Positions 1 through 64,000 of a stretch of 64,000 nucleotides of DNA are shown one piece after another; positions within the stretch are counted from its first letter, which is position 1, and the number at the start of each line of letters is the position of its first letter. Below the pieces are notes generated by a model. It was given only the letters and a program-made list of their open reading frames with translations. It was not told the DNA's origin and did no database searches. The stretch is taken from the NCBI GenBank assembly GCA_046541415.1, contig JBKHDI010000001.1, positions 32,657-96,656 on the forward strand. The letters are read 5' to 3'. This stretch comes from Phycisphaerae bacterium (GTDB taxonomy: Bacteria; Planctomycetota; Phycisphaerae; SM23-33). Made by a program: the position numbers and the translations under genes.

Positions 1-178
1 TTGTCCGGCGGGCAGGACTTGTCAAGCCCCGGATTAAATTTCATCAAAAAGATGCACCGCCCGCCCGGCCCGGCTTCCGCATGAATGTTAGTCAAGTCCT
101 CCGACAATCCGGACGAAATCCCTATTGGAGGATGCTGCCCATGCGGGCGGCCCGGTACTGCCAAAGCGAGGTTCTGCT

Positions 179-1000
179 ATGACGCGATCTGCCAACATGG
201 GACTCGGCTGGTATCTCGACCAGATCAAGACCACGCCGCTTCTTTCGGGCGAGGAGGAAAGAGACCTCGCCCGACAGATCCAGCAGAATTCCGACCCGAT
301 GGCCCGGGAACAGATGATCCGCGCGAACCTGCGCCTGGTGGTCAAGATCGCCAAGGAGTATTCCAATCCCGGGATGACCCTGGGCGACCTGGTGGCCGAA
401 GGGAACCTCGGACTCATGCGAGCCGTCGAGGAATTCGACCCCGACGCCGGCGTCCGCTTCAGCACCTACGCCGGTTGGTGGATCAAGCAGTCGATCCGCC
501 GGGCGATGATCAATGCCGGCCAACCCATCCACATCCCCGCCTACCTGGTCAAGCTCATCAGCAAGTGGAGACGCACCGCCGGCATGCTGGAAAACGAACT
601 GGGCCGAAAACCCAACATAGCAGAGATGGCCGACAAACTCAACGTTACCCCCGCCAAGGCAGAGATCATCCAGCAGGGCCTGGTCGCGGTCAACGCCCCC
701 AGCCAGATGCCCTCGGAAGAGACCCAGGCGATCAGCGAAATCCTCGTCGACGAGAATGGCCAGGCCCCCGAGCAGGGCCTGCTTGACGAATCCATCGGCC
801 CAATGCTCGATTCGCTGCTGGAGCACCTGGAACCCCGCGAGCAGAAGATCCTGCGCCTGCGGTTTGGCCTGGACGGCCAGGCCGACCAGATCCGGACGTA
901 CAAGGAAATCGGCCAGATTATCGGCCTGACCCGCGAACGCGTCCGCCAACTGGAGAAAAAGGCCCTGGCCAGCCTGCAGTCCCTGGCCCAGATGGCCTGA
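179..1000 (+). CDS. RNA polymerase sigma-70 family sigma factor (alternative, group 3-like, ~274 aa)
   Basis: Region 2 motif GNLGLMRAVEEFD..FSTYAGWWIKQSIRRAM, region 3 and region 4 HTH (IGQIIGLTRERVRQLEKKAL). ATG at 179 in frame with track ORF 125..1000 (TTG-initiated). Too short for a primary sigma. Confidence 0.8.
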   Translation: MTRSANMGLGWYLDQIKTTPLLSGEEERDLARQIQQNSDPMAREQMIRANLRLVVKIAKEYSNPGMTLGDLVAEGNLGLMRAVEEFDPDAGVRFSTYAGWWIKQSIRRAMINAGQPIHIPAYLVKLISKWRRTAGMLENELGRKPNIAEMADKLNVTPAKAEIIQQGLVAVNAPSQMPSEETQAISEILVDENGQAPEQGLLDESIGPMLDSLLEHLEPREQKILRLRFGLDGQADQIRTYKEIGQIIGLTRERVRQLEKKALASLQSLAQMA

Positions 1001-1032
1001 CCAACAACCCCAGATCCCGCCAGGCTCCGAGC

Positions 1033-1058
1033 CCGGAACCCACATGATTCCGGCTTTC
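1033..1058 (+). terminator. weak hairpin CCGGAA-N9-TTCCGG followed by CTTTCT after sigma factor gene
   Basis: Inverted repeat read directly. Short stem and weak T-tract. Confidence 0.25.
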
Positions 1059-1257
1059 TGCTGCGCATTTGTCTTTCCGGCCAAAGCTCTTGAAATGTTT
1101 TTGCCTCGCAGGAGACTGTACATACCGGCAGGACTGCCTGTAAGATAGGTATTGCAGTCTGGACAAAATTCTGCCATGCTGCCGATGCAAAGGAACAGGA
1201 ACGACAGGCCGCGACCCGCAGTCTTTTCCAGGGGGCGACGCGAATGGGAATCCTCGT

Positions 1258-3423
1258 GTGGAGAAATGGATGAATTCCACCAGGGCAACGGATGCCGATG
1301 GGAAGCACCTCAGCCGGATCGCCAATGCTGCTGCGCCGCCCGCGCGTCTGCTCGACAGGCTGATCACAGCACGCTCCAAGCCCGTGGTCTATACCGCACT
1401 GGCCGTGCTGCTGGTCTTCTCGGGCTTCCGCGTGGGGCTGTTCATCGGCAGCTGGGCCCTGGTCCAGTCCGTGGGGTTGGGCGATATCGCCCAGAGCCTC
1501 CTGCTTGGACTGCGATTCGACCTCAAATCCCTGGGCTACATGCTCCTGCCGATGGTCCTGCTGGTGGGCCTGATCCCGGTCGATGCCTTCTCCTACACCT
1601 GGCTGCGGTGGACGCTGAACGTCTACGCCGGCCTGATGGTGCTTCTGGCCATCGCTGCCGAGATCATCGGGACGTACTTCTTCCTCTACTACGGCCGGCG
1701 GCTGAACTCCATGGCCCTGCAGTATCTCGAACACTACCACGAGATCCTGGGCCACATCTGCAACCAGTACCCGGTCTGGCTGCTGGTCGTGTCCGTTTTG
1801 GTCGGTCTGGCCGGCAGCTGTCTGCTGTTCAACAAGCTCTTCTGGTCCGGCAGGCGACCGCGACGCACGCGGTTCAGCCGCCTGATCCACGGCGTCGTCA
1901 TGATCGCCCTCTGCGCGTTGGCCATTCGCGGCATCGGCAGAGAGCCGCTGTCCAACGTCAACGGCAGCACGTACTTCACCAACAACAACCTGGTCAACGA
2001 GCTCAGCCGCAACAATCTGGCCACGTTTGCTTCCGCCTTCTACTGCAGCGTCTTCGAGCCGTGGGAGGAAGGCGAGTTCTTCCCCTTCCCGGCTGCCTCC
2101 GACGCGACCGAACACGTCGCCGACATGGTCTATCAGCCCAATGACATCCCCCTGAACGACCCGGTCAACCCCCTGTGGCGCGTCACCGAGACCGGTCGCC
2201 AGCCGTTGGACGTCAATGTCGTGCTGATCATCATGGAGTCCATGGCCGGCCGGAGCGTCGGCGCCCTGGGCTATCAGCCCGATTACACCCCCAACCTGAC
2301 CCGGATGTGCGAACAGGGGATGTACTTCGAGAACATGTTCGCCATCGGCTACCGGACCAACAAGGGGCTGACGGGCCTGCTCTGCTCCCACCCGGACGTG
2401 GGGGGACAGAACCTGATGAAGCGCCCCGAGGCGATCGGCCGCTACAGGACTCTCCCGGTCGTCATGGCCGAGAAGGGCTACCGCACGATGTTCTTCTACG
2501 GCGGCGACCCCGAGTTCGACAACATGCGGGAGTTCCTCGAGCAGGGCGGCATGCAGGAAATGTACTGCCAGGACACCATGCATTCCGGCCCGCGAGGCGG
2601 GTTCGGATACTCGTGGCAGGACGAGGTGGTCTTTGACAAGACCCACGAAGTCCTTTCCCAGGTCCCCTCCGACGAGCGATTCTTCGCCGTCGTCCTGACC
2701 CTCTCCAACCACGACCCGTGGGATGTCCCCTCCGGCAGGACGCCCGTTGTCAGCGCAGGCGAAGACAATCCCATGGGACGGATGAAGAACAGCTACCGCT
2801 ACGCCGACTGGGCACTGAACCGCTTCTTCGAAAAAGCCCGCGAAACCAACGCGCCGTATCTGCAGAATACACTCTTCGTCCTGGTCGCCGACCACGGCCA
2901 GCAGGCCGAACTGAACCGCACCAAGATGCTCGACGCCCCCGGATTCCGCATCCCCTGCCTCTTCTACGCCCCGGGGATGCCCGGCCTGGTCCAGCGTCAG
3001 CGGATCTCGACCGTCTGCAGCCAGATCGACCTGGCCCCGACGCTGCTGAGCTTCCTCGGTGGCAGGTATGAACACAGCTTCCTGGGCCGCAACGTGCTGT
3101 CCATCGCACCGGGCGACGGTTTCGCCATGCTGCGAGACTTCGAGCCGCTTGGGTTCGTCCGTGGCGACAAGCTCGTCATCCGCCCACCGCGGTCATGGCC
3201 CCGGTTGTACCGACTCGACCGGACCTCCATGAAAGAACTGGAGCTCTCCGGAGACAATAGCAAGCTGGTCGACGCGCTGGACAAGGACATGCTCTCTTAT
3301 TACGGGCTGGCCCGGTATCTGCTGGGGAAAAAAGCTTTCGCCGCTCCGGCGGCCGAACTGCTGGCTGGCTTTGAAGAAAGCTCCTCTTCGGCGAAAGACC
3401 ATCACGGTCCAGTCTATCCGTAA
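1258..3423 (+). CDS. LTA synthase/phosphoglycerol-transferase family membrane protein (N-terminal polytopic TM domain + sulfatase-like extracytoplasmic domain)
   Basis: Five predicted TM helices in first ~200 aa, then sulfatase-fold motifs (VVLIIMESMAGRS..., NLTRMCEQGMYFENMF...). GTG 1258 or ATG 1270 start. Confidence 0.6.
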   Translation: MEKWMNSTRATDADGKHLSRIANAAAPPARLLDRLITARSKPVVYTALAVLLVFSGFRVGLFIGSWALVQSVGLGDIAQSLLLGLRFDLKSLGYMLLPMVLLVGLIPVDAFSYTWLRWTLNVYAGLMVLLAIAAEIIGTYFFLYYGRRLNSMALQYLEHYHEILGHICNQYPVWLLVVSVLVGLAGSCLLFNKLFWSGRRPRRTRFSRLIHGVVMIALCALAIRGIGREPLSNVNGSTYFTNNNLVNELSRNNLATFASAFYCSVFEPWEEGEFFPFPAASDATEHVADMVYQPNDIPLNDPVNPLWRVTETGRQPLDVNVVLIIMESMAGRSVGALGYQPDYTPNLTRMCEQGMYFENMFAIGYRTNKGLTGLLCSHPDVGGQNLMKRPEAIGRYRTLPVVMAEKGYRTMFFYGGDPEFDNMREFLEQGGMQEMYCQDTMHSGPRGGFGYSWQDEVVFDKTHEVLSQVPSDERFFAVVLTLSNHDPWDVPSGRTPVVSAGEDNPMGRMKNSYRYADWALNRFFEKARETNAPYLQNTLFVLVADHGQQAELNRTKMLDAPGFRIPCLFYAPGMPGLVQRQRISTVCSQIDLAPTLLSFLGGRYEHSFLGRNVLSIAPGDGFAMLRDFEPLGFVRGDKLVIRPPRSWPRLYRLDRTSMKELELSGDNSKLVDALDKDMLSYYGLARYLLGKKAFAAPAAELLAGFEESSSSAKDHHGPVYP

Positions 3424-3428
3424 TCTAC

Positions 3429-3983
3429 ATGCTCTCAAAGCAAGCAGAAAGCCCCAACATGCCCTCCATCGAGTCGTTTATTCGTGATGTGCCGGACTTC
3501 CCCAAGCCAGGCATCGTGTTCAAGGATATCACACCGCTGCTGGCCGATCCGGAGGCAATGGAACAGGCCGTCGAGCAGATGGTCGCCCCCTTTGCCGAAT
3601 CCGGAGTGGACGTCGTGGTGGGCATCGAAGCCCGCGGGTTCATTTTCGGCTCGCTGGTCGCAAAAAGACTCAATGCCGCCTTTGTGCCCATTCGCAAGCC
3701 CGCCAAGCTGCCGGCGGAGAAATTCAGCGAGTCGTACGAACTGGAATACGGCACGGACACCATCGAGATCCACGCCGATGCGATCAAGCCCGGACAGCGG
3801 GTGCTGATGGTCGACGACCTTCTGGCCACCGGTGGGACCATGGCGGCCGGCTGTCGACTCGTCGAGGCCCTGAAAGGTCAGATCGTGGGAATCGCCTTCG
3901 TGATCGAACTGAGCTTCCTGCCCGGCCGCAAGTGCCTCCAAGGTTACACCATCCACAGCCTCATCGATGTCAAAGGCGAATAG
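3429..3983 (+). CDS. apt: adenine phosphoribosyltransferase
   Basis: Full-length match to Apt pattern (DFPKPGIVFKDITPLL, PRT motif VLMVDDLLATGGT). Length 184 aa as in E. coli Apt. Confidence 0.9.
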   Translation: MLSKQAESPNMPSIESFIRDVPDFPKPGIVFKDITPLLADPEAMEQAVEQMVAPFAESGVDVVVGIEARGFIFGSLVAKRLNAAFVPIRKPAKLPAEKFSESYELEYGTDTIEIHADAIKPGQRVLMVDDLLATGGTMAAGCRLVEALKGQIVGIAFVIELSFLPGRKCLQGYTIHSLIDVKGE

Positions 3984-3986
3984 CCC

Positions 3987-4898
3987 TCAGCTTCGATGCC
4001 TCGGTGCGGCGTCGCGGCCGGGGTAGACGGAGATCTGCAGGTCGGGCAGGGCGGCGGAAATGCGTCGGGCGATGAGCTTCAGTTGCGTCTCGGGCAGGTA
4101 GCGGACGTAAGACTCGGCCGGACTGCGGGCGATGGTGTGCAGCTGCACGCCGCGAATCTGCCCGCCAAGCTCCCGGATCTGACGCAATCTGCCGATGTAG
4201 GCGGCGATTTCCTCGTCCGAAGGGGGCTGGGAGTCGATGGCCAGCAGCAGCGTCTGAATCCAGGTGGGCAGTTGCCGGGAGACGGCCGCGATGTCTTTTA
4301 CGATCTTCTCCAGCGTCAGCCCCTCAGCCGGGCGATTGATCCGCTGGAAAAACGACTCGCTGCCGGCGTCGAGCTTCGCCCAGATCTGCCCGTCGGACTC
4401 GGCCAGGGTCGGAACCGCCCGCTGGAAGGGGGGCTTGTCCAGGGCCGTCGAGTTGGTGATCACCACCAGCTTGACCTCGTCGATCCCTGCATGCGCTTTG
4501 GCATCGGCGGCAATGGCCACGGCCCGGTCGAACTGCGGATGACACGTCGGCTCGCCGTCGCCGCTGAAGGCGATATCGTTGATCCGGCGCATCGCCTCGG
4601 GCGTCTGCGAGAACCGCTCGTGCTGCCAGATCTTACCGGAGCTCACCTCCGCCAGCACGGCCCGCAGCTCGGCAGCCAGAATGTCCAGGTCCACAAAGTC
4701 CAGCCCGCGCGGCTGGGAGCGGTCGATCTGGCAGTACAGGCAGCCGAAGCTGCACGCCCGGTTCGGGTTCAGGTTCACCCCCACACTCAACCCGCCGGAA
4801 CGGCGAGAGATGACGGGGTAGACGTAGAGGCAGTCGTGCCACTGGCGGCGGTGGTCGCCGATGAGGGATCGATCCGGGATGGAAGGCTGCTGGTCCAT
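3987..4898 (-). CDS. radical SAM domain protein (family unassigned)
   Basis: CxxxCxxC radical SAM motif (CSFGCLYC) near N-terminus. Start set at internal ATG (MDQQPS..); track ORF extends to 5003. Divergent from gltX. Confidence 0.55.
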   Translation of the reverse strand: MDQQPSIPDRSLIGDHRRQWHDCLYVYPVISRRSGGLSVGVNLNPNRACSFGCLYCQIDRSQPRGLDFVDLDILAAELRAVLAEVSSGKIWQHERFSQTPEAMRRINDIAFSGDGEPTCHPQFDRAVAIAADAKAHAGIDEVKLVVITNSTALDKPPFQRAVPTLAESDGQIWAKLDAGSESFFQRINRPAEGLTLEKIVKDIAAVSRQLPTWIQTLLLAIDSQPPSDEEIAAYIGRLRQIRELGGQIRGVQLHTIARSPAESYVRYLPETQLKLIARRISAALPDLQISVYPGRDAAPRHRS

Positions 4899-5023
4899 CC
4901 CCCCATGATAAACCGCCGTCCCTGCCACGCCAAGCGCCAGCCACTGGCAACAACGGCCGCGGGCGACTATAATCACCCACTTTGCCGGACATCCCACGCC
5001 CAAGACAGAACAGGACCCGCCCC

Positions 5024-6475
5024 ATGCAGCCGCTTACGACCCGTTTTGCCCCCTCGCCGACAGGCCATCTCCACGTGGGATCGGCCCGGACAGCTCTCTT
5101 CGCCTACCTGCTGGCCCGCAAGACCGGCGGAACGTTCGTTGTCCGCATCGAGGACACCGACCGCAGCCGACACATCGAAGAAGCCGTCGACATGATCGTC
5201 CAGGACCTCCGATGGCTGGGGCTGGAGTGGGATGAGGGAATCGAAGTCGGCGGAGCAAACGGGCCATACCGGCAGTCCGAGCGCCTTGAACTCTACGCCC
5301 GGTACATCGAAACGCTCCTGGAGGACGGCAAGGCCTATTACGCCTTCGATACGCCCGAGCAGCTCGATGCCATGCGGGGAAAAGCCCGGGCCGAGAAGAA
5401 AGACTTCCTCTACCCCCGGCCGGAGACGTTCCCCTCTGTCGCCGAGGCCCAGGCGGCCCGAGAGGCGGACAAGCCCGTGGTTGTCCGGTTCGCCTGCCCC
5501 GATCGCGACGTGACGGTCCAGGACGACGCTTTCGGCGAGGTGACAACACCGGCGGCCGTGCTGGACGATTTCGTCATCCAGAAGGCCGACGGCTATCCGA
5601 CATTCTACCTGGCCAACGTGGTCGACGACGCGTTGATGGGCATCAACTACATCACCCGAGGCCAGGAGTTCCTCGGTCAGTCGTGGCGACAGACCCTGCT
5701 GCGTGAGGCCCTGGGATTCGAAGAGCCCGGATGCTGCCACCTGCCACTGATCATGGACATGCAGGGCCGTAAGCTCTCCAAACGCGACGGCGACGTGGAC
5801 GTCGGAAGCTTCCGCGCAGCCGGTTACCTGCCCGAGACGTTGGTGAACTTCGTGGCCCTGCTGGGCTGGAACCCCGGCGGGGACCAGGAGAAGATGTCCC
5901 TGGAGCAGCTTGTCGAGCTGTTCAGCGTCGAGCGGATCGGCAAGACCAACGCGAAGTTCGACCGCGACAAATTGCTGGCCTTCAACACCGACGCCCTGGC
6001 CGCGGCCCAGACCGATCGCCTTGTCGCCGGCTTCAGGGACTACCTGTCCCTGAACGAGTCGCATATCCCGGTCAGCGATGATGCCCTGCTGGGGCGGATC
6101 GTCGACTGCAACCGCGGCTATAAGACCTTCGCCGACCTGAAGGACAAAGTCGACGTGCTCTTCGGCCCCGACGACGCGTTTGCCTACGTCGACAAGGCCG
6201 TTACGAAGGTCCTGGCCAAGAACGACGGACAGGGCTACGAGGTGCTGGAGAAGCTGATCGAGCCGCTCGGCCGGGTCGAGTGGACAGGCCAAGCGCTGCA
6301 CGAGATGATCGAGTCGTTCTGCGAGGCCAACGAACTGGGCATGGGCAAGGTGGCCCAGCCGCTGCGTGTGGCGCTTACCGGCAACACCGTCAGCCCGCCG
6401 ATTACCGATACGCTCGAATTCGTCGGCAGGGAGGCCTGCCTGGCCCGTATTCGGCGCTGCCTGGCCAGGCGGTGA
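5024..6475 (+). CDS. gltX: glutamate--tRNA ligase
   Basis: HIGH-type motif PSPTGHLHVG, KMSK-type motif KLSKRDG, class I GluRS architecture. Start at ATG 5024 (MQPLTTRFAPSPTG). Confidence 0.92.
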   Translation: MQPLTTRFAPSPTGHLHVGSARTALFAYLLARKTGGTFVVRIEDTDRSRHIEEAVDMIVQDLRWLGLEWDEGIEVGGANGPYRQSERLELYARYIETLLEDGKAYYAFDTPEQLDAMRGKARAEKKDFLYPRPETFPSVAEAQAAREADKPVVVRFACPDRDVTVQDDAFGEVTTPAAVLDDFVIQKADGYPTFYLANVVDDALMGINYITRGQEFLGQSWRQTLLREALGFEEPGCCHLPLIMDMQGRKLSKRDGDVDVGSFRAAGYLPETLVNFVALLGWNPGGDQEKMSLEQLVELFSVERIGKTNAKFDRDKLLAFNTDALAAAQTDRLVAGFRDYLSLNESHIPVSDDALLGRIVDCNRGYKTFADLKDKVDVLFGPDDAFAYVDKAVTKVLAKNDGQGYEVLEKLIEPLGRVEWTGQALHEMIESFCEANELGMGKVAQPLRVALTGNTVSPPITDTLEFVGREACLARIRRCLARR

Positions 6476-6484
6476 TCGCCCGGA

Positions 6485-9400
6485 TCAGTCGTCCTTTTCC
6501 TGCAGGTAGGGCGGGTAGCGGTAGTAGACCTGCAATGTCAGCGTGGCGGTGGCGGTGGTGTATGTCCGTCCGCCGACGCGGCCCCAGCGGCTGTCGGGAT
6601 CGAAGCTGCCCGCCTCGCCGCCCCGGTTTTCCTGCAGCTTGACCAGATAGTCCCGCATGACCTTGTTCCAGCGGTCCCACTGCGGGCCCTGGACCTGCAT
6701 CAACGCCAGCGAGCAGTAGTACCACGAGTAAAAGTTCCGCTCGCGATTGCGCCGACTGGGAACGTGCTTGAGGATGAGATCGCCGGCCTTGCGGATCTCG
6801 GAGTCCGACGGCGTTTCACCCATCAGGATGCGGCTGAAGATCGCCTCAGCTGTCATCGCCGGCGATACCTTCCTCTTGTCGGTATACCCTGCCAGCCCGT
6901 CGCGGTTGGTGACACCGTGGATGTAGGCCAGCGTCCGCTTGCGTGTTTCATCGGGGATCTGCAGACCCAGGCGCGAGACGCTGTGCAGGGCCATCACCTG
7001 CCAGCCGACGACGGACATGTCGCCCTTGTCCTTGTCTTCCCAGTAAGGCTTGTATCGCCAGCCGCCGGTCTGGGGGTTCTGGGCACGGATGATGAACTTC
7101 GCCGCCCGGATCGCCGCGTCGCGGTACTTCGGCTCGCCGGACATCGCCGCTGCTTCCGACAGCGCGATCGTCGCGATGCCGTGGGCGTACATGTTCCCGC
7201 CGCCGCGCAGATCGCCATCCTGCTTCTGGTTCTCGACGAGGTAATCGACTGCCTGCGTGACGGTCTTTCGGTACAGGCTCTCCTGGCCGGGCCTGTGGTC
7301 GGCCGCCAGGTAGCTCAGAGCCGCCAGGCCCGTCAGGGCCATGTCGGGTCTGCCGTGATGGTTGTCCTTCTTGTACGTCCAGCGGCCGTCCTTCTCCTGC
7401 TCGCGGGCCATCCAGGCCAGGGCCTTGGCGACGGCAGCTTCGGACTCCTCCGAGCCGCCCATCTTGCGGATCATCTCCTGTCGCTGCGGGAAGCTGCGCC
7501 TGCGGATAGAGAGTGGGCTGGTCAGCCGCCCAGGATCCAACGTGCCCACCATGGCCAGTTCTTCCGGCACGGGCTTGAGCATCTCGCCGATGTCCTCTGC
7601 GGGCCTTTGGGCGGGCGTTTCAGCCAGCAGCTGCTCGGCGATCGAATCGGCCGCCGGGGCGTCCAGCGACTCGATCAGCCGTGTTCTTTTGGCAGGTGCC
7701 TCATCGGCGCGGGTCTGTGAAAGGGGCCCGGGCTGGATCTTCTCGACGTCGACCGCGTCGGCCGCGGTCAGCGGGTGCTCCTCATGGGCGATCTTCTCCC
7801 GGCTGGGCTGGATCACCGGCTGGAGGCGCGGGTCCTGGGCAGCCTGGGGGAGGTTGACCTGGATCTGCTCGGCCGGGTCGACCGGGTCGACAGCCGGGGC
7901 GTAGGCGATCTCGGTCGGGCCGATGTCATCGGTCGGCTCGACAACAGGCACGGTGGCCACGTCGATCTCCGGGCGATGGGTCGCGTCGGCAGAGGGCCTG
8001 GCCCGGGCGACCTGGACTTCATCGGAGGCCTGGCGGACCTGCGGGGCAGCGTCGGCGGCGAGTTTGTCGGAAGTCTCGGCCGGGGCGGCGGGGACGACTT
8101 CCGGCCCGGCGAGCACCTCGGCCGGTTCGGGCTGGGCCTCGACGGGTACGGTCAAATCCTGTTGCGAAGGCAGGGGGGCCTCGGCGAACATGGGTGCATC
8201 GGAGGCCGGGGCCGGCTCTGCCGGCTGGGTCTCAGCCCGGACACGGACCGGCTCGACGACATTTTCCACACGGGCGATCTCGACGGATTGCTCTGGGTGG
8301 ACTTCGGGCCTGGCCTCATCGGCGGCGACCCGCTTGGCCGGTTCGGGCTCGAACCGCGGCTGGGGTTGTTGCTCCGGTGGATCGGGCAGGCGGATCTGCT
8401 CGGCCGCTACCGGCGGGATCGGTTGCGGCGCGGTCGGCTGTTGGGTCTTCTGCGTCTCAGCGGGGGGCACGGAAGGCTCGTTCAGTTCAGCCGGCGCGGG
8501 TCGGACGCGCGGGGCAGGGACGGTTTCCGCCCGGGCTACGTCGACCTGTCGCGGGTCCTGGACGGGCAACTGCGAGACCGACTCACGGATCTCCATTTTC
8601 GCCTGGGCCTCGGGGGCCAGTTCCAGCGAGACGCTCTCGATCAGGCCCGCCTTCTCGGCGACGTACTCGTAGGCCTCCTGGCTGACGAAGACCAGCCCGA
8701 GCAAAACCGTAAGCAGGATGTGCAGCAGGACGCTGGCAGCGATGGCCTTCTGCAGGGCGGACAGGTGGTCGTACCCGACGGCCTTGAGAAAGAGCATCGC
8801 CGGGACCAGCAGGGCCAGGGCCCCGGCCAGCATCCACCAGGACCAGTGGCCCGGCAGGGAGCGGCTGGTCTGCTCGGGGTAGACCTCGCGAGAGATCGCC
8901 TGGTAGAGGCTGTAGAGCCCTTCGCGGCCGGCGCGGTCGGAGCTGAAGACCAGCGTAAAGCCCTCGTCCGTCAGTTCCGGGTCGGTCTCGTTGTAGGCGC
9001 TGTTGATTTCCGGGCCCAGATTGACAGGCCCCTCCGACTTGCCCCGCAGCCGCAGGCGGTAGAGGTCGAAGCCGCCGTGGCCGCGAGGGCGGTTGGAGGC
9101 AAAGTAGAGGAAATCCCCGGCTGGCGAGACGGCGCAGGCTCCTTCATTCCACTTGGTGTTGGCGCCCAGCAGTGTCTCGGCCGGATGGTAGGCCAGACCA
9201 TCGGCGGGTTGGGGTTCTGTCGCGTCCTGCTGTTGCTGGTCGGCCTGCTCAGCGGGGGCCTTGGGCCAGGCGACGAACAGATCGTAGTCGCCCAGGTCGC
9301 CTTGGCGGACGGTGGCCTTCCAGTCGTTCTCGCGTCGCTGGGCAGCCAGGCGATTGGTCGCGAAGAACAGCCGCCCGTCGGGGGCAGGGGCGGGCGAGTA

Positions 9401-9982
9401 GTCGTTGTAGGGGCTGTTGATCGCGGGGCCCAGGTTTACCGGCTCAGCCCAGCCTTCATCGGTTCGCCTGGACGCCCAGATGTCGTACTGTCCCTGCCCG
9501 CCCGGGCGGTCGGAATAGAGCAGCAGCCACTTACCGTCGGGCGTCAGGCGGGGGCCCAACTCGTTGTACTCGGTATTGACGGCCTCCAGCGGGGCCGGCT
9601 CGGACCAGCCGGTGTCGGTCTTGTAGGCGACGAAGAGTTCGGCATTGGCGCCGGTTCGCTCGGGCCCGTAGCGGCCTGGCAGACCCCGGACGAAGTAGAG
9701 TTCCTTGCCGTCGGCTGAGAGGGCCGGCTCGTACTCCTGTGCTTCGGAGCGGACGAGGCCCTGGATAGATTCGGGCTGATCCCAGAGGACCTGTCGCGGC
9801 TGGGTTGCATCGCCGTCGCGTCGGAGCCCCGCGCCGTCGGTCCAGACGGTTCCGGCGAAGATCCACCAGGCCAGGACGGCGGCGCCTGCGACGACCGCAC
9901 CGGCCGAGGCCGATGCGGCGATCCACCAGCCCAGCTTGCCCGGTTGGCGGCCTGCGGATTGTCCCTTGCCGTCCTGAGCCAT
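6485..9982 (-). CDS. chimeric envelope protein: N-terminal TM anchor + TolB-like PD40 beta-propeller repeats + two TM helices + ~350-aa Pro/Glu/Ala-rich TonB/TolA-like spacer + C-terminal prenyltransferase/squalene-cyclase-like alpha-alpha toroid repeats
   Basis: PD40-type repeats (SPAPAPDGRLFFATNR, LTPDGKWLLLYSDR, SADGKELYFVR, LTDEGFTLVFSSDR). Hydrophobic segments at aa ~17-45 and ~380-440. Proline-rich low complexity aa ~470-800. C-terminal QxxDG(G)W-type repeats (QKQDGDLRGGG, QNPQTGGWRYKP, QEKDGRWTYK). Start ATG 1 nt after exbD stop. Confidence 0.6.
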   Translation of the reverse strand: MAQDGKGQSAGRQPGKLGWWIAASASAGAVVAGAAVLAWWIFAGTVWTDGAGLRRDGDATQPRQVLWDQPESIQGLVRSEAQEYEPALSADGKELYFVRGLPGRYGPERTGANAELFVAYKTDTGWSEPAPLEAVNTEYNELGPRLTPDGKWLLLYSDRPGGQGQYDIWASRRTDEGWAEPVNLGPAINSPYNDYSPAPAPDGRLFFATNRLAAQRRENDWKATVRQGDLGDYDLFVAWPKAPAEQADQQQQDATEPQPADGLAYHPAETLLGANTKWNEGACAVSPAGDFLYFASNRPRGHGGFDLYRLRLRGKSEGPVNLGPEINSAYNETDPELTDEGFTLVFSSDRAGREGLYSLYQAISREVYPEQTSRSLPGHWSWWMLAGALALLVPAMLFLKAVGYDHLSALQKAIAASVLLHILLTVLLGLVFVSQEAYEYVAEKAGLIESVSLELAPEAQAKMEIRESVSQLPVQDPRQVDVARAETVPAPRVRPAPAELNEPSVPPAETQKTQQPTAPQPIPPVAAEQIRLPDPPEQQPQPRFEPEPAKRVAADEARPEVHPEQSVEIARVENVVEPVRVRAETQPAEPAPASDAPMFAEAPLPSQQDLTVPVEAQPEPAEVLAGPEVVPAAPAETSDKLAADAAPQVRQASDEVQVARARPSADATHRPEIDVATVPVVEPTDDIGPTEIAYAPAVDPVDPAEQIQVNLPQAAQDPRLQPVIQPSREKIAHEEHPLTAADAVDVEKIQPGPLSQTRADEAPAKRTRLIESLDAPAADSIAEQLLAETPAQRPAEDIGEMLKPVPEELAMVGTLDPGRLTSPLSIRRRSFPQRQEMIRKMGGSEESEAAVAKALAWMAREQEKDGRWTYKKDNHHGRPDMALTGLAALSYLAADHRPGQESLYRKTVTQAVDYLVENQKQDGDLRGGGNMYAHGIATIALSEAAAMSGEPKYRDAAIRAAKFIIRAQNPQTGGWRYKPYWEDKDKGDMSVVGWQVMALHSVSRLGLQIPDETRKRTLAYIHGVTNRDGLAGYTDKRKVSPAMTAEAIFSRILMGETPSDSEIRKAGDLILKHVPSRRNRERNFYSWYYCSLALMQVQGPQWDRWNKVMRDYLVKLQENRGGEAGSFDPDSRWGRVGGRTYTTATATLTLQVYYRYPPYLQEKDD

Positions 9983-9983
9983 G

Positions 9984-10406
9984 CTACTCCTTCGTTTCCT
10001 GGGGGATGTAGCCGATGTTGACGCGTTCTATGCCTGTCTTCTGACAAAGCACTGCGGTCTGGTTGAAGAACTTGTGATACGCGTTGGCATCGCAGCGGAG
10101 CAGCACCTTGCGGTCGGGGTTGTCCTGGACCTCGCGAGTCAGCAGTTCCTCCAGTTGCTTGTCGTCATAGAGCTTGCCGGCGATCTCCTTCTTGCCCTCT
10201 GCGGTGATATTGACAATCAACTGGTTCGGCGTGCTGGAAAGCGACTCATTGGCGCTGGCGCGGGTCAGCGTGATGTTCTGGTTGCGTTCCTCTTCGGCAA
10301 AGGTGGTGGCGACCAGGAAGAAGATCAGCAGCAGGAAGACCATGTCGATCAGCGGCATGAGGTTGGGCGGGTCTTCGGAATGGTCGGCTTTGTCACGGAT
10401 GCGCAT
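9984..10406 (-). CDS. biopolymer transport protein ExbD/TolR
   Basis: 140 aa. N-terminal TM (LMPLIDMVFLLLIFFLV) and ExbD/TolR fold sequence. AGGAGA RBS. Confidence 0.85.
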   Translation of the reverse strand: MRIRDKADHSEDPPNLMPLIDMVFLLLIFFLVATTFAEEERNQNITLTRASANESLSSTPNQLIVNITAEGKKEIAGKLYDDKQLEELLTREVQDNPDRKVLLRCDANAYHKFFNQTAVLCQKTGIERVNIGYIPQETKE

Positions 10407-10421
10407 GGTTGCGTCTCCTGT

Positions 10422-11243
10422 TTACGCCGTGGCCGGGGCGGTAGTGGGGGTCTGGTCGGGCTGGGCAGACGCAGGGGCCGGCTCTTCGATGACCAGCGCC
10501 CCTTCGATCAGCTCGACGGATTGCTCGTTCATCTCGTGGACCAGCCGTTCGATCCGCCCGAGGAAGAAGTAATAGAAGATCAGCACGGGAATCGCCACGA
10601 CCAGGCCGCCGAACGTGGTCACCAAGGCCTCGTAAATGCCCTTGGCCAGGCTGGTTGCGCGGCCCAGGCCCTGCTGGCTGGCGACCTGGAAGGCTTGGAT
10701 CATCCCCCAGACGGTCCCGACAAGCCCCAGCATCGGGGCGACTGCTGCGATCGCGTAGAGCATCCGCAGGTTCTTGCGCAGCTTGCTGACCTCGTGGGCT
10801 CCGGCGTCTTCGATGGCTTCCTCGATGGCCTTTTCGCCGCGGTGCATCTTGCGCAGTCCGGCCAGGGCCAGGCGGGCCAACGGGCTGTCATTGGCTCGGC
10901 AGTACTCCATTGCCTCCTTCCGGCCGGCCCCGCCACGATAGACCGACTGCAGTTGGGCCAGGAAGCCCGGCGGGATCACCCGCTTGCGCTGCAGGGCCAT
11001 GAACCGCTCGACGACGACCGCCGCGGCCAGCAGGCTGCAGGCGGCGATGGGGATCATGAACCAGCCGCCCTTGAGCAGGATCTCCAGGATCGACATTTCC
11101 TCGACCTGGGCCTGGTCGTCGTTGTTCTTGGTCTCCGGCGCTGCCTCGGCAGGCTGGGCCACCGCGGCGGACGCGACGGTAAAGAGGATGGCTGCGAGCA
11201 GGAATGTCGCTGAGCGGCGGATGATTCGGCTGCGGGTATTCAC
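10422..11243 (-). CDS. MotA/TolQ/ExbB proton-channel family protein
   Basis: Three TM segments and conserved MotA/ExbB C-terminal region (LGLVGTVWGMIQAF...GGLVVAIPVLIFYYFF). GTG start with AGGAGA RBS. Confidence 0.85.
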   Translation of the reverse strand: MNTRSRIIRRSATFLLAAILFTVASAAVAQPAEAAPETKNNDDQAQVEEMSILEILLKGGWFMIPIAACSLLAAAVVVERFMALQRKRVIPPGFLAQLQSVYRGGAGRKEAMEYCRANDSPLARLALAGLRKMHRGEKAIEEAIEDAGAHEVSKLRKNLRMLYAIAAVAPMLGLVGTVWGMIQAFQVASQQGLGRATSLAKGIYEALVTTFGGLVVAIPVLIFYYFFLGRIERLVHEMNEQSVELIEGALVIEEPAPASAQPDQTPTTAPATA

Positions 11244-11267
11244 GTCTGTCTCCTGTCAGGACTATGT

Positions 11268-14200
11268 TTACTGTTTCAGTTCGGCCAGTCGTTTTCGGGC
11301 GGCTGCGGCGATGGTCTGGTCCTTGTAGTCCTCGACCACGCGGGTGTACTGGCCGATGGCCTCGGACTTGCGCCCCAGCTTCTCCAGAACCCGACCTGCC
11401 TCGTAGAGGGCGTTGGCAGTCCACTTGTCGTAGCCGTAGACGTCGCCGACGACGTAGAAGGCGTCCAGGGCTTCTTTGAGCTTGCCCTCCTCGAAGAAGC
11501 ACTCGCCGAGCTGGAACTGGGCTTTGGCGGCGGTTTCGCCCTGGTGGTCGGAGTCGGCGATCTTCGCGTACCAGTTGCGGGCGTCGGAGTATTTCCGCTG
11601 GTTTTGCAAAGCCCAGCCCGTGCCGTACAGCGCGATGTGCTTGAACTCGTGCTTGTCGAACTTCTTGAGATACTCCTGCCAGGCCTTCAGTGCGTCGCCG
11701 TAGTGGTTCTGCATTTCGCGCACCTCGCCGAGCTTCAGCAGGGCGAACGGTTCCAGATCATCCGCCTTGCCGCTTTGCAGCAGCGTTTCGAGCATGCTCT
11801 CGGCGGTCTGGAAATCCCGGACTTCCTGGGCGGCCAGGCTGCCCTGGTACAGTGCCGACGGGGTCTGCTCGCTGTCGGCATGCGCCTTGGCGTAGGCAGC
11901 AAAGGCGTCGCGCGCCTTGGCCGGCTGATCCAGTTTCTGATAGCACCATCCCTGCCGGTACAGGGCGACTTTTCGCACGGCCGGCGGGGCGGACTCATCG
12001 GCCAGCACCTTTGTCAGCAGTCCCAGAGCTTCGTCGAACTTTTCGCGGGCATAGAGCAGTTCGGCCAGTTCGGCCCGGGCCGGGGTGGCCAGGGGCCCTT
12101 CGGGGAACTTCTCCAGCAGCTTGCGGTAGGATTCGACGGACTGTTCCCTCTGGCCGGAGTCTTTCTGGGCCCAGGCCAGTTCGTACATCGTCTGCTGTGT
12201 GGCGCGTTTGTCGTTGCTGGCCAGTTCGGCCAGGACATCGGCGGCCTTGTCGTGCTGCCCCATTTCCGCCAGGCACGTGCCCACGAGGCGAGCCGCCTGG
12301 TCGTTGTCTTTGGCCAGTTCGCGGAAGATCGGCAGGGCCTTGTCGGGCTCACCGGCCAGGCGCAGGGCCTCTGCCTGGCGGAATCGTGCCTCGCCGCGGT
12401 TGGCGCTGTCGGGGTAGTCCTCGGCAAAGCGGCCAAACCGTTCGGCGGCCGTCTTGTATTCCTTGGCATCGTAGGCGATCCACCCCCGGAGCAACTGGGC
12501 CGAGGCGGTCACCGGCTTGGGCGCCTTGGCCTGGATGATCCGTTCGAGCAGTTTCTCGGCCGGTTCGGGCTGATCCTTCTGGTAGTGGATCTCAGCCAGC
12601 TCGAACCAGGCGTAGGGGACGATGGCCGACTCCTGGGCTTTGACCTTCTCGAAAGGTTCGAGGACTTTGGCAGCCTCGTCCTGTTTGTCCGCGCGGCGCA
12701 GGGCGCGGGCGAGGTAGTAGCGGCCTTCGAGCCGTCCTGCCTTGGCTTCGCTGCGAACGAAGCGGTGGAGGATGTCGGCGGCTTGGGCGGGCTGGTCGGT
12801 CTTCAGCAGGGCCTGGCCGAGGTAGAGCATGGCCTGCCTGCCGATGCGGTCGTCGCCGGCGGATTTTTGCTCGGCGACGGGTTTGAGCACGTCGATGGCC
12901 TTCTTGCTGTCTCCGACCAGAAATGCGCTCTGCCCGCGACGCAGGGCGAAGCGGCGGGCATTGTCGCCTTCGGCCGAGGCTGCCAGCCGGCTGAATGTCT
13001 TGGCGGCCTGGTCGTACTGTCCGAGCGTGAAGTGACACTCGGCGGCCAATTCAGCGGCCGGACCGGCCATGGGGTGGTCATCCTGTCGGGCGATTTTCTC
13101 GGCCAGTTCGATCGCCTCCTTCGTCTTGCCCGCCTGCTGGAGGCACCAGGCGCGGCGGTAGGCGGCGTCGGGGGCGTAGGGACTCTGGGCGTGACGTTCG
13201 GTGACGGTTTTGAAGTCCTCGGCAGCCTGGGCGTGCTGGCCCAGCTTCATCCGGCAGGTGGCCAGATCGTATCGGGCGGCGGCTTCTTCGGGCAGGTTGC
13301 CCTTGCTGTCCAACACCTCGTCCAGCAGCTTGGCGGCTGCATCGTGGTCATCCTTGGCCATGCGGGCCCGGGCCAGCCAGTATCGTCCGCGGCGGCTGCG
13401 GTCCTTGTCCGATTTGATGACCTGCTGGAAGGTGCGGGCGGCATCGTCCGCCTTGCCGGCCTTGAGTTGCGAGATCCCCATCTGGAATCGACCGGCCGGG
13501 GCGTACGGGCCTTCGTGGGTCTTGAGCAGCTGCTCGAAGGCCTCGACGGCGTCGCTATGCTTGCCGGCCCGCTGCAGCGCGACAGCCAGGCTGTAGCGTC
13601 CGTCGGCCTTGCGGCCCTCGTCGGCGCGGTCGATCAGTTTTCGGTAGGCGGCCAGGGCTTTGTCGGTCTGGCCGGCTGCTTCGTAAGACTGGCCCGCCAG
13701 CAAGAGGGCGTTGAGCAGGTAGGGGCTGTTCTCGACGGCGGCGACGGCCTGGAAGCTCTCGGCTGCGGCAGCGGGATTGCCGCTTTTTCGCTGCGACAGA
13801 CCTTTGTAGTACAGCACGCCCGTGCGGTAGCCGCTGTCCTTGTGCTTCTTGAGAAAGTCATCCGCCTTCTTGGTCGCCTCGTCGGTCTTGTCCATCTGGT
13901 AGAGCAGGCGTACGATGTTCAGACCGGCCAGTTCAGCCAGGGGATTGTCGGGATGCTTTCCGGCCAGTTCCCCGAACGCCTCCAGGGCCCCGTTCATGTC
14001 GTTGCGGGCCATGCGAGACTGGCCCAGCAGGGCGCGGGCCTCGGGGGCCTGCTGGAAGTCCTTGGATCGGATCGCCTCGATCAGCTGGCGCTCGGCCTCG
14101 GGGTACTTCTTGAGCTGGTAGAGGCTGATGCCCAGGCCATATCGCGCCGCCGCACGATCCCGGTGATCCTTGAAGCGGGAGAGGAACTCTTCGTACTGCG

Positions 14201-14354
14201 TGGCGGCTGTTTCGTAGCGCTTGGCCCTGAGGCTGCCGTTGGCGGCCAGGAGCTTCTTCGCCGCGGCGGTCTGGTCCTGTCCCTGCACCGACCAGGCCGG
14301 GAGCAGCAGGGCTGCTGCGAAAAGAAGAACCGCCCATTGTGCCTGTTTCCGCAT
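11268..14354 (-). CDS. secreted tetratricopeptide-repeat protein (~1028 aa, signal peptide)
   Basis: Signal peptide MRKQAQWAVLLFAAALLLPAWSVQG. Dozens of 34-residue TPR-like units (A..Y..G..Y...G...A pattern) throughout. First gene of the ExbBD operon. Confidence 0.75.
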   Translation of the reverse strand: MRKQAQWAVLLFAAALLLPAWSVQGQDQTAAAKKLLAANGSLRAKRYETAATQYEEFLSRFKDHRDRAAARYGLGISLYQLKKYPEAERQLIEAIRSKDFQQAPEARALLGQSRMARNDMNGALEAFGELAGKHPDNPLAELAGLNIVRLLYQMDKTDEATKKADDFLKKHKDSGYRTGVLYYKGLSQRKSGNPAAAAESFQAVAAVENSPYLLNALLLAGQSYEAAGQTDKALAAYRKLIDRADEGRKADGRYSLAVALQRAGKHSDAVEAFEQLLKTHEGPYAPAGRFQMGISQLKAGKADDAARTFQQVIKSDKDRSRRGRYWLARARMAKDDHDAAAKLLDEVLDSKGNLPEEAAARYDLATCRMKLGQHAQAAEDFKTVTERHAQSPYAPDAAYRRAWCLQQAGKTKEAIELAEKIARQDDHPMAGPAAELAAECHFTLGQYDQAAKTFSRLAASAEGDNARRFALRRGQSAFLVGDSKKAIDVLKPVAEQKSAGDDRIGRQAMLYLGQALLKTDQPAQAADILHRFVRSEAKAGRLEGRYYLARALRRADKQDEAAKVLEPFEKVKAQESAIVPYAWFELAEIHYQKDQPEPAEKLLERIIQAKAPKPVTASAQLLRGWIAYDAKEYKTAAERFGRFAEDYPDSANRGEARFRQAEALRLAGEPDKALPIFRELAKDNDQAARLVGTCLAEMGQHDKAADVLAELASNDKRATQQTMYELAWAQKDSGQREQSVESYRKLLEKFPEGPLATPARAELAELLYAREKFDEALGLLTKVLADESAPPAVRKVALYRQGWCYQKLDQPAKARDAFAAYAKAHADSEQTPSALYQGSLAAQEVRDFQTAESMLETLLQSGKADDLEPFALLKLGEVREMQNHYGDALKAWQEYLKKFDKHEFKHIALYGTGWALQNQRKYSDARNWYAKIADSDHQGETAAKAQFQLGECFFEEGKLKEALDAFYVVGDVYGYDKWTANALYEAGRVLEKLGRKSEAIGQYTRVVEDYKDQTIAAAARKRLAELKQ

Positions 14355-14405
14355 CGTTTTATCTCCAGGCAATCAGAAGAACAACATGAAGGCGCCGGCC
14401 CGTCG

Positions 14406-14419
14406 AAGGCCGCGGCCTT
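14406..14419. repeat. perfect 14-bp palindrome AAGGCCGCGGCCTT between AEC transporter 3' end and TPR-operon start
   Basis: Read directly. Possible terminator stem/operator. Confidence 0.4.
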
Positions 14420-14505
14420 GCCGGTTTCCCCGAACCTCCTCCGGGGACGACAATTGCAGATACAACAGACAGCAGCGGGAAAGGTGACGTAGCAATTGGC
14501 CCAAA

Positions 14506-15552
14506 TCAGCCCATGGCAAAACCGGGCAGAATCTGGCCTTGGGCCAAGAAGATCACCAGCGTCACCGTCACCGGGGAAAGCAGCGTCGAGTAGAGCACGG
14601 CGCGGGCGGCGTAGTCGGGGTGGTTATCGAACTCCATGTTCAGCAGCATGCAGTTGACGGCCGTGGGAGAACTGGTGGAGATCAGCAGCATCTGGGCCTT
14701 GAAGCCCTCCAGGCCGAAGAGGTAGACCAGGCCGACGCCGATCGCCGGACCGGCCAGCAGACGCAGGGCGACCGACCAGCGGACGGGGTATTTCGGCCCA
14801 CCGGGGCGGACCAGGGCCAGCTGGGCCCCGAGCGTCAGCAGGGCGACGGGGACAAACGCGTTCTTGACGTAGACCAGGAACGCCCAGAAGGGGCTGAGGG
14901 CATCGGCGGCGGGCCCGGCAGTCTCTCCCAACAGTCCCCGGACGTAGTTGGTGGTAAGTCCGGCAGCCAGCGCGTAGATCGGCGGGAACTTCAGGATGGC
15001 CATCAGGTTCTTGCGCCAACAGGCGCCCTTGCCCCCCGCGGCAATCAGCACGCCGACAGTGAAGGTGAAGAAGTTCTGCGTGATCATCACGTAGGCTTGC
15101 ATGGTCGCAGCCTGGGCGGAGAGGTCCTGGCCGTCGATGGTTTGTCCTTCGAAGGCAAACTTCTGCAGCGGCAGGCCGAAATTGCCAGAGTTGTGCAGGA
15201 TCGTCGTCAGGACCATCACGCTGATCTGGTCTCTCGGCACGCCGCGCAGCAGTGCGACCAGGACCGTCAGCACGGCCATGGCCGCCAGCAGCGACACGGC
15301 GAAGCCAACAACCTGCAGGGCCTGCAGCGGGGATACCGTCGAGGTGACGATCGAGTAGTAGATAATGCCCGGCATGACGAAGTAGAAGTTCAACCGCTTG
15401 AGCGTGAGCATCTCCAGGCCGAGCCTACGCTGCATGAAGAAGCCCGTGGCCGCCAGCAGCAGAACAGGCAGGACGATGTCATAGAAGATGTAAGCCAGCT
15501 GTGCGGGCAACTGGGGCAGTTGCTCGATCAGGTTGGCCAGGCAGTTGTCCAT
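14506..15552 (-). CDS. AEC family transporter (auxin efflux carrier/malate permease-like)
   Basis: 10 predicted TM helices, two-repeat AEC topology, 348 aa. Confidence 0.75.
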   Translation of the reverse strand: MDNCLANLIEQLPQLPAQLAYIFYDIVLPVLLLAATGFFMQRRLGLEMLTLKRLNFYFVMPGIIYYSIVTSTVSPLQALQVVGFAVSLLAAMAVLTVLVALLRGVPRDQISVMVLTTILHNSGNFGLPLQKFAFEGQTIDGQDLSAQAATMQAYVMITQNFFTFTVGVLIAAGGKGACWRKNLMAILKFPPIYALAAGLTTNYVRGLLGETAGPAADALSPFWAFLVYVKNAFVPVALLTLGAQLALVRPGGPKYPVRWSVALRLLAGPAIGVGLVYLFGLEGFKAQMLLISTSSPTAVNCMLLNMEFDNHPDYAARAVLYSTLLSPVTVTLVIFLAQGQILPGFAMG

Positions 15553-15620
15553 GGGGGGCCCTTACAAGGGGGTCTCAGGGCCCGAGATGATACGGCGATT
15601 CGCCCGGCCGGTCCAGAAAT

Positions 15621-15660
15621 GAAAAAACGCGGGGCCCATGGCTTTTGGCCGGACCCCGCG
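15621..15660 (-). terminator. intrinsic-terminator-like hairpin on minus strand (CGCGGGG..CCCCGCG + TTTTTTC) 70 nt upstream of AEC start
   Basis: Minus strand reads CGCGGGGTCCGGCCAAAAGCCATGGGCCCCGCG followed by TTTTTTC. No gene ends here. Confidence 0.4.
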
Positions 15661-15845
15661 CTTCTTGGGAAAGGAAAGTTGGGCTTTCCGTTACAGGGAA
15701 CCTACGATCCGGCCACGCCGGGGGCCAACTCCCGGGGGCAGAAATCTGCCAGATCTGCAGTCGGCCATGCGTCAGGGGACAAAATGACAGCGGCGATGCC
15801 AGGGATTCGTGTTACAAGTCATGATTGTAAAAACTTTTGCGAGTC

Positions 15846-15861
15846 TGGCATGGGCTTTGCA
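15846..15861 (+). promoter_or_regulatory. sigma54-type -24/-12 element TGGCATGGGCTTTGCA upstream of tandem hsp20 genes
   Basis: Matches TGGCACG-N4-TTGCW at 15 of 16 constrained positions with correct GG/GC spacing. 124 nt upstream of hsp20 start. Confidence 0.45.
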
Positions 15862-15984
15862 TTTTCATTCTGGTGCAGACGTGGGCCCGCTGGGAGGGCT
15901 CCTTACGATCGAGAAACCTTCGGCCGTAGCGGACCTGCTTCGGGACCCTCCGGCCGCCATGAAAAGCAAGGAAGGAGAAACGAC

Positions 15985-16431
15985 ATGACGCGTTTGAAAT
16001 GGTCAGGTTGGGATCCCTTCGGGGGTCTGAAACTCATGCAGCGTGAGATGCAACGCCTCGTCGACCGGACGTTCACGGGGGAATCCCGTTACGTCGGCGG
16101 CGGGATGTATCCGCCGGTCAACGTATACGAGGGGCAGGACGACACGCTCGTGCAGATCGAACTGCCCGGCGTGGCCGAGGACGAGATCGACCTGTCGATC
16201 ACCGGCGAGACGCTGACGATCAAGGGCAAGAAGAACTTCGTCGGCGACGAGGACCAAGATCGCCGCTACCAGCGTCGCGAACGCTGGGCCGGCGAGTTCT
16301 CCCGGACCATCGTTCTGCCCGAAAAGGTCGAGGCCGACGAAGTCGAGGCCAAACTCACCGACGGTGTGCTGACGGTCCGCCTGCCGCGGGCCGAGGCGGC
16401 CAAACCCAAGAAAATCGCGGTCCAACTGTAA
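15985..16431 (+). CDS. Hsp20/alpha-crystallin family small heat-shock protein
   Basis: ACD motifs (PPVNVYEGQDDTLVQIELPGV..., GVLTVRLPRAEAAKPKKIAV). GGAGGAGAAACGAC ATG RBS. Track ORF 14539..16431 is a GC-driven 5' extension. Confidence 0.88.
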   Translation: MTRLKWSGWDPFGGLKLMQREMQRLVDRTFTGESRYVGGGMYPPVNVYEGQDDTLVQIELPGVAEDEIDLSITGETLTIKGKKNFVGDEDQDRRYQRRERWAGEFSRTIVLPEKVEADEVEAKLTDGVLTVRLPRAEAAKPKKIAVQL

Positions 16432-16444
16432 CAGGAGGCCGATC

Positions 16445-16864
16445 ATGACCGAAATGCAGACACAAAAGAACAACGACGACGTCCTCTCGGTAAACGCATC
16501 CCGGACCAAGGATGACTACGACACGGAAAACACCGTAAGCCCCCTCGTAGACATCTACGAGACCGAGGACGGCACGACGATTCTGACTGCCGAAATGCCC
16601 GGCGCAAGTTCCGATTCGCTGGACGTGCAGGTAGAGAAGGGCGTATTGACGATTACCGCACAGGCCCAGCCCCTCCAGCCCGAGGGTGACTACCGCCTGA
16701 CCTACGGCGGGTTCGGCACGGGACGCTACCACCGCGCGTTCGCCCTGAGCGACGAAATCGACCGGGACAACATCGACGCTCAATTCGAAAAGGGCGTTCT
16801 GACGCTGAAACTGCCCCGGGCCGAGCAGGCCAAGACCCGGAAGATCGCGATCAAGACGTCCTGA
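16445..16864 (+). CDS. Hsp20/alpha-crystallin family small heat-shock protein (second paralog)
   Basis: ACD motifs (VDIYETEDGTTILTAEMPG, GVLTLKLPRAEQAKTRKIAI). AGGAGG RBS. 13 nt after first hsp20. Confidence 0.88.
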   Translation: MTEMQTQKNNDDVLSVNASRTKDDYDTENTVSPLVDIYETEDGTTILTAEMPGASSDSLDVQVEKGVLTITAQAQPLQPEGDYRLTYGGFGTGRYHRAFALSDEIDRDNIDAQFEKGVLTLKLPRAEQAKTRKIAIKTS

Positions 16865-16894
16865 AACAACATCTGTTGATCCGAACCACAAGCA

Positions 16895-16934
16895 CTGGCC
16901 GGAGCGGATCGCCGCCCCGGCCAGTTCGCGTTTT
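16895..16934 (+). terminator. intrinsic terminator after hsp20 pair (CTGGCCGG-N14-CCGGCCAG + TTCGCGTTTT)
   Basis: 8-bp GC stem and downstream T-tract read directly. Confidence 0.45.
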
Positions 16935-17060
16935 GCCCAGGCGATGGCAAAGTTGACTTCCACTTGCCCGGGACATATCATTCATCAGTCGTCTATGTGA
17001 CCAGCAAAACAAGTATTTATCGTACGATACAAACGATTTCGTGCAGAAGGGATCAGGCAG

Positions 17061-17393
17061 ATGGCATCCGACAAAGTACTGGAACTGACCGACGAGAATT
17101 TCGAGCAGGAAGTGGCCAACTACGACGGCGTGGCCCTGGTGGACTTCTGGGCCGAGTGGTGCATGCCCTGCAAGATGCTCGCGCCGACCATCGACGAAAT
17201 CGCCGGTGAGTACGAAGGCAAGGCCAAGGTCGGCAAGGTCGACACCGACAACAGTCGCGAAACCGCGATGAAGTTCGGCATCTCGGCGATTCCGACGGTC
17301 ATCCTCTTCAAGAACGGGCAAGTGGCCAAGAAGTTCGTCGGCCTGCAGCAGAAGGGCGAACTGACCAGCGCCATCGACGAAGCCCTGGCCTGA
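17061..17393 (+). CDS. trxA: thioredoxin with atypical WCMPCK active site
   Basis: Thioredoxin fold sequence (DFWAEWCMPCKMLAPTIDE, AIPTVILFKNGQ). Active-site dipeptide Met-Pro instead of Gly-Pro, confirmed at codon level. Confidence 0.85.
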   Translation: MASDKVLELTDENFEQEVANYDGVALVDFWAEWCMPCKMLAPTIDEIAGEYEGKAKVGKVDTDNSRETAMKFGISAIPTVILFKNGQVAKKFVGLQQKGELTSAIDEALA

Positions 17394-17413
17394 TCATTCC
17401 AGCCGATCCGAAC

Positions 17414-18100
17414 ATGTTGACACTGGACAGAGAGCAGATCCGCCGGATCGACCAGTACGCCATCGAGACGCTGGGCATACCCGGACTGATCCTGATGGAA
17501 AACGCCGGGCGCAACGCGACCGACGCGATCTGCCAACACCTCGGGCAGGTCGAGGGCAGGCGTGTGGCCATCGTCGCCGGCAAGGGCAACAACGGCGGGG
17601 ACGGTTTCGTCGTCGCCCGCCACCTGGCGATCCGCGGCGCAAAGCCCGAGGTCTTCCTGACGACCGAGGCAGAGGCCCTCTCCGGCGACGCGGAAGTCAA
17701 TTACAACGCAGCCCGCGCCGTAAAGATCCCGATCCACATCACCAACGAAGACAACACGATCCGCGGGCTTGCAGAGCAACTCAACGCCTTCGACCTGGTC
17801 GTCGACGCGGTGGGGGGAACGGGAATCACCGGGGCACTGCGGGGATCGATGGCCTCGGTGGTCGAGCAGATCAACCAGGCGGGGGTGGCCGTGGCGGCCA
17901 TTGACATCCCCACCGGGCTGGACGCCGATACCGGACAGGCTGAGGGACCGGCCGTGCGGGCCCAGTTGACCGTTACCTTTGCCGCCCGCAAGAGCGGCTT
18001 CGACGCCGACGGTGCCCAGGCCTACACGGGCCGCATCGTCCTGGCGGATATCGGCATCGACGCCGGGCAGATCCACCGACTGGCCGACAGCGGGGCCTGA
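17414..18100 (+). CDS. NAD(P)H-hydrate epimerase (YjeF N-terminal domain only)
   Basis: YjeF_N motifs (VAIVAGKGNNGGDGFVVARHL). 228 aa, no C-terminal dehydratase domain. Confidence 0.75.
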   Translation: MLTLDREQIRRIDQYAIETLGIPGLILMENAGRNATDAICQHLGQVEGRRVAIVAGKGNNGGDGFVVARHLAIRGAKPEVFLTTEAEALSGDAEVNYNAARAVKIPIHITNEDNTIRGLAEQLNAFDLVVDAVGGTGITGALRGSMASVVEQINQAGVAVAAIDIPTGLDADTGQAEGPAVRAQLTVTFAARKSGFDADGAQAYTGRIVLADIGIDAGQIHRLADSGA

Positions 18101-18131
18101 GACGGCTATCAGCAGATCAAAAACGCCGGAA

Positions 18132-18166
18132 AAGCGCTTCTAAGCGGGCTCCGCAGCCCGTATAAT
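18132..18166 (+). promoter_or_regulatory. putative sigma70-type promoter for fba (perfect -10 TATAAT at 18161-18166, weak -35 TTCTAA, 17-nt spacer)
   Basis: Read directly. ~65 nt upstream of fba ATG. Confidence 0.3.
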
Positions 18167-18232
18167 CCCAAGCCCTGACGATTTCCCACCTTCTCAGGTG
18201 TACGCGTAAACCCCAAGAAAAGAGAGACAAAC

Positions 18233-19255
18233 ATGCCTCTAGTACCGATGCGAGTTCTGTTGGATCATGCGGCCGAGAATGACTACGGCATCGCAGCCCT
18301 GAACGTCAACAACATGGAGCAGATCCAGGCGATCATGGAAGCGGCAGTCGAGACCGATTCGCCGGTGATCATCCAGGCCAGCCGCGGCGCCCGCAGCTAC
18401 ACCAACGACAACTACCTCCGTCACCTGATGCTCGCAGCGGCCGAGCTGAACCCGAACATCCCCATCGTGATGCACCTGGACCACGGCAACAGCCCGGAGA
18501 CCTGCGCCAGCGCGATCGAGAACGGTTTCACCTCGGTGATGATGGACGGCTCGCTCTCGGCCGACGGCAAGACCCCGTCGACCTACGAATACAACGTCGA
18601 GGTGACCAAGAAGGTCGTCGAGCAGGCCCACGCAGAAGGCATCAGCGTCGAAGGCGAGATCGGTGCCCTGGGCGGCATCGAAGACGGCCACGGGGCCGGG
18701 CTGAGCGAAGAAGAAGCCCAGGAGCACCTGACCGACCCGGACCAGGCCGAGCAGTTCGTCGCCGACACCGGCGTGGACGCCCTGGCCGTGGCGATCGGTA
18801 CCAGTCACGGCGCGTACAAGTTCAAGAAGAAGCCCACCGGCGACGTGCTGAAGATGAGCCTGATCGAAGAGATCCACAAGCGTCTGCCCAATACACACCT
18901 GGTCATGCACGGCTCGTCCAGCGTCCCCCAGGAACTGCAGGACATCATCAACAAGTACGGCGGCGCCCTGAACCAGACCTACGGCGTGCCGGTCGAAGAG
19001 ATCCAGCGCGGCATCAAGCATGGCGTGCGCAAGATCAACGTCGACACCGACAACCGCCTGGCGATCACCGGTGCGATCCGCAAGGTCTTCTCGGAAAGCC
19101 CCGAGCAGTTCGACCCCCGCAAGTACATGGGCCCGGCCCGCGAAGCGATGAAAGAGGTCTGCAAGGCCCGCATGATCGCCTTCGGCCAGGCCGGCTGGGC
19201 GGGAAAGATCCCCTCCAAGACCTGCAAGGAAATGGTCGATTTCTACAAGGGCTGA
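18233..19255 (+). CDS. fba: class II fructose-bisphosphate aldolase
   Basis: Class II FBA motifs ([15 protein letters not shown], metal-binding His residues). 340 aa. Confidence 0.92.
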
Positions 19256-19280
19256 GCCTCGACCGACAAGAAGCAATCCA

Positions 19281-19319
19281 GCGCAGAGAATCTTCAGATT
19301 CTCTGCGCTTTTCTTTTTG
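19281..19319 (+). terminator. rho-independent terminator (perfect 12-bp stem GCGCAGAGAATC/GATTCTCTGCGC, loop TTCA, TTTTCTTTTTG)
   Basis: Read directly downstream of fba stop. Confidence 0.8.
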
Positions 19320-19517
19320 CGCCGGATACAGGCTATATCAACGGATGTCCAATTGAATTGTCCCCCGCCGGACCGGAAGTGACGTTGCAGCCTCTGCAAA
19401 GGCCGGCGTTGAGGAAATTCTGCGTTTGTCAAGTCCTGCCAAACCAGTACAGTATTGTCAGGCCCTGCGGGCCGAGGAACGAGACACACAATGGCAGCCC
19501 GACTGCCGGGAGAAATC

Positions 19518-20543
19518 ATGCGTAAGTTGACCATCCTGACTTTGTTGATCCTTGCCTCGGCCACGCAGGGACGGCCTTTTATCCCCCCGGTGGGTTCCAT
19601 GCATGTGCCGATGGCCCTGGCAGAGGCCGAGTTGGTTTTCGTTGTCGATGGCGACGACGTCAAGAGCACCGAGACCGTTAAGCGGAATGTGCCCGTGCCC
19701 GGCAGTGTGGAGAACGGCGAACACAACTGCCAGACCTTCACCACCGACAAGATCGAGATCCTCGGCGGCAAGAGGGCCGAGGCGATGAAGGGCAAGACGC
19801 TGCAGTTCATCAGTCCCGCCATCTCGCAGGCCAACCGGCGAAACCGGCGACTCTACTTCCGCCCGGTCAGTTTCCGCCCCGGCCAGAAGTATCTGGTGGT
19901 GCTCCAGAAAATCGAGAACGTGGACGAGCTCTTTCTGCCTGTCGACGGCGTGCACTTCAGGCCCGCGAACGACCGGACCATCGCCGAAGCCAAGCTCATG
20001 GTCAACCCGGAACGCTGGTCCTGGGGCCGCAGCGACGACTCGGGGCTGCAGTTGGGCCTGATCATCCGTCAGCCCGAGGTGCGGATCTACAAAGTTGCCG
20101 GGCAGGACAGGCAATTCGCCAGTCTCAACGTCATGGTCATGCTCCGCAACACCGGAGACAAACCCGTCCGCCTGAGCCTGCATCCGGACCAGAAGCCGAT
20201 CAAGCTGCTGGCCATGGATGATGAGGGCACCGTAGTCGAGGCATCGCCCTATGCGGGCAAGAAACAGATCTCCCTGGCTTACGGTTCGGTCCTGCCGAAG
20301 TACATCCAGCACGAACTGGCTCCCGGCGAGTTCACCTGCCTGGGCCCCATGGGCCTCTCGCCGTACGGCATGGCCGTGCAGATCCCCGTCAAGGCGGGCA
20401 AGTGGAAGCTCTTCGCCATCTTCGACGGCAAGGATACCGACGGCGGCAGGCTGTGGACCGGCGAGATCCGCTCGCAGGGCGTGGATATCCAGGCCAGCGA
20501 GGGAGTCAGGCCCATCAGGCCCATCCTGCGCCAAGCCGAGTAG
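19518..20543 (+). CDS. hypothetical secreted protein (signal peptide MRKLTILTLLILASATQG)
   Basis: Coherent ORF with signal peptide. No recognisable domain. Confidence 0.55.
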   Translation: MRKLTILTLLILASATQGRPFIPPVGSMHVPMALAEAELVFVVDGDDVKSTETVKRNVPVPGSVENGEHNCQTFTTDKIEILGGKRAEAMKGKTLQFISPAISQANRRNRRLYFRPVSFRPGQKYLVVLQKIENVDELFLPVDGVHFRPANDRTIAEAKLMVNPERWSWGRSDDSGLQLGLIIRQPEVRIYKVAGQDRQFASLNVMVMLRNTGDKPVRLSLHPDQKPIKLLAMDDEGTVVEASPYAGKKQISLAYGSVLPKYIQHELAPGEFTCLGPMGLSPYGMAVQIPVKAGKWKLFAIFDGKDTDGGRLWTGEIRSQGVDIQASEGVRPIRPILRQAE

Positions 20544-20634
20544 TTTCCTCGCAGACCGCGGCTGCTGGTTCCGAACTGTTCCATGTCGGCCTGCAGAGTT
20601 CCGCGCCAACCCCGGACCGTCTGAGAGTAGTCGG

Positions 20635-22146
20635 ATGAGTTTGTCGAAAATCCTGTTATCTGCCTTTGCCGCTGCCCTCGTCGTCGGCTGTGTCGGTCAG
20701 CCATATCCGGCGCCGCCGAGAACGGTCCGCCAACTCCAGGCCGACCAGCGCCGCCGGGCCGGCGGGTACCCAGCCCACACGGTCCTGCTGCACAACGCCC
20801 AGCGCGTGCTCGATCCAGCCCTGCCGACGGCAGGCCGCGTCGAGTCCGTCGAAGTGCTCAAGGCGATGACGGTCAACCAGCGCGAGATTCTCGCGCAGTT
20901 GGCCTCGCTGCTGGAAGACGAAAAGACGCCCGATCCTCTGCGGAAGGCCGTGCTGGACCTGCTGATCAGCCAGGATTACCCGGGCCTGGCCGGCCACATC
21001 GTCAATATCCTCCCGAAGCTCGATCCGTCCGGGCCCATGCGCAAGAACCTGCTGGACTGGCTGGCCCGTCATGGCGAACCCAGCGTACTGGCAGAAGTCG
21101 TCCAGGCCTGGGCCCGCCAGGAAGGGCCCGACTCCCCGGCCGAGCAGGGCTACAGGAACCTGGTGGCCCGACTCTCGAAGATCAGCTGGGACGAGGCCCT
21201 GCTCGGTGCGATCAACGACGAGGGCTTCCTGGCCAAGGGCTCGGCCCTGGAGATCCTCGCCGACCGCATCCACCCCAGTCAACTGGCTGGGCGCATCCGA
21301 CGCCTGCCCTCCAGGACCCAGGCGGTGGCCGCAATGCAGGCATTTGACAAGATGTTCGACTACCTGCCCCACACGGCTGAGCAGCTCCTGGCGGTCGCCC
21401 AGTTGCACCTGTCTCACAGGGCCGCGATGGACGACGCCCGGAAACTCTACCTGAAGTGGAAGCAGCGGGACGGCTACCAGTTCGCCATCGAGGACTTTCA
21501 CCTGCTGGCCCACCTGGCGACCGATCCGCTGCGCCCCGACGCGCCGCGCGACCAAGTGCTGCTCAGCCTCGGCCAGGCCACCCGCGGGCGGAAACACGTT
21601 TCCCACCTGCCGGACAGCCGTGGCAAGGAGGTCGAAAACAACTTCTGGCAGGACGCCGAAGGTCTCAGCACGGCCGAGGTCTGGACGCTCTACCTGCTCA
21701 ACGAGCTGCTGAGCAACCCGGTCAACCAGGCCCAACTGTACCTGACGGCACGCGACGACTGGCGCGACAAGCAGCAGGTCTACGGCGGGCTGATCCGCTA
21801 CGTCCACGGCCGGGCCGCCACACGCGACGTGCGACGAGGCTCGGCAGGGGGAGCCATCGCCTACCGCTACCCCAACCAGCCCGACGCGCGGAACAACGCC
21901 ATCTACGTTCCCGACAGCCAGGCCCAACGCGACGCGCGCGACAGCCTCTGCTGGTACTTTCCCAACTTCCAGGAGATGAACAACGCCCACCGTGCAGGGC
22001 CCGATAAGTCGCTGCTGGAGACAGCCCGCCAGCACGGCAGGCGCGGATTGGTGGTCACGTCCCTGAACGGCCAGCGCTTCTCAGCGCATTACTTCACGCT
22101 GGACGGGAAGGTCATCTCGCTGGGCGTCTTGCCGTTCCGACGCTAA
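20635..22146 (+). CDS. hypothetical lipoprotein (lipobox LVVGC), helical-repeat-like
   Basis: ATG 20635, lipoprotein signal MSLSKILLSAFAAALVVGC, 503 aa. Track ORF starts earlier (20251) in unlikely Arg/Ser-rich extension. Confidence 0.55.
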   Translation: MSLSKILLSAFAAALVVGCVGQPYPAPPRTVRQLQADQRRRAGGYPAHTVLLHNAQRVLDPALPTAGRVESVEVLKAMTVNQREILAQLASLLEDEKTPDPLRKAVLDLLISQDYPGLAGHIVNILPKLDPSGPMRKNLLDWLARHGEPSVLAEVVQAWARQEGPDSPAEQGYRNLVARLSKISWDEALLGAINDEGFLAKGSALEILADRIHPSQLAGRIRRLPSRTQAVAAMQAFDKMFDYLPHTAEQLLAVAQLHLSHRAAMDDARKLYLKWKQRDGYQFAIEDFHLLAHLATDPLRPDAPRDQVLLSLGQATRGRKHVSHLPDSRGKEVENNFWQDAEGLSTAEVWTLYLLNELLSNPVNQAQLYLTARDDWRDKQQVYGGLIRYVHGRAATRDVRRGSAGGAIAYRYPNQPDARNNAIYVPDSQAQRDARDSLCWYFPNFQEMNNAHRAGPDKSLLETARQHGRRGLVVTSLNGQRFSAHYFTLDGKVISLGVLPFRR

Positions 22147-22745
22147 CCGTGTTTGCGGAGGACGCGTTCGATCGCGTCATATTCGGCCCGGAACTCTTCG
22201 AGCTTCCGGCGGATCTCGTTGGCTTCGTCGGCATCGGCCTGGCCGATGAGGTCCTCATCCGACAGGAAAGACTCGAGCATGCGGATCTTCTCGCCGACGT
22301 AGTCCCGCCGGCGTCGCAACAGTTCGAGGCGTTCCTCGGCGGTGGTCGGTTCGTTCAGCACGTTGCGGAAGACCTGCTCGGAGACGTAGAAGGGCACGTC
22401 CATGCCGACGCCCAGTGCGATTGCGTCGGAGGGCCTGGCATCGACTTCCACCAGCCGACCGTTCTGGCGAATGTACAGCGTTGCGAAAAACGTCGCATCG
22501 CGCAGATCGCTGACTACAACCTTCTCCACCTCGCCGCCCATCTGTTCGATGACATTGGCCAGCAGTTGGTGGGTCAGTGGGCGGGGTGTCTGAATGCCCT
22601 TGATCCGGCGGTCGATGGCCAGGGCCTCGGCAATGCCGATCATGATCGGGAAGCTCCGCTGGCCGTCCTTTTCCTTCAGGAAGATCACCTGCTCTTCGCC
22701 AAGCTCGGTGATCAGGATCCTGGATAGCTCAACCGGTACGTCCAT
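22143..22745 (-). CDS. bifunctional nuclease family protein (DUF151/BFN domain) with C-terminal UVR motif
   Basis: BFN core (FPIMIGIAEALAIDRRIKGIQTPRPLTHQLL) and C-terminal UvrB/UvrC-like helix. Convergent 4-nt overlap with upstream lipoprotein. Confidence 0.65.
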   Translation of the reverse strand: MDVPVELSRILITELGEEQVIFLKEKDGQRSFPIMIGIAEALAIDRRIKGIQTPRPLTHQLLANVIEQMGGEVEKVVVSDLRDATFFATLYIRQNGRLVEVDARPSDAIALGVGMDVPFYVSEQVFRNVLNEPTTAEERLELLRRRRDYVGEKIRMLESFLSDEDLIGQADADEANEIRRKLEEFRAEYDAIERVLRKHG

Positions 22746-22827
22746 GGCCTGGCCTTTCCCTTCGGGATGAATATGCGACTACTGCATTGTACGCGCCCAA
22801 AGTCGAGGACCGCAAGGATCGCGATGC

Positions 22828-25776
22828 TCAGGCGAGGCTTTCCAGGGACGCGTTGACCTGCTCGAGTTCGGCCTGCAGCTGGTCAAGCCGGTCGCGCTCG
22901 CGCTGGACCACCTCGGCCGGGGCTCGGTTGACGAAGTTCTCGTTGGCCAGCTTGCCGCGGACACCTTCGATCCCGTCGCTGAGCGTCTGGGCCTGCTTGG
23001 TCAGTCGCATTTTCTCGGCCTCGACGTCGATAATCCCCAGCAGGTAGGCCTTGATCGATCCGGTCGAGACGGCTGCAGCCCCCGAGGGCTGTTCGACGTG
23101 CTCATCGGCCAAAGAAGTCTCTCCCAGCACGGCGATGGACTGGAGCATCTCCAGGTTGGCTTCGATGACGCTGCGCGGCGGACCCTCGGCGAGGAAGATT
23201 GCATCGATCGGCTGTCGCGGCGGGACGTTGTGCGTGCCGCGGACGTTGCGGATTTCCCGGACGAGGTTGGCGAGCATCTCGAAGTCCTTCTCGGCCGTGG
23301 CGTCGATGGCGTCCTGGTCGATCTGGGGCCAGGGGGCCCGGACCAGCAGAGCCGAGGCCTCCTGCCCGCCGGGGCCTCGCGTGGCAACCTGCTGGTTAAG
23401 CCTCTGCCAGATCGCCTCGGTCAGGTAGGGCGCCACCGGGTGCAGCAGGCGGAGGATCACGTCGAGGCACCAGGCGAGCACGGCCCGGGGCTGGTCCTGG
23501 CCGGCGTTGATGCGTCCCTTGGCGATTTCCAGGTACCAGTCGCAGAACTCGTCCCAGACGAAGTGGTAGAGCAGATCGGCCACGGCGTTGTACTGGTAGG
23601 TATCGACCGCGCGGGTCAGCTCGTGGATGGTGCGATTCAGGCGGCTGAGTACCCACCGATCGGCCAGGCTGGCCGAGGCGTCAATCGACTCGAAGGCCGG
23701 CACGGAATCGCCCAGGTTCAGCATCGCAAACCGCGAGGCGTTCCAGAGCTTGTTGCAGAAGTTCCGCCCGATGTCGAACTTCTCGGAGCTGTTGACCTCG
23801 CGTCCGTCGGGCAGGGTGATGGCCTTGACGGGCATGCGGACGTCCTGGGTCTGCGTGGTCATCGAGCAGAGGGTAAACCGCATCGCGTCGGCACCGTGGG
23901 AGTCGATGACCACCAGCGGGTCGATGCCGTTGCCCAGCGTCTTGGACATTTTGCGGCCCTGGCCGTCCTGGATCATCGCGTGAATGAACACGTCGGAGAA
24001 GGGGATATCGCCCAGGCAATACTGGCCCATCATGACCATCCGGCTGACCCAGAGTGTGATGATCTCGCGGGCGGTGCAGAGCACGTTGCCTGGATACCAC
24101 GTCTTCAGCGCGTCGGTCTGCTCGGGCCAGCCCAGCGTGCTGAACGGCCAGAGTGCCGAGGAAAACCATGTGTCCAGCACGTCGGGGTCTCTCTGGAAAC
24201 CTTGTTTTTCGAAATACTCTTCTGCTCTTACGTCATTGGGCCCAACACACAGATACCAGAACGTTTCACCATCTTCACTTCCTTGAACAACAGGATATTT
24301 CCCGATGGGGAACTCGACCCAGGCCACAGTACCACTGTCAATGGAATCAATCTTTACGCCCGAAACAGGAACCTTCGCCTTCCAGATGGGGATCTGGTGG
24401 CCCCACCAGAGCTGGCGGCTGATGGGCCAGTCGCGGAGGTTTTCCAGCCAGGTTCGATAGTTGTTGCTGTAGCGCTCGGGGATGAATCGCAGTTCACCGT
24501 CCAGCAGGGGCCTCAGGGCCAGACCTGCCAGCGAGTTGTTCGGAACGTCGGTCCCTTCGATCAGGCCGGTGTCGTCGAGTTTCTCGATCGGCTGTTTGAC
24601 GGCCACGTACCACTGGTCCGACAGGTAGGGCTCGATCGGCACGTGCGAGCGGTAGCTGTGTCCGACTTCGTGTGTGTAGTCGACGACCTTCTCCAGCAGG
24701 TCCTCGCTGCGGAACCACTCGACAATGGCCGCCCGCGCCTCGAACCGGTCCATGCCCAGGAACTGTTCGGCGTCGCTGCCGGCTGCGTCCGGCCAGCCGT
24801 ACTGGTCGCTGATCGACCCGTCCGGGGCCATCACGTTGATGATCTCCAGGTCGTGTCGCTGGCCGATCAGCCAGTCGTTCGGGTCGTGGGCGGGGGTGAC
24901 CTTCAGGAACCCTGTCGAGAACCGCGCCTTCTCGTCCTCGGCCTCCGGATCGGGCAGGACCACGTGGTCGTCCAGGACGATCGGAATCTCCCGGCCGACC
25001 AGCGGCAGGCGGACCATCTTGCCGCCCAGCGCCTCGGCCCGCGGGTCGGAGGGGTTCATTGCCACGGCGGTGTCGCCGAGCATCGTTTCCGGCCGCGTCG
25101 TGGCCACGGTGACGTGGCTGACCGTCCGACCATCGATTTCCACCGGCTCGACCAGCGGGTACATCAGATACCAGAAGTGTCCGTCGACGCTCTCGTGTTC
25201 GACTTCGTCGTCGGCCAGGACGGTCTGCGTGGCCGGGTCCCAGTTGACCAGCCGCTTGCCGCGATAGATCAACCCGTCTGCAAAGAGGCGGAAGAAGACT
25301 TCCCGGACGGCCCGGGCGCAGATCTCATCCATGGTGAACCGCGTCCGTCGCCAGTCGCAGCTGCAGCCCATCTTCTTGAGCTGGTTGAGGATCGTCGCCT
25401 CGTATTCGTCCTTCCAGGCCTGAATCCGGTCGACGAACTCATCGCGCTGGAAGTCGACGCGTTTGCGACCTTCCTCGGCAAGGATTCGCTTTTCCACGAC
25501 GGTCTGGGTGGCGATGCCCGCGTGGTCGGTACCCGGCATCCAGAGGGCGTTGAGCCCGGCCATGCGCTTATAGCGGATCAGTACGTCCTGCAGCGTGTTG
25601 TTCAGGGCGTGGCCCAGGTGCAGGGCGGCGGTGACATTCGGCGGGGGAATGACGATGCAGAATCCGTTACTGCCATCCGACGGCTCGGCGTCGAAGGCTC
25701 CGGATTCATGCCACAGCCTGTAGATATCGCTCTCGACGCTGAGGGGGTCGTAGGTCTTGGCCAGTTCGGTGGTCAT
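22828..25776 (-). CDS. valS: valine--tRNA ligase
   Basis: HIGH motif (PPPNVTAALHLGHALNNTLQD), KMSKTLGN motif, editing domain, C-terminal coiled coil. 982 aa. Confidence 0.95.
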   Translation of the reverse strand: MTTELAKTYDPLSVESDIYRLWHESGAFDAEPSDGSNGFCIVIPPPNVTAALHLGHALNNTLQDVLIRYKRMAGLNALWMPGTDHAGIATQTVVEKRILAEEGRKRVDFQRDEFVDRIQAWKDEYEATILNQLKKMGCSCDWRRTRFTMDEICARAVREVFFRLFADGLIYRGKRLVNWDPATQTVLADDEVEHESVDGHFWYLMYPLVEPVEIDGRTVSHVTVATTRPETMLGDTAVAMNPSDPRAEALGGKMVRLPLVGREIPIVLDDHVVLPDPEAEDEKARFSTGFLKVTPAHDPNDWLIGQRHDLEIINVMAPDGSISDQYGWPDAAGSDAEQFLGMDRFEARAAIVEWFRSEDLLEKVVDYTHEVGHSYRSHVPIEPYLSDQWYVAVKQPIEKLDDTGLIEGTDVPNNSLAGLALRPLLDGELRFIPERYSNNYRTWLENLRDWPISRQLWWGHQIPIWKAKVPVSGVKIDSIDSGTVAWVEFPIGKYPVVQGSEDGETFWYLCVGPNDVRAEEYFEKQGFQRDPDVLDTWFSSALWPFSTLGWPEQTDALKTWYPGNVLCTAREIITLWVSRMVMMGQYCLGDIPFSDVFIHAMIQDGQGRKMSKTLGNGIDPLVVIDSHGADAMRFTLCSMTTQTQDVRMPVKAITLPDGREVNSSEKFDIGRNFCNKLWNASRFAMLNLGDSVPAFESIDASASLADRWVLSRLNRTIHELTRAVDTYQYNAVADLLYHFVWDEFCDWYLEIAKGRINAGQDQPRAVLAWCLDVILRLLHPVAPYLTEAIWQRLNQQVATRGPGGQEASALLVRAPWPQIDQDAIDATAEKDFEMLANLVREIRNVRGTHNVPPRQPIDAIFLAEGPPRSVIEANLEMLQSIAVLGETSLADEHVEQPSGAAAVSTGSIKAYLLGIIDVEAEKMRLTKQAQTLSDGIEGVRGKLANENFVNRAPAEVVQRERDRLDQLQAELEQVNASLESLA

Positions 25777-25802
25777 AGCAGTGTCTCGGTCGCAGGGACT
25801 TC

Positions 25803-27401
25803 TCAGTCGTTGGTTTCATTGGAGAGAATCAAGAATTCGATCGCATCGACCAGGGCCTTCCAGGACGCGTCGATGATATTGTCACTGACGCCGACGGTCC
25901 CGAAGAACGCCTTGCCCTCCTCGTCGTGCCATTCGATCACAACGCGGACTTTCGCAGCCGTCTCGGCGGCGGTGTTGACCACGCGAACCTTGTAGTCGGC
26001 CAGGTGCAGCTTGCCCAGGGCCGGGAAGTGGTCCGCCAGGGCGGCCGCCAGGGCCCGGTAGAGCGAGTCGACGGGACCTTCGCCTTCGGAGACGGTGTGC
26101 TCGATCTTGCCGTTGACCTCGATCTTCACCGTCGCCTCGGTATTCGGCTCGCCCCCGTCGCGACGCAGGATCGTGCAGCGGTAGTGGTCCAGCTTCCAGA
26201 GTTGGCGATACCAGTCGCCGCCGAGGGTCCGGCGGATGAGCATCTCGAAGCTGCCCTCGGCCGCCTCGAACTGGTAGCCCTGGTTCTCCAGTTCCATCAC
26301 GGCCCGGAGTACCTTGCGCTGGGCTTCCTTGTCGTCGCCGATGTGGAACTTCTCCGGCGCCGCAGCCGAGATGTTGCTGACGCCCGACAATTCGGAAACA
26401 AGGACGCGCCTGCTGTTGCCCACCAGCGACGGGTCCATGTGCTCATAGGAATGCACGTTCCGCTGGACGGCGTGGACGTGCATGCCGCCCTTGTGGGCAA
26501 AGGCAGCCAGGCCCACAAAGGGCTGATTGTCGCGGAAGTTCATGTTGGCTACTTCGTATACGAAGCGGCTGATCTCGGTCAGGTGCGACAGGGCGCCATC
26601 GGCCAGGACGTCGTAATCGTATTTCAAGGCCAGGTTGGCTGCCACGGCTGTCAGGTCCGCATTGCCGCATCGCTCGCCGATGCCGTTGATCGTTCCTTGC
26701 ACGTGGTGGGCACCGTGGCGGACGGCGACGATCGAATTGGCCGTGGCCAGGTCGCCGTCGTTATGGCAGTGGATGCCGATCTTCGCATCGGGCAAGGCGT
26801 TCTTCAGGGCCTCGATCGCCTCGGCGACGGTTTCCGGCAGGGATCCGCCGTTGGTATCGCAGAGGACCAGTCGCCCGGCCCCGGCCTCGTGGGCGGCACG
26901 CAGGGTCCGGATCGCGTACTCGGGATTGGCCTTGTAGCCGTCGAAGAAGTGCTCGGCGTCGTAGATCATCTCACGGTCGTGGTCGACCATGAGCTTCACC
27001 GAGTCGGCGATCATCGCCAGGTTTTCCTCTTCGCTGACGCGGAGGACTTCATGTACGTGCAGGTCCCAGGTCTTGCCGACGATGGTCACGACGGGCGCCT
27101 CGCTGGCCAGCAGGGCCTTCATACCCGTATCGTCGGCTGCGGCGATGTTCTTGCGCCGCGTCATGCCGAAGGCGGTGATCTTCGCGTGGGCGAAGTCCTT
27201 CCTGGCTGCCTGTCTGAAGAAGGCTTCGTCCTTGGGGTTGCTCAGCGGATAGCCGCCCTCGATGTAGTCGACCCCGAGCTTGTCCAGCTCGGCGGCGATC
27301 AGGAGTTTGTCTTCCAGCGAGAGGCTCACGCCAAGGGCCTGCGTGCCGTCACGCAGGGTGGTGTCATAGATTTCAACGCGTTGTTTCTGTGTGGTGTTCA
27401 T
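25803..27401 (-). CDS. citramalate synthase / 2-isopropylmalate synthase family (CimA/LeuA type, with LeuA-dimer C-terminal domain)
   Basis: HMGL-like TIM barrel (EIYDTTLRDGTQ, HCHNDGDLATANS) plus regulatory C-terminal domain. 532 aa. Confidence 0.85.
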   Translation of the reverse strand: MNTTQKQRVEIYDTTLRDGTQALGVSLSLEDKLLIAAELDKLGVDYIEGGYPLSNPKDEAFFRQAARKDFAHAKITAFGMTRRKNIAAADDTGMKALLASEAPVVTIVGKTWDLHVHEVLRVSEEENLAMIADSVKLMVDHDREMIYDAEHFFDGYKANPEYAIRTLRAAHEAGAGRLVLCDTNGGSLPETVAEAIEALKNALPDAKIGIHCHNDGDLATANSIVAVRHGAHHVQGTINGIGERCGNADLTAVAANLALKYDYDVLADGALSHLTEISRFVYEVANMNFRDNQPFVGLAAFAHKGGMHVHAVQRNVHSYEHMDPSLVGNSRRVLVSELSGVSNISAAAPEKFHIGDDKEAQRKVLRAVMELENQGYQFEAAEGSFEMLIRRTLGGDWYRQLWKLDHYRCTILRRDGGEPNTEATVKIEVNGKIEHTVSEGEGPVDSLYRALAAALADHFPALGKLHLADYKVRVVNTAAETAAKVRVVIEWHDEEGKAFFGTVGVSDNIIDASWKALVDAIEFLILSNETND

Positions 27402-27451
27402 GGGTCTGGCCCGTAAGGTTCAGGGGAGTTGAGTCGGGGCGATCAGGGAAT

Positions 27452-27485
27452 GAAAAAGCCCTGAAGACATTCAGCGCTCCAGGGC
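27452..27485 (-). terminator. terminator-like hairpin (GCCCTG-N16-CAGGGC + TTTTTC on minus strand) inside 5' leader of cimA/leuA-type gene, 50-85 nt upstream of its start
   Basis: Read directly. Candidate attenuator. Confidence 0.35.
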
Positions 27486-27776
27486 TTGTCGGAATCTGGC
27501 ATGTCGGCCCGACTCGCCTCAAAGCGCACAGCGTACTACTGCTACGGAGGAAATAATACCGGCGCGGACAGCATCCGTGCCCGCCTGGCGGGCCGAATCG
27601 AGCATCGTGCTGCAGGCTGCTGTCCGCATGGGTTCCTCGTGCTGTGCGTAAAAAGCAAGTCCAACAAGGATTATATCGCCCGGGCGGGGAGTGTCAATCG
27701 AGGCTTTCGGTGTTTTTGCCCTCCACGTTCTGCCCGGGTTGTCTATCATAGCCTTCTCAGCCAAGCGGGAGCGGAT

Positions 27777-28136
27777 ATGTCCGGAGAAAAAGAACAGTTC
27801 ATCAGCCAGCCCATCCGTCCGGTGGGCGAGAAACTCGGAACGGCCATGATGGCCATCGGCGAGCCGGCCCTGCCGGAGGCCTTCGTCTTCCGAGGCCGGG
27901 AGTACCGCATCGAGACCATCCAGGCCAGCTGGAAGACCTCCGCCCGGGAAGGGCACAGCCGCACGGGGGAACTGTACCTGCGGCGACACTGGTACCGCGT
28001 GGCGTGCGAAGACGGCTCGATCGCGACGATCTACTGCGACCGCCAGGCCCGCAACCGCAACAAGCCAGGCCAGCGATGGTTCGTCTACTCGGCCTGCTGG
28101 GCCTCGACAGCCCCGGGAACCGAATCGATCGACTGA
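27777..28136 (+). CDS. hypothetical protein (119 aa)
   Basis: ORF from ATG 27777. Convergently overlaps 3' end of next gene by ~50 nt, so extent uncertain. Confidence 0.35.
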   Translation: MSGEKEQFISQPIRPVGEKLGTAMMAIGEPALPEAFVFRGREYRIETIQASWKTSAREGHSRTGELYLRRHWYRVACEDGSIATIYCDRQARNRNKPGQRWFVYSACWASTAPGTESID

Positions 28137-28729
28137 CGCAGGTCGGGCCAGGTCAGGTCGTCGCCGGTCTGCATCTTCCCGTCAGGCCCGGCGCTGGTCA
28201 GCAGGGCGGCGAGGTAGGTTCGGCCATCCTGGCTGATCCGCACGATCTCGTAGCCGATGGCGCTGCCCCACGGATCCTGCAGATCGGTCGGGCTGAGCAC
28301 AGGTGACCAGTTGGCGGAACTGCCCGGCGCGGGAATCCGGGTCAGCACGGCCAGGCCTTCCGGGCCGCTGGGGTACCGCCCGACGATGCTGTGGTAGCGG
28401 ATCAGTTCTTTGTGGATCTTGGCCATCGTCGCCATCGCCAGCTTGGTCTTCAGCCCATTCTCGGCGGCAGAATCCCCGTCACCGGGGCGGAGCGGCAGAG
28501 ACAGCGGCGAATCCGTCTGCCGCTGCTCTTCGACCACATCGAAGCGATCGGCCAACTCGCGATGGGATTCGCTCTTTCTCTCGATCGGGCTGGGGGCCGC
28601 TTCATCAGGGTCCCGATCCGAGGATTCGCGCGGTTCGTAGGGAACCGGTTCAGCGGGCGGTTGGTCCTTGCAGCCGCTTTGCGACAGGAGGGCGACAGAT
28701 AGGGTGCAGACGGCCAGGAGTCTCATCAT
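28085..28729 (-). CDS. lipoprotein with type II secretion pseudopilin G (GspG) C-terminal-like domain
   Basis: Lipoprotein signal MMRLLAVCTLSVALLSQSGC. C-terminal GspG-like motif (YPSGPEGLAVL...DPWGSAIGYEI...DG..Y.L...G.DG). No prepilin GFT(L/I)xE leader. Start ATG overlaps DJ-1 stop (ATGA). Confidence 0.55.
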   Translation of the reverse strand: MMRLLAVCTLSVALLSQSGCKDQPPAEPVPYEPRESSDRDPDEAAPSPIERKSESHRELADRFDVVEEQRQTDSPLSLPLRPGDGDSAAENGLKTKLAMATMAKIHKELIRYHSIVGRYPSGPEGLAVLTRIPAPGSSANWSPVLSPTDLQDPWGSAIGYEIVRISQDGRTYLAALLTSAGPDGKMQTGDDLTWPDLRQSIDSVPGAVEAQQAE

Positions 28730-29244
28730 CGCAGCGCCTCGATGACCGCCTTGGTAAACGCAGGCAGGTCGTCCGGCTTGCGGGCGGTTATCACGTTGCC
28801 GTCGACCACACATTCCTCATCGACCCAGTCGGCCCCGGCGTTGAGCATGTCGTGCTTGATCGCCAGGAAGCTCGTCGCCCGCCTGCCCTGCAGGGCGTCG
28901 GTGCAGCAGAGCATCCACCCGCCGTGGCAGATCGCTGCCAGCAGGATCTGCCCCTCGGCCGCCTGCTGAATGAAGCGAATCATCGAACGGCTGCGACGCA
29001 TGAAGTCCGGACACCAGCCGCCCGGGACGATCACGCAGTGATAGTCCGCCCCGTTGACGTCCGCGGCCGAGTGCGTCGAGACGCACGGATAGCCGAGTTT
29101 CGAGGGGTACTGGGTCTCGGCCTCAGGGGCCACCAGATGCACCTCGGCCTGTTCTTCGATCAGGCGATAGTACGGGTGCCAGACCTCCATCTCCTGGTAC
29201 TGCTGGTCGAGCATGATCGCGATCCGTTTGTCCTGCAGGGTCAT
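28726..29244 (-). CDS. DJ-1/PfpI family protein (class I glutamine amidotransferase-like)
   Basis: 172 aa. Nucleophile-elbow Cys in AAICHGG, typical DJ-1/PfpI sequence. GGAG RBS. Confidence 0.8.
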   Translation of the reverse strand: MTLQDKRIAIMLDQQYQEMEVWHPYYRLIEEQAEVHLVAPEAETQYPSKLGYPCVSTHSAADVNGADYHCVIVPGGWCPDFMRRSRSMIRFIQQAAEGQILLAAICHGGWMLCCTDALQGRRATSFLAIKHDMLNAGADWVDEECVVDGNVITARKPDDLPAFTKAVIEALR

Positions 29245-29305
29245 CGGTGTCTCCTTGAAAAAGGGTACACTTATTTGTATCGAATCGTCTGGCTGATTTC
29301 CAACC

Positions 29306-29611
29306 TCAGCCGTCGAGCACGTCGATGTCGCTGCCGTCCAGGGCGGCCGCAGAGGCGTCTCCGGTCGGTTGACTGCCGCTGAGGTCGGCCCGTCCGCCCG
29401 AGCCGGTGGCAGCTGGGTATAGGCCGGTCTGCAGCGACGCCCGGGCCGGGCCGCAGACCGGATTGGGGCTGAAGGCCCGCAGAAACTGCACGCCCCGGGC
29501 GGCGAGGCGGTCCAGATTCGGCGTGGTTTCCAGAGGCTGGCCGTAACAGCCGATCGAGTCGGGCCTCTGCTGATCGGTGAAAAAGACGACGAGGTTCGGT
29601 TGTTTCGACAT
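29306..29611 (-). pseudogene. N-terminal remnant (~70 aa) of a sulfatase (arylsulfatase family), truncated
   Basis: VVFFTDQQRPDSIGCYG...NLDRLAARGVQF..PVCGPARASLQTGLYP matches sulfatase N-terminal signature including C-x-P-x-R formylglycine motif. Sequence then degenerates and stops at 101 aa. Only ~360 bp available before next gene. Confidence 0.6.
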
Positions 29612-29746
29612 CCCGTTAGCTTACCGCATGCAGACGGGCTCTGCATTCCGGTTTTGTATGATCCCTGTCTTGAATGCGGCGGTCACCCAGGCAGCAGGCG
29701 GATCGGCCCAAAGGCGGGCAAGGGGGATGGGCCGTTTGCCGCCTAA

Positions 29747-29778
29747 CGAAAAATGCCCGCTGCAGAAGCAACGGGCAT
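29747..29778 (-). terminator. intrinsic terminator immediately 3' of tRNA-Ala (ATGCCCG-N12-CGGGCAT + TTTTTC on minus strand)
   Basis: Read directly. Begins 5 nt after tRNA 3' end. Confidence 0.55.
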
Positions 29779-29783
29779 CCAGA

Positions 29784-29856
29784 TGGAGCCGAGGGGATTC
29801 GAACCCCTGACCTACGCATTGCGAACGCGTCGCTCTCCCAGCTGAGCTACGGCCCC
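29784..29856 (-). tRNA. tRNA-Ala (anticodon CGC)
   Basis: Minus-strand sequence GGGGCCGTAGCTCAGCTGGGAGAGCGACGCGTTCGCAATGCGTAGGTCAGGGGTTCGAATCCCCTCGGCTCCA folds as cloverleaf. G3:U70 alanine identity pair, anticodon loop TTCGCAA, T-loop GGTTCGAATCC. CCA not encoded. Confidence 0.9.
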
Positions 29857-29926
29857 GGGTGAATTCGGGAGTATATCCCAGCATCGGCCAACTGCAAAGT
29901 GAAATTCAGGCGGCACGAAGGATTTG

Positions 29927-30970
29927 TCAGCCTAGCCCATGCTTGCAGGATGGTTCCGGTCCCAGGTAATTGCCCGTCGCTGCGTAAGCGCGGGCCCGAC
30001 AACCACCGCAAATGCCCTTGTAGCTGCATCGGCCGCAGGCGCCCTGGAGCTTGTCGTAATCCCGAAGGTCGGCCAGGACGGCGCTGTCACGCCAGATGTC
30101 GGCCAGGGGCGTCTGCGTCACGTCGCCGCATTCAACGGGCAGGTAGCCGCAGGGGAACACCTGCCCGACATGGGAGACGAAAACTACCGAGACCCCGCCC
30201 AGGCACCCTCTTGAATGGCCCGTATCCAGGCCCCGCTGGGCGGCGATGCGGTAGTAGTGGGGGGCGCAGGTCGCCTTGATCTCCATCGACCTGCTCTGCT
30301 GGCGATCGACGATCCAGTTCAGCACGGCCTCGTAGCGATCGGGCGGCAGCTGGTGACTCGGGCCGATCTGCACGCCGCAGCCGACCGGGACCAGCAGGAA
30401 CAGGTGCAGCGCCTCGGCCCCGATTTGTCCGGCCAGGGCGTAGATCTCGTCGAGTTGCTGATCATTATGGGCGGCGATGGTGGCGTTGACCTGCAGGGGC
30501 ACGGCCGCAGCTCGCAGGTGCGCCGCACCGGCCATGGCTTGCGCAAAGGCGCCGTCCACACCGCGGAAAGCATCGTGCGCAGCGGCGTCGGCCCCGTCGA
30601 AGCTGATCGAGACGCGACGGAAGCCCGCATTCCGGATCTGTTCGGCGATCCTCGCATCGACCAGCGTGCCATTGGTCGCCAGGGCGGTCGGCAGCGACAG
30701 CGATCGGGCGTAATCGGCCAGTTCCTGCCAGTCGTTCCGCATCAGCGGCTCGCCGCCGGAGAAGACGATGATCGGCATGCCCAGGGTGGCGGCCGAGTCG
30801 AGCACCGACTTGACCTGCGCCGTTGTCAATTCGTCCGGCTGGGCTTGGCCAGGATCCAGCCGCCTGCAATGCACGCAGGCCAGATTGCACCGCGCCGTGG
30901 ACTCCCAGAACAGCAGACGCAGGGGCCTGGGCCCGTCAGTCTGGCCGATATGGCGCGAGGGGGGCGTCAC
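29927..30970 (-). CDS. radical SAM/SPASM protein, NirJ/AhbC/AhbD family (putative alternative heme biosynthesis enzyme)
   Basis: N-terminal LRLLFWESTARCNLACVHC motif characteristic of NirJ-type enzymes. C-terminal Cys-rich SPASM region (CGRCSYKGICGGCRARAYA). GTG start overlapping upstream stop (GTGA). Confidence 0.6.
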   Translation of the reverse strand: MTPPSRHIGQTDGPRPLRLLFWESTARCNLACVHCRRLDPGQAQPDELTTAQVKSVLDSAATLGMPIIVFSGGEPLMRNDWQELADYARSLSLPTALATNGTLVDARIAEQIRNAGFRRVSISFDGADAAAHDAFRGVDGAFAQAMAGAAHLRAAAVPLQVNATIAAHNDQQLDEIYALAGQIGAEALHLFLLVPVGCGVQIGPSHQLPPDRYEAVLNWIVDRQQSRSMEIKATCAPHYYRIAAQRGLDTGHSRGCLGGVSVVFVSHVGQVFPCGYLPVECGDVTQTPLADIWRDSAVLADLRDYDKLQGACGRCSYKGICGGCRARAYAATGNYLGPEPSCKHGLG

Positions 30971-32160
30971 AGTGGCAGGTCTCCCTCGATTTCCGCATCG
31001 GTCAGATAGCAGGCAGGGTCATCTCCCCACAGGTTGCCCGTTGCCGCCTCGGCCCGGGCCCGCAGATTGCCATTGCACATCGGCAGAAAGCGGCAGTCCA
31101 GGCAGCGACATTCCAGGTGTTTGTGTCGGTCGCGCAGCTTTGCCAGCAGCTCGTTGTCCGGGTCTGTCCAGATCTCGCTGAAGGGACGATGCAGCACGTT
31201 GCCCAGCACCTTGTTGCGCCAGAACTGGTCGGGGTGCACGTTGCCGTTCCAGCTGACACAGCCGATGCCGACGCCCGTCGAGTTCCCGCCGTTCATTTGC
31301 AGCAGTTGCAGCGCATTGGCGGCCCGGGCCGGGTCTTCCTCCAGCAGACGCAGGTACAGGTAGGGCCCGTCGGCGTGGTTGTCGACGGTAAGCACCTCGA
31401 CCTGCCTGCGATCGCGGTGCAGCCGGACTGTCCGGTCGATGATCCGGTCGATCGCCTCGCGGGTCTGGGCTGCGTCGAGTGAGTCGGTGCGGATCTGGTC
31501 GCCGCGGCCGGTGTAGGCCAGATGGTAGAAGCAGATCCGCGGGATGTTCTTCTCTTCCAGCAGGTCGAACATGCCGTCTATGTCTTCCACGTTACGGCGG
31601 TTCAGCGTCAGACGCAGGCCGACCTTTACCCCGGCGGATTGACAGTTGTCTATGCCTTCCATCGCCCGATCGAACGCGCCGGCAACGCCCCGGAACTCGT
31701 CGTTGACCTCCCGCAGTCCGTCCAGGCTGATGCCCACGTAACTCAGGCCCGCTCGGGCGAAGGCGTCGGCCTTGACGGGCGTAATCAGCGTGCCATTGGT
31801 CGAAACCACCGCCCGCATGCCGGCCTGGCGGGCATGGCCGATCATCTCCAGCAGGTCCGGACGCATGAGCGGCTCTCCACCGGAGATCAGCAGTACGGGA
31901 CAGCCGAAGCAGGCCAGGTCGTCGATCATAGCCCGGGCCTGCTCGCCAGTCAGTTCATCCGGGGCCGGGTCGCAATTGCTGGCTGAGTAACAATGCGCGC
32001 AGCGTAGATTGCACGCCTTGGTGGAGTTCCAGACCACCACGGGCCTCTTGTCGGCCGAGAACTGCAGCAAATGGCTGGGCAGTTTCCCGCTGTCCCTGCC
32101 GTACCGCAACGGGTCTGATGCCTCGACAGTGCGACAGTAAAGTTTGGAGATTCCGATCAT
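30967..32160 (-). CDS. radical SAM/SPASM protein, NirJ/AhbC/AhbD family (second paralog)
   Basis: MIGISKLYCRTVEASDPLRYGRD leader then RPVVVWNSTKACNLRCAHCYSAS motif. C-terminal SPASM cysteines (CRCLDCRFLPMCNGNLRARA). Start at first ATG (32160), no clear SD. Confidence 0.6.
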   Translation of the reverse strand: MIGISKLYCRTVEASDPLRYGRDSGKLPSHLLQFSADKRPVVVWNSTKACNLRCAHCYSASNCDPAPDELTGEQARAMIDDLACFGCPVLLISGGEPLMRPDLLEMIGHARQAGMRAVVSTNGTLITPVKADAFARAGLSYVGISLDGLREVNDEFRGVAGAFDRAMEGIDNCQSAGVKVGLRLTLNRRNVEDIDGMFDLLEEKNIPRICFYHLAYTGRGDQIRTDSLDAAQTREAIDRIIDRTVRLHRDRRQVEVLTVDNHADGPYLYLRLLEEDPARAANALQLLQMNGGNSTGVGIGCVSWNGNVHPDQFWRNKVLGNVLHRPFSEIWTDPDNELLAKLRDRHKHLECRCLDCRFLPMCNGNLRARAEAATGNLWGDDPACYLTDAEIEGDLPL

Positions 32161-32263
32161 GGCAGGTCCGGCTGGGGGGGTGTTACGTCTATACGGCGGG
32201 GTGCATTCTAGCAGAACCCCGAGTCCTGCCCCAACGCCTGTCTTGCAATTCCGGCCGTCCTGC

Positions 32264-33370
32264 TCAGTTGCCGAACTGGAAGGCCTCGTCCAGCAGCTTA
32301 AAGCCCAGTTGGGTCTGGGTGACCACGAGCCTGCCGTTGACGATCTTGACCGACCCCTTGCCCAGGGGATACCACATGTCATCGCCGATGGCGTTCTTGA
32401 TTATCGCGATGATGCTGTCGCGGTTGCGCGTCTTGAGCCGTTCGAGCTCATCCAGCCCGCCGCGGTCGTCATCATCGTCGTCGTCATCGTCGTCATCGTC
32501 ATCGTCGAAATCGAAGCCGTCATCGTCGTCATCATCGTCGTCGTTGTTCGGCAGGGCCGGCAGGGGGTCCGGGCCCTTGAAGTTGCGGATGGGCATCAGC
32601 GCGTGCTTGATGTCGTAGATGCGGGTCTGGGTTTTCTGGTTCAGGGCCTGCCCGGTGGCGATGGTGACAACGCCGCCGTCGACGACCCAGTAGACGCTGG
32701 AGAACGTGTCGCGGTTGGCGTTGAGCTGGGCCATGACCACGTCGAGCACCCGGGCGGCGGATACGTTGTTGAGCTTCAGCTGGATGGGTGTGTCCGGGCT
32801 GATGCCCTCCAGTTCCAGCGAGGCCCAGTTGACGTGGAAGTTCTGCTCTGTTGTTGTCCGCATGAACTGGACCACGTCGCGCAGGGCGATGTTGTCGAAG
32901 TCATACTGGACCTGGCTGCGCCGGGCCGGCTGTTTGCCCCTGGCGGCCTCGACGGCAGTGCCAACGGCGGGAAGGGTGCGCACGCGGCGATCGCGCCCGG
33001 CCTGGGATCGAAGCAGGAGGTACCGCTGCTGGCTGGTTACCAGGATCTTGCCGTCGTGGACCAGCCATGTCAGGGGCTTTCCCTGCGGGGAGACGCGCAC
33101 CAGCAGCGTATCCAGCAGGGCTGCGGGTTTGACCTCGCGCCGGGCTATGCGGACAGGGGTATCCAGCGACACGCCATAGCTCTCCAGCGTGCGGGCGTCG
33201 ATGTGGACCTTCATGTCGACCTTGCTGCCGACCCACGCCAGGGCCTGGCCCAGCGTGGCCGGGATGCCCGCGGTGGAGACCGGCTGCTTCATCGGATCGG
33301 CCTTCTCGGCCGCCGCCGGGGCGAGCGAGAGGAGTGTCAGCAAGGCTGCGATCGAGAGTTGCTGTTTCAT
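32264..33370 (-). CDS. secreted protein with two STN/secretin-N-like repeat domains and a 26-residue poly-aspartate tract
   Basis: Signal peptide MKQQLSIAALLTLLSLAPAAA. Two similar ~80-aa units (HIDARTLESYGVSLDTPVRIARREVKPAALLDTL / YDFDNIALRDVVQFMRTTTEQNFHVNWASLELEG). DDDDDDDDGFDFDDDDDDDDDDDDDD tract. GGGAGA RBS. Confidence 0.55.
   Translation of the reverse strand: MKQQLSIAALLTLLSLAPAAAEKADPMKQPVSTAGIPATLGQALAWVGSKVDMKVHIDARTLESYGVSLDTPVRIARREVKPAALLDTLLVRVSPQGKPLTWLVHDGKILVTSQQRYLLLRSQAGRDRRVRTLPAVGTAVEAARGKQPARRSQVQYDFDNIALRDVVQFMRTTTEQNFHVNWASLELEGISPDTPIQLKLNNVSAARVLDVVMAQLNANRDTFSSVYWVVDGGVVTIATGQALNQKTQTRIYDIKHALMPIRNFKGPDPLPALPNNDDDDDDDDGFDFDDDDDDDDDDDDDDRGGLDELERLKTRNRDSIIAIIKNAIGDDMWYPLGKGSVKIVNGRLVVTQTQLGFKLLDEAFQFGN
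32465..32542. repeat. in-frame (GTC/ATC)n trinucleotide simple-sequence repeat encoding poly-Asp
   Basis: 26 near-consecutive GTC/ATC codons on plus strand (GAC/GAT on coding strand), interrupted only by GAA-ATC-GAA-GCC. Confidence 0.85.
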
Positions 33371-33513
33371 GGTATCTCCCGCGGTTGGCTGGCCGCCGGA
33401 TCGAACGGGCAGATCCGACATCAGCGAAGGCTGTCTCTGCTGTTCTAATTGTAGCCTGTCCGGGCGCAGAAAGGTTGCGCCGTCTTGATCCAGACAGCCT
33501 CGCTGCCCGGCGG

Positions 33514-34386
33514 TTAGTACATGCTTCGCAGATAACCCCGTGCGGTGGCAAACCAGCCCGTGCCCCAATGTCGCAGGCCGTGCAGCAGCAGCGAGGCTAG
33601 ACCAACCGCAGTCAGATCGGCGGCGTTGGCCTCGATAAAGCTGATCACGCTGGACGGGTGATTGCGCACGTGGAGCAGCTCGCAGTGTTCCATGTTGTCA
33701 TCGGCCTTGCGGGCGCCTTCACGCAGTTCGGCCACGCCGGCATCGACGCAGACGTCGAAGATCATCTCCGGCTGGACGATGTGCTTGTCGCGAACCAGGC
33801 CCAGGCAGATCATCTCGGTAATCTTCTCGCCGGGCATGGCGCACTCTTCCAGCAGTTCCTCGGCCATGGTCCGGAAGGGGCAGGGCAGTTGGTCAGGCTC
33901 CTCGGGAGGCTGGACGACGCCCCCGATCGGGTGGATCCGTCCGGCGTGGTAGTACACGTGCTCGCTGCGCCGCCCGAGCAGCAGGAAGCCGTCGTTGGTC
34001 TGCAGGGCCGCCGAGACGCCCAGGGCGTCGCCGAGGATGTCCGGGCCATACTCGTACCGCAGATGGGCGTGTGTCAGGTTGGTGCCCAGGAACGTCTTGA
34101 AGTCGATCGGGCCCAGATCTAGCGTCAGGTCGTCGCCGGTGGTCGAGCAGTCTTCCAATCGACACAGTTGGCCGTTGAACAGGCGACGGTCGGTCCCCTG
34201 GGCCTTTTCCATCTGCTCGGCCCAGGTCTTGTCGATCAACTCCGTCACAGCCTCGCTGACCGGACGGCTGAGAGTCGACCACTTGACCCGGACGCGCTCG
34301 GGGGGGTACTTCCCGACCATGTCCAGGAAGAAACGCCCGCAGTCGCGGACGCCTCCGTTGGTTTTGTGCACTTCGTATGCCTGCAA
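33514..34386 (-). CDS. hypothetical protein (290 aa; degenerate NUDIX-like box GGVVQPPEE..RTMAEELLEE)
   Basis: Coherent ORF between hemB and secreted protein. TTG start with GAGG RBS. Fold assignment tentative. Confidence 0.4.
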   Translation of the reverse strand: MQAYEVHKTNGGVRDCGRFFLDMVGKYPPERVRVKWSTLSRPVSEAVTELIDKTWAEQMEKAQGTDRRLFNGQLCRLEDCSTTGDDLTLDLGPIDFKTFLGTNLTHAHLRYEYGPDILGDALGVSAALQTNDGFLLLGRRSEHVYYHAGRIHPIGGVVQPPEEPDQLPCPFRTMAEELLEECAMPGEKITEMICLGLVRDKHIVQPEMIFDVCVDAGVAELREGARKADDNMEHCELLHVRNHPSSVISFIEANAADLTAVGLASLLLHGLRHWGTGWFATARGYLRSMY

Positions 34387-34415
34387 CGTCAGTTCCTCTG
34401 TATTCCCTTGTATTG

Positions 34416-35411
34416 TTATCCCCGGGACATCGCCCGGGCAAGATCTTCGGCAAAGTAGGTGATGATCCAGTCTGCCCCGGCCCGCTTGATGGCCGTTACG
34501 GTCTCGGCCGCTGCGTCGGGCAGCTTCAGCCAGCCACGCTGGGCGGCGGCATGGAGCATGGCGTACTCGCCGCTGACCTGGTAGGCCGCCAGGGGCAGAT
34601 CGAACCGCTGCCGGAGCGACTGGAGGATATCCAGGTAGGCCCCGGCGGGTTTGACCATCAGCATGTCCGCACCTTCGTCCACGTCACCTGCGGCTTCGAG
34701 CATCGCCTGCCGGCCGCTACGGTAGTCCATCTGATAGCTGCGCCGGTCGCCGGCTTGCGGGGCGCTGTCCGCGGCGTCCCGGAAAGGGCCGTACAGCGAC
34801 GAAGCGAACTTCACCGCATAAGACAGAATCGCCGTCTGTTCGTGTCCGTCCCGGTCCAGGGCCTGGCGGATCGCTCCGACCTGGCCGTCCATCATCGCCG
34901 AGGGGGCGACCACGTCCGCCCCGCAGGCTGCGTGGGAAACCGCGATCCGCCCGAGTGATTCTATCGCCCGGTCGTTCTCGACCGTCACAGTCCCGTCCGC
35001 CTGCTCGACCAGCGGGCCACAATGGCCATGGTCGGTGTATTCGCACAGGCAGACGTCGGTGATTACCAGCAGCCCGGGCCATCGCTGTTTGATCTGTCCG
35101 ACCAGTCGGCCGACCGGCTGGGTGTCATCCCAGGCGCTGCTGCCTTCGGCGTCCTTGCTTTCGGGCAGGCCGAACAGCAAGACTGTCCGAATGCCCAGAT
35201 CCACCCACGTGCCGACCTTCGTTATCGCCTGATCGACCGACAGTTGGAACTGCCCGGGCATGGAGGCGATCTCGCGGGCCTGGGCTTTGCCGGGACAGAC
35301 GAACAACGGCGCAACAAGCTGTCGGGCCGAGAGAAAGACCTCGGCCAGCGAGTCTCGCATTGTCGACGTCCGTCGGAGTCGACGCAAACGCCTGGCTGGA
35401 TATCGGCTCAT
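34416..35411 (-). CDS. hemB: porphobilinogen synthase (delta-aminolevulinic acid dehydratase)
   Basis: N-terminal RRLRRLRR motif and active-site region match HemB (VSGEYAMLHAAAQ, catalytic lysines). 331 aa. Confidence 0.92.
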   Translation of the reverse strand: MSRYPARRLRRLRRTSTMRDSLAEVFLSARQLVAPLFVCPGKAQAREIASMPGQFQLSVDQAITKVGTWVDLGIRTVLLFGLPESKDAEGSSAWDDTQPVGRLVGQIKQRWPGLLVITDVCLCEYTDHGHCGPLVEQADGTVTVENDRAIESLGRIAVSHAACGADVVAPSAMMDGQVGAIRQALDRDGHEQTAILSYAVKFASSLYGPFRDAADSAPQAGDRRSYQMDYRSGRQAMLEAAGDVDEGADMLMVKPAGAYLDILQSLRQRFDLPLAAYQVSGEYAMLHAAAQRGWLKLPDAAAETVTAIKRAGADWIITYFAEDLARAMSRG

Positions 35412-35525
35412 GGTTTCCCATTCAGCTGCCCCGATTGCGGCGTGGGCGACAATAAATACATAGTCGCTGGTGCAATCAGAGACACTATAGCAGATGCATA
35501 ACGATATCTCAAGCCTGCGTTCGGG

Positions 35526-36953
35526 TCATTGGCCCTGCCGGCCAACCGCTGCGGCGGGCAGGGGGGCCTGCAGGGTCATCGGACCCTCGGCGCCGCGATG
35601 GACGACAAACGGTGTCCCGCTTTCCTGGCCGCTGTCCTGGCGGACACGCAGCGAGTAATCGCCGTAGAACCCGCGGAACCGGACCACGCCGTCGCCGTCG
35701 GTCCGCAGCTGCTGTCGGGTGGTCCAGTCTTCGTGGATCAACTTCTTGACGCGGTGGTAGACAGCCTTGGGCTCGTGGCTGGAGGCCTGGCCCCAGTCGA
35801 TGCCCCAGCCCATCAGTCCCCAGAAGAAGAAGGCGTCGACGGCCGGGTGGCCGAACGCAGTGGTCAGGTAGTTTTCCACGTAGTCGGCCTGGAGATTGTC
35901 GATCTCCGCCTGGCTGAGCTTGCCGGTTTCCTCCAGCGCCTTGGTTCGGGCCCAGAACTCGGTAATGTGCAGCCCCAGACCGCAGGCGGACAACTCGTCA
36001 TAGACAGCCGCCTGATCGGCGTGGCTGGCCCAGCCGCCGGTGTGCGACTGCAGGCCCATCGCGTCGGGGCAGGCGCCGGCCTCGGTCAGGGCGGCAAAGA
36101 GCTCCAGGTTCCGCTTGCGCTGCAGCGAGGGGACCACCTTCGTCCCGTCGGCGGCGACAGAACCGCGGTCCTCGTCCTTGCCCTGCAGTCCGTAGTCGTT
36201 GACGATGTACGTCGCGTCGGGGTCTTCCTCGCGAGCCCATCGGAGCACTTCGGCAATGTATTCGGCAATCAGCTCGGTCTTCTCCAGGTGCGGCCAGTTG
36301 CGCTGGGCGAGGTTCTTAAAGGCCGGCTCCCAGAGGGCTTCGTTGACCACGTCCCAGATCTTCACCCTTCCCCGCCCGGCGGCGATCAGCGTTCGGACGC
36401 GGACTTCGGCGAACTTCATCTGCGTCTCGTAGTCGTAGCGTTTGACCCAGTCGGGCACGCACTTGTCGATCGACCAGAACAGCGGGTGACCCTTGACGGT
36501 CAGCCCCTCGCTCATGCCCCAGTCCACGCACCAGCGGAACCCGTCGTACTGCGGCTGGCCCTGAATGTCTTCGGTCTTGGCCCCGTCGTTACGGCCTCGC
36601 TCGGTCCAGTAGCACAGGGCAGTGCAGGCGTTGAGGCAGTCGGCGAAGAGTCGCTTGAAATAGCGGGCCTTGTCGGTCTGGCCCTCGCCGAAGCGGTACA
36701 TCCGGTCCAGGCCCCAGAGCTGGTCGCCGAAGCAGAAGGCGTGCTTCTTGAGCACGACCTCTACAGGCACATTGGCCAGGGCCTGGCCTTGGCGATCCAC
36801 CAGGCGCAGCTCGACGTCGCCCTTGCGGACCCGGTCGATCCTTCCCTTTGCTTCGCGGACCGCGGAGAGGGATTCCTCCGACATGCAGTCCTGCATGCCC
36901 GCTTCCATCCGCAGCCACTCTTCTCCGCCTTGTCCGATATTGTCATTCATCGT
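35526..36953 (-). CDS. glycoside hydrolase family 10 (endo-beta-1,4-xylanase-like) with N-terminal beta-sandwich/CBM-like region
   Basis: GH10 acid/base motif WDVVNEALW and nucleophile region HITEFW. Start at internal ATG 36953 (track ORF to 37031). Confidence 0.65.
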   Translation of the reverse strand, partial: TMNDNIGQGGEEWLRMEAGMQDCMSEESLSAVREAKGRIDRVRKGDVELRLVDRQGQALANVPVEVVLKKHAFCFGDQLWGLDRMYRFGEGQTDKARYFKRLFADCLNACTALCYWTERGRNDGAKTEDIQGQPQYDGFRWCVDWGMSEGLTVKGHPLFWSIDKCVPDWVKRYDYETQMKFAEVRVRTLIAAGRGRVKIWDVVNEALWEPAFKNLAQRNWPHLEKTELIAEYIAEVLRWAREEDPDATYIVNDYGLQGKDEDRGSVAADGTKVVPSLQRKRNLELFAALTEAGACPDAMGLQSHTGGWASHADQAAVYDELSACGLGLHITEFWARTKALEETGKLSQAEIDNLQADYVENYLTTAFGHPAVDAFFFWGLMGWGIDWGQASSHEPKAVYHRVKKLIHEDWTTRQQLRTDGDGVVRFRGFYGDYSLRVRQDSGQESGTPFVVHRGAEGPMTLQAPLPAAAVGRQGQ

Positions 36954-36979
36954 GTCTCTCTTTCCCAGGGCCCCTGAGA

Positions 36980-38182
36980 TTACGTCGTATAGTCGGCGTT
37001 GATTGTAATGTACTCTCGCGAAAGATCGCATGTCAGGGCGGTGAAGCGGCCCTTGCCCAGTCCCAGATCAGCCTGGACGTGTACTTCGCTGCCGCCCAGG
37101 TGGGCCTCCACCTTGCCCAGATCGAACTTCCGCCCGGTCCCGCCGGAGAAGATCGTCACCCCGCCGATCTTGATCTTCAGCTTCTCGGCGGTGACCTTCG
37201 CGGCGCTCTTGCCCAAGGCCATCGCAATTCGTCCCCAGTTGGGGTCCTGGCCGTGAATGGCCGTCTTGAACAGCGGGGAATCCGCGACCGACTTGGCTGC
37301 CATTTCCGCCTCGCCGTCACTGCGGGCACCGGTAACCTCCACCCGGACCAGCTTGGTCGCCCCCTCGCCGTCGAAGACAATCGCCCGGGACAACTCGCCG
37401 CAGACCTCGTCGAGCAGGGCGCCGAAGCGGGCGAAATCCTTGCTGCCGGCCTTGACGGTCTTGTTGCCCGCCTGCCCCGAAGCGAAGACCGCCACCATGT
37501 CGGACGTGGAGGTATCCGAATCCACCGTCACCGAGTTGAACGTCGTATTGACCACCTGTTTCAGCGCCCGGCTCAGCAGCGACGGCGAGATCTTCAGATC
37601 CGTGTTGATCACGCCGATCATGGTCGCCAGGGACGGGGCGATCATGCCCGAACCCTTGGCGATGCCCGCCATCGTCACCGTCTTTCCCGCAATCCGGCCC
37701 TGGACGACAGCGGACTTCTCTCGCGTATCGGTGGTCATGATCGCCCGCAGGGCGGATGTGTCGTCGCGACGAGACAGTCGCCCGGCCGCATCATCGATGC
37801 CCGTCTTGACCTTGTCCATCGGCAGACGTCGGCCGATCACGCCGGTCGAGGCGACCAGGACCTTCTCCGGCTCGGTTCCCAGGTGCTTGGCGGTGCGGGC
37901 GGCCATGGCCTGGGCGTCGCGCAGGCCCGCCTTGCCCGTGCAGACGTTGCTGCAGCCGGCGTTGATGACCATCGCTCGCGCCTTGCCGTAGCCCCTGGCA
38001 AAGGTGTTTCGACAGTACAGAATCGGGGCGCCGACGATCTGGTTCTGCGTGGTCAGAAAGGCCATCGACGCATCGGACTGGCAGGCAAAGATGGCCAGGT
38101 CTTCCTTGCCGCTGGGCTTGATGCCGCACTTGACCCCGGCGGCGACAAAGCCGGCCGGAACGGTTATGTGTCGCGTCTGCAT
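36980..38182 (-). CDS. argJ: bifunctional glutamate N-acetyltransferase/amino-acid acetyltransferase
   Basis: ArgJ autoproteolytic ATML site (GSGMIAPSLATMIGVINTD) and overall ArgJ pattern. 400 aa. Confidence 0.9.
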   Translation of the reverse strand: MQTRHITVPAGFVAAGVKCGIKPSGKEDLAIFACQSDASMAFLTTQNQIVGAPILYCRNTFARGYGKARAMVINAGCSNVCTGKAGLRDAQAMAARTAKHLGTEPEKVLVASTGVIGRRLPMDKVKTGIDDAAGRLSRRDDTSALRAIMTTDTREKSAVVQGRIAGKTVTMAGIAKGSGMIAPSLATMIGVINTDLKISPSLLSRALKQVVNTTFNSVTVDSDTSTSDMVAVFASGQAGNKTVKAGSKDFARFGALLDEVCGELSRAIVFDGEGATKLVRVEVTGARSDGEAEMAAKSVADSPLFKTAIHGQDPNWGRIAMALGKSAAKVTAEKLKIKIGGVTIFSGGTGRKFDLGKVEAHLGGSEVHVQADLGLGKGRFTALTCDLSREYITINADYTT

Positions 38183-38201
38183 GGCGCGCGGGCTCCGGGG
38201 G

Positions 38202-39239
38202 TTAGATCAGTCCGGTCGTCTCGTCCAGGCCGAACATGAGGTTCATGTTCTGGATGGCCTGGCCCGAGGCGCCCTTGATGAGGTTGTCGATCGCACTGAA
38301 GAGAACGACCTTGCCCTTGGCGACCCGGGCCGAGACGTCGCAATAGTTGGTGTTGGCGACGTACTTGGTCGCCGGCAGGGGCTCGTTGCGGACGCGGACG
38401 AAGGGGCAGTTGTCGTAGGCCTGATGGTAGACTTCCAGGATCTGCCCGGCAGTGACCTCGTCCTCGGCCGGGGTGCAGTAGATGCTCTCGAGGATGCCCC
38501 GGTCCATGGGGCAGAGGTGGGGCACGAAGAGCAGTTCGGTCTCCCGGCCCGTGAAGGTCTTGAGAGTCTGTTCCATCTCGGGCATGTGGCGGTGCGTGCC
38601 CACGCCGTAGGCTTCGAAATTCTCATTGCGGTCGGGGAAGTGGAACTTCTGGCCGGGCTTGCGCCCCGCGCCGCTGACGCCGGAGATGGCATTGACGACC
38701 AAGCCGATCGGTTCGATCAGCCCCGCCTTGAGCACCGGGGCGATGGCCAGGGCGGCGGCCGTCGGGTAGCAGCCCGGGTTGGCGATCAGCCCGGCAGAGG
38801 GAATCTGCTCGGCGAACAACTCGCACAGGCCGTAAACCGCCTCGGACAAGCCCTTCGGATCGGTGTGCGGACAGTACCACTGCTCATAGACGGCCTCGTC
38901 GGCCAGGCGGTAATCCGCCGACCAGTCGATCACGCGAATGCCCGCCTGGCGCAGCTGGGGGGTGTAGCTCATGGCCACCTGGTGGGGCACGCAGAGCATG
39001 GCCAGGTCGGGCGACAGGGCCTTGACCGTTTCCATCTCGAACAGCTGCTGGTCCAGGTCGCACAGACCCGTCAGCTGGGGGAAGAAGCCGTCCATCGGGC
39101 CCAGTTCGTTTTCGGGCCCGAAGACGCCGACCAGCTCGGCCCGGGGGTGACGGGCCAGCAGGCGGATGGCTTCGAAGCCGGCGTAGCCGCTGCCGCCGAT
39201 GAGGACGACTTTAATCGTGGAAGATTCAGACTGACTCAT
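38202..39239 (-). CDS. argC: N-acetyl-gamma-glutamyl-phosphate reductase
   Basis: NAD(P) binding VVLIGGSGYAG and catalytic Cys in GCYPTAA. 345 aa. Confidence 0.92.
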   Translation of the reverse strand: MSQSESSTIKVVLIGGSGYAGFEAIRLLARHPRAELVGVFGPENELGPMDGFFPQLTGLCDLDQQLFEMETVKALSPDLAMLCVPHQVAMSYTPQLRQAGIRVIDWSADYRLADEAVYEQWYCPHTDPKGLSEAVYGLCELFAEQIPSAGLIANPGCYPTAAALAIAPVLKAGLIEPIGLVVNAISGVSGAGRKPGQKFHFPDRNENFEAYGVGTHRHMPEMEQTLKTFTGRETELLFVPHLCPMDRGILESIYCTPAEDEVTAGQILEVYHQAYDNCPFVRVRNEPLPATKYVANTNYCDVSARVAKGKVVLFSAIDNLIKGASGQAIQNMNLMFGLDETTGLI

Positions 39240-39261
39240 ATCGGTTGTACCTCTGGGTTCT

Positions 39262-39296
39262 AAAAGACAAGCCCCAGCGCGTCTCTGCGCCGGGGC
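39262..39296 (-). terminator. intrinsic terminator after rpsI (GCCCCGGCGC-N6-GCGCTGGGGC + TTGTCTTTTAG on minus strand)
   Basis: Read directly. One mismatch in 10-bp stem. Confidence 0.5.
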
Positions 39297-39325
39297 TTGG
39301 GAAACACTCTGGATTCTCGGGCGAA

Positions 39326-39781
39326 TTAACGCTTGGAGAACTGGAACCGCCGGCGGGCGCCACGCTGACCGTACTTCTTCCTTTCCTTGGCCCGGGCGTC
39401 CCGCGTAAGCAGGCCCTGGTCACGGAGGGTGTGTTCGGTCTCAGGGATCGCATCGGACAAGGCCCGGGCCAGGCCCAGGCTGATCGCGCCGGACTGGCCG
39501 GTCATCCCGCCGCCCTGGACGTTGACGTAGACGTCCCAGTCATTGCGGGCGTCGACGGTCACCAGTGGGGCGACAACTTCGTTCTGGTGGGCGGTGAAGG
39601 GGAAATAGGCGTCGATCTGCCGCCCGTTGATCAGGAACTTGCCGCTGCCGCGATAGATGCGGACGCGGGCGACGGATTTCTTGCGACGGCCAGTGCCCCA
39701 GATCGGCCCATCCTTGGGTCCGTTGGTCTTGGCCGGGGCCGGCTGGGTCTGGACTGCTTCGGTGGATTGCGTCTCTGCCAT
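39326..39781 (-). CDS. rpsI: 30S ribosomal protein S9
   Basis: Conserved S9 C-terminus (GGGMTGQSGAI...KYGQRGARRRFQFSKR). Confidence 0.95.
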   Translation of the reverse strand: MAETQSTEAVQTQPAPAKTNGPKDGPIWGTGRRKKSVARVRIYRGSGKFLINGRQIDAYFPFTAHQNEVVAPLVTVDARNDWDVYVNVQGGGMTGQSGAISLGLARALSDAIPETEHTLRDQGLLTRDARAKERKKYGQRGARRRFQFSKR

Positions 39782-39799
39782 GAATGCGTCTTCCTGTCC

Positions 39800-40231
39800 T
39801 TACAGCGCCAGCGGCTTGGGCTGCTGGGCCTGATGGGGGTGCTTGTCGTCGTTGTAGACCTTGAGCTTCTTGAACATCGCCTTGCCCAGCTTGCTCTTGG
39901 GCAGCATGCGCCGAACGGCCAGGGCGATCGCCTCGGCGGGGTTCTCGGCCATCTGATCTTCCAGGCTCCAGACCTTCTGCCCGCCGGGATAGCCGCTGTA
40001 CCGTTGGTACTGGCGTTCGGCAGCCTTGTTGTTGCCCGTGAACTTGACGTTGGCGGCGTTGAGGACCACCACGAAGTCGCCGCAGTCCACGTGCGGGGTA
40101 TATTCCGGTTTGTGCTTGCCCATCAAGATCGTGGCGATACGGGTGGCGAGGCGGCCGATAACGCAATCCGTTGCGTCAACCACGTGCCACTGGGCTTCCA
40201 GTTCGCCTTGTTTGGCCATGTAAGACTTCAT
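39800..40231 (-). CDS. rplM: 50S ribosomal protein L13
   Basis: L13 N-terminus (EAQWHVVDATDCVIGRLAT..ILMGKHKP). Start at MKSYMAK. Track ORF extended 5'. Confidence 0.93.
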   Translation of the reverse strand: MKSYMAKQGELEAQWHVVDATDCVIGRLATRIATILMGKHKPEYTPHVDCGDFVVVLNAANVKFTGNNKAAERQYQRYSGYPGGQKVWSLEDQMAENPAEAIALAVRRMLPKSKLGKAMFKKLKVYNDDKHPHQAQQPKPLAL

Positions 40232-40347
40232 CGTCGCTGAATCCTGTTTCTGGCGGATGGTGAATGTCCGTCGTTCGTTTTGGTAAAGAGCCACGTATTA
40301 TGTCACAAGCCCACGTCAAGTCAACGAGGAATTTGTGCAATTTTCCC

Positions 40348-40365
40348 CCGCCCGGGCCCGGGCGG
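40348..40365. repeat. perfect 18-bp palindrome CCGCCCGGGCCCGGGCGG in rplM / lipoprotein divergent intergenic region
   Basis: Read directly. Flanked by further CCCGGG-containing inverted repeats (ACCCGGGT at ~40432). Confidence 0.45.
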
Positions 40366-40587
40366 ACAGAAATCGGCCAAATTTTCCAGGCCCGATCCCC
40401 GGAATCCGACCTGTATGCGTAGAAAGTGGCGACCCGGGTCCGGGAGGATCCCCCCCCGGGAGCAACCGGGCCGGAGAAGGGCGATTTCTTTCTGAGCAAA
40501 CACTTTACGTCCCGTCGCCCAGGCGTCTATCATGCGGACGAATCGACGCCTTTTCTCCAGGTCCGGAGGATGGAGATGACAGATCCT

Positions 40588-41550
40588 ATGAAAACGGGTG
40601 TATTGGTGCTGGTTTCGGTAGTCCTGCTCTTGGCGAGCGGCTGTGGAGACAGGACGCAGACGATGCGGTTCTCCTACCACAGACCCGCCCTGGTGACGCT
40701 GCCGGACGGGGTCGAGACGATGCTCATCGCACCGCTGGCCGCATCGGATGCCCAGGACAAGCCCTGGACAAACCGCGCCGCCGATACGATCAGCAACGTC
40801 CTGGCCGATTCCAGCCTGGCCAGGCAGGGTCTGGACATCCGTCTGGCCGAGCCGGGCCAAGTCGTCGAATCGGCTGGCCCAGCGGCCGAACTGGCCCGAC
40901 AGACCGGGGCAGAGTCCTGCCTGTTCGGGAGCATCGATACCTCCCATTCGCAACGAAAGGTGGTCGATCCCTACATCGATCCGCAGACCGGGCAGGTCAG
41001 CCGTCGGGATATCTGGGCAATGTCGGCCAAAGTGACAATGCAACTGCGGCTGATCCATGCAGCGGATTCGGCCACCATCACCGCAGTCGAAATCACCCGC
41101 ACCTTCGACTCGCAGGACCCCAAAGACAGCTCGCTGGTCGCCAGGGTAACCGACAGTCTGCGGGCTACCGACGAAGCACCTTCGGCTGAGCCCGTTCTGG
41201 CCGACCTGATCGAGCAGTGCGCCCGGGCCTTTGTCGCCCGGATCAGCCCGTCGCGGGTGACCGTCGAGGCCGACCTGCTGGACGGGCTGCCCGAGGCCCT
41301 GGTCGCCACGGCCAACCAGATGGCAGTTCGGAAAGACTATCAGACCGCCGCGGACCTGTATATGCAAGCCATGGACGAGGCCGGGGACCAGGCAGGCGTA
41401 ATGTACAATCTGGGCCTGGTTTACGAAGCGATGGGGCGGCTGAACGAGGCCGCCGCCATGTACGGATCGGCCAGCATGGCCTCGGCCAGACCGATTTTCA
41501 GCGAGGCGCTGCAACGAGTGGAGCGGGCGCCTCTGATAGATGGCAGCTAA
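40588..41550 (+). CDS. lipoprotein (lipobox LLASGC) with C-terminal TPR-like helical repeats
   Basis: Signal MKTGVLVLVSVVLLLASGC. C-terminal TPR-like (YQTAADLYMQAMDEAGD..GVMYNLGLVYEAMGRLNEAAAMY). Track ORF from 40426 is a 5' over-extension. Confidence 0.6.
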   Translation: MKTGVLVLVSVVLLLASGCGDRTQTMRFSYHRPALVTLPDGVETMLIAPLAASDAQDKPWTNRAADTISNVLADSSLARQGLDIRLAEPGQVVESAGPAAELARQTGAESCLFGSIDTSHSQRKVVDPYIDPQTGQVSRRDIWAMSAKVTMQLRLIHAADSATITAVEITRTFDSQDPKDSSLVARVTDSLRATDEAPSAEPVLADLIEQCARAFVARISPSRVTVEADLLDGLPEALVATANQMAVRKDYQTAADLYMQAMDEAGDQAGVMYNLGLVYEAMGRLNEAAAMYGSASMASARPIFSEALQRVERAPLIDGS

Positions 41551-41629
41551 CCACCTGGGCCGATGAATGTCCTGTAGACCTGGATGGTCGACTGACCGGC
41601 CCTGTACGGTACCAATGGAGAGACAAACG

Positions 41630-42997
41630 ATGAAACGCACACTGACAGTACTGTTTATCCTGGCGATGTTCAGCCCGCTTATCGCCGGGGCCCAGAACGC
41701 CGATTCCCTGGCCCTGCAGAAACAGGCCCAGCGCAAGCTGCTGGCTTACCGTGCCGCCCGGGCCGACGCGATCCGCAAACTCGCCGAACGCATCAAGGGC
41801 CTGGAGTTGGCCTCCCAGACCACCGTCGAAGACTTCGTGACCACCAGCGACCGGATCGTATCCTCGTTGGATACGTTCCTCAACGGCATGAAGGAGATCG
41901 ACAAGGCCAAGCACTTCGACGACGGAACCTGCGAGGTGATCATGGAAGTCAAGGTCGCCGAGCTGATCGAAGAGCTCAAGACCTACCACAAAACCTACTA
42001 CAAGGGCGACAAGATCACCATCCGCCAGATCGAGGAACTCAACACCCGCGTGGATACCAAGGTCTTCCGCGAAGTCGGCCAGGGCGCAGCGCCCGAGGCG
42101 CTGGAATCTCCCGAACAGCTGCCCCTCCAGCCCGGCGGGCGGGTGAACCTGTCCAACCTGGACAAGTCCACCGTCGAATTCTGGATGAGTCACGTCACCG
42201 GCCGCGGGAGACTGATGGCTGAACGCGCAGCCCGCGTCGACGCGATGCGCCGCCTGGCTGAGCGGATCAAGGGCGTGCACATCACCGCCACGACCACCGT
42301 GCAGGACTTCGTGGCCGAGTCGGATGTAGTCAACCTCGACACCCGCGCCTTCATCCGCGGCGCCCGCGAGGTGGGCATCCGTTACTACGACGACGAACTG
42401 ATCGTTGAGGTCGAGATGACCATCAAGCTCCGCCAGCTGCTTGCCTCGGTCAAGAGTTGGTCGCAGATGCACTACAAGGGCGACAAATCCAACATCCGCC
42501 ACCTGGAAAACCGGATCCTGGAAGTCGAGGACAAGGAGATCACCGAGGTGGGCATGGGCACGCCGCCGGCCGATTACCTCAAGAAAGACAGCGTCACCGC
42601 GGCCGATCAGATGGTCATCGAAACCGCCCAGACCGCCCCGATGTGGGTCAACGAAGAGCTGACCGTCATCGGCCAGGCCGCCCTGGACCCCGAACGACCG
42701 GCCGCCCAGGCCAAGCTGATGGCCTTCCGGGCTGCCGAGCTCGACGGGCGACGCAAGCTGGCCGAGCGGATCAACGGCCTGCAGATCACCAGCCAGACCA
42801 CCGTGGAAGATTTTGTCGCCAAGAGCGACCAGATCCGTACCATGATGCATACTTTCCAGCAGGGCGTCGGCGTGGTCGAAGGCTCGCAGAAGGTCCTGGA
42901 CGACGGCACGGTGGAAGTGACCGTCGGCGTCGATCTGCGTCCGCTGTGGAACATGATCCTGCACTACCAGAAGCAGCTTAACATCAAGTTGCGCTAA
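41630..42997 (+). CDS. secreted protein composed of three tandem LPP20/FlgP-like repeat domains
   Basis: Signal peptide MKRTLTVLFILAMFSPLIAGAQ. Three ~125-aa repeats each with A..RA.AD..R.LAERI.G..I.S.TTV.DFV..SD.I...........DDG..EV...V consensus. GGAGAG RBS. Confidence 0.6.
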   Translation: MKRTLTVLFILAMFSPLIAGAQNADSLALQKQAQRKLLAYRAARADAIRKLAERIKGLELASQTTVEDFVTTSDRIVSSLDTFLNGMKEIDKAKHFDDGTCEVIMEVKVAELIEELKTYHKTYYKGDKITIRQIEELNTRVDTKVFREVGQGAAPEALESPEQLPLQPGGRVNLSNLDKSTVEFWMSHVTGRGRLMAERAARVDAMRRLAERIKGVHITATTTVQDFVAESDVVNLDTRAFIRGAREVGIRYYDDELIVEVEMTIKLRQLLASVKSWSQMHYKGDKSNIRHLENRILEVEDKEITEVGMGTPPADYLKKDSVTAADQMVIETAQTAPMWVNEELTVIGQAALDPERPAAQAKLMAFRAAELDGRRKLAERINGLQITSQTTVEDFVAKSDQIRTMMHTFQQGVGVVEGSQKVLDDGTVEVTVGVDLRPLWNMILHYQKQLNIKLR

Positions 42998-43025
42998 CCC
43001 GCGCGATTCATGAGAAAGGCGATCC

Positions 43026-44162
43026 ATGAGACGCTCCAGAACCTGTTTGTTGCTCCTGGCCTTCGGGATGATCGCGCTGAGTTTCTCAGCCCGGGCGGTG
43101 CGGGCCCAGGATGCAGGCCTCAAGACAGTCACCGTCAGCGGCTCGGGCATGGACCAGCAGGAAGCGATCCACGACGCCAAGCGTAAGGCAATCGAGGAAG
43201 CTGCCGGCACGTACATCTACTCCCAGTCGAAGACCGAGGACTTCGTGCTGGTCAAGGACACGGTCCTGGCCCGGTCGGCCGGGTTCGTCCAGAGCTTCGA
43301 GGTCCTCTCCTCTCAGACGAGCTTCGACGGGATCGTCACCATCCGGGCCAAGGCCGTTGTCAGCGTCCAGGGGATCAAGGATCTCTGGGGCACGGTGACG
43401 ATGCTGCTGAAAGACCGCGGACGGCCAAAGATCATGGTCTTCATCCAGGAACGCATCGCCGGGCAGGTCCAGCCGTCCTCGACAGTCCAGACCCGGATCG
43501 AGCAGCAACTGCTTAAAAGCGGTTTCCAACTGGTCGACCGCAACCAGATCAAGGCGATCGACGAGAAGGACCTGGCCGCGGCGATCAGTGAATCCGACCC
43601 GGCCAAGGCCCAGGCCATCGCCCAGCGGTTCGGGGCCCAGTTGTTCATCACCGGTCTTGCCAACGCCGCATCCGGTGGCGTGAAGAACCTCTACGGCACG
43701 GAGATGTACACCTACGAAGCCGAGGCCAACATCCGCTGCTACCGCAGCGATACGGGCCAGTTGCTCTCCAGCACTCCCGGCACGGCCACGCGGGGCGTGC
43801 AGCGCGTCTGGCGGTCGGCGGCCAAGCAGGCCTTGGACCTCCAGGCCCAGCAGATCACCCCGAAGGTCGTCGACGATATCCTGCGGTTCTGGCAGGATGC
43901 TTTGGAAGGCCGGGGCGAGGTGCAGTTGAAGATCTCCAGCATCGGCTTTAAGGAGTACCTCGACCTGAAGAAGGCCCTGAACACCCTCCGGGGCGTCAAG
44001 GACGTCCGCAACGCCAACTACAGCAACAAGATCGCTGAACTCTCCATCGAGACCGACCTGACGGCAGAGGCCCTGGCGGAAAAAATCGTCACCGAGATCG
44101 ACAGCAAGATCGAGATCGAGGGCCTGACCCAGAACGTCATCAAGGGCAAGTACGGCAGCTGA
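43026..44162 (+). CDS. secreted protein: N-terminal LPP20-like domain + TolB-N/LpoB/CsgG-like alpha/beta domain + C-terminal domain
   Basis: Signal peptide MRRSRTCLLLLAFGMIALSFSARAVRA. LPP20-like segment (QEAIHDAKRKAIEEAAGTYIYSQSKTEDFVLVKD..SFDGIVTIRAKAVV). Middle domain pattern KIMVFIQE...QLVDRNQIKAI...LFITGLANAA. Family assignment tentative. Confidence 0.5.
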   Translation: MRRSRTCLLLLAFGMIALSFSARAVRAQDAGLKTVTVSGSGMDQQEAIHDAKRKAIEEAAGTYIYSQSKTEDFVLVKDTVLARSAGFVQSFEVLSSQTSFDGIVTIRAKAVVSVQGIKDLWGTVTMLLKDRGRPKIMVFIQERIAGQVQPSSTVQTRIEQQLLKSGFQLVDRNQIKAIDEKDLAAAISESDPAKAQAIAQRFGAQLFITGLANAASGGVKNLYGTEMYTYEAEANIRCYRSDTGQLLSSTPGTATRGVQRVWRSAAKQALDLQAQQITPKVVDDILRFWQDALEGRGEVQLKISSIGFKEYLDLKKALNTLRGVKDVRNANYSNKIAELSIETDLTAEALAEKIVTEIDSKIEIEGLTQNVIKGKYGS

Positions 44163-44186
44163 CGCTGCAACAGAAGCCCTGAATGC

Positions 44187-44236
44187 GAAGACGCCCCCGC
44201 ATCGACACGTTCGTTGCGGGGGCGTCTTCTGCTTCA
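44187..44236. terminator. bidirectional terminator hairpin (perfect 15-bp stem GAAGACGCCCCCGCA/TGCGGGGGCGTCTTC, 13-nt loop) between convergent genes
   Basis: Read directly. T-tracts weak on both sides. Confidence 0.55.
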
Positions 44237-44249
44237 TCCGGCGGTGGGC

Positions 44250-45338
44250 TTACTCCTCGGCCAGGGCGGCGATTTCCTTGAGTCGGTCGCGGATCGGCAG
44301 GTGCTGCGTGCAGCGTGTCTCGCAGGCCCCGCACAGTGAGCAGGCCTTGGCGTCGGCCGCCTTGAGCCCCCAGTGCCACTTCATCCGGTTGGTCATGTTG
44401 GACGGCTCGTCGCCCTTGAGAATCCGCTGGTTATAGGTGTCCATGAACTTGGGCACTTCCAGGCCTTCCGGGCAGGGCAAACAGTAGCCGCAACCGGTGC
44501 AGAGGCCCTCGAAGCTGTCGAAGATTTTCTTTCGCAGCTTCTGGACGTGCTCGGCCGGGTAGGGCGTGAAGTCCTTGACGGCTGCGACGGCCTGGTCGAC
44601 GTGCTCTTTCGTGCTGAAGCCCACCAGGGCCGAGGTCACCGACGGATTGGAAACGTTGAAGCGCAGCGCGGCGCTGACCACGTCCGGATCGTCCTGGCTG
44701 CGAATGAAGTCGAACCGCTCGGCGTGCTGCGGGATCAATCCTCCGCCCAGCGGGTTCATAGTCACCACTCCAAGCTGCTTCTGCCCGGCCAGGTCGACTG
44801 CCTTGTCGCGGAAGGGGAAGTTGATCGCGCAGTAGCCCAGCGTCACGCCTTCGAAGATGCCCTCGCTGAGGACTTGGCCGAGCTGGTCGCCGGGCATGTG
44901 GCTGGAGACGACCAGGTGGTTGATCAGGCCCTCTTCTTTGGCCTTCAGCGCCGCGGCGACAGCCCCGCCGTCCTTACGTCCCTGCCAGGCCTCGGGGCTC
45001 AGCAGGCACCAGACATGGAAGAAATCGATCGTCTCGACGCCCAGCCTGTCCAGCGAGCGTTCGAGGCTCTTGCGAAGCTCATCGCCCTTGGGGCTGGAGC
45101 ACTTGGTCGAGGTGTAGAAGGTGCCGGGCTCCATCTGGCCGATCGCCGCGCCCATGATGCCTTCGCTCTTGTCGCCGCAGTAGCCCGGGGCAGTGTCAAA
45201 GTAGTTCACGCCCTGCTTGTAGGCGTGCAGGACGATCTCGGCCATCTCGTCGGTCTGGTCCGGCTGGGGGAAACGCATCCCCCCGAAGCTGATGACGGAG
45301 ACGTCCTTGCCTGTATTGCCGTAGGGTTTGGTCCACAT
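44250..45338 (-). CDS. aldo/keto reductase fused to C-terminal 4Fe-4S ferredoxin-like cysteine clusters
   Basis: AKR TIM-barrel motifs (FDTAPGYCG..SE) plus CTGCGYCLPCP and CSLCGACETRC cluster motifs. 362 aa. Confidence 0.75.
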   Translation of the reverse strand: MWTKPYGNTGKDVSVISFGGMRFPQPDQTDEMAEIVLHAYKQGVNYFDTAPGYCGDKSEGIMGAAIGQMEPGTFYTSTKCSSPKGDELRKSLERSLDRLGVETIDFFHVWCLLSPEAWQGRKDGGAVAAALKAKEEGLINHLVVSSHMPGDQLGQVLSEGIFEGVTLGYCAINFPFRDKAVDLAGQKQLGVVTMNPLGGGLIPQHAERFDFIRSQDDPDVVSAALRFNVSNPSVTSALVGFSTKEHVDQAVAAVKDFTPYPAEHVQKLRKKIFDSFEGLCTGCGYCLPCPEGLEVPKFMDTYNQRILKGDEPSNMTNRMKWHWGLKAADAKACSLCGACETRCTQHLPIRDRLKEIAALAEE

Positions 45339-45567
45339 GTAGAAGGGGTCCTCTGCTGATTGCGCCTGTCAAGTCTGCGAGAATGGCGACGATCGCTGAG
45401 CCTAGCTGAATGGAGGGCCGTGTGCAAGGCTCCTGCCGCATCAGGCGAAATCGGGAAAGACTGAACGCATCCGGTCCGCCGGCCGATATGGAAGGGGAAT
45501 CTGCTCGGGCAGCACGGACAGGGAGGGGGTGGCGCCCCTGAGAGAACCTCAAACAAGGATACTGGAA

Positions 45568-46878
45568 ATGAAGAGCAGGACGCTTTCGGCGACGTGGATT
45601 GTGTTGTTCTACTGTTCAGGGCTTCTCCAGGCCCAGACGGTTGATGGGGAAAACGTCGTCTCGGATGCTCCCCAGCCGGACAGGTCAGGCAGCTTCACCG
45701 ACGACATCGTCGGACGAGACACCCTGACCGACAACTGGTTCGGTTTCGGCGACAAGCTGGTCCAGCAGGGCATCTGGGTAGGGTTGGGCACGACGAATGT
45801 CTACCAGGTCAACACCCACGGCGGGATCAGCACGCACGACCGCGAAGACCGCTTCACCGGCAGCTATGACCTGGAAGTGGAGTTCGATCTGGAGACGCTG
45901 CTGAATCTGCCTGACGCCATACTCTACGCCTACGCGGTGGGCAACTACAATGACGGGATCGACCCCGAGTCGATCGGCTCGGCCGTGGGGAACGTCAACG
46001 CCGACGCTGCCGGCGACCAGGCGATCATGCTGGCAGAACTGTACTACCAGCAGGCCTTGCTGGACGGCCGGCTGATGATCAAGATCGGCAAGATGGACCT
46101 GGCTGGCGGCTACGAATGCAAGGACTGCCCGGGCAGCTTCGACGGAAACAGCTACGCCAACGACGAGGCCACCCAGTTTCTCAACGCAGCCCTGGTCAAT
46201 AACCCTACGATTCCCTTCCCGGACTATGCTCTGGGCGTGATGGCGCACTACGAATTCCTTGACTCGCTGTATGTCTCAGCCGCGGTCGGCGATGCCCAGG
46301 CCGACGGCAGGGAGACGGGCTTTAACACCGCCTTCCACGACGAAGACTACTTCTTCAGCATCTTCGAGTTCGGCTACACACCGCGGATTGCCTGTCCCCG
46401 CGGCGGGCTGCAGGGGGCCTACCGCGTGGGGGTCTGGTATGACCCGCAGGACAAGACGCGTTTTACAGCCGGGACGACCAAACGCGATGACGTGGGCTTC
46501 TACTTCAGTGCTGACCAGAAAATCTACAACGAAAACGCCGACCGCGATGGCCAGGGCATGGGCGTCTTCGCCCGCTTCGGCTGGGCTGATGACGACATAA
46601 ACGCCGTCTCGCTGTTCTGGTCGGCGGGCCTGCAGTACCAGGGCCTGGTCCCGCAGCGGGATGATGACGTGCTGGCCTTCGGCGTCGCCAGCGGCAAGCT
46701 GACGCAGGCGGCTGGGTTCACCGACGCGTGGGAAACCGTCTACGAGCTCTATTACAGCCTGCAGCTTACCGGCTGGCTGCAGATCACCCCGTCGGTCCAG
46801 TACATCCAGGACCCCGGCGCAGCCGATGCCGCCAAGGACGCCCTGGTTGCGGGACTGCGCCTGCACCTGACGTTCTAG
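45568..46878 (+). CDS. carbohydrate-selective porin, OprB family (outer-membrane beta-barrel)
   Basis: Signal peptide, alternating amphipathic beta-strands, C-terminal Phe. OprB-like motifs. 436 aa. Confidence 0.7.
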   Translation: MKSRTLSATWIVLFYCSGLLQAQTVDGENVVSDAPQPDRSGSFTDDIVGRDTLTDNWFGFGDKLVQQGIWVGLGTTNVYQVNTHGGISTHDREDRFTGSYDLEVEFDLETLLNLPDAILYAYAVGNYNDGIDPESIGSAVGNVNADAAGDQAIMLAELYYQQALLDGRLMIKIGKMDLAGGYECKDCPGSFDGNSYANDEATQFLNAALVNNPTIPFPDYALGVMAHYEFLDSLYVSAAVGDAQADGRETGFNTAFHDEDYFFSIFEFGYTPRIACPRGGLQGAYRVGVWYDPQDKTRFTAGTTKRDDVGFYFSADQKIYNENADRDGQGMGVFARFGWADDDINAVSLFWSAGLQYQGLVPQRDDDVLAFGVASGKLTQAAGFTDAWETVYELYYSLQLTGWLQITPSVQYIQDPGAADAAKDALVAGLRLHLTF

Positions 46879-46897
46879 CTGTCGAGGAGTTAACGGC

Positions 46898-46940
46898 GCC
46901 GCCCGCCGGATTCACCCGTTTCCGGCGGGCGGCTGTTTCG
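46898..46940. terminator. bidirectional terminator (13-bp stem GCCGCCCGCCGGA/TCCGGCGGGCGGC, loop TTCACCCGTT, then TGTTTCGG)
   Basis: Read directly between convergent porin and lipoprotein genes. Confidence 0.6.
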
Positions 46941-46962
46941 GTCTGACCAGCGGAAGTCTTGA

Positions 46963-47307
46963 CTACGGCTGGAACACGGCCATGTCCACGCCCACTTCTT
47001 CGAGCTTCTCGAGCTTCTCCTCTTCCGACAGATTGTTCCAGACCGGCGGACAGCCGCTGCAGCACATGGCGATCTTCTGGCCCTTGAACTCGACGATCAA
47101 CGAGTCGGGGACATTTTCCTGGATGGCCATATTCTGCATGATGGGGCACTTGGTGTTGATGTACGGTCTCTGGGCAGCCTGGGCGTTGCCGTCGGCCGAT
47201 CCGGGCTGCGTGGCCTGTTCGTCGTCGTCATTGCATCCGGCCAGGGCCCCGGCCAGGGCCATTACGACGATCGCCGACAGGCAGAACAAGGCGTTGCGGG
47301 ATTTCAT
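46963..47307 (-). CDS. small lipoprotein with degenerate YHS/TRASH-like cysteine motif (putative metal-binding)
   Basis: Lipobox ALAGC. CPIM...KIAMCCSGCPP motif. AAGGAAG RBS. 114 aa. Confidence 0.5.
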   Translation of the reverse strand: MKSRNALFCLSAIVVMALAGALAGCNDDDEQATQPGSADGNAQAAQRPYINTKCPIMQNMAIQENVPDSLIVEFKGQKIAMCCSGCPPVWNNLSEEEKLEKLEEVGVDMAVFQP

Positions 47308-47409
47308 ATGCCACTTCCTTTCCGTCTCTTGTGCGCTTTGTGCCATCCGTGTACATTCTAGGACCCCCAAGAGAACCCGACCTTACCTGCACAGGATTTT
47401 TGCCTTGAG

Positions 47410-47971
47410 TTGGCTGACTGTCATGCTGATCGCCCTGGGCCTGGCGATGGACGCCTTTGCCGTATCGTTGGCCGCGGGGCTTACGATCAAGGATCTTACT
47501 GCCAGGCACGTGTTCCGGGTGGGGTGGCACTTCGGGCTTTTCCAGTTCCTCATGCCCGTGATCGGCTGGATCGCCGGTCGACGCGTCTCCGGATACATCA
47601 GCAGTTACGACCACTGGATCGCATTCGGGCTGTTGGCCTTCATCGGCGGGAAGATGGTCTATGAGGCGATTGCCGAGGACGAGCAGGAACGCTCCGATCG
47701 CGATCCGTCGCGAGGCCTGCTGCTGGTGACGCTGGCAATGGCGACCAGCATAGACGCCCTGGCGGTGGGGGTGTCGATGGCCTTTCTGGATGTCTCGATC
47801 TGGTGGCCCTGCATCACCATCGGAATTGTCGCAGCGTTGATGAGCACGATCGGCATCTTCTCCGGCAGCCGACTGGGCTCGCGGTGGGGCCAGCGGGCGG
47901 AGATCCTCGGCGGGCTGGTCCTGCTGACCATCGGGGCCAAGATCCTCATCGAAAGCTACGTCGGCAATTGA
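47410..47971 (+). CDS. mntP: manganese efflux pump MntP
   Basis: GLAMDAFAVSLAAG and second-half LAMATSIDALAVGVSMAF repeats, 6 TM. Start TTG 47410 or ATG 47423. Confidence 0.85.
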
Positions 47972-47977
47972 CGGCGG

Positions 47978-49282
47978 TCAGATCAACTTGGCCTGTCCCT
48001 CGACGAGCCCGGCCCGGAGGCAGACGTTGACGAAACCCGCGGCCGACCAGAGCTGGCTGCCCGAACCGCGCACCTGTCCGGTCCGGTAGTCGACTACCTC
48101 GTGAAACGTCCCGCCGTTGCGGACGGTCCGCGCCAGCAGGGCGGCGTTGCGGGGCAGTTCGTCATCCCTTCCCGTCGCGCGCTGCCGGGCCCACAACAAC
48201 AGCGTGTCGACGTACGGCCAGGACGTATTGTTGTGGTAGAAATCGTCGCGGCTGTAGAACGGCTCGAACAGCGGCGCCCCGATGTCGCTGATCGGGTAGT
48301 CTCCGACGACCTCCATCGCGTCGACGCCCAGGACCACGCCGGCCAGGACCGCCAAGGCCGAGCCGAGAGCGTCCCGCCGCCCGGCCGGGTTGCCGTGGCG
48401 ATCCAGGAAGTACTCGAACGTGCCATCCTCCCGCCGCAGCAGGGCGTGCATGGCCTGGCGAAGCTTTTCGGCCCGGGCGGACCATTCGGCCGCGGCCTGC
48501 TTCAGGCCCAGCTCCCGGGCAGCCCGGGACAGCATTGCCATCCCCCAGACGTAGAGACAATTGGTCGAGGTGGCCCGGACGAGCACGCAATCGGCGATCG
48601 AGAACTCCTGTGGATAGCCCGTCGCCTTGTGCGCCGGAAAGTGCACGTCGACGAAACTGGCCTGCCCGCGGTAGAGACCGCTGGTCTCGTCCAAAAACCG
48701 GTCGTAGAACCGCTGGAAGAACTCGCAGCCGGTCTCGTACATCCAGCGGTAGTCTTCCTGCCCGGCCTCCAGGCCCAGCAGGTCGCCGGCACAGGCGATC
48801 CAGACCACGTCATCGGTCCTGCGGAGGTACCCGTTGCTGCCGTTGGCCAACTTGAACTGGCGGTGGGGCAGTCCGGTCGGCGTCCATCCCTGGCCCGGCC
48901 AGTCGTCGCTTTCGTAGCCTGCTGCGATCTTCAGCCCGATCCGACGGCGAACCTGTCGCGAATACTCCAGGCTGGACCGCATCAACTCCGGATACAGACG
49001 ATTGAGCCCGAGCAGCCCGGCGTAGCTGATGTCCCGGGTGAAAACCGTCGGGCCGAACGTCGTGCCCGCCCCGAAATACTGCCTGCCGTCCTCGGCCGTG
49101 GCGATGTTCGACTCGATGTCGGCCAGGGCGATCTTCCAGAGACGCTGCATCATTGGCGTGGCAGGGCCCAGTCTGGCCGGGCAGATCGGCTGTGGGTCGG
49201 GCAGGTCGTCCAGCCGGATCGGGCCGAAGCGATCCACCACACAGTCATCCAGCAGTTGCAGGTCGTCGGATTGGTATTGCAA
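47978..49282 (-). CDS. six-hairpin (alpha/alpha)6 glycosidase-like protein (GDE_C/GH63-like; family uncertain)
   Basis: 434 aa with repeated aromatic-rich helical hairpins (WMYETGCEFF, YVWGMAML, WSAAGFVNV). No precise family call possible by eye. Confidence 0.4.
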   Translation of the reverse strand: MQYQSDDLQLLDDCVVDRFGPIRLDDLPDPQPICPARLGPATPMMQRLWKIALADIESNIATAEDGRQYFGAGTTFGPTVFTRDISYAGLLGLNRLYPELMRSSLEYSRQVRRRIGLKIAAGYESDDWPGQGWTPTGLPHRQFKLANGSNGYLRRTDDVVWIACAGDLLGLEAGQEDYRWMYETGCEFFQRFYDRFLDETSGLYRGQASFVDVHFPAHKATGYPQEFSIADCVLVRATSTNCLYVWGMAMLSRAARELGLKQAAAEWSARAEKLRQAMHALLRREDGTFEYFLDRHGNPAGRRDALGSALAVLAGVVLGVDAMEVVGDYPISDIGAPLFEPFYSRDDFYHNNTSWPYVDTLLLWARQRATGRDDELPRNAALLARTVRNGGTFHEVVDYRTGQVRGSGSQLWSAAGFVNVCLRAGLVEGQAKLI

Positions 49283-49359
49283 TGTCAGCCGGGCCTTTCA
49301 TAGTACATAGTCAGGAAAGAGAGTCTACCCGTCCGGCAGGACACCGACAAGCATCCGCC

Positions 49360-49995
49360 ATGGCAGATACTACAGCACAGACTGCTCGATTGATCGTTCT
49401 GACGCGATATCCCCGCAGCGGGCAGGTCAAGACGCGCCTGATCGGACAGCTGGGGCCTTGGCGGGCGGCCGAGTTGCACCGACGGATGGCAGAGTGGACC
49501 ATCCAGCTGGCTGCGGAATACTGCCGCACCCGCCCGGATACCGAGTTGCAGGTCGCCTGCACCGGGGCGAGCTTGACGGAGATGCGGGACTGGCTGGGCT
49601 GTCGGATTGCGCTGGTATCCCAGCGGGGCGAAGGCTTGGGCGAGCGGATGCACAACAGCCTGGCCGACGCCCTGGCCGGCGGGTTCTCGCCGGCGTTGGT
49701 AATCGGCACGGACTGTCCGCAACTGGATGAACACGTCCTGGAGCGCGCATCGGCCGCTCTGGAAACCGCCGACGTGGTCTTCGGGCCCGCGGAGGATGGC
49801 GGATACTACCTGGTGGGGCTTACCAGGCCCGTGGACATATTCTCGGGCATCACGTTCGGCCGCAATGACGTGCTGTCGGCCTCGCTGGACCGCTGCAGGT
49901 CCCTGGATCTGAAAGTAGCCTGCATCGACAGACTGGCCGACATCGACAGGCCGGAGGATCTCGCGTTGCTGCCGGAGGGTTTCCTGCCGACTTGA
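49360..49995 (+). CDS. DUF2064 / TIGR04282-family glycosyltransferase-like protein
   Basis: Pattern LIVLTRYPRSGQVKTRL....GFSPALVIGTDCPQLD..VFGPAEDGGYYLVGL typical of this family. 211 aa. Confidence 0.6.
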   Translation: MADTTAQTARLIVLTRYPRSGQVKTRLIGQLGPWRAAELHRRMAEWTIQLAAEYCRTRPDTELQVACTGASLTEMRDWLGCRIALVSQRGEGLGERMHNSLADALAGGFSPALVIGTDCPQLDEHVLERASAALETADVVFGPAEDGGYYLVGLTRPVDIFSGITFGRNDVLSASLDRCRSLDLKVACIDRLADIDRPEDLALLPEGFLPT

Positions 49996-50059
49996 GCTCG
50001 ACAAGGGGCCTACAATATCGCGGGTGACTTGATTGTGTCCAATCACGAAAGGCGACAAC

Positions 50060-50689
50060 ATGACGAAAGTACTGTTTATCCAGTCCTCGCCGCGGGGCCA
50101 GCGAAGCCGCTCGATTCAGGTGGCCAAGTCCTTTCTGGAAGGTCTGGCCGAAGCCAGAGGCCAACTGGAGACCGACACGCTGGACCTCTTTCAGGCCGAC
50201 TTGCCCCCATTTGACGGCGCGGCCCTGGAAGCCAAGTACGAGATCCTTTCCGGCTCTTCGCCCAGCGATGCGCATAGGCAGGCGTGGGCGAAGGTCGAGG
50301 CGGTGATCGACCGGTTCACCTCGGCCGACGTGGTCGTACTGGCCGTGCCGATGTGGAATTTCGGCATCCCGTACGTGCTGAAGCACTTCTTCGACGTGAT
50401 CGTCCAGCCGGGTTACACCTTCAGCTACGATCCGGAGAAGGGCTATTCCGGTCTTGTTACCGGCAAGACGGCCCTGGTCGCCTATGCCCGCGGCGGCGAT
50501 TACGACGCCGAGGCCCTCCAGGCCGTGGACCACCAGCAGCGGTACCTGGAGTTGATCCTCGGCTTTGTCGGATTCGGGGACGTCCGGTCCGTCACGGTCC
50601 AGCCGACGCTGATGGGCGATGAGGACAGCAAGTCCCGGAAGCTGGCCGGGGCCGTCGCAGAGGCCCGGAAAATCGGATCGCAGCTTTAA
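50060..50689 (+). CDS. azoR: FMN-dependent NADH-azoreductase
   Basis: MTKVLFIQSSPRG...LAVPMWNFGIPYVLKHFFD pattern of AzoR/ACP phosphodiesterase-like flavodoxin fold. 209 aa. Confidence 0.85.
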   Translation: MTKVLFIQSSPRGQRSRSIQVAKSFLEGLAEARGQLETDTLDLFQADLPPFDGAALEAKYEILSGSSPSDAHRQAWAKVEAVIDRFTSADVVVLAVPMWNFGIPYVLKHFFDVIVQPGYTFSYDPEKGYSGLVTGKTALVAYARGGDYDAEALQAVDHQQRYLELILGFVGFGDVRSVTVQPTLMGDEDSKSRKLAGAVAEARKIGSQL

Positions 50690-51741
50690 TTCCGGCCGCT
50701 TGCGGCGAGGTGGCGTTTGAGCTTCTCGGCCAGTTCGGCTGCGATTTTCGCCACGCCGGCATCCGGATCGTTCTGCGCGTTGACCAGGGCGGTGCGGATT
50801 TCGGCCAGGCGATACGATGCCACCGTCACGGCCATGGTGTCGTAGAGCATCTGGTCGTAGAGCGTTTTGCTGTTCCGCGCCAGCACGCGGGCCTGTGCCT
50901 GGATGCGCCCATAGTCGATCTGTCGGCCGTCGTCGAAGATCACGCGGGTGCAGGAGGGCAGCGAGGCCACCGTGTAGCCATCTTCCTGTCGAACCAGCAC
51001 GGGTCCGGCGAAACGCATGTTCTCTGGTCCGGGATTCTCGCGGACGGCCTGCAGATCGGCTTGGCAGTCTCTGCAGGGATCGGCTTGGGGACTGGGCTGA
51101 CTGGGCCGGTGGACGCGGAGAACCGCGTTGACCAGACAGTCGGGCTGTTTGCAATGGGCCCCGTCGGAGTGGGAGAGATTCTTGCTGAGCCCGAGGATGT
51201 GGGCAGCCTCGTGGCGGAGGGCGATCGGCAGGATGATTCGCGTCATCGGGGTGAAATAGGCCATGTCGACGAAGATCGCCGCAGGGTACTCCGTTCGTAC
51301 ATATGGCCTCTCTGCCCTTCGGTTCGCCTGGCGGGACGAATCGTAGAACAATACGTAGAGATAGGCTGTCCTGTTCCCGGCAGCCATCTCGGCGGGCATG
51401 TGCATGCGGCGCAGGGCGAGTTGGATCTCGTCGTTACCCGCGGCCATGTCTGCGGGAATGGGGCTGTCGCGGTGCACCACGATGCCGCGTGGTTTGTCAC
51501 AATGGGCCGAAAGGAAGTCCACCAGCGGCTGAACGAAATCTTCTTCGTTCAGGTAGATTCCCTCCAGGTGGTCGATCTGGACGTAGAGGCGGTCGCAGGT
51601 CCGGTCGGACAGGTAGAGCGCCTCGGGGCTCTGCCAGTCGGCCAGGCGGGCAGGACGCCCCGGCCCGGTGCAACCGACACAGACAGCCGCCCCCGCCAGC
51701 ATGGCGATCAGCAGCTGATAACGTCGTTGCACCGGGCCCAT
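50686..51741 (-). CDS. zinc-metalloprotease-like lipoprotein (HEAAH + downstream CX4C...CXXC; archaemetzincin/M54-like)
   Basis: Lipobox AVCVGC. HEAAHILGL...H..CKQPDC...CRDC arrangement reminiscent of peptidase M54 signature, with non-canonical spacing. Confidence 0.45.
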   Translation of the reverse strand: MGPVQRRYQLLIAMLAGAAVCVGCTGPGRPARLADWQSPEALYLSDRTCDRLYVQIDHLEGIYLNEEDFVQPLVDFLSAHCDKPRGIVVHRDSPIPADMAAGNDEIQLALRRMHMPAEMAAGNRTAYLYVLFYDSSRQANRRAERPYVRTEYPAAIFVDMAYFTPMTRIILPIALRHEAAHILGLSKNLSHSDGAHCKQPDCLVNAVLRVHRPSQPSPQADPCRDCQADLQAVRENPGPENMRFAGPVLVRQEDGYTVASLPSCTRVIFDDGRQIDYGRIQAQARVLARNSKTLYDQMLYDTMAVTVASYRLAEIRTALVNAQNDPDAGVAKIAAELAEKLKRHLAASGRN

Positions 51742-51760
51742 GGCTGTCCTCTGAGGTCTT

Positions 51761-52579
51761 TCAGACTCCGCTGTAGGCGTTGAACCCGCCGTCGACGGGA
51801 ACGACAACCCCGGTTACGAACTTGCCCGCGTCGCTCATCAGCCAGACCAGCGTGCCGACCAGTTCCTCGGCCTCGCCGAAGCGTCCAGCCGGGGTGTGCG
51901 AGACAATCTGCTGGCCGCGGGCGGTCAGGCTGCCGTCTTCGTTGGTCAGCAGGAAGCGGTTCTGCTCGGTCAGGAAGAAGCCCGGCGCAATCGCGTTAAC
52001 GCGGATCTCCGGGGAGTGGTTCTGGGCCATGTAGACCGCCAGCCACTGCGTGAAGTTGCTGATTGCCGCCTTGGCGCCGCTGTAGGCGGCGATGCGGGTC
52101 AGGGGGCGGAAGGCGTTCATCGAGGAGATATTGATGATCTGGCCTTTGCCGGCCGCGGCCATGCCGGCCCCGAAAATCTGCGAGGGCATCATCGTGCCCA
52201 GACAGTTCAGATCGAAGACCCAGCGGATCGCGTCGGCGTCCAGTTCGAAGAACGTGGTGGGGGGGACGCAGGTGGCTTCCTTTTTATTGCCCCCCGCCCC
52301 GTTGATCAGCACGTCGCAGCCGCCGAGGGTGTCCAGCGTCTTCTTCTGGGCGTCTTCGATCTCGCCCTTGTCCAGGACGTTGACCTTGACGGCCACGGCC
52401 TTGCCGCCGGCGTCGGTAATCTCCTTGGCCATCGCCTCGGCGCCTTCGAAGTTGAAGTCCAGCAGGGCGACGTGGGCGCCGCGGCAGGCCAGGGACTTGG
52501 CCATCTCTCCGCATAGCACGCCGGCGCCGCCGGTGATCGCTACGCGCTGGCCGCTGATATCAAACAAACTGTCGGTCAT
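51761..52579 (-). CDS. SDR family oxidoreductase (KduD/fructuronate-reductase-like)
   Basis: TGGAGVLG Rossmann motif, catalytic YSGAK, 272 aa. AAAGGAAAG RBS. Confidence 0.75.
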   Translation of the reverse strand: MTDSLFDISGQRVAITGGAGVLCGEMAKSLACRGAHVALLDFNFEGAEAMAKEITDAGGKAVAVKVNVLDKGEIEDAQKKTLDTLGGCDVLINGAGGNKKEATCVPPTTFFELDADAIRWVFDLNCLGTMMPSQIFGAGMAAAGKGQIINISSMNAFRPLTRIAAYSGAKAAISNFTQWLAVYMAQNHSPEIRVNAIAPGFFLTEQNRFLLTNEDGSLTARGQQIVSHTPAGRFGEAEELVGTLVWLMSDAGKFVTGVVVPVDGGFNAYSGV

Positions 52580-52617
52580 GACTTTCCTTTCTGCTCTCCG
52601 CGAGGGAGAATCGGGTT

Positions 52618-54108
52618 CTACTTGGCGACCTGGGCAAACGGCTCGACGTGGCGGCCGAGATGGTGGGCCAGGACATCGTAATGCTCTTGCTCGTGCGTCT
52701 CCAGCGCCTCGTACATCCGCGTGCGGAATTTCGAGCCGCCCTCGGCGGTCAGCACGGACCCGAACGTCACGTGGAAGACCTGTCGGGCGTCGAAGTCGTC
52801 CAGCAGATCGGCCAGCTGGTCATCGCTGAGCGTATCGGCGGCCGGGACCTTGCTGACGTCGGCCGAAACGTGGTACGTCGCCTTGTCCGTCTCGTAGCGG
52901 TCGCGTGCGAAGTCGAGGATCTCGCGGTACAGGTCGGGCTGAACCTTCGAGATCGCCCGCAGCGCTTCGAGGTAGCTCGTCCCGGCGGTCTTGAGGTGCA
53001 CGGTCCCGCCGGTCATCTCGGCGACGATGGGGTAGATGCTGAACTTGTCCGACCCGGAGTGGATCGACATCTTGTACGGGCCAAGCGTCCGCATGACGGC
53101 CACGTGTTCGGCGAAGCTCTTGCGGAAGATATCCAGGTCGCCGATGTAGTCGACACCTTTCTCGAAGCGCCCGATAAAACGCGGGGCCATCGAGACCCAC
53201 TTCACGCCGCACCGCTTCAACTCGTTGGCGAAGAAGTAGTGCTCTGCCGGGCTGGTCGGGCTGTCGGTCTCATCGACGCTGACTTCCAGCTCGAACTTCT
53301 CGTCGTCGAGTCTGGTCTGCAGGTGGCGGTACATCTTCAGCGTGTGAGCCACGGCCCCGCCGTACTTGATGAACGCGCGGTAGAACGTCTCGGCGTCGAA
53401 GGCGACGCTCCCGCCACCGACCAGGTCGAACGTCTTGCCGACATAGCTGCCTTTCAGATCGGCCGGGCTGGTATCCAGCTGGGCCACCAGGTCGGTCAGG
53501 GTATCGAACCGCGATTCCAGTTGGTCGCTGGACAGCTCGTCAGCCTCGTTGACCACGTGCTGGCCCGGATCGATGGTGAACATCGTAAACCCGGCCGCCA
53601 CCGTCACGTCGATGTCCTCCAACTGCTGGAGGTGGTCGGCGTCGGACCCGAAGCCGTCCGTGTAGCCTTCCTGCAGCACGCCGAAGGTGGCCGCGTCCAT
53701 CACCTGCTCGGGCGTCCGCTGGGTGCGGGTCATCTCGCGGATCGACTGCTGGGCCAGGATCGGCACCACGCCGCTGTCGCGGATCGAGCGGATGTGACCC
53801 GGCGTCGCCAGGCCCAGCCGATCGCCCAGCCCGGCGCTGGTGGCCAGGCCGACGCACTTCGCTGCCGTCCAGGGCAGCAGGCGGCGGATGTGCTCTGCCG
53901 CGTTGTGGTCGGCCGGTCCGACGCAGACGCACAGGCCGTCGATCTGGGCGACCTCTTCCGTGCCTTGCCACCAGCCTGGCCCGACGATGCCCACAAGCTT
54001 CTGCCTGCCCTTGCCAGCCAGGAAGAACGTCGAACCGTCCTTCTCGACAATGCTGGATTCGTACACGTCCAGGCCCGTTGCCTGGTCAAGTTGGTCCTTG
54101 CTGAGCAT
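52618..54108 (-). CDS. tagaturonate/fructuronate epimerase (UxaE)-like protein
   Basis: 496 aa, pattern and size recalled for UxaE family. Adjacent SDR fits hexuronate module. Assignment from memory. Confidence 0.4.
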   Translation of the reverse strand: MLSKDQLDQATGLDVYESSIVEKDGSTFFLAGKGRQKLVGIVGPGWWQGTEEVAQIDGLCVCVGPADHNAAEHIRRLLPWTAAKCVGLATSAGLGDRLGLATPGHIRSIRDSGVVPILAQQSIREMTRTQRTPEQVMDAATFGVLQEGYTDGFGSDADHLQQLEDIDVTVAAGFTMFTIDPGQHVVNEADELSSDQLESRFDTLTDLVAQLDTSPADLKGSYVGKTFDLVGGGSVAFDAETFYRAFIKYGGAVAHTLKMYRHLQTRLDDEKFELEVSVDETDSPTSPAEHYFFANELKRCGVKWVSMAPRFIGRFEKGVDYIGDLDIFRKSFAEHVAVMRTLGPYKMSIHSGSDKFSIYPIVAEMTGGTVHLKTAGTSYLEALRAISKVQPDLYREILDFARDRYETDKATYHVSADVSKVPAADTLSDDQLADLLDDFDARQVFHVTFGSVLTAEGGSKFRTRMYEALETHEQEHYDVLAHHLGRHVEPFAQVAK

Positions 54109-54123
54109 GGGTTTCCTTCCCGT

Positions 54124-54603
54124 CTATTCTGGATCCGTCTGCCCCTGCCAGGCCTCTGCAGCCGACCGGGACTCCTGGTACTTTCCGATTGTGTTTGTCA
54201 TGCTGCTCCAGGCGATCAACAACCAGAACGCGCCCAGGACAACATAGAGTATCTTCAAGCCCTGCAGGTTCCTTCCGACATCTTCGCGTTCGACCCGAAG
54301 CACGTACATGTCTGTCAGGCTCAGGGCAACGATACCGAAGAACGTCAGGATCATCAGGACCCGCCCGACGGCAGCGACGAGACAATGCGTCAGATTGCCC
54401 TGCCAGGTCCGACGATCAACTGTCGTCTTGCCTTGATCACCGATGAGGTAGAAGCCGTCTTCTGCATCCGGCGTGGTTCCCAGGGCCCGGCCTCCCTGGC
54501 GGCTGGTGACAGCACGGAAGGCTACCTCATTGGCCAGCAGCAACAGCAGCAACACCATGAGCATCAGCCAGATTCGCGGGATGATCTTCCTGGCGTTCGC
54601 CAT
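54124..54603 (-). CDS. hypothetical membrane protein (3 predicted TM)
   Basis: Start at MANARKIIPRIWLMLMVLLLLLLA. Track ORF extends 5'. Confidence 0.45.
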   Translation of the reverse strand: MANARKIIPRIWLMLMVLLLLLLANEVAFRAVTSRQGGRALGTTPDAEDGFYLIGDQGKTTVDRRTWQGNLTHCLVAAVGRVLMILTFFGIVALSLTDMYVLRVEREDVGRNLQGLKILYVVLGAFWLLIAWSSMTNTIGKYQESRSAAEAWQGQTDPE

Positions 54604-54619
54604 CGCCGGGCCGCTGCGG

Positions 54620-55179
54620 CTACTCGTAGACCGGTTCGGGCTGGGATTCGGGCAGTTCAAAACCTTCCGGCCTCCACCGCCAGTCAAGCTGTCCCTGGTG
54701 CTCTGCCTTGAGGCGGTTGACATCCTTCTGGGCTTGGATGATCAGCCCATAGAGGCGGTCAAAGGGCGGCAGTGACTCGGTCTTCCGGGAGCGGACAATG
54801 CTTACGTGTTCGCCGCTGTCCAGGGACAGGCCGATGACAATCAGGCTGCCGTCGGGAACCGCCGGGTGACGGCGTCGAGCCATCTTGGCCAGGCTCGGGT
54901 CGGCCAAAGCTTCGGCCAGGTCCCGGTACTGCTCTTCGGTCAGCTCAAAGGGGTAGCGGGCTTCCTGAAAACCGGACCTGGACGGACGGACCTCCTGCAC
55001 CCAGGCTGATCGATCAGCCCGAATGAAGACGTTCCGCCCGCCCATGCCCTCGATCTTGGTATCGTAAAGGATCACGTGCTCAATGGCATCGGGCCTGATG
55101 ACCAGGGGCTTTTCTTGCCTCTGACAGCCGACCTGCAGGGCGATTGCAGCCAGCAGAAGAACCAAAGTGGAATATCGCA
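54620..55179 (-). CDS. hypothetical lipoprotein (lipobox ALQVGC)
   Basis: GTG start with AAGGA RBS. Signal VRYSTLVLLLAAIALQVGC. 186 aa. Confidence 0.5.
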
Positions 55180-55200
55180 CGTGACGTTGTCCTTTCGACC

Positions 55201-56652
55201 TTACGCGTCGTAGGTCTGGGCCGTGACGTCGCCGCCGGTGCCCGTCCAGTTGGTGTGGAAGAACTCGCCGCGCGGCTTGTCGACGCGCTCGTAAGTGTGG
55301 GCGCCGAAGTAGTCGCGCTGGGCCTGGAGCAGGTTGGCCGGCAGGCGCTCGGAGCGGTAGCCGTCGAAGTACGCCAGGGCCGAGCTGAAGGCCGGAACCG
55401 GCACGCCCTGGACGACCGCATGGGCCACCACCCGCCGCCAGGCTTCCTGCGACTCGATGACCGCCTTCTTGAAGTAGGGGTCCAGCAGCAGGTTGACCAG
55501 TTCCGGATCGTTCTTGTACGCGTCGCGGATCTTGCCGAGGAACTGCGAGCGGATGATGCACCCGCCGCGCCACATCAGGGCGATCCCGCCGTAGTTCAGG
55601 TCCCAACTGTACTCCTTGGCAGCCTCGCGCATCAGCTGGTAGCCCTGTGCGTAGGAGACGATCTTGGACGCATAGAGGGCGTCGCGGATGTCGTTGAGGA
55701 ACGACTTCCTGTCGCCTTCGAACTTCGGGCTCGGGCCGGTCAGCTGCTTGGACGCCTCGACACGCTCTTCCTTCAAAGCCGAGAGGCAGCGGGCGAAGAC
55801 CGCCTCGCCGATCAGCGTCAGGGGCATGCCCAGTTCCAGCGCGGTAATGCCCGTCCACTTGCCCGTGCCCTTCTGTCCGGCGCGGTCCATGATCACGTCG
55901 ACCATGGGCTTACCCGTCTGCTCGTCATCCTTGGACAGGATGTCGCGGGTGATCTCGATGAGGTAGCTGTCCAGGTCACCGGCGTTCCACTCGTCGAAGA
56001 CCTCGGACATCTCCTTGGGGCTCATGCCCATCGACTGCATCATCGAGTAGGCCTCGCAGATCAGCTGCATGTCGCCATATTCGATGCCGTTGTGAACCAT
56101 CTTGACGAAATGGCCCGCGCCGTCCTGGCCGACCCAGTCGCAGCAGGGCTCGCCGCCCTCGACCTTGGCCGAGATGTCCTGGAAGATCGGCTTGACGTGC
56201 TCCCAAGCTGCCGGGCTGCCGCCGGGCATGATGCTCGGACCGCGACGGGCGCCTTCTTCGCCGCCGGAAACACCCGTGCCGATGTAGAGCATGCCCTTGT
56301 CTTCGACATACTTCGTGCGGCGGATGGTGTCGTTGAAGTTGCTGTTGCCCCCGTCGATGATGATATCGCCTTCGTCCAGATGGGGGATGACCTTGTCGAT
56401 GAACTTGTCGACTGCGTCGCCTGCCTTGACCAGCAGCATCACGCGGCGGGGCTTCTTGAGCTTCGAGACGAACTCCTCGATCGAGTGAGTCCCGATCACA
56501 TCAGTACCCTTGGCCGGGCCCTCGATGAACTTGTCGACCTTCTCGACCGTCCGGTTGAACACGGCAATGGTGTAGCCGTTGTCGTTCATGTTCAACACGA
56601 GGTTCTGGCCCATCACGGCCAGTCCAATCAATCCTAGATCCGCTTCTGACAT
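55201..56652 (-). CDS. gnd: NADP-dependent 6-phosphogluconate dehydrogenase (decarboxylating)
   Basis: [15 protein letters not shown] Rossmann motif and full-length 6PGDH pattern (483 aa). Confidence 0.93.
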
Positions 56653-56808
56653 ATCGTCTATTCCTCTCTGCGAAATAATCGAACCCGTATATCGGCTGGC
56701 TCGTCGACGAAAGCCCTCTCCCGCCGCTGCAGCCGGATTTCCTACTCTACCGCACGCGAAGACAATTGCAAGTTCAAGCGTCCGCAAATCCTAACGAACC
56801 GCCCAGGC

Positions 56809-56837
56809 TTGACACCGCGTCACAGCCGACCTCTAAT
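56809..56837 (+). promoter_or_regulatory. sigma70-type promoter: -35 TTGACA (56809-56814), 17-nt spacer, -10 TCTAAT (56832-56837)
   Basis: Read directly. ~50 nt upstream of small gene at 56890. Confidence 0.35.
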
Positions 56838-56889
56838 AACCCCTGCAGTGACTGCACCACACCCATCGCCTGGCTCGAAAGGAACTGTC

Positions 56890-57156
56890 GTGAAAGACAA
56901 ACACATTATTGTAGGCGTCCACATCACTGATCGGCTGGCAGAAGCCGTCGAAGTCCAGAAACACCTGACCGCCAACGGACACCTGATCAAGACCCGCCTG
57001 GGCCTCCACGAGATCGATGGCGCCAGCGGGGCGCCTAACGGCATCCTCCTGCTGGAAATGATCGACGACGAAGCCGCCGCCGACAAGTTTGTCTCCGAAC
57101 TGAGCGGCATCGAAGGCGTCGAAGCCAAGAAAATGACCTTCGACCACCCCGCCTGA
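56890..57156 (+). CDS. small conserved protein, predicted ferredoxin-like/ACT-NikR-C-like fold (88 aa)
   Basis: GTG start with AAAGGAA RBS. Beta-alpha-beta-beta-alpha-beta periodicity inferred from sequence. Confidence 0.45.
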   Translation: MKDKHIIVGVHITDRLAEAVEVQKHLTANGHLIKTRLGLHEIDGASGAPNGILLLEMIDDEAAADKFVSELSGIEGVEAKKMTFDHPA

Positions 57157-57175
57157 GGCAAACTGGGGAGGTACT

Positions 57176-57859
57176 GTGACCTCGAACCCTTCGAATCCAT
57201 TCGGGCTGACGGACCCTATCGGCCCGCATTTGGCACCCGACGGATACGACGACCCCTTGGTCAGCCAGATCGAGTGGACCCCGGTGGCATGCGATTCCGT
57301 TGAAACGATGGGCAGCCGAGATCTCCGACGACTTGCCCCGAATGCCTGGCAACTGCGTGCCTCGCGGCATGTCCGGTTTTTGATGATGGCTGTCCTGATG
57401 GTCGCATTGGCGTGCCTTCTCTGGGCGGGCTGGATTATACTTGGTCTCTTTGCCGGCCAGAACCAGAACGTGGCACTGGCAGGGGCCTTGCTGGTCATCT
57501 GCATGATACTTTCACGACCATGTGAACTGATCGATACGTTGTCGGGCCTCGCGCCGATCCGGATTGACCTGAATCTGGGGTGGCTCTGGCAGGGGCGAAG
57601 ACCAGCCGAGGGCGACCAGACCGATCTCAAGGCCCGCCGCGTTCGCATCGAGTCCATCCATGCCCTGCAGCTTTTGTTCAAATCGATTCACACCCCCGGG
57701 GCTGACTATCCCGCCCAAAGCTACGAGTTGAATCTGATCACCCACGGCGGGCAGCGGATGAACCTGCTGGACAATCGGCTGCGGCACGAGGCCCTTGGCC
57801 ATGCAAAGAATCTGGCCGAGATTCTCGACGTTCCGCTCTGGAAACAGATGGGCCGCTGA
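57176..57859 (+). CDS. hypothetical membrane protein (two TM helices mid-protein)
   Basis: 20 nt after preceding small gene. Hydrophobic segments FLMMAVLMVALACLLWAGWIILGLF and ALAGALLVICMIL. Confidence 0.45.
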   Translation: MTSNPSNPFGLTDPIGPHLAPDGYDDPLVSQIEWTPVACDSVETMGSRDLRRLAPNAWQLRASRHVRFLMMAVLMVALACLLWAGWIILGLFAGQNQNVALAGALLVICMILSRPCELIDTLSGLAPIRIDLNLGWLWQGRRPAEGDQTDLKARRVRIESIHALQLLFKSIHTPGADYPAQSYELNLITHGGQRMNLLDNRLRHEALGHAKNLAEILDVPLWKQMGR

Positions 57860-58199
57860 CCATTTCTGAGAAATGCAGATCGGCCATCCCCGAATCACAT
57901 GCTGTTCCGGGTGCACTGGATATCAAACGCCATGGCGATGTCGCAGGTACTGAAGATCCCGATATGCAAAGGCAAACAACCTGCTCGGGTTGGAGTCCGG
58001 CCTTTACCGCTTGAAATTTGCCGCGCGAGGAACGTCACGAAAATGTTCAGAATGCTGCCACGCAATTTTCGGGCCATGACCGATGCCCAGCCGGTTCAGC
58101 CGAAGGGGCATGACGATCCGCTGGCCGGGCAGATTACAATGAAGCGGATGGCGCCTATAGTTCCTTGAGTCGCCGCAAATTTCAGGACAGGAGAGTCAC

Positions 58200-58442
58200 G
58201 TGCCGCAGCTGAAATACATCATGCAGTTCGAGAACGAGGGTCACGCCCGGGCGGCGATGGCGAGATTGGCGCAGCTGCGTATCGCGGCCGAGTCGGTTCC
58301 TGCCGAGCAGGTAAGCCCGGGCCGGCTGCCGGATTACGTGGATCTCGACCGGGGCGGCTGGCTGATTTACGTCGACCCGGCCCGGTGGAACGACGCGGCG
58401 ATGGGACTGGAGGAGATGCAGCAGTATCCCGAGCGGGATTGA
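58200..58442 (+). CDS. hypothetical small protein (80 aa)
   Basis: GTG start preceded by AGGAGAG RBS. Followed by bidirectional terminator. Confidence 0.4.
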   Translation: MPQLKYIMQFENEGHARAAMARLAQLRIAAESVPAEQVSPGRLPDYVDLDRGGWLIYVDPARWNDAAMGLEEMQQYPERD

Positions 58443-58461
58443 CGCAAGAATACCCATGCAA

Positions 58462-58504
58462 AACGAGCAGGCGACCCGATATGGGCCACCTGCTCGTTCT
58501 TTTG
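58462..58504. terminator. bidirectional intrinsic terminator (10-bp stem AACGAGCAGG/CCTGCTCGTT, then CTTTTGAAAAA)
   Basis: Read directly between convergent genes. Confidence 0.65.
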
Positions 58505-58523
58505 AAAAACTATCTGGCTGTGC

Positions 58524-59195
58524 TCAGCGGCGTCTGCGGCGCAAGACCAGCAGGCCACCCAGGCCCAGCAGGGACATCGTGGCCGGTTCGGGCACGATTT
58601 CCAGCTTGATGTCACTGACCGTGCCGTAGATCCCGCCCTCGGCGCCGAGATAGGACGGATAGCCAACCGGGGCGACCTCGGAAGAACCTTCGAAGGTCGA
58701 GATCCCGTTGAGGTATCGCAACTGATAGCCCGCATGGTCGGTGAAATCACCGATCGCGGTGATCTGACCGGTTGCAGTCAGGACCTCGCCATCGACCATG
58801 AAGACCTCGGTCGTCTGGATGAAGGTCGTCAGGTCGACCGCGTAGTCGCCGTCACCGGCTTCGGTCCAGATGCCGCTCTTGAGCGACAGCGTCCCGCCGG
58901 TGTAGACGGTCTTGAAGACCTGCCGCATCGTACCGTCGCCCAAGTCGTCCATGTCGATGACCGAGTCGCTGTCAACGACCGCCCCTGAGAGGACCCACTG
59001 GGTCCCCAGGTCGGCCCCGTCGTAGCTCTGGGCATCCAGAAGGTCGCCCACGGGGTCGACAGTGGCGTCGTCGGAGGCCAAGGTCCACCGGCCGTCCAGT
59101 ACGTCTGGCGTTTCATAGGTTCCGACGATCGGAGCCGCCACAGATAGGGCGCAACTCGCTGCTAACACAAGAGATGCAATAAGTGCTTGTTTCAT
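58524..59195 (-). CDS. PEP-CTERM sorting-domain secreted protein
   Basis: N-terminal signal peptide. C-terminal VPEPATMSLLGLGGLLVLRRRRR (PEP motif + TM + Arg cluster). GGAGG RBS. Confidence 0.85.
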   Translation of the reverse strand: MKQALIASLVLAASCALSVAAPIVGTYETPDVLDGRWTLASDDATVDPVGDLLDAQSYDGADLGTQWVLSGAVVDSDSVIDMDDLGDGTMRQVFKTVYTGGTLSLKSGIWTEAGDGDYAVDLTTFIQTTEVFMVDGEVLTATGQITAIGDFTDHAGYQLRYLNGISTFEGSSEVAPVGYPSYLGAEGGIYGTVSDIKLEIVPEPATMSLLGLGGLLVLRRRRR

Positions 59196-59370
59196 ATCAT
59201 TCCTCCAGAGACCAATTTGATTTCACATGCTCGGTGGCTCGGCCACCAGCTTCACTACCCGAAAAGTCGTATTGCGAGATACGTGATTATACACAGAGCC
59301 CAGCCGGCCGGCCAAGGCTGTTTCGGAATTCCCGCTCTGGACCACTAATTTAGGGGGTTTTCCCATCAGA

Positions 59371-59898
59371 ATGGGGATTGACCGGCCCGTAATTGCAGAT
59401 ATTGTCGTTGCTATGACCGATATGCGAGGATTCCAGGACCAGGGGGAATATATACCCCGCAGACGATTCGATCTGGCCGACCTGTGGGCCCCGGGCCAGC
59501 CGCTTCCCGGCGGGGCGAAGCTCAAGGCCATCGCCCGGCGCGTCGGGCGGTTCTGGGAGTGTCCCGAACTGGCGACCCGGGCGCGGATCATCTACTCGAC
59601 ACGTATGCGGACGACAATCGGCATGGCCCGGCTGGACGAGGACCTCGTCGAACTCAACCCCGTCCTGCTGACCGAACACCCCGAGGAGTTCATCGAGACG
59701 CTGGCCCACGAGCTGGCCCACCTTGTGGTCTACTGGCGGTACGGTAGCAGGGCCAAGCCCCACGGGCGCGAGTTTTTCACGCTCATGCGGGCGGTGAATC
59801 TCTCTGGCAAGGCCACCCACGAACTGAACGTCGAACACCTCCGCAGACCCCGACTCAGCGCCAGACGGGTTCGCCGCGATCGCCGGGGCCGAAAGTGA
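59371..59898 (+). CDS. SprT-like zinc metalloprotease domain protein
   Basis: HELAHLVVYW HExxH motif in SprT-like context. Basic C-terminal tail. Opposite-strand track ORF 59350..59913 rejected. Confidence 0.65.
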   Translation: MGIDRPVIADIVVAMTDMRGFQDQGEYIPRRRFDLADLWAPGQPLPGGAKLKAIARRVGRFWECPELATRARIIYSTRMRTTIGMARLDEDLVELNPVLLTEHPEEFIETLAHELAHLVVYWRYGSRAKPHGREFFTLMRAVNLSGKATHELNVEHLRRPRLSARRVRRDRRGRK

Positions 59899-59987
59899 GG
59901 GGTTGACTTGCACCCCGCTTCGGCCGATCCTTCCGGCTGGGCCATTTTGACGTACTGACTTACACCCATCAATAAGGACGCGAACCC

Positions 59988-61319
59988 TTGAGTTATCTGC
60001 AGTTTCCCGAGAATTTCCTCTGGGGCGTGGCCACGGCCAGCTACCAGGTCGAAGGTGCCACCCACGAAGACGGACGCGGCGAGAGCATCTGGGACACCTT
60101 CTGCCGGATTCCGGGCAAGGTCTACGCCGGCAACAACGGGGACGTGGCCGTCGACCAGTACCACCGCTACGCCGAAGACGTCGAGCTGATGCGCAGGATG
60201 TCCGCCGGGGCCTACCGATTCTCCATCGCCTGGCCGCGGATCTTCCCCGAAGGGACGGGCCCGCAGAACCCCAAGGGGTTCGACTACTACCATCGGTTGA
60301 TCGACGCGCTGCTGGAAGCCGGGATCAAGCCCGCAGCCACGCTCTACCACTGGGACCTGCCCCAGAAACTGCAGGACAAGGGAGGCTGGCCCGAGCGGGA
60401 CACGGCCAAGGCCTTCGCCGATTACGCCCAGGTCTGCTTCGATGAACTGGGCGACAAAGTCGATTTCTGGATCACCCTCAACGAGCCGAAAGTCTCGTCG
60501 GTCGGCGGGTATCTCCAGGGTTGGCACGCCCCCGGGATTTGCGACGGGAAGCTGTTTTCCCGGGCGGTCCACCACCTGAATCTCGGCCACGGCCTGGCCG
60601 TACAGGCCTACCGGGCGACTGGCCAGCGAGGCCAGATCGGCGCGACACTGGACATGCAGCACTGCAGGCCCGCGACGGATCGGCCCGAAGACATCGAGGC
60701 CGCCGACGCCGCCTTCGATCGTTCCGTCCGCGTCCATGGCGGGCCCATCATGGGCAAGGGGTATCCCCAGCGTTATCTGGACAAGTGGCCCGATCAGCCG
60801 TTCCCGATCGAAAACGGCGACATGGAGACCATCGCCTCCCGGACCGATTTTCTCGGACTCAACTACTATTTCCAGCAGGCCTTCGAGCACAACCCGGACA
60901 CGATCGACGGCTATCGCCTGGCGGGCAACTACGAGCCGACCACCCACATGGGCTGGCCCATCGTGCCGCGGGGCCTCTTCGAGCAGCTCCGCTGGATCGA
61001 CACCGAGTACGACCACCCGACGATCTACATCACCGAGAACGGCTGCGCCTGTCCCGATGAGCCCAACGCTGCAGGCGACCGCGTCCATGACCCGCGCCGG
61101 GTTGAGTATCTTCGAGATCACTTTCGGGCAGCCTGCGATGCCATCGCCGCCGGCGTGGACCTGCGGGGCTATTTCGTCTGGAGCTTTATCGACAACTTCG
61201 AATGGGCCTGGGGTTACTCCCGCCGCTTCGGAATCGTCTACTGCGACTACATGACCCTCAAGCGGATCCCCAAGGACAGCTATTACTTCTGCCGCGACGT
61301 CTTCTCCGGGACTATCTGA
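59988..61319 (+). CDS. GH1 beta-glucosidase
   Basis: TLNEP acid/base and ITENG nucleophile motifs. N-terminus FPENFLWGVATASYQVEG. TTG start. Confidence 0.9.
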   Translation: MSYLQFPENFLWGVATASYQVEGATHEDGRGESIWDTFCRIPGKVYAGNNGDVAVDQYHRYAEDVELMRRMSAGAYRFSIAWPRIFPEGTGPQNPKGFDYYHRLIDALLEAGIKPAATLYHWDLPQKLQDKGGWPERDTAKAFADYAQVCFDELGDKVDFWITLNEPKVSSVGGYLQGWHAPGICDGKLFSRAVHHLNLGHGLAVQAYRATGQRGQIGATLDMQHCRPATDRPEDIEAADAAFDRSVRVHGGPIMGKGYPQRYLDKWPDQPFPIENGDMETIASRTDFLGLNYYFQQAFEHNPDTIDGYRLAGNYEPTTHMGWPIVPRGLFEQLRWIDTEYDHPTIYITENGCACPDEPNAAGDRVHDPRRVEYLRDHFRAACDAIAAGVDLRGYFVWSFIDNFEWAWGYSRRFGIVYCDYMTLKRIPKDSYYFCRDVFSGTI

Positions 61320-61349
61320 GACCCGCAGCGCTGGGCCACGAAAGAGACC

Positions 61350-64000
61350 ATGACCGACGAGATCATCTGCCGCAAGGGCCCCTACAGCCTCACCGCCGAC
61401 GGGGCCTTCATCATAGACGACTACCACCGGGCCAAGCCCTTCTCCAGCTTCCTGCCCGGTGTGGCGGGGCTCTGGGGCGTGCCGATGTGGCTGTACTTCG
61501 TCAACCGTGGCCAGGCCGTCGCCTGCTTCGGAACCGAAGACAAAGACCATGCCATCCTGCCGTTCGAGTCAGCGAATCTGCATCATCGACGCATTGCTGA
61601 CGAAGGCTTCCGGACGTTCATCCGCCTGGCCGACGGGCGATTCTACGAGCCATTCCGCTCCGTGCAGGACGACTACGACGTGACCAACCGCCTGGAGATC
61701 AGGCCCAACAGCCTGGGGCTGGTCGAGACCAACGCGACCCTGGGACTGGAGATCCGCGTCGAGATGGCCTGTGCGACCGGCGAGAGCTTCCCAGCCCTGG
61801 CCCGCCGCGTGACGATTCGGAACACCGGCGCCGAAGCGATGGATTGTGAACTGATCGACGGCCTCGGCCGCATCCTGCCGTACTACATCCCGGCTGAGCT
61901 GGAACATGTCATGCCCTTCATCTCCGAAGGGTACCTGCAGGTAGAGGGCCTGGAGCAGAACCTGCCGTTGCTGAAGAACAAGGCCCAGTCCTCGGATACC
62001 CCTGAGACCGAGTTCGTCCGGAAGTGTCACTTCTTCTTCGGCCTGGACGACACGGCCGGGGACGGCGAGCTCCTGCCGGCGATCGTCGACTTCCGCCGCG
62101 TCTTCGGCGACACGCTGGACTGGCACCGTCCTTACGCGTTCCTGCAGGCCCAGCCGTTCGACCCGTCGGTCCGTCAGGACCAGCACGCGATGACGCCATC
62201 GGCGATGGTCTACTGGCAGGGCAGCGTGAGGCCGGACGCCGATCAGTCCATCCGCCTGACGATCGGCCAGGCGCGCAACGCCGCCGAGGCTCGCGGTATC
62301 CCCACCGCGGTCTCCAACCGGGATTGGTTCGATGCCAACAACGCCGCTGCCGAACGGGAGATCTCCCGCATAGCCGACCACATGTTCCTGCATTCCTCTC
62401 GTCGCGTGCTGGACCTCTACGCCGGGCGAAGCTTCGTCGACAACACCCTTCGCGGCGGGCTGCCGCTGACCCTGGGCAGCGGAGCGGGCAAGAAGATCTT
62501 CCACGTCTTCTCGCGCCGTCACGGCGACCTGGAACGCGACTACAACAACTTCCAGCTCGATGCGACGTATCTTTCCCAGGGCAACGGGGCGTTCCGCGAC
62601 GTCAATCAAAACCGGCGATCCGATGTCTGGTTCAACCCGGACATCGAAGACCAGAACGTCCGGTTCTTCTTCAACCTCATTCAGCCCGACGGATTCAACC
62701 CGCTGCAGATCCAGGGAGCACGCTTTGCCATCTGCGATGAGAAGGCCCTGGGCCAAATGCTGGACCAGGCCTTCGCGCCCGAGCAGAAACAGACGGTCGC
62801 GAACCTGCTGGAAGGCGACTTCGCCCCGGGCGAACTGTTCGAAGGGCTCATCGAGGCCGGCATCGAGCCGAAAATGGACCGCCGGGAACTTCTCGACGCT
62901 CTGGTAAACTTGTCGGAGAAAATTGAGGCCGCCGAATTCGAGGCCGGCTACTGGGCAGACCACTGGTTCTACAACTTCGACCTGCTGGAAAGCTACCTGG
63001 CGATCTTCCCCGACCGCCTGCGCCCGCTGCTGGTCGACAACCGCGATTACACCTACTGGGACCCGGACGTGCAGGTCAAGCCGCGCCGCGAGAAGTACGT
63101 CATCTACCGGGAAGGGGAGTTGAAACACCTCGACTCGATCCGCCTGGATCCGGAGAAAGCTGCCCTGGTCGAGTCACGCAAAACTCTGCCGCGCCTGGTC
63201 CGCCTGGAAGACGGCCAGGGCCCGATCCACCGAACCAACCTGCTGGAGAAGCTGCTCTGTCTGCTGGCCAACAAGGCCGCCACGTTCAGCCCCTCGGGAC
63301 TTGGGATCGAAATGGACGGCGGCCGACCCGGCTGGAACGACTCGGTCAACGGCCTGCCCGGACTGTTCGGCGCCAGCGTCTCCGAAGTCATCCAGCTCAA
63401 GCGGGCGGTGGAAATGACACATCGCCTGGCCGAGAAGGCGGGGCTCGACGAGAGCTACAGCCAGCCAATCCCGGCGGAACTGGCCGGCCTGATCGGCCAG
63501 TTGCAGAAGATCCTCACATCCCGCATCGAAGCAGCCGACAGTCCCCAGGCCGAGTACGACTACTGGGACCGGGCCAACGACGCCAAAGAGGAGTACCGCC
63601 TGAAGGTGCACCTGGGCTTCTCCGGGAAGATGGCCGAGATCACCTGGGCGCGGATTTCGAAGTTTCTCCAGGCCGTCGCCCGGCGGACGCAGATCTCACT
63701 GGACAAGTCAGTCGACCCCGCTACGGGTCTGCTCTCGACCTACATCACCCACAAACCGGTCGAGTACGAACCGCTGTTCGACCCCGACGGCCAGCCGCTG
63801 ACCAGTGAGAGAGGGGCCCACCTGGCGCACGTCAGCGCCTTCCAACTGCACCGGTTCCCGGCCTTCCTGGAAGCGCCTCTGCACGCCCTGCGCATCGAGC
63901 AGGATCCGCACGAAGCCCGCAGGCTCGACCAGGCTGTCCGCAACAGCCCGCTGCGGGACGAGAAGCTTCAGATGTACATCGCCGGGGACAGCGTGGCCGA
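61350..64000 (+). CDS. large glycoside hydrolase/phosphorylase-like protein, 3'-truncated by window end (>883 aa)
   Basis: Continuous frame-0 ORF from ATG 61350 (GAAAGAG RBS) with no stop to window end. Not in the track because it lacks a stop. Protein-like composition. Family not assignable by eye. Confidence 0.55.
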   Translation, partial: MTDEIICRKGPYSLTADGAFIIDDYHRAKPFSSFLPGVAGLWGVPMWLYFVNRGQAVACFGTEDKDHAILPFESANLHHRRIADEGFRTFIRLADGRFYEPFRSVQDDYDVTNRLEIRPNSLGLVETNATLGLEIRVEMACATGESFPALARRVTIRNTGAEAMDCELIDGLGRILPYYIPAELEHVMPFISEGYLQVEGLEQNLPLLKNKAQSSDTPETEFVRKCHFFFGLDDTAGDGELLPAIVDFRRVFGDTLDWHRPYAFLQAQPFDPSVRQDQHAMTPSAMVYWQGSVRPDADQSIRLTIGQARNAAEARGIPTAVSNRDWFDANNAAAEREISRIADHMFLHSSRRVLDLYAGRSFVDNTLRGGLPLTLGSGAGKKIFHVFSRRHGDLERDYNNFQLDATYLSQGNGAFRDVNQNRRSDVWFNPDIEDQNVRFFFNLIQPDGFNPLQIQGARFAICDEKALGQMLDQAFAPEQKQTVANLLEGDFAPGELFEGLIEAGIEPKMDRRELLDALVNLSEKIEAAEFEAGYWADHWFYNFDLLESYLAIFPDRLRPLLVDNRDYTYWDPDVQVKPRREKYVIYREGELKHLDSIRLDPEKAALVESRKTLPRLVRLEDGQGPIHRTNLLEKLLCLLANKAATFSPSGLGIEMDGGRPGWNDSVNGLPGLFGASVSEVIQLKRAVEMTHRLAEKAGLDESYSQPIPAELAGLIGQLQKILTSRIEAADSPQAEYDYWDRANDAKEEYRLKVHLGFSGKMAEITWARISKFLQAVARRTQISLDKSVDPATGLLSTYITHKPVEYEPLFDPDGQPLTSERGAHLAHVSAFQLHRFPAFLEAPLHALRIEQDPHEARRLDQAVRNSPLRDEKLQMYIAGDSVA

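Follow-up and report, generated by a model that had tools for sequence, protein, structure and literature searches.

The four minus-strand genes considered here probably encode a single envelope machine of the Ton/Tol class, driven by the proton motive force, in which the product of the last gene (X) would act as force transducer; we place the probability of this reading, with a Tol-Pal-like role favoured, at roughly two in three. It builds on gene order, domain architecture, motifs and their conservation, and it is from these that we infer all contacts between the parts, their topology and the role in physiology discussed below. The genes lie in the window, i.e. the whole 64-kb stretch of DNA from a Phycisphaerae bacterium that was analysed, and are, from the first to the last:

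11268..14354, minus strand: TPR protein, first cassette gene, 1028 aa from the ATG at 14354 (the ORF spans 11268-14372)
10422..11243, minus strand: ExbB/TolQ-type motor subunit, 273 aa, GTG start
9984..10406, minus strand: ExbD/TolR-type motor subunit, 140 aa
6485..9982 (stop codon counted), minus strand: X, candidate force transducer, 1165 aa

By their ORF coordinates the genes are separated by gaps of 24, 15 and 1 nt, which confirms the tight linkage described in an earlier note on this DNA; scans for promoters and terminators yielded background levels only. The arrangement is kept in relatives. Among species-representative genomes (counted by tblastn, with only those loci included that have enough flanking sequence), ExbD and ExbB lie upstream on the same strand in 40 of 40 propeller-type loci and the complete TPR-ExbB-ExbD series precedes the gene in 34 of 34, so the adjacency to ExbBD is not due to chance. 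Likewise, over 120 clusters of homologues, with lengths of 1100-1800 aa, share the N-terminal PD40 region and the C-terminal toroid, and for this reason the fusion in X is not a frameshift artefact. The idea that the neighbourhood is coincidental, or that an assembly or frameshift error has created a false fusion, is already refuted and retains next to no probability: the full-length architecture recurs in these clusters across independent assemblies, synteny is perfect over the 34 to 40 species-level genomes, and two Logan contigs have public gene calls, made independently, with products of identical length (1165, 1028 and 273 aa).

The family extends beyond loci of this type. In Pirellulales, Kuenenia and Verrucomicrobiales, ExbBD is followed by forms without propeller that share the TM helix, the linker and the toroid, and the toroid domain is represented by about 3600 cluster representatives at E ≤ 1e-30; some toroid proteins are without a detectable ExbBD neighbour. 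Related loci have a BlaR1-like neighbour, which does not resemble X and is absent from the window. None of the four cassette proteins was matched by defence-system models (PADLOC), and no membership in the anti-phage 5:2 motors (e.g. Zorya) was found.

The second and third genes supply the putative motor. The ExbB subunit, which carries a signal-peptide-like extension at its N-terminus, can be assigned by its profile match (MotA_ExbB, PF01618, 6.7e-33, 113.6 bits against a cut-off of 22.9) to the ExbB/TolQ/MotA proton-channel family. It scores 80 bits with the TolQ model (equivalog cut-off 221) and 60 bits with the ExbB model (cut-off 206), and since both values are under their cut-offs it falls in neither named subfamily; its best matches in a PDB sequence search are TolQ. 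In alignment, GLVGTVWGM and EALVTTFGGLVVAIP correspond to GLFGTVWGI and EALIATAIGLFAAIP of TolQ, and TT..AIP to AT..AIP, with the region of the two Thr and the Pro retained; the family is characterised by conserved Thr in TM2 and TM3 and by a Pro in TM3. Similarly, the ExbD subunit is placed in the ExbD/TolR family by PF02472 (1e-21, 77.7 bits against a cut-off of 25.4), with 41.7 bits for the TolR model as against at most 33.4 bits for ExbD models, all under the TolR and ExbD equivalog cut-offs. Its TM Asp (D21, in PLIDMVFLLLIFF) aligns with the Asp of Serratia ExbD (PFIDVMLVLLIIF). Because of this family membership and of the retained essential Asp, Thr and Pro, the two subunits would be expected to form a proton-conducting motor in the inner membrane.

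The transducer itself is composed of the following parts, given from the N- to the C-terminus:

9854..9934, minus strand: TM1, residues about 17-43 by hydropathy (AF2 helix 16-42)
8882..9847, minus strand: PD40 β-propeller, residues about 46-367, roughly six blades, between TM1 and TM2, predicted periplasmic
8777..8845, minus strand: TM2, residues about 380-402, first helix of a conserved TM hairpin
8681..8758, minus strand: TM3, residues about 409-434, with the SHLS-type motif LQKAIAAS417VLLH421ILLTVLL428
8573..8650, minus strand: post-TM segment, residues 445-470, strand IESVSLEL followed by a helix with invariant R466
7493..8572, minus strand: linker, residues 471-830, low-complexity, rich in Ala, Pro, Glu and Val
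6515..7492, minus strand: C-terminal (α/α)6 toroid head, residues 831-1156

What had first been described as membrane anchors is thus refined, by hydropathy and AF2, to three TM helices with the propeller between TM1 and TM2. Both the N-terminus ahead of TM1 and the loop between TM2 and TM3 are basic and predicted to be cytoplasmic. TonB and TolA dock on their motor by a helix with the SHLS motif, Ser-x3-His-x6-Leu-x3-Ser (PMC12905483), and TM3 carries the S-x3-H-x6-L part of it (S417, H421, L428). S417 and H421 are invariant in a homologue alignment (A1), and S-x3-H occurs in 175 of 231 homologues, the 33 exceptions inspected being mostly A-x3-H or N-terminal fragments. Among the homologues examined, the His is present in all full-length proteins, the Ser position is occupied by Ser or Ala, and Leu or Phe predominate at His+7; the fourth position of the motif (Ser at His+11) is unconserved. 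A helix of the type [KR]C..xS...H..L is common to the Phycisphaerae proteins and to the propeller-less toroid proteins of Pirellulales, Kuenenia and Verrucomicrobiales. When aligned by MAFFT with E. coli TonB and TolA (sequences checked against PDB), S and H are the sole invariant columns. In the ExbB subunit the motif-contacting Trp of TolQ TM1 aligns with Ala, which, like the unconserved fourth position, counts against the transducer reading. As far as sequence comparison goes, the helix of X resembles those of TonB and TolA at the level of the motif only. PDB searches for a TonB/TolA TM region, by phmmer with residues 404-486 (83 residues covering TM3 and the post-TM strand) and by hmmsearch with a 23-sequence profile, gave nothing relevant; this test does not discriminate, since a comparison of E. 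coli TonB with TolA over this region yields no more than -1.5 bits.

Just outside the membrane, the onset of a hydrophobic strand follows the motif His by 27 residues in X (IESVSLEL), by 25 in TonB (ISVTMV, after H20) and by 28 in TolA (IDAVMV, after H22), and this segment is a candidate for an ExbD-binding 'motor box'. The motif and the post-TM strand at TonB/TolA spacing lend further support to the transducer role proposed for X. They are followed by what the note had called a Pro/Glu-rich spacer spanning the periplasm, and the composition of residues 445-830 (16% Ala, 16% Pro, 11% Glu) bears this out: X appears to possess a long, Pro-rich, periplasm-spanning linker as is characteristic of TonB/TolA transducers. 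Among homologues the linker consensus consists mostly of 'x' with scattered P, and its length varies (proteins of 1100 to 1800 aa).

At its C-terminus, where a TonB domain would be sought, X has an all-α toroid, in agreement with the prenyltransferase/squalene-cyclase-like fold predicted beforehand. In Pfam it matches SQHop_cyclase_C at 3e-7, only just over threshold, while Prenyltrans (7e-5, 22.9 bits) stays under its cut-off of 26.5 and SQHop_cyclase_N under the gathering threshold; its motifs are one QxxxGxW, GGWRY, GD(M/T)SVxGWQ and the conserved end LTL(E/Q)VYYRY. Neither TonB_C (PF03544) nor TolA domain III (PF06519) was found in X at E ≤ 0.1 in Pfam and NCBIfam, nor were TonB_C and TolA domains found in seven of its homologues at E ≤ 0.01, and by its C-terminus X belongs to neither the TonB nor the TolA family. 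It has no vWA domain either and, with a toroid as its C-terminal domain, is not a vWA transducer. The statement that canonical TonB/TolA is missing holds for the locus and the 64-kb window only. None of the three findings that the note had named as fatal to its proposal (a TonB/TolA C-terminal domain, a hidden frameshift, lack of conservation) has emerged.

The toroid could alternatively be the working part of a membrane-tethered periplasmic enzyme, whose substrate would be a glycan, a polyprenyl or a compound of hopanoid type, with ExbBD providing localisation or regulation. Every close structural neighbour is an enzyme, the fold being typical of terpene cyclases, of hydrolases of GH76 and GH8 and of epimerases, and the toroid has an invariant Asp-x-Ser (D988, S990) together with many aromatics, of which W975, Y977, W994, Y1085 and W1102 are invariant. 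However, identity to any enzyme is just 8-18%, and the invariant GGW...D.S...W..AL is a generic structural repeat of the toroid fold. The catalytic motifs DxDD, DDxxD and CxxC occur nowhere in X, which weakens the enzyme reading and, as to DxDD, sets X apart from class II terpene cyclases. From these cyclases and from prenyltransferase β subunits the toroid further differs in its low identity (15-16%), its predicted periplasmic location and its position at the end of a TonB-like tether. Moreover, an enzymatic role leaves the invariant TM His, a variable linker of roughly 400 residues and the strict ExbBD synteny unexplained, and we regard it as quite improbable.

TolB consists of an N-terminal α/β domain (TolB_N) and a six-bladed PD40 propeller, and it is a soluble periplasmic protein that binds Pal. 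The propeller of X (PD40 x4, 2.4e-25 in Pfam; AF2 pLDDT mostly >85) had been called TolB-like, and this holds for the fold: the top 16 Foldseek matches in PDB are all TolB, the best at E = 1.5e-11. It does not hold for the protein as a whole, as the TolB N-terminal domain is absent, the propeller is tethered to the inner membrane at both its ends, and the TolB model TIGR02800 gives 20 bits against a cut-off of 343; the propeller is not a member of the TolB family. Pinned to the inner membrane, it cannot act in the manner of soluble TolB.

CpoB/YbgF has an N-terminal coiled coil and a single C-terminal YbgF-type TPR domain, and is about 260 aa long. The TPR protein of the cassette was described as its counterpart, which is correct for the repeats: TPR_6 matches at 6e-75 (Pfam), and the YbgF-type model TIGR02795 reaches 261.7 bits over 11 stretches against a cut-off of 90.1 (NCBIfam). 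At 1028 aa the protein is about four times as long as CpoB, and the full-length CpoB model NF008068 gives 89.6 against a cut-off of 383, so that, judged by these profiles, the repeat type agrees and the architecture differs. Its translation has a signal peptide and no lipobox Cys, and a secreted form is predicted.

Weak NCBIfam likenesses of the two proteins point in another direction, namely to a motility or secretion motor akin to Agl-Glt gliding or to a PorE-associated type IX accessory, which would drive the movement of surface adhesins or a step of secretion. The best sequence matches of the propeller region are PorE (1e-38) and CHU_0125 (8e-36), the TPR protein weakly resembles PorW/SprE and GltC, and TolQR-like motors are known to power gliding in Myxococcus (cited in PMC12204202). 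Yet all these matches are far under the family cut-offs (the propeller match is partial, with 133 bits against a cut-off of 600) and reflect generic PD40 and TPR repeats only, and Glt, Gld and Por core genes are absent from the window and from related loci. We know of no T9SS in Planctomycetota, and such a function seems very remote. PorE and CHU_0125 are TPR-propeller-OmpA lipoproteins of the outer membrane, and they too combine TPR and propeller modules; X differs from them in having neither OmpA_C nor a lipoprotein signal, in its inner-membrane location and in that the TPRs reside on a separate polypeptide. PorE has itself been proposed as a compact Tol-Pal-like tether (PMC12204202).

The closest published analogues of X are the vWA-headed transducers of PVC bacteria, Bacteroidetes and Proteobacteria, which combine an SHLS TM helix and a disordered linker with a non-TonB globular head; in PVC, their gene is preceded by one for a TPR protein and by genes resembling tolQ and tolR (Williams-Jones et al. 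2025, PMC12204202). X shares both this design and the TPR-tolQ-tolR context, but its head is a toroid, its locus has a single ExbD gene instead of a heterologous pair, and the TM1-propeller-TM2 module is additional. With the Ton system (ExbB-ExbD-TonB) the cassette has in common the motor-motor-transducer order with its tight gene spacing, the S-x3-H helix, the Pro-rich linker, the TM Asp of ExbD and the Thr residues of ExbB; it differs in lacking TonB_C and a linked TonB-dependent receptor, and in the two TM helices and the propeller that X has N-terminal to the docking helix. The likeness to Tol-Pal of Gracilicutes (TolQ-TolR-TolA-TolB-Pal-CpoB) comprises a TolQ/TolR-type motor, a PD40 propeller matching TolB, YbgF/CpoB-type TPRs and a transducer with SHLS-type helix, post-TM strand and long periplasm-spanning linker, all in one operon. 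By contrast, TolA domain III, the TolB N-terminal domain, Pal and YbgC are not part of the cassette. Its propeller belongs to the transducer polypeptide and is pinned to the inner membrane by a TM helix on either side, with an (α/α)6 toroid as the head of the same protein; the operon moreover begins with the TPR gene, whose product has about four times the length of CpoB.

Taken as one machine, the parts suggest the following mechanism. TM3 would dock at the periphery of the ExbB pentamer, like the helices of TonB and TolA, and the conserved strand may engage the periplasmic domain of ExbD. The linker, roughly 390 residues rich in Ala, Pro and Glu, would span the periplasm, and the toroid would stand in for the TonB/TolA C-terminal domain as a head that grips a distal partner, putatively an outer-membrane or wall-associated protein, a glycan or a lipid; the cassette itself encodes no such partner. 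As both its ends are anchored in the inner membrane, the propeller should sit beside the motor, with the wall, ExbD or the TPR protein as its probable binding partner, and the secreted CpoB-type TPR protein may be a periplasmic scaffold or partner.

For this machine we favour a housekeeping, Tol-Pal-like role, in which the energised inner membrane would be coupled to wall and outer membrane where Pal is lacking, and rank it over TonB-like nutrient import. The preference follows from the TolQ and TolR models outscoring those of ExbB and ExbD, from TolQ leading the PDB matches, from the TolB match of the propeller and from the YbgF/CpoB type of the TPRs; it is also based on the housekeeping genes that surround the cassette (e.g. 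gltX, valS, leuA) and on the reported absence of Pal from Planctomycetes (supplement of PMC12204202). No Pal was found at the locus or in the 64-kb window. As a Ton-like energiser of import, in turn, the toroid would engage outer-membrane transporters or pores and power the uptake of large substrates such as polysaccharides, with the TPR protein as adaptor. Motor, SHLS helix and Pro-rich linker suit TonB as well as TolA, (α/α)6 toroids are often glycan-binding, and the window contains several genes of glycan-active enzymes (a sulfatase, GH10, GH1 and an OprB porin are listed). In addition, some homologues have a CarboxypepD_reg domain C-terminal to the toroid, a type of fold that has been implicated in how TonB contacts its dependent transporters in Bacteroides (PMC12204202). 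Nevertheless, the window shows no linked gene for a TonB-dependent receptor (Plug or barrel) or for a specific substrate, none recurs across related loci, and the surroundings as well as the TPR, propeller, TolQ and TolR likenesses lean towards Tol, so that we consider import unlikely.

More tentatively, and only as a possibility, the TPR-ExbB-ExbD-toroid cassette may be the long-missing functional counterpart of Tol-Pal in Planctomycetota and the PVC group, which lack Pal, with a toroid that grips an outer-membrane or wall component (glycan, lipid/hopanoid or protein) and, in Phycisphaerae, a transducer with a built-in TolB-derived propeller. Powered by the proton motive force, such a machine would hold the outer membrane in place and draw it inwards at division. 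To our knowledge, FtsZ is absent in most planctomycetes.

The literature searched on ExbD/TolQ, Planctomycetes and toroid themes holds no description of a toroid-headed transducer, papers on Kuenenia and Brocadia in which ExbBD and TonB appear leave the toroid gene undiscussed, and the form is not mentioned in the text of PMC12204202 or in the supplements consulted. No basis was found for a possible link with the Akkermansia mucin utilisation locus, and the idea was dropped. The earlier note's suggestion of a previously uncharacterised energised system stands in so far as the toroid-headed form is apparently undescribed, and is tempered by the vWA-headed transducers already described in linkage with TPR-tolQ-tolR (PMC12204202). 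The toroid-headed cassette is apparently an undescribed variant of the machines by which the outer envelope is supplied with energy from the inner membrane.

For diderms, two routes by which inner-membrane energy reaches the outer envelope are established, Ton and Tol. As recently as 2025, vWA was put forward as a third type of head (PMC12204202), and the terpene-cyclase-like toroid would add a fourth, found across the PVC superphylum. Such a widespread fourth head suggests that the SHLS helix and linker make up a general-purpose adaptor that has come to carry various heads, and its Phycisphaerae form would represent a new evolutionary fate of the TolB-type propeller, within a transducer. With H421 of X, D21 of ExbD and the toroid cavity as targets for point mutation, the cassette offers a testable candidate for the coupling of the outer membrane to the cell body in planctomycetes that lack Pal.

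The cassette comprises four consecutive minus-strand ORFs within 6485-14372, separated by intergenic gaps of 24, 15 and 1 nt:

11268-14372, minus strand: TPR protein, 1028 aa counted from the ATG at 14354
10422-11243, minus strand: ExbB/TolQ, 273 aa
9984-10406, minus strand: ExbD/TolR, 140 aa
6485-9982, minus strand: X, the candidate force transducer, 1165 aa

The tight linkage of these four genes, noticed earlier from the sequence, is borne out by the ORFs and their spacing, and the publicly available gene calls for two Logan contigs from the same organism give the same products; the identical X sequence is on record for a Phycisphaerae MAG, annotated as hypothetical. Downstream, the cassette is bordered by a convergent gltX-like gene, and upstream a 151-nt gap separates it from a Mem_trans permease. 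Promoter and terminator scans of the cassette region returned background level only.

In Pfam, ExbB is recognised by MotA_ExbB (6.7e-33) and ExbD, in which the TM Asp is kept, by the ExbD domain (1e-21). For both motor proteins the TolQ/TolR models of NCBIfam outscore the ExbB/ExbD models, with all scores well under the equivalog cut-offs. TolQ chains are also the top PDB sequence matches for the cassette ExbB, whose GTVWG and TT..AIP segments align with the Thr, Thr, Pro region of TolQ. A motility or secretion motor is a very unlikely rival reading of the cassette. The TPR protein contains dense YbgF/CpoB-type TPRs (TPR_6, 6e-75; TIGR02795, 261.7 bits across 11 stretches; Pfam and NCBIfam), in agreement with the CpoB/YbgF-like partner proposed for this position.

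The layout of X was derived from hydropathy together with an AlphaFold2 prediction for residues 1-470 (pLDDT 81):

ahead of TM1: basic N-terminus
residues ~17-43: TM1
residues 46-367: β-propeller of roughly six blades
residues 380-402 and 409-444: helical hairpin, its connecting loop basic

The positive-inside rule would put the propeller, and all of X beyond TM3, in the periplasm. The propeller had been described as a TolB-like PD40 structure, and this description stands at the level of the fold: PD40 is matched four times at 2.4e-25 (Pfam, NCBIfam), and TolB accounts for the top 16 solved matches to the N-terminal model in Foldseek (best E 1.5e-11). At the sequence level, its best match is a partial one to the propeller region of PorE/CHU_0125 (NCBIfam). 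Residues 445-830 consist of 16% Ala, 16% Pro and 11% Glu. The C-terminus gives weak squalene-cyclase, prenyltransferase, pectate-lyase and LanC matches (Pfam, NCBIfam). A tethered periplasmic enzyme is an unlikely rival reading. As the earlier note had maintained, X does not end in a canonical TonB/TolA C-terminal domain, Pfam/NCBIfam scans of the protein and of seven diverse homologues having found no TonB_C/TolA domain.

The interpretation of X as a transducer is supported, and is strengthened by an SHLS-type helix. The SHLS motif (Ser-x3-His-x6-Leu-x3-Ser) is the docking site of the TonB/TolA TM helices on ExbB/TolQ (PMC12905483). TM3 of X (LQKAIAAS417VLLH421ILLTVLL428) matches the Ser-x3-His-x6-Leu portion of this motif, and S417 and H421 are invariant across a 17-sequence alignment; the last Ser of the motif is not conserved. 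A [KR]C..xS...H..L helix is present in all full-length family members extracted from the best 80 of at least 573 loci, among them propeller-less proteins of 520-800 aa encoded directly after ExbD in Pirellulales, Kuenenia and Verrucomicrobiales. Within a hydrophobic 21-mer, S-x3-H occurs in 175 of 231 homologues; most of the 33 exceptions inspected are either A-x3-H proteins of a subclade or N-terminal fragments. The His is retained in this Ser-to-Ala subclade (QKCFVVALLLH; P0030, P0036, P0038, P0046, P0059, P0061 and other homologues), as would be expected if His is the critical residue of the motif.

When family members were aligned with E. coli TonB and TolA using MAFFT, S and H were the only invariant columns. 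A hydrophobic strand, IESVSLEL, lies 27 residues beyond the His of X and is followed by the invariant Arg466; comparable post-His strands occur in TonB (ISVTMV, at 25 residues) and TolA (IDAVMV, at 28), the N-terminal sequences of both E. coli proteins having been checked against PDB chains. The TonB ISVTMV segment has been crystallised as a 23-residue peptide (8p9r_C), which we take to be the ExbD-binding region. Homology searches with the TM region of X against the PDB gave no relevant match, a result that is uninformative because the same method scores TonB against TolA at only -1.5 bits.

Scanning one genome for each GTDB species by pattern and tblastn yielded at least 573 confirmed relatives, and synteny was counted in the best 80 of these loci. 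Among these 80, the propeller type is found in Phycisphaerae and unclassified Planctomycetota MAGs, with same-strand ExbD and ExbB genes as its immediate upstream neighbours at 40 of the 40 loci with enough flank, and with TPR, ExbB and ExbD genes all found at 34 of 34; the cassette arrangement is thus conserved in relatives. ExbD-X gaps are mostly -4 to 80 nt. An artefactual origin of X or the cassette is excluded by the full-length architecture in homologues and the synteny across genomes.

Propeller-less loci show the layout TPR-ExbB-ExbD-X (e.g. Pirellulaceae L049, Verrucomicrobiales L036, Tautonia L055) or a second one, ExbB-ExbD-ExbD(-ExbD)-~330-aa gene-X-TPR (L054, L079, L080). The latter, listed for Pirellulales-type genomes (additionally L067 and L072), has two or three ExbD paralogues and a ~1000-aa TPR protein downstream, and its heterologous ExbD pair is similar to the tolR pair reported for operons of vWA-headed transducers. 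Some toroid proteins among the best 80 of at least 573 loci have no detectable ExbBD neighbour, and the toroid domain alone is found in 3602 50%-identity cluster representatives at E ≤ 1e-30 and in 9198 at E ≤ 1e-10. The only source names given for homologues are 'hypothetical', 'WD40-like' or 'prenyltransferase'.

In one Planctomycetota MAG (L041:5417-22991), TPR-ExbB-ExbD-X is followed ~3.5 kb downstream on the same contig by a second ExbB-ExbD-X. A CarboxypepD_reg (Ig-like) domain follows the toroid in P0113, P0116 and P0120, and tandem two-toroid stretches occur in P0029 and P0121-P0126, in proteins of up to ~2300 aa. Phycisphaerae-type loci encode a BlaI-type repressor (Penicillinase_R, ~135 aa; 16 loci) and a BlaR1-type M56 peptidase (850-1180 aa, HExxH, long coiled-coil C-terminus; 19 loci) in a position that immediately precedes the cassette on its own strand, 0.1-0.4 kb upstream of the TPR gene (L009, L015, L020, L022, L023, L026, L027, L033, L034, L035, L041, L044, L048 and others). 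This position suggests signal-dependent regulation of the cassette at such loci; the pair is absent from the window, where the Mem_trans permease occupies its place.

Williams-Jones et al. 2025 (PMC12204202) described vWA-headed transducers that have a disordered linker and an SHLS helix, which establishes that TonB/TolA-like adaptors can bear non-TonB heads. Their logic and motor are the same as those of the cassette; what is new in the latter is therefore the toroid head and, in Phycisphaerae, the built-in propeller. Neither Phycisphaerae nor a head of the toroid, prenyltransferase or squalene-cyclase kind is mentioned in the text of that study or in its accessible supplements, and wider literature searches found no description of a toroid-headed transducer. 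The cassette lacks at least one defining feature of each of TonB, TolA, TolB, vWA transducers and terpene cyclases; its TPR protein agrees with CpoB in the type of repeat and differs from it in architecture.

The claim that a canonical TonB/TolA gene is missing holds for the 64-kb window and is confined to it: Pfam detected no TonB_C, TolA, Pal/OmpA_C or TonB-dependent receptor among its 44 further predicted proteins. A co-directional plus-strand trio at 40426-44162 (a TPR protein of 374 aa, a protein of 476 aa with two LPP20 lipoprotein domains and one of 378 aa that Pfam does not match) may form another small envelope-associated cluster. Two adjoining minus-strand radical-SAM/SPASM genes (29927-32382; 347 and 471 aa) suggest a peptide-maturation (RiPP-like) locus; a small ORF of 101 aa is found at 29306-29611. 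Other envelope-related genes, and ORFs with coding-like GC3 and no Pfam match, are:

45529-46878, plus strand: OprB-family carbohydrate porin, envelope-related
28085-28813, minus strand: T2SS-G-type pseudopilin, envelope-related
58524-59195, minus strand: PEP-CTERM-tagged 223-aa protein, envelope-related
20251-22146, plus strand: ORF of 631 aa, no Pfam match
61320-63998, plus strand: ORF of at least 893 aa, running past the window end, no Pfam match
17120-18076, minus strand: ORF of 318 aa, no Pfam match
33514-34386, minus strand: ORF of 290 aa, no Pfam match

The best-supported reading of the cassette is a Ton/Tol-class energised machine. A motor of the ExbB5-ExbD2 type, a stoichiometry we infer from the family, would couple to X through the S/H helix, and the tether of X would span the periplasm with the toroid as its head. 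Since it is anchored at both ends, the propeller would lie at the inner-membrane face beside the motor, which would keep it from acting at the outer membrane in the manner of soluble TolB; candidate partners of the propeller are ExbD, the wall and the TPR protein. The last of these, which is secreted, is the invariant fourth component.

As to the role of this machine, a Ton-like importer is a less likely rival reading, and the lack of a linked transporter gene speaks against it. For that reason, and because TolQ, TolR, TolB and CpoB-type similarities co-occur, the neighbours of the cassette are housekeeping genes and Planctomycetes are reported to be without Pal (PMC12204202, supplement), we lean towards a Tol-like housekeeping role. 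A more far-reaching reading, in which the cassette would replace Tol-Pal in Pal-less PVC bacteria, we regard as rather unlikely.

Follow-up and report, generated by a model that had tools for sequence, protein, structure and literature searches.

A probable TolA/TonB-like force transducer with an alpha/alpha-toroid head and a membrane-held TolB-like propeller in Phycisphaerae

TolA and TonB are the textbook carriers of inner-membrane energy to the outer membrane in Gram-negative cells. To our knowledge, a single type of head domain was known for these transducers before 2025, and we know of no recognised tolA and no FtsZ in Planctomycetota. In 2025, TolA/TonB-like transducers with a vWA head, which are encoded behind TPR, tolQ and tolR genes, were proposed for PVC bacteria (Williams-Jones et al., PMC12204202). 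According to the same study, which is also our source for the biology of the S-x3-H-x6-L docking motif and the 'motor box' of TolA and TonB on their motors, no pal has been reported and no Tol-Pal locus was found in Planctomycetes (PMC12204202). A toroid-headed family is not mentioned in the text or supplement of that paper (PMC12204202), and a literature search of incomplete coverage returned no earlier description of such a family, only the vWA-headed analogues.

The window analysed here is a stretch of 64,000 nucleotides from a Phycisphaerae bacterium (assembly GCA_046541415.1, contig JBKHDI010000001.1). From position 9982 down to 6485, its minus strand holds an uninterrupted ATG-to-stop ORF of 1165 aa with a third-position GC of 0.85 over the ORF as a whole. 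The original prediction gave no strand for this entry; a reading of 6485..9982 on the plus strand was rejected, as stops interrupt the translation. The encoded protein begins with a basic tail and a first transmembrane (TM) helix; a PD40 propeller, the TM2/TM3 hairpin and a linker rich in Pro, Ala and Glu come next, and one (alpha/alpha)6 toroid closes the chain. The features of the locus are as follows.

6485..9982, minus strand: whole ORF, 1165 aa plus stop (ATG at 9982; GGAG 6 nt upstream)
9854..9982, minus strand: basic cytoplasmic tail (3 K/R) and TM1 signal-anchor helix, aa 1-43 (hydropathy, AlphaFold2 (AF2))
8882..9847, minus strand: PD40 (TolB-like) beta-propeller, aa 46-367 (Pfam, NCBIfam, AF2, Foldseek)
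8780..8845, minus strand: TM2 (out to in), first arm of the hairpin, aa 380-401 (hydropathy, AF2)
8651..8758, minus strand: TM3 (in to out) with S417-x3-H421-x6-L428, aa 409-444 (conservation, alignment with TolA/TonB anchors)
8618..8644, minus strand: candidate 'motor box' strand LIESVSLEL, aa 447-455 (alignment; putative)
7496..8617, minus strand: Pro/Ala/Glu-rich, poorly conserved linker, equivalent of domain II, aa 456-829 (composition, conservation)
6503..7495, minus strand: single (alpha/alpha)6 toroid with QW-type motifs, aa 830-1160 (Pfam, AF2, structure comparison)
9984..10406, minus strand: ExbD/TolR-like motor subunit, 140 aa (Pfam ExbD, E 1e-21; best NCBIfam match tolR)
10422..11243, minus strand: ExbB/TolQ-like motor subunit, 273 aa (Pfam MotA_ExbB, E 6.7e-33; best NCBIfam match tolQ, E 1.9e-22)
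11268..14372, minus strand: secreted TPR protein, 1034 aa (TIGR02795 tol_pal_ybgF, Pfam TPR_6)

The last three genes and the 1165-aa gene form a four-gene operon, which opens with the CpoB-like TPR gene, continues with ExbB/TolQ and ExbD/TolR and ends with the gene of interest, which thus lies next to exbB/tolQ and exbD/tolR in the same orientation, as is characteristic of tolA and tonB. The stop codon of ExbD ends one base ahead of the ATG of the 1165-aa gene, an SD sequence is in place, and the gene is translationally coupled to ExbD. The transmembrane Asp (LIDMVF) is retained in the ExbD/TolR-like subunit, and so are the GLxGTV and TM3 Thr motifs in the ExbB/TolQ-like subunit. The TPR protein, whose start is likely the Met seven codons into the ORF, contains nine CpoB/YbgF-type stretches (TIGR02795 tol_pal_ybgF, 261.7 bits against a cut-off of 90.1) behind a Sec signal peptide that lacks a lipobox Cys. 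A promoter and terminator scan of 6200-15800 revealed no excess over shuffled expectation, and Rfam and tRNA scans gave no match related to the operon. The operon context, like the docking motif in TM3 described below, had been overlooked in the original prediction.

That prediction had regarded the protein as chimeric and had considered a frameshift in what proved to be the TM2/TM3 region, at about 8600-8900 (aa 361-461). Instead, we found a conserved family: the full protein has 653 homologues, with a shared architecture among the matches listed, and at least 120 of them, 1058-1799 aa long, show the same architecture in independent assemblies from NCBI, JGI, ENA and Logan projects, while the toroid, which is very common, retrieves on its own 3,598 representatives of 50%-identity clusters at E<=1e-30. 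Because the listed homologues from independent assemblies repeat the same continuous architecture, the frameshift is excluded. More generally, an artefact in which two or three genes were joined by frameshift, mis-assembly or annotation error, for which nothing speaks except the unusual length and the mixed domain content, is already refuted by the family data, and we assign it practically no probability: a 100% identical protein is on record (MAG Phycisphaerae protein ACLFUJ_00130, on a 160-kb contig) and the TM2/TM3 junction is conserved residue by residue. The 1165-aa protein is genuine, and it is widely conserved in Phycisphaerae (Planctomycetota) as a protein of the inner membrane.

The gene order is conserved as well. 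ExbB and ExbD genes lie upstream in each of the 31 long-form loci for which 2.5 kb or more of upstream sequence is available, and the TPR gene does so in all 27 with at least 6 kb. Outside Phycisphaerae, shorter relatives of about 530-820 aa occur, in which the propeller is absent and the hairpin, motif, linker and toroid are kept; these short forms have two TM helices, including an equivalent of TM2, and ExbB was present in 23 of their 28 loci (Pirellulales, Isosphaerales, Kuenenia and others). In the Isosphaerales loci, an ExbD gene was not detected in the interval that separates ExbB from the toroid gene. Among the sequences sampled, the propeller is confined to Phycisphaerae, and some homologues carry a CarboxypepD_reg domain. 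Downstream of the toroid gene and upstream of the TPR gene, no partner gene proved generally conserved over 79 loci, nor was a conserved outer-membrane or peptidoglycan partner gene detected beside the operon; the neighbours were occasional, such as a TatA-like ORF (9 of 68 loci) and a BlaI/BlaR1-like pair (about 10 of 30).

Hydrophobic segments at aa 18-43, 380-399 and 412-435 (Kyte-Doolittle) and helices at aa 16-42, 380-401 and 409-444 (AF2, at moderate confidence with a block-mean pLDDT of about 63-84) agree with the predicted basic N-terminus followed by a hydrophobic helix, and the second hydrophobic stretch indeed comprises two TM helices. The proposal that both domains are periplasmic with a TM hairpin between them is supported, since the positive residues in the tail and in the TM2-TM3 loop, a pattern which is stronger in homologues, and the TolA/TonB-type orientation of TM3 fit an N-in/propeller-out/loop-in/C-out topology. 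Within TM3, S417 and H421 are invariant in the family alignment (H421 in 45 sequences), S-x3-H is located inside a hydrophobic segment in 58 of 71 family ORFs, and a search of 1079 ORFs (334,352 residues) for the strict S-x3-H-x6-L pattern returned 27 family proteins and only 4 other ORFs. The motif can be aligned with the anchors of E. coli TolA and TonB; S417, H421 and L428 of the SHLS motif (S-x3-H-x6-L-x3-S) are present and the final Ser is replaced by Phe432. About 20 aa past TM3, the conserved alternating hydrophobic strand aa 447-455, a region of low confidence in the AF2 monomer, aligns with IDAVMVD of TolA and ISVTMV of TonB. Where TolA and TonB have a single N-terminal TM helix, this protein has three, the SHLS helix being the last. 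The anchor region gave no significant match to the TolA/TonB models of Pfam and NCBIfam, and a comparison of aa 371-470 with all PDB chains, including the TolQRA and ExbBD-TonB entries, yielded nothing below E 0.4. What links the protein to TolA/TonB is a short motif together with the order of the genes and of the domains.

A TonB-like proline-rich spacer, as originally proposed, follows the anchor: aa 445-830 (386 aa) contain 15.8% Pro, 16.1% Ala and 11.4% Glu, in line with the extended Pro-rich domain II of TolA and TonB. Across the family, linkers span 104-1036 aa with about 14% Pro, with a median of 488 aa in long forms versus 130 aa in short forms.

The propeller is joined to the membrane at both ends via connectors of 2-12 residues and is modelled with a pLDDT mostly >90. 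Of the five PD40-type repeats predicted originally, all five appear as four-stranded blades in the AF2 model, in which the N-terminal strands 46-67 may close or add a blade, whereas Pfam scores only four (PD40, E 2.4e-25). The best solved match in Foldseek is E. coli TolB (E 2.5e-11), while TIGR02800 (TolB) scores 20.2 bits against a cut-off of 343. In NCBIfam, the propeller region, and this region only, matches PorE (E 1.2e-38; 132.8 bits against a cut-off of 600) and CHU_0125 (E 8.4e-36; 123.7 against 620). These best curated matches, one of them to a T9SS component, could point to a part of a surface-motility or secretion apparatus with a TolQR-like motor, either Agl-Glt-like or PorE/T9SS-like, as could the CarboxypepD_reg domain of some homologues, which also occurs in PorE, and the Myxococcus Agl motor, which is accompanied by large TPR proteins and TonB-like proteins. 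However, both scores are far under the family cut-offs, the OmpA-like domain is absent, and no other T9SS or Glt genes are located in the operon or conserved nearby, and we consider such a role very unlikely.

At the C-terminus, the predicted alpha/alpha toroid was confirmed by Pfam, the AF2 model and structural matches, which reveal one confidently folded toroid of about 330 aa (pLDDT 92.5). Searches for a TonB_C or TolA-III domain (Pfam, NCBIfam) gave no match, the C-terminus being all-helical, and Pfam found no vWA domain in the protein. Thirteen toroid residues (Tyr, Trp, Glu, Asp, Ser and Arg) are invariant at an overall identity of 36-55%, a pattern to be expected if the toroid has a single conserved ligand or partner. 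Among the solved structures closest to the toroid, nearly all are enzymes (OSC, drimenyl-PP synthase, GH76, epimerases), the acidic E943 and D988 are invariant amid invariant aromatics, and relatives are named 'terpene cyclase/mutase family protein' in databases, which would suit a membrane-tethered periplasmic enzyme or binding protein for an isoprenoid, peptidoglycan or polysaccharide substrate. The linker would then be a tether, the link to ExbBD would reflect co-regulation, and no force would be transduced. Against this, the DxDD general-acid motif is not conserved (D.DD in 2 of 48 and 5 of 44 family sequences, and absent from the 1165-aa protein), and the Asp-x-Cys of the prenyltransferase Zn site is absent and reads D988-x-S990 with an invariant Ser, if the equivalence suggested by motif similarity is correct. 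SQHop_cyclase_C, just above its cut-off (30.1 vs 26.1), is the only cyclase-type Pfam model passed; Prenyltrans stays under it (22.9 bits vs 26.5), and the scores are far under every cyclase family cut-off (TIGR01787, 30.5 vs 322.7; TIGR01507, 18.5 vs 431). A tethered enzyme would also leave the invariant S-x3-H helix, the phylum-wide ExbB/ExbD adjacency and the translational coupling unexplained, and we regard it as improbable. The database label in planctomycetal genomes is poor evidence for lipid cyclisation.

What looked like an odd fusion becomes a TolA/TonB-like transducer because of the ExbD-coupled TPR-ExbB-ExbD operon and the docking motif in TM3. We favour, with moderate confidence, a TolA/TonB-like force transducer in which the toroid replaces the usual C-terminal domain and a lineage-specific TolB-like propeller is held at the inner membrane. 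Domain content, topology elements, motif conservation and synteny were observed; from them we infer how the protein would dock on the motor, transmit force and what kind of partner it would have. The operon would encode a PMF-driven envelope system of a secreted CpoB-like TPR protein, an ExbB/TolQ pentamer-type subunit, ExbD/TolR and the transducer. S417, H421 and L428 would dock TM3 onto the rim of the ExbB/ExbD motor, the strand aa 447-455 would touch the periplasmic domain of ExbD, and the linker of about 375 residues would cross the periplasm, while the toroid as the head would grip a conserved partner at the level of the peptidoglycan or the outer membrane, so that movement of the motor could pull on it. 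TM2, the extra helix ahead of TM3, would be ancestral to the whole family, to which Phycisphaerae would have added TM1 and the propeller at the N-terminus. The propeller would rest on the inner membrane beside the motor, flat against its periplasmic side, and probably docks the TPR protein or another envelope partner. Three TM helices, or two in short forms, versus one in TolA/TonB, the Phe in place of the last Ser of SHLS, the lack of a significant sequence match for the anchor region, the moderate AF2 confidence for the TM helices, the lack of a conserved outer-membrane or peptidoglycan partner gene beside the operon, a toroid fold typical of enzymes and the ExbD gap in the Isosphaerales loci speak against this transducer.

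With the same docking and pulling, the protein might also energise import in a Ton-like manner, the toroid engaging an outer-membrane transporter or a polysaccharide-uptake structure for macromolecule import into the large planctomycetal periplasm. We consider this unlikely, since the accessory parts are of the Tol type, no transporter gene was found conserved beside the operon, and there is no TonB C-terminal domain to bind a TonB box. For the force transducer, a Tol-like role in envelope maintenance or division is favoured over nutrient import because of the CpoB-like repeats above their cut-off, the motor subunits that lean towards TolQ/TolR and the TolB-like propeller. More tentatively, and with considerable doubt, the TPR-TolQ-TolR-toroid operon may stand in functionally for Tol-Pal in Planctomycetota: the toroid of a PMF-driven arm would grip peptidoglycan or an outer-membrane component and keep the outer membrane coupled to the wall over a periplasm of unusual width. 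Planctomycetia divide by budding; the propeller could mark an adaptation of the machine to binary fission in Phycisphaerae, where it might bring the CpoB-like protein and wall synthases to the site of division. If the protein is a transducer, it provides a second non-canonical head, a new kind of anchor with several helices and a TolB-like propeller clamped to the inner membrane, and with them a concrete candidate for the coupling of outer membrane, wall and cytoplasmic membrane in Planctomycetota. Cultured strains (Tautonia, Tundrisphaera, Anatilimnocola) carry the short form, which makes this idea testable.

Compared with TolA and TonB (E. coli TolQRA, ExbBD-TonB), the protein is likewise encoded directly behind ExbB/TolQ and ExbD/TolR, and shares the N-in/C-out S-x3-H-x6-L helix, the long Pro-rich periplasm-spanning region and a globular head; a short conserved strand after the helix is a candidate motor box. 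It differs in its head, a toroid of about 330 aa instead of the alpha/beta TonB_C/TolA-III domain of about 100 aa that is partner-bound by strand addition, in one (short form) or two (1165-aa protein) extra TM helices with the propeller between TM1 and TM2, and in a linker three to four times the length of that of TonB; sequence similarity to TolA/TonB is not significant. With the vWA-headed transducers of the same superphylum it has in common a non-canonical head on an SHLS-type anchor with a disordered linker and an operon that opens with TPR and tolQ-like genes, whereas the toroid, the added propeller, the two- or three-helix anchor and a single tolR-like gene instead of a heterologous pair set it apart (PMC12204202). 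Like TolB, it contains a periplasmic PD40 propeller encoded with TolQ/TolR-like and CpoB-like genes; unlike TolB, which combines an N-terminal alpha/beta (TolA-binding) domain with a six-bladed propeller in a soluble protein with a cleaved signal peptide, it lacks the alpha/beta domain and is not soluble, and its propeller, held at the inner membrane by a TM helix on either side, can therefore not shuttle to outer-membrane Pal. PorE and CHU_0125 of Bacteroidota are the closest curated propeller models, and TPR, PD40 and, in some members, CarboxypepD_reg echo the domain set of PorE; however, PorE is one outer-membrane lipoprotein with an OmpA-like peptidoglycan-binding domain at its end, whereas in the present system the TPR repeats belong to a secreted protein of their own, the propeller is bound to the inner membrane and a toroid forms the globular end. 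In contrast to SHC, OSC, MstE and PFT-beta, the toroid is single, predicted to be periplasmic and devoid of a conserved DxDD or Zn ligands, one toroid standing against the beta-gamma two-toroid architecture of class II terpene cyclases (SHC/OSC), and glycan-active six-hairpin enzymes are structurally nearly as similar to it as toroids of the terpene cyclase/prenyltransferase type.

The 1165-aa protein is encoded by a single ORF of 1165 codons plus stop, which occupies positions 6485-9982 on the minus strand; the plus-strand frame of this interval is broken by stops. GC at third position is 0.85, similar to the adjacent genes, a GGAG lies six bases 5' of the ATG at 9982, and the stop of the preceding gene is located one base before this ATG. 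The operon comprises the following genes:

14372..11268, minus strand: secreted TPR protein (1034 aa) with nine CpoB/YbgF-model stretches (261.7 bits vs a cut-off of 90.1) and a Sec signal peptide without lipobox
11243..10422, minus strand: ExbB/TolQ-type protein, top curated match tolQ
10406..9984, minus strand: ExbD/TolR-type protein, top curated match tolR, transmembrane Asp present
9982..6485, minus strand: 1165-aa propeller/toroid ORF, fourth gene after the TPR, ExbB and ExbD genes

Hydropathy revealed three hydrophobic segments in the 1165-aa protein (TM1-TM3; aa 18-43, 380-399 and 412-435), the last of which is followed by 386 residues with 15.8% Pro, 16.1% Ala and 11.4% Glu. Pfam identified PD40 repeats at aa ~80-360 (E 2.4e-25) and, at aa 844-1150, weak matches to SQHop_cyclase_C, Prenyltrans and Pec_lyase. 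AlphaFold2 was run on family alignments separately for aa 1-470 and aa 815-1165. The first model (mean pLDDT 80) shows a helix (16-42), a confident beta-propeller (46-367), for which E. coli TolB is the best solved structural match (E 2.5e-11), and two further helices (380-401 and 409-444); the second is an all-helical domain (pLDDT 92.5). Every part of the originally predicted architecture, i.e. two periplasmic domains and a TM hairpin, is thus present according to hydropathy, Pfam and AlphaFold2, the strand having been left unstated.

The same prediction had regarded the protein as a chimera, with a possible frameshift at the TM2-TM3 junction. A Phycisphaerae MAG encodes an identical protein on a 160-kb contig, and a homologue search with the 1165-aa protein returned 653 proteins, of which the 120 listed (1058-1799 aa; drawn from NCBI, JGI, ENA and Logan assemblies) have a common architecture. 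The TM2-loop-TM3 junction is kept almost residue by residue among sequences that are just 35-45% identical overall. We therefore reject a chimera or frameshift. The earlier interpretation holds in part for topology and domains; the motor context was absent from it. Relatives carry the public labels 'hypothetical protein', 'terpene cyclase/mutase family protein' or 'prenyltransferase/squalene oxidase repeat-containing protein'.

The ExbB/ExbD-type motor genes of the operon have their key residues intact, and the operon is flanked by housekeeping genes, namely gltX downstream (convergent) and an AEC-type transporter upstream. A scan with one genome per species yielded 79 related loci. Among the long forms, i.e. 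relatives containing the propeller, ExbB and ExbD are located directly upstream in all 31 loci with at least 2.5 kb of upstream sequence, and the TPR gene is present in all 27 loci with at least 6 kb. Specific labels of long-form loci are Phycisphaerae, Tepidisphaerales or generic Planctomycetota; the few under other names stem from automatically labelled bins. One Planctomycetota MAG harbors the complete TPR-ExbB-ExbD-propeller/toroid operon twice, as tandem copies (locus L031, 5597-22988). In about 10 of 30 long-form loci (Phycisphaerae), a BlaI-like repressor and a ~1060-aa BlaR1/M56-like membrane protein are encoded directly upstream of the TPR gene (e.g. loci L003, 2042-2440, and L011, 1935-5120), which is suggestive of regulation by envelope stress; the 64-kb window lacks the pair.

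The remaining genes of the window are unrelated to the operon. Two adjacent radical SAM/SPASM genes beside two ORFs without Pfam match (434 and 290 aa; 29927-34386, minus strand) may represent a peptide-maturation cluster. At 41567-46878 (plus strand), a gene for an LPP20-domain lipoprotein precedes an unassigned ORF of 378 aa, and this range also includes the gene of an OprB porin; lipoprotein and porin belong to the outer membrane of the organism and are unlinked to the operon. An unusually long tRNA-Arg(tcg) of 89 nt called by ARAGORN (46546-46634, plus strand), at which the Rfam tRNA model gave no report at its gathering threshold, could be either a spurious prediction or an atypical tRNA. 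Two overlapping ORF calls with high GC3 (362 and 631 aa; 19455-22146, plus strand) gave no Pfam hit at E<=0.01, and the Pfam domain of a 721-aa sulfatase (1258-3423, plus strand) begins only at residue 320, after a long unassigned N-terminal region. Two of these neighbouring features are:

29784-29856: tRNA-Ala(cgc), just downstream of the radical SAM/SPASM group
45529-46878, plus strand: OprB-family porin, outer-membrane component

In TM3, S417 and H421 are invariant in an alignment of 11 sequences, and H421 also in 45 sequences. When aligned with the N-termini of E. coli TolA and TonB, the Ser, His and Leu (L428) of TM3 coincide with those of the two proteins. About 20 residues further on, an alternating strand that is conserved in the family, LIESVSLEL here and AVNLE or MVVLAD in relatives, aligns with IDAVMVD of TolA and ISVTMV of TonB, at the 'motor box' position. 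The S-x3-H-x6-L pattern of TM3 agrees with SHLS, the motor-binding motif of TolA and TonB (PMC12204202). The strict pattern was searched for in 1079 coding-like ORFs (334,352 residues) taken from the window and the 79 loci; of its 31 occurrences, 27 fall within the toroid-protein family. Among 71 family ORFs, 58 carry the relaxed S-x3-H in a hydrophobic segment, and about half of the others are 5'-truncated. TolA/TonB models and solved chains showed no statistically significant sequence similarity to the 1165-aa protein, and its TolA/TonB-type assignment is based on motif, gene order and domain order. Because of the N-in/C-out orientation of the TolA/TonB anchor, the basic tail and the basic TM2-TM3 loop, the N-terminus is predicted to be inside, the propeller outside, the TM2-TM3 loop inside, and linker and toroid outside; the charge signal is modest in the 1165-aa protein and clearer in homologues, e.g. 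RAAGYRHLSLLQK.

QW-type motifs occur in the toroid, as does GGW...D-x-S..GW, a signature of prenyltransferase-like repeats. Three observations speak against the enzyme families that the toroid resembles: DxDD, the general-acid motif of class II cyclases, is missing, being present in just 2 of 48 and 5 of 44 family sequences, the protein scores far under the cut-offs of cyclase families, and the Asp-x-Cys of the prenyltransferase zinc site is replaced by Asp-x-Ser with an invariant Ser. Thirteen residues (Y932, E943, W975, Y977, D988, S990, W994, Y1033, Y1085, Y1088, W1102, Y1154 and R1155) do not vary among 48 sequences of 36-55% identity. Such conservation points to a single conserved ligand or partner, and the modelled fold may be compatible with a lipid, a protein or a glycan (peptidoglycan, LPS); the data speak neither for nor against the hopanoid proposed in the earlier prediction.

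An exhaustive search with the toroid gave 3,598 representatives of 50%-identity clusters at E<=1e-30. The toroid alone also recovers shorter proteins (~530-820 aa) from Pirellulales, Isosphaerales (among them the isolates Tautonia sociabilis and Tundrisphaera lichenicola), Anatilimnocola and Kuenenia, along with a small number of bins labelled as Verrucomicrobiota or Kiritimatiellia. A Pfam scan of these short forms found neither a propeller nor any further domain, and their N-terminus consists of two TM helices with a short basic loop between them. ExbB is located upstream in 23 of 28 loci, ExbD in 17 of 28 (at tblastn sensitivity) and the TPR gene in 12 of 23. Because the propeller-less forms keep hairpin and toroid, the ancestral unit is, as judged from sequence, TM hairpin, linker and toroid, and TM1 plus propeller is a putative N-terminal addition, seen in this sample solely in Phycisphaerae-type genomes. 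The unusual topology would follow from adding a periplasmic domain to an N-terminus already facing the periplasm, which requires one extra membrane pass.

Further variants were observed. In the Isosphaerales loci L052 (7461-11248, Tautonia sociabilis), L068, L074 and L077, the toroid gene starts ~185 nt after an ExbB-like gene without an ExbD-like ORF between them, and the S-x3-H helix is retained; in these loci the motor may do without its second subunit or obtain it from a gene at another site. About one third of the long forms (homologues P0113, P0116 and P0120, loci L003 and L009, and others) have a ~230-aa C-terminal extension beyond the toroid, containing CarboxypepD_reg. The toroid query matches some relatives, e.g. 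P0029 (1799 aa), over two stretches, and these proteins may have two toroids. An 885-aa variant without PD40 (L004, 9461-12115) begins with ~150 unassigned residues, followed by three TM helices with S-x3-H, and may carry another N-terminal module in place of the propeller.

The observed parts are an ExbB/ExbD-type motor, a partner that is translationally coupled to it and has a docking motif of the TolA/TonB type, a long linker rich in Pro, and a conserved globular head; on balance we favor a force transducer of the TolA/TonB type. TM3 would dock on ExbB, the strand after the membrane would engage ExbD, the linker would cross the periplasm, and the toroid would hold a partner, with the proton-motive force serving to pull or release it. 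In long forms the linker comprises 371-1036 residues and could cross a very wide periplasm; TonB-like domain II has ~100 residues (PMC12204202). Because connectors of only 2-12 residues bind both propeller ends to the membrane in the AlphaFold2 model, the propeller, as modelled, is unable to work at the outer membrane in the manner of TolB; we speculate that it is a platform beside the motor, e.g. for the CpoB-like protein. A role in envelope maintenance or division appears more likely than import, because the accessory parts are all Tol-type in flavour. That the operon substitutes for Tol-Pal in Planctomycetota, a phylum without reported pal, recognised tolA or FtsZ, is a tentative idea that we regard as rather unlikely.

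TolB, PorE/CHU_0125, prenyltransferases and terpene cyclases each have one module in common with the 1165-aa protein, which lacks features that define each of these groups. The closest functional analogues are TolA and TonB, from which it differs in its head domain and its non-single-helix topology. The closest published analogues of the toroid-headed family are the vWA-headed transducers of PVC bacteria, which sit behind TPR-tolQ-tolR-tolR genes (PMC12204202); that paper mentions neither a toroid head nor the TPR-ExbB-ExbD-toroid operon, and for Planctomycetes its supplement gives only 'no pal' and one possible tolB. The literature searched, the coverage of which is incomplete, held no prior description of the toroid-headed family. 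We regard the protein, with somewhat better than even chances, as a TolA/TonB-like force transducer, of which it would be a new variant with a toroid head, a multi-helix anchor and a TolB-like propeller clamped at the inner membrane.

Follow-up and report, generated by a model that had tools for sequence, protein, structure and literature searches.

The tandem small heat-shock genes hsp20A and hsp20B of this Phycisphaerae bacterium most probably form a bicistronic sigma-54 operon, controlled by an NtrC-family activator at two upstream dyads; we assign this reading a probability of roughly 0.8. It is carried by a forward-oriented -24/-12 element that recurs before hsp20A in every syntenic locus compared, and by dyads that keep their position relative to this element in Phycisphaerae and take a palindromic form across Planctomycetota. 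Throughout, the window denotes the whole stretch of DNA analysed (64,000 nucleotides), and positions are counted from its first letter.

Organization of the hsp20 locus

The hsp20 genes are divergent from an AEC-family transporter gene, from which hsp20A is separated by an intergenic gap of 432 nt (Table 1). Both products match Pfam HSP20, which confirms the tandem pair of Hsp20 genes proposed in the first-pass annotation. A Shine-Dalgarno sequence, AAGGAAGGAG, precedes hsp20A at 15968-15977, and hsp20B is probably co-transcribed with hsp20A. The G+C-rich hairpin that follows hsp20B probably marks the end of the operon, where it would act as a plus-strand terminator. Beyond this hairpin lie a thioredoxin gene (trx), yjeF_N and a class II aldolase gene. 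Because trx has a sigma-70-like promoter of its own, conserved in the related locus L173, where it can be read from the sequence as TTGACT-17-TATGAT, it probably lies outside the sigma-54 transcript. A search of the whole window against Rfam at gathering thresholds returned only a tRNA at 29784-29856, and at permissive E-values the region 15400-16100 yielded only sub-threshold noise.

Table 1 Features of the hsp20 locus in the window and sigma-54 elements of the orthologous loci
Feature	Positions	Strand	Details
AEC-family transporter gene (Mem_trans)	14506-15552	-	divergent from hsp20A
Intrinsic terminator, 10-pair G+C-rich stem	15660-15628	-	U6 at 15627-15622
Invariant single-stranded block UUUCCCAAG	15672-15664	-	between hairpin and terminator
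Invariant hairpin GGAAAG-CCCAA-CUUUCC	15689-15673	-	same RNA; block almost invariant
Candidate sigma-70-like promoter, TTGGCC-N18-TAGGTT	15728-15699	-	upstream of hairpin
Candidate UAS site A, CTGCCAGATCTGCAG	15746-15760		starts 100 nt before the T of TGGCA
Candidate UAS site B, GGGACAAAATGACAG	15776-15790		start at -70 from the -24 element; A-B spacing 30 nt
A+T-richer spacer between UAS and promoter	15796-15845		GC 0.40 vs 0.64 for the window
Sigma-54 -24/-12 element, TGGCATGGGCTTTGCA	15846-15861	+	GG 15847-15848, GC 15859-15860
Predicted 5' UTR, ~112 nt	15873-15984	+	start placed ~12 nt past the GC by standard sigma-54 geometry
hsp20A, 148 aa	15985-16431	+	ATG at 15985; Pfam HSP20 E = 8e-23
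hsp20B, 139 aa	16445-16864	+	13 nt 3' of hsp20A; Pfam HSP20 E = 1.5e-16
G+C-rich hairpin, 14-pair stem	16894-16925		3' of hsp20B
Sigma-70-like promoter of thioredoxin gene, TTGACT-17-TATCAT	16953-16981	+	10/12 matches
Sigma-54 element of L164			TGGCACAGTCTTTGCA
Sigma-54 element of L166			TGGCATAGCCTTTGCT
Sigma-54 element of L167			TGGCACCCAGTTTGCT
Sigma-54 element of L168			TGGCACCGCGCGTGCA
Sigma-54 element of L169			TGGCACCGGCCTTGCT
Sigma-54 element of L170			TGGTATCGCCTTTGCA
Sigma-54 element of L171			TGGCATCGGTTTTGCT
Sigma-54 element of L172			TGGTATCCCGTTTGCA

A conserved sigma-54 element upstream of hsp20A

The promoter element agrees with the consensus TGGCACG-N4-TTGCW at 11 of the 12 specified positions and has exact GG-N10-GC spacing; its single mismatch is a C-to-T change at consensus position 6, where the same T occurs in 8 of 30 related sites. 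It lies 124 nt upstream of the hsp20A ATG, on the same strand. The first-pass annotation had described the element in these terms and had further noted the absence of CIRCE, and both statements held: the CIRCE sequence TTAGCACTC-N9-GAGTGCTAA has no match anywhere in the window at up to 3 mismatches. A simple scan of the plus strand upstream of hsp20A, in a group whose sigma-70-family consensus is poorly known, found no sigma-70-like site. Apart from the sigma-54 element, no promoter is recognisable for the tandem hsp20 operon as a whole.

Judged by window statistics alone, the element is not significant. A scan of the window allowing at most one mismatch gave 2 matches against 0.76 expected, a count equalled in 18 of 100 shuffles. 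That it exceeds chance is indicated by its conservation in other genomes. Two further candidates in the window were dropped, namely the second match with at most one mismatch, at 57477, which sits within an open reading frame (57176-57859), and a two-mismatch site on the minus strand at 45423-45438, before an aldo-keto reductase gene, which was without support.

Eight syntenic Phycisphaerae orthologue loci (L164 and L166-L172) were fetched via exact-protein look-up. Their hsp20A orthologues share 53-74% identity with that of the window, the tandem hsp20A-hsp20B order is kept in all eight, and trx-yjeF_N continues after the pair in five. A forward GG-N10-GC element precedes hsp20A by 47-115 nt in each of the eight (Table 1). 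With the window included, the element is thus present in the forward orientation in 9/9 loci and in the reverse orientation in 0/9, the background rate at ≤3 mismatches being 0.0325 per 150 nt per strand. Since the intergenic regions are mostly unalignable apart from a few blocks, this conservation is selective.

The comparison was extended to 80 hsp20 loci from reference genomes, whose proteins are only 32-51% identical; scans of reference genomes and metagenomes returned no close relative, the best matches reaching 44-57% identity. A forward element (≤2 mismatches, within 450 nt upstream) was found in 18 of the 80 loci, where about 2 would be expected. Of the 12 loci that carry a Planctomycetota, Phycisphaerae, Pirellulales, Planctomycetales, Gemmatales or Sedimentisphaerales label, 11 are among these 18, and so are loci of Hydrogenedentota, Kiritimatiellia and Verrucomicrobiota. 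In a matrix of 30 sites, the GG and GC dinucleotides are invariant and position 13 is T in 30/30. Taken over the syntenic Phycisphaerae (9/9) and the other Planctomycetota loci (11/12), the comparison strongly supports the sigma-54-type reading that had been offered for the window.

Upstream dyads as candidate activator sites

Two dyads upstream of the promoter, here termed sites A and B (Table 1), are likely the activator sites, to judge from their conservation, and would replace in this role the G+C-rich repeat at 15628-15660. For site A, the half-site CTG[CT]CA begins between -100 and -104 in 8 of the 9 Phycisphaerae loci and at -82 in the remaining one, L168; for site B, 7 of the 9 have a GACAAAnTGGCA-type sequence that begins between -69 and -73. 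The chance expectation for these half-sites is 0.015 per 30-nt search interval. In the window, L164 and L166, A and B are spaced 30-31 nt apart. Relative to the predicted transcription start near 15873, the two sites would be centred at about -120 and -90, approximately three helical turns apart.

More distant Planctomycetota carry a palindrome of the form CTGNCA-N3-TGNCAG, most commonly CTGCCATTTTGGCAG, at 80-136 nt before the -24 element, and the perfect site in these genomes is CTGCCA-N3-TGGCAG. The perfect palindrome CTGNCANNNTGNCAG occurs 11 times in ~990 kb of loci. In a de-duplicated set without L086 and L098, 9 perfect palindromes lie upstream of sigma-54 elements, all of them at -80 to -136 from the sigma-54 element of an hsp20 gene. 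When both strands of ~1.1 Mb were scanned for a composite of the palindrome (≤1 mismatch) and a sigma-54 element (≤2 mismatches), 16 were found, each preceding an hsp20 gene, in loci that had been selected for carrying hsp20. Each of the window's two dyads departs from the Planctomycetota palindrome at 2 positions and would not stand out on its own. The Phycisphaerae dyads are in general more degenerate than those of distant Planctomycetota, yet they are fixed in position.

Between the dyads and the promoter lies the A+T-richer spacer. The corresponding segment has a GC content below that of its locus in 9/9 loci, by 0.02-0.24, the difference being only 0.02-0.03 in L166 and L170. This offers a slight hint that the spacer may serve as a bendable or looping segment; a canonical IHF site was not found within 15796-15845. 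At 15812-15830 the spacer also holds TTACAA-N7-TTGTAA, an A+T-rich and perfect inverted repeat located 16 nt before the -24 element; it overlaps a minus-strand sigma-70-like match, ATGCCA-16-TACAAT (15851-15824). Conservation of this repeat does not extend to L164 or L166.

Proposed mechanism of hsp20 activation

In the proposed mechanism, sigma-54 holoenzyme would bind the element at 15846-15861 as a closed complex, and an NtrC-family enhancer-binding protein, presumably encoded elsewhere in the genome, would occupy the dyads at 15746-15760 and 15776-15790. The activator would then loop across the A+T-richer spacer, contact the polymerase and open the promoter with ATP, giving a bicistronic hsp20AB transcript that would stop at the hairpin at 16894-16925. 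Heat or proteotoxic stress would presumably act as the inducing signal.

The long predicted 5' UTR raises a further explanation, which is compatible with the proposed mechanism: an RNA thermometer within its ~112 nt could provide the main temperature control, with the promoter contributing only basal or general-stress expression. In the minimum-free-energy fold the Shine-Dalgarno region is partly paired, and a weak, sub-threshold likeness to the cis-regulatory freshwater-2 RNA was noted (22.1 bits against a gathering threshold of 49.9; E = 0.54). The fold itself is ordinary, however, with z = -1.04 and 30 of 200 shuffles equally stable, and because it is not unusual the thermometer lacks support. 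Neither sequence nor length of the UTR is conserved among the orthologues, in which the spacing varies from 47 to 124 nt. Combined with the absence of any Rfam match at threshold, these results led us to reject a ROSE- or fourU-type thermometer as a candidate, and we regard thermometer control of this operon as unlikely.

A different possibility is that the TGGCA repeats, including the apparent -24 box, are operators of a dimeric repressor or activator working with a non-sigma-54 polymerase, the sigma-54 likeness being secondary. The upstream dyads CTGCCA-N3-TGGCAG do share the TGGCA core with the -24 box. The promoter-proximal element, however, is not dyad-symmetric, and its GG and GC, exactly 10 nt apart and accompanied by a T-rich -12 flank (TTGCW) in 30/30 sites, constitute a sigma-54 signature. 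Moreover, the offset between promoter and dyads is fixed at 70-100 nt, as is typical of an enhancer-promoter pair. An operator array of this kind is therefore improbable.

Still less probable is that the element is a chance match and that hsp20AB is driven by an unrecognised promoter of the sigma-70 family, whether housekeeping, sigma-32-like or ECF. Such a reading could appeal to the non-significant window scan and to the poorly known planctomycete sigma-70-family consensus, owing to which a simple scan could miss a promoter. It is opposed by the exactly spaced, forward-only element in all nine syntenic loci, whose flanks are mostly unalignable, by the recurrence of the element in 11 of the 12 other Planctomycetota loci, and by the lack of a plus-strand sigma-70-like site in the scan upstream of hsp20A.

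A minus-strand RNA element of the AEC transporter gene

The first-pass annotation had reported an imperfect inverted repeat, CGCGGGG-N19-CCCCGCG, at 15628-15660 and had taken it for the upstream activating sequence of the hsp20 promoter. The repeat is present as described, its arms occupying 15628-15634 and 15654-15660 with 19 nt between them, and its distance of ~200 bp from the -24 element would suit an enhancer, but that role is the least probable of the alternatives considered, since on the minus strand the repeat forms a stem followed by T6 (U6 in the RNA) with four compensatory pairs across five sequences, persists alongside an adjacent invariant hairpin before the AEC gene of L173 and L174, two loci without hsp20, and is missing from L167-L172, which retain the sigma-54 promoter.

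The four stem pairs with compensatory changes, alongside which the U-run is kept, indicate that the repeat is conserved at the RNA level. L173 and L174 are loci of AEC-transporter orthologues that were fetched independently. In both, trx-yjeF_N-aldolase directly adjoins the AEC transporter gene in divergent orientation, and hsp20AB and its promoter are absent; the segments 2185-2500 of L173 and 2037-2500 of L174, compared with 15553-17060 of the window, retain the hairpin, the single-stranded block and the terminator before the AEC gene. In L167-L172, which have other upstream neighbours, the minus-strand element is missing. The element therefore belongs to the AEC gene, being kept without hsp20 and lost with other neighbours. 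The direct divergence of the AEC gene from trx in L173 and L174 further implies that the UAS, promoter and hsp20AB act as a single insertion/deletion unit, which sits between the AEC transporter leader and the conserved trx promoter.

The short conserved minus-strand RNA element spans 15616-15735 and also occurs in L164, L166, L173 and L174. In L164 and L166 the terminator is accompanied by the hairpin, the UUUCCCAAG block and, just upstream of these, a candidate sigma-70-like -35/-10 pair. It would correspond to a terminated RNA of ~70 nt, either an sRNA or a transcription-attenuating leader of the AEC gene. It has no Rfam match and may represent a new RNA motif of Phycisphaerae. A leader peptide within this RNA was rejected, the ATG of L173 and L174 being ACG in the window, L164 and L166.

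Sigma-54, its activators and previous evidence

Scans for GAFTGA and RpoN-box motifs, together with tblastn using an enhancer-binding protein, detected neither rpoN nor an enhancer-binding-protein gene in the 64-kb window, and motif scans and tblastn likewise found neither gene in the compared Planctomycetota loci. The S1 table of a recent survey (PMC12316311) lists one rpoN gene in each of its seven Phycisphaerae. This survey, published in PLoS One in 2025 and based on position-specific scoring matrices (PSSM), predicted sigma-54 promoters to be enriched before chaperone genes in Planctomycetota; the genes it lists are GroEL, IbpA (COG0071), GroES, GrpE, DnaJ and DnaK, with the pattern seen in Planctomycetia and less so in Phycisphaerae (PMC12316311). 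In Rhodopirellula baltica, which possesses rpoN, heat induces a tandem pair of neighbouring hsp20 genes, RB10279 and RB10283. The rpoN transcript level of this organism is unchanged on heat shock, which leaves room for control at the level of the activator without giving it positive support. Citing Studholme and Dixon (2004), the R. baltica study mentions a sigma-54 promoter that has been proposed for a thioredoxin gene. Our literature search retrieved no experiments on an activator of heat-shock genes in planctomycetes or on the site it binds.

Outside the compared Planctomycetota, two loci of Sumerlaeota, L065 (5755-7842) and L068 (5255-7477), have rpoN no more than a few kb from hsp20. The rpoN gene is also near hsp20 in L114 (1-1392), a Hydrogenedentota-like locus that additionally has a -24/-12 element before hsp20.

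Implications for heat-shock control in Planctomycetota

To our knowledge, no heat-shock regulator has been experimentally defined in Planctomycetota, and a conserved promoter-enhancer module before hsp20 gives a concrete handle on heat-shock control in this phylum. As a speculative extension, to which we give well under even odds, the small-heat-shock response of Planctomycetota, possibly of the PVC group and Hydrogenedentota too, and perhaps even the whole chaperone regulon, could be governed by sigma-54 and one dedicated NtrC-type activator recognising CTGCCA-N3-TGGCAG. If so, this dedicated activator would replace the sigma-32 or HrcA/CIRCE systems of other bacteria and would itself have to sense proteotoxic stress. 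A sigma-54 promoter gives no transcription unless its activator is present, and the module before hsp20 would accordingly act as a tight off/on stress switch.

The dyad CTGCCA-N3-TGGCAG could be used as bait for the activator, through DNA-affinity capture, DAP-seq or co-occurrence of motif and regulator, and could help to delimit the regulon by genome scanning. As an inducible promoter, the hsp20 module could also find use in the genetics of planctomycetes. Since the general principle had already been predicted computationally in 2025, the gain made here lies in the anatomy of the enhancer and in the corrected assignment of the UAS; what the present analysis adds is a pair of tandem dyads that are conserved and stand at a fixed offset. 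Should the dyad lead to a dedicated activator that controls the chaperone regulon in heat shock throughout the phylum, the importance of the finding would be greater.

Comparison with known systems

The closest precedent is the PSSM survey, which concerns the same phylum and the same gene class (IbpA/Hsp20, COG0071), so that the window represents an instance of its pattern (PMC12316311). That survey was done entirely by computation and reports enrichment by COG, and its passages on these genes name no activator or upstream site for them.

In E. coli, the small heat-shock gene ibpB has a sigma-54 promoter for which there is experimental support; a report citing Kuczynska-Wisnik et al. (2001) used it as positive control when assaying sigma-54 by ChIP. 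Control by sigma-32 takes precedence over this E. coli promoter, which is located within the ibpAB operon and has a weaker -24 box, TGGTAA. Unlike it, the window's sigma-54 element serves the whole operon and is accompanied by conserved upstream dyads.

The hsp20-hsp20(-clpB) loci of Desulfuromonadales resemble the planctomycete arrangement in having a -24/-12-like element and repeated upstream dyads before tandem hsp20 genes, but their dyad is TGCGACGTCGCA and their -12 box reads TTGA, as against TTGC in planctomycetes. Two to three copies of TGCGACGTCGCA precede hsp20 in L036 (2266-4903), L124, L119, L051, L128, L144, L078, L033, L052 and L067, and clpB follows the tandem genes in L036. The two groups also differ in that a Desulfuromonadales activator gene (Sigma54_activat + HTH_8) lies directly upstream, whereas none adjoins the planctomycete operons. 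An enhancer-binding-protein gene was observed upstream of hsp20 in L036, L124, L119, L051, L128, L144 and L078, at ~230 nt in L036; the encoded activators combine Sigma54_activat, AAA_lid_14 and HTH_8 domains with an N-terminal region of ~150 aa that has no domain assignment. Neighbouring Geobacter-type loci have a sigma-32-like promoter in place of the -24/-12 element.

The consensus site of NtrC is TGCACCA-N3-TGGTGCA. The window's two dyads, each built as half-site-N3-half-site and placed three helical turns apart, presumably match the layout of NtrC sites at glnAp2. The likeness extends to the CCA-N3-TGG core of the dyads and to their location ~90-120 nt upstream of a -24/-12 promoter. The two systems differ in sequence and in physiological setting: the half-site is CTGCCA here and TGCACC for NtrC, and the target is a chaperone operon in the former and nitrogen assimilation in the latter.
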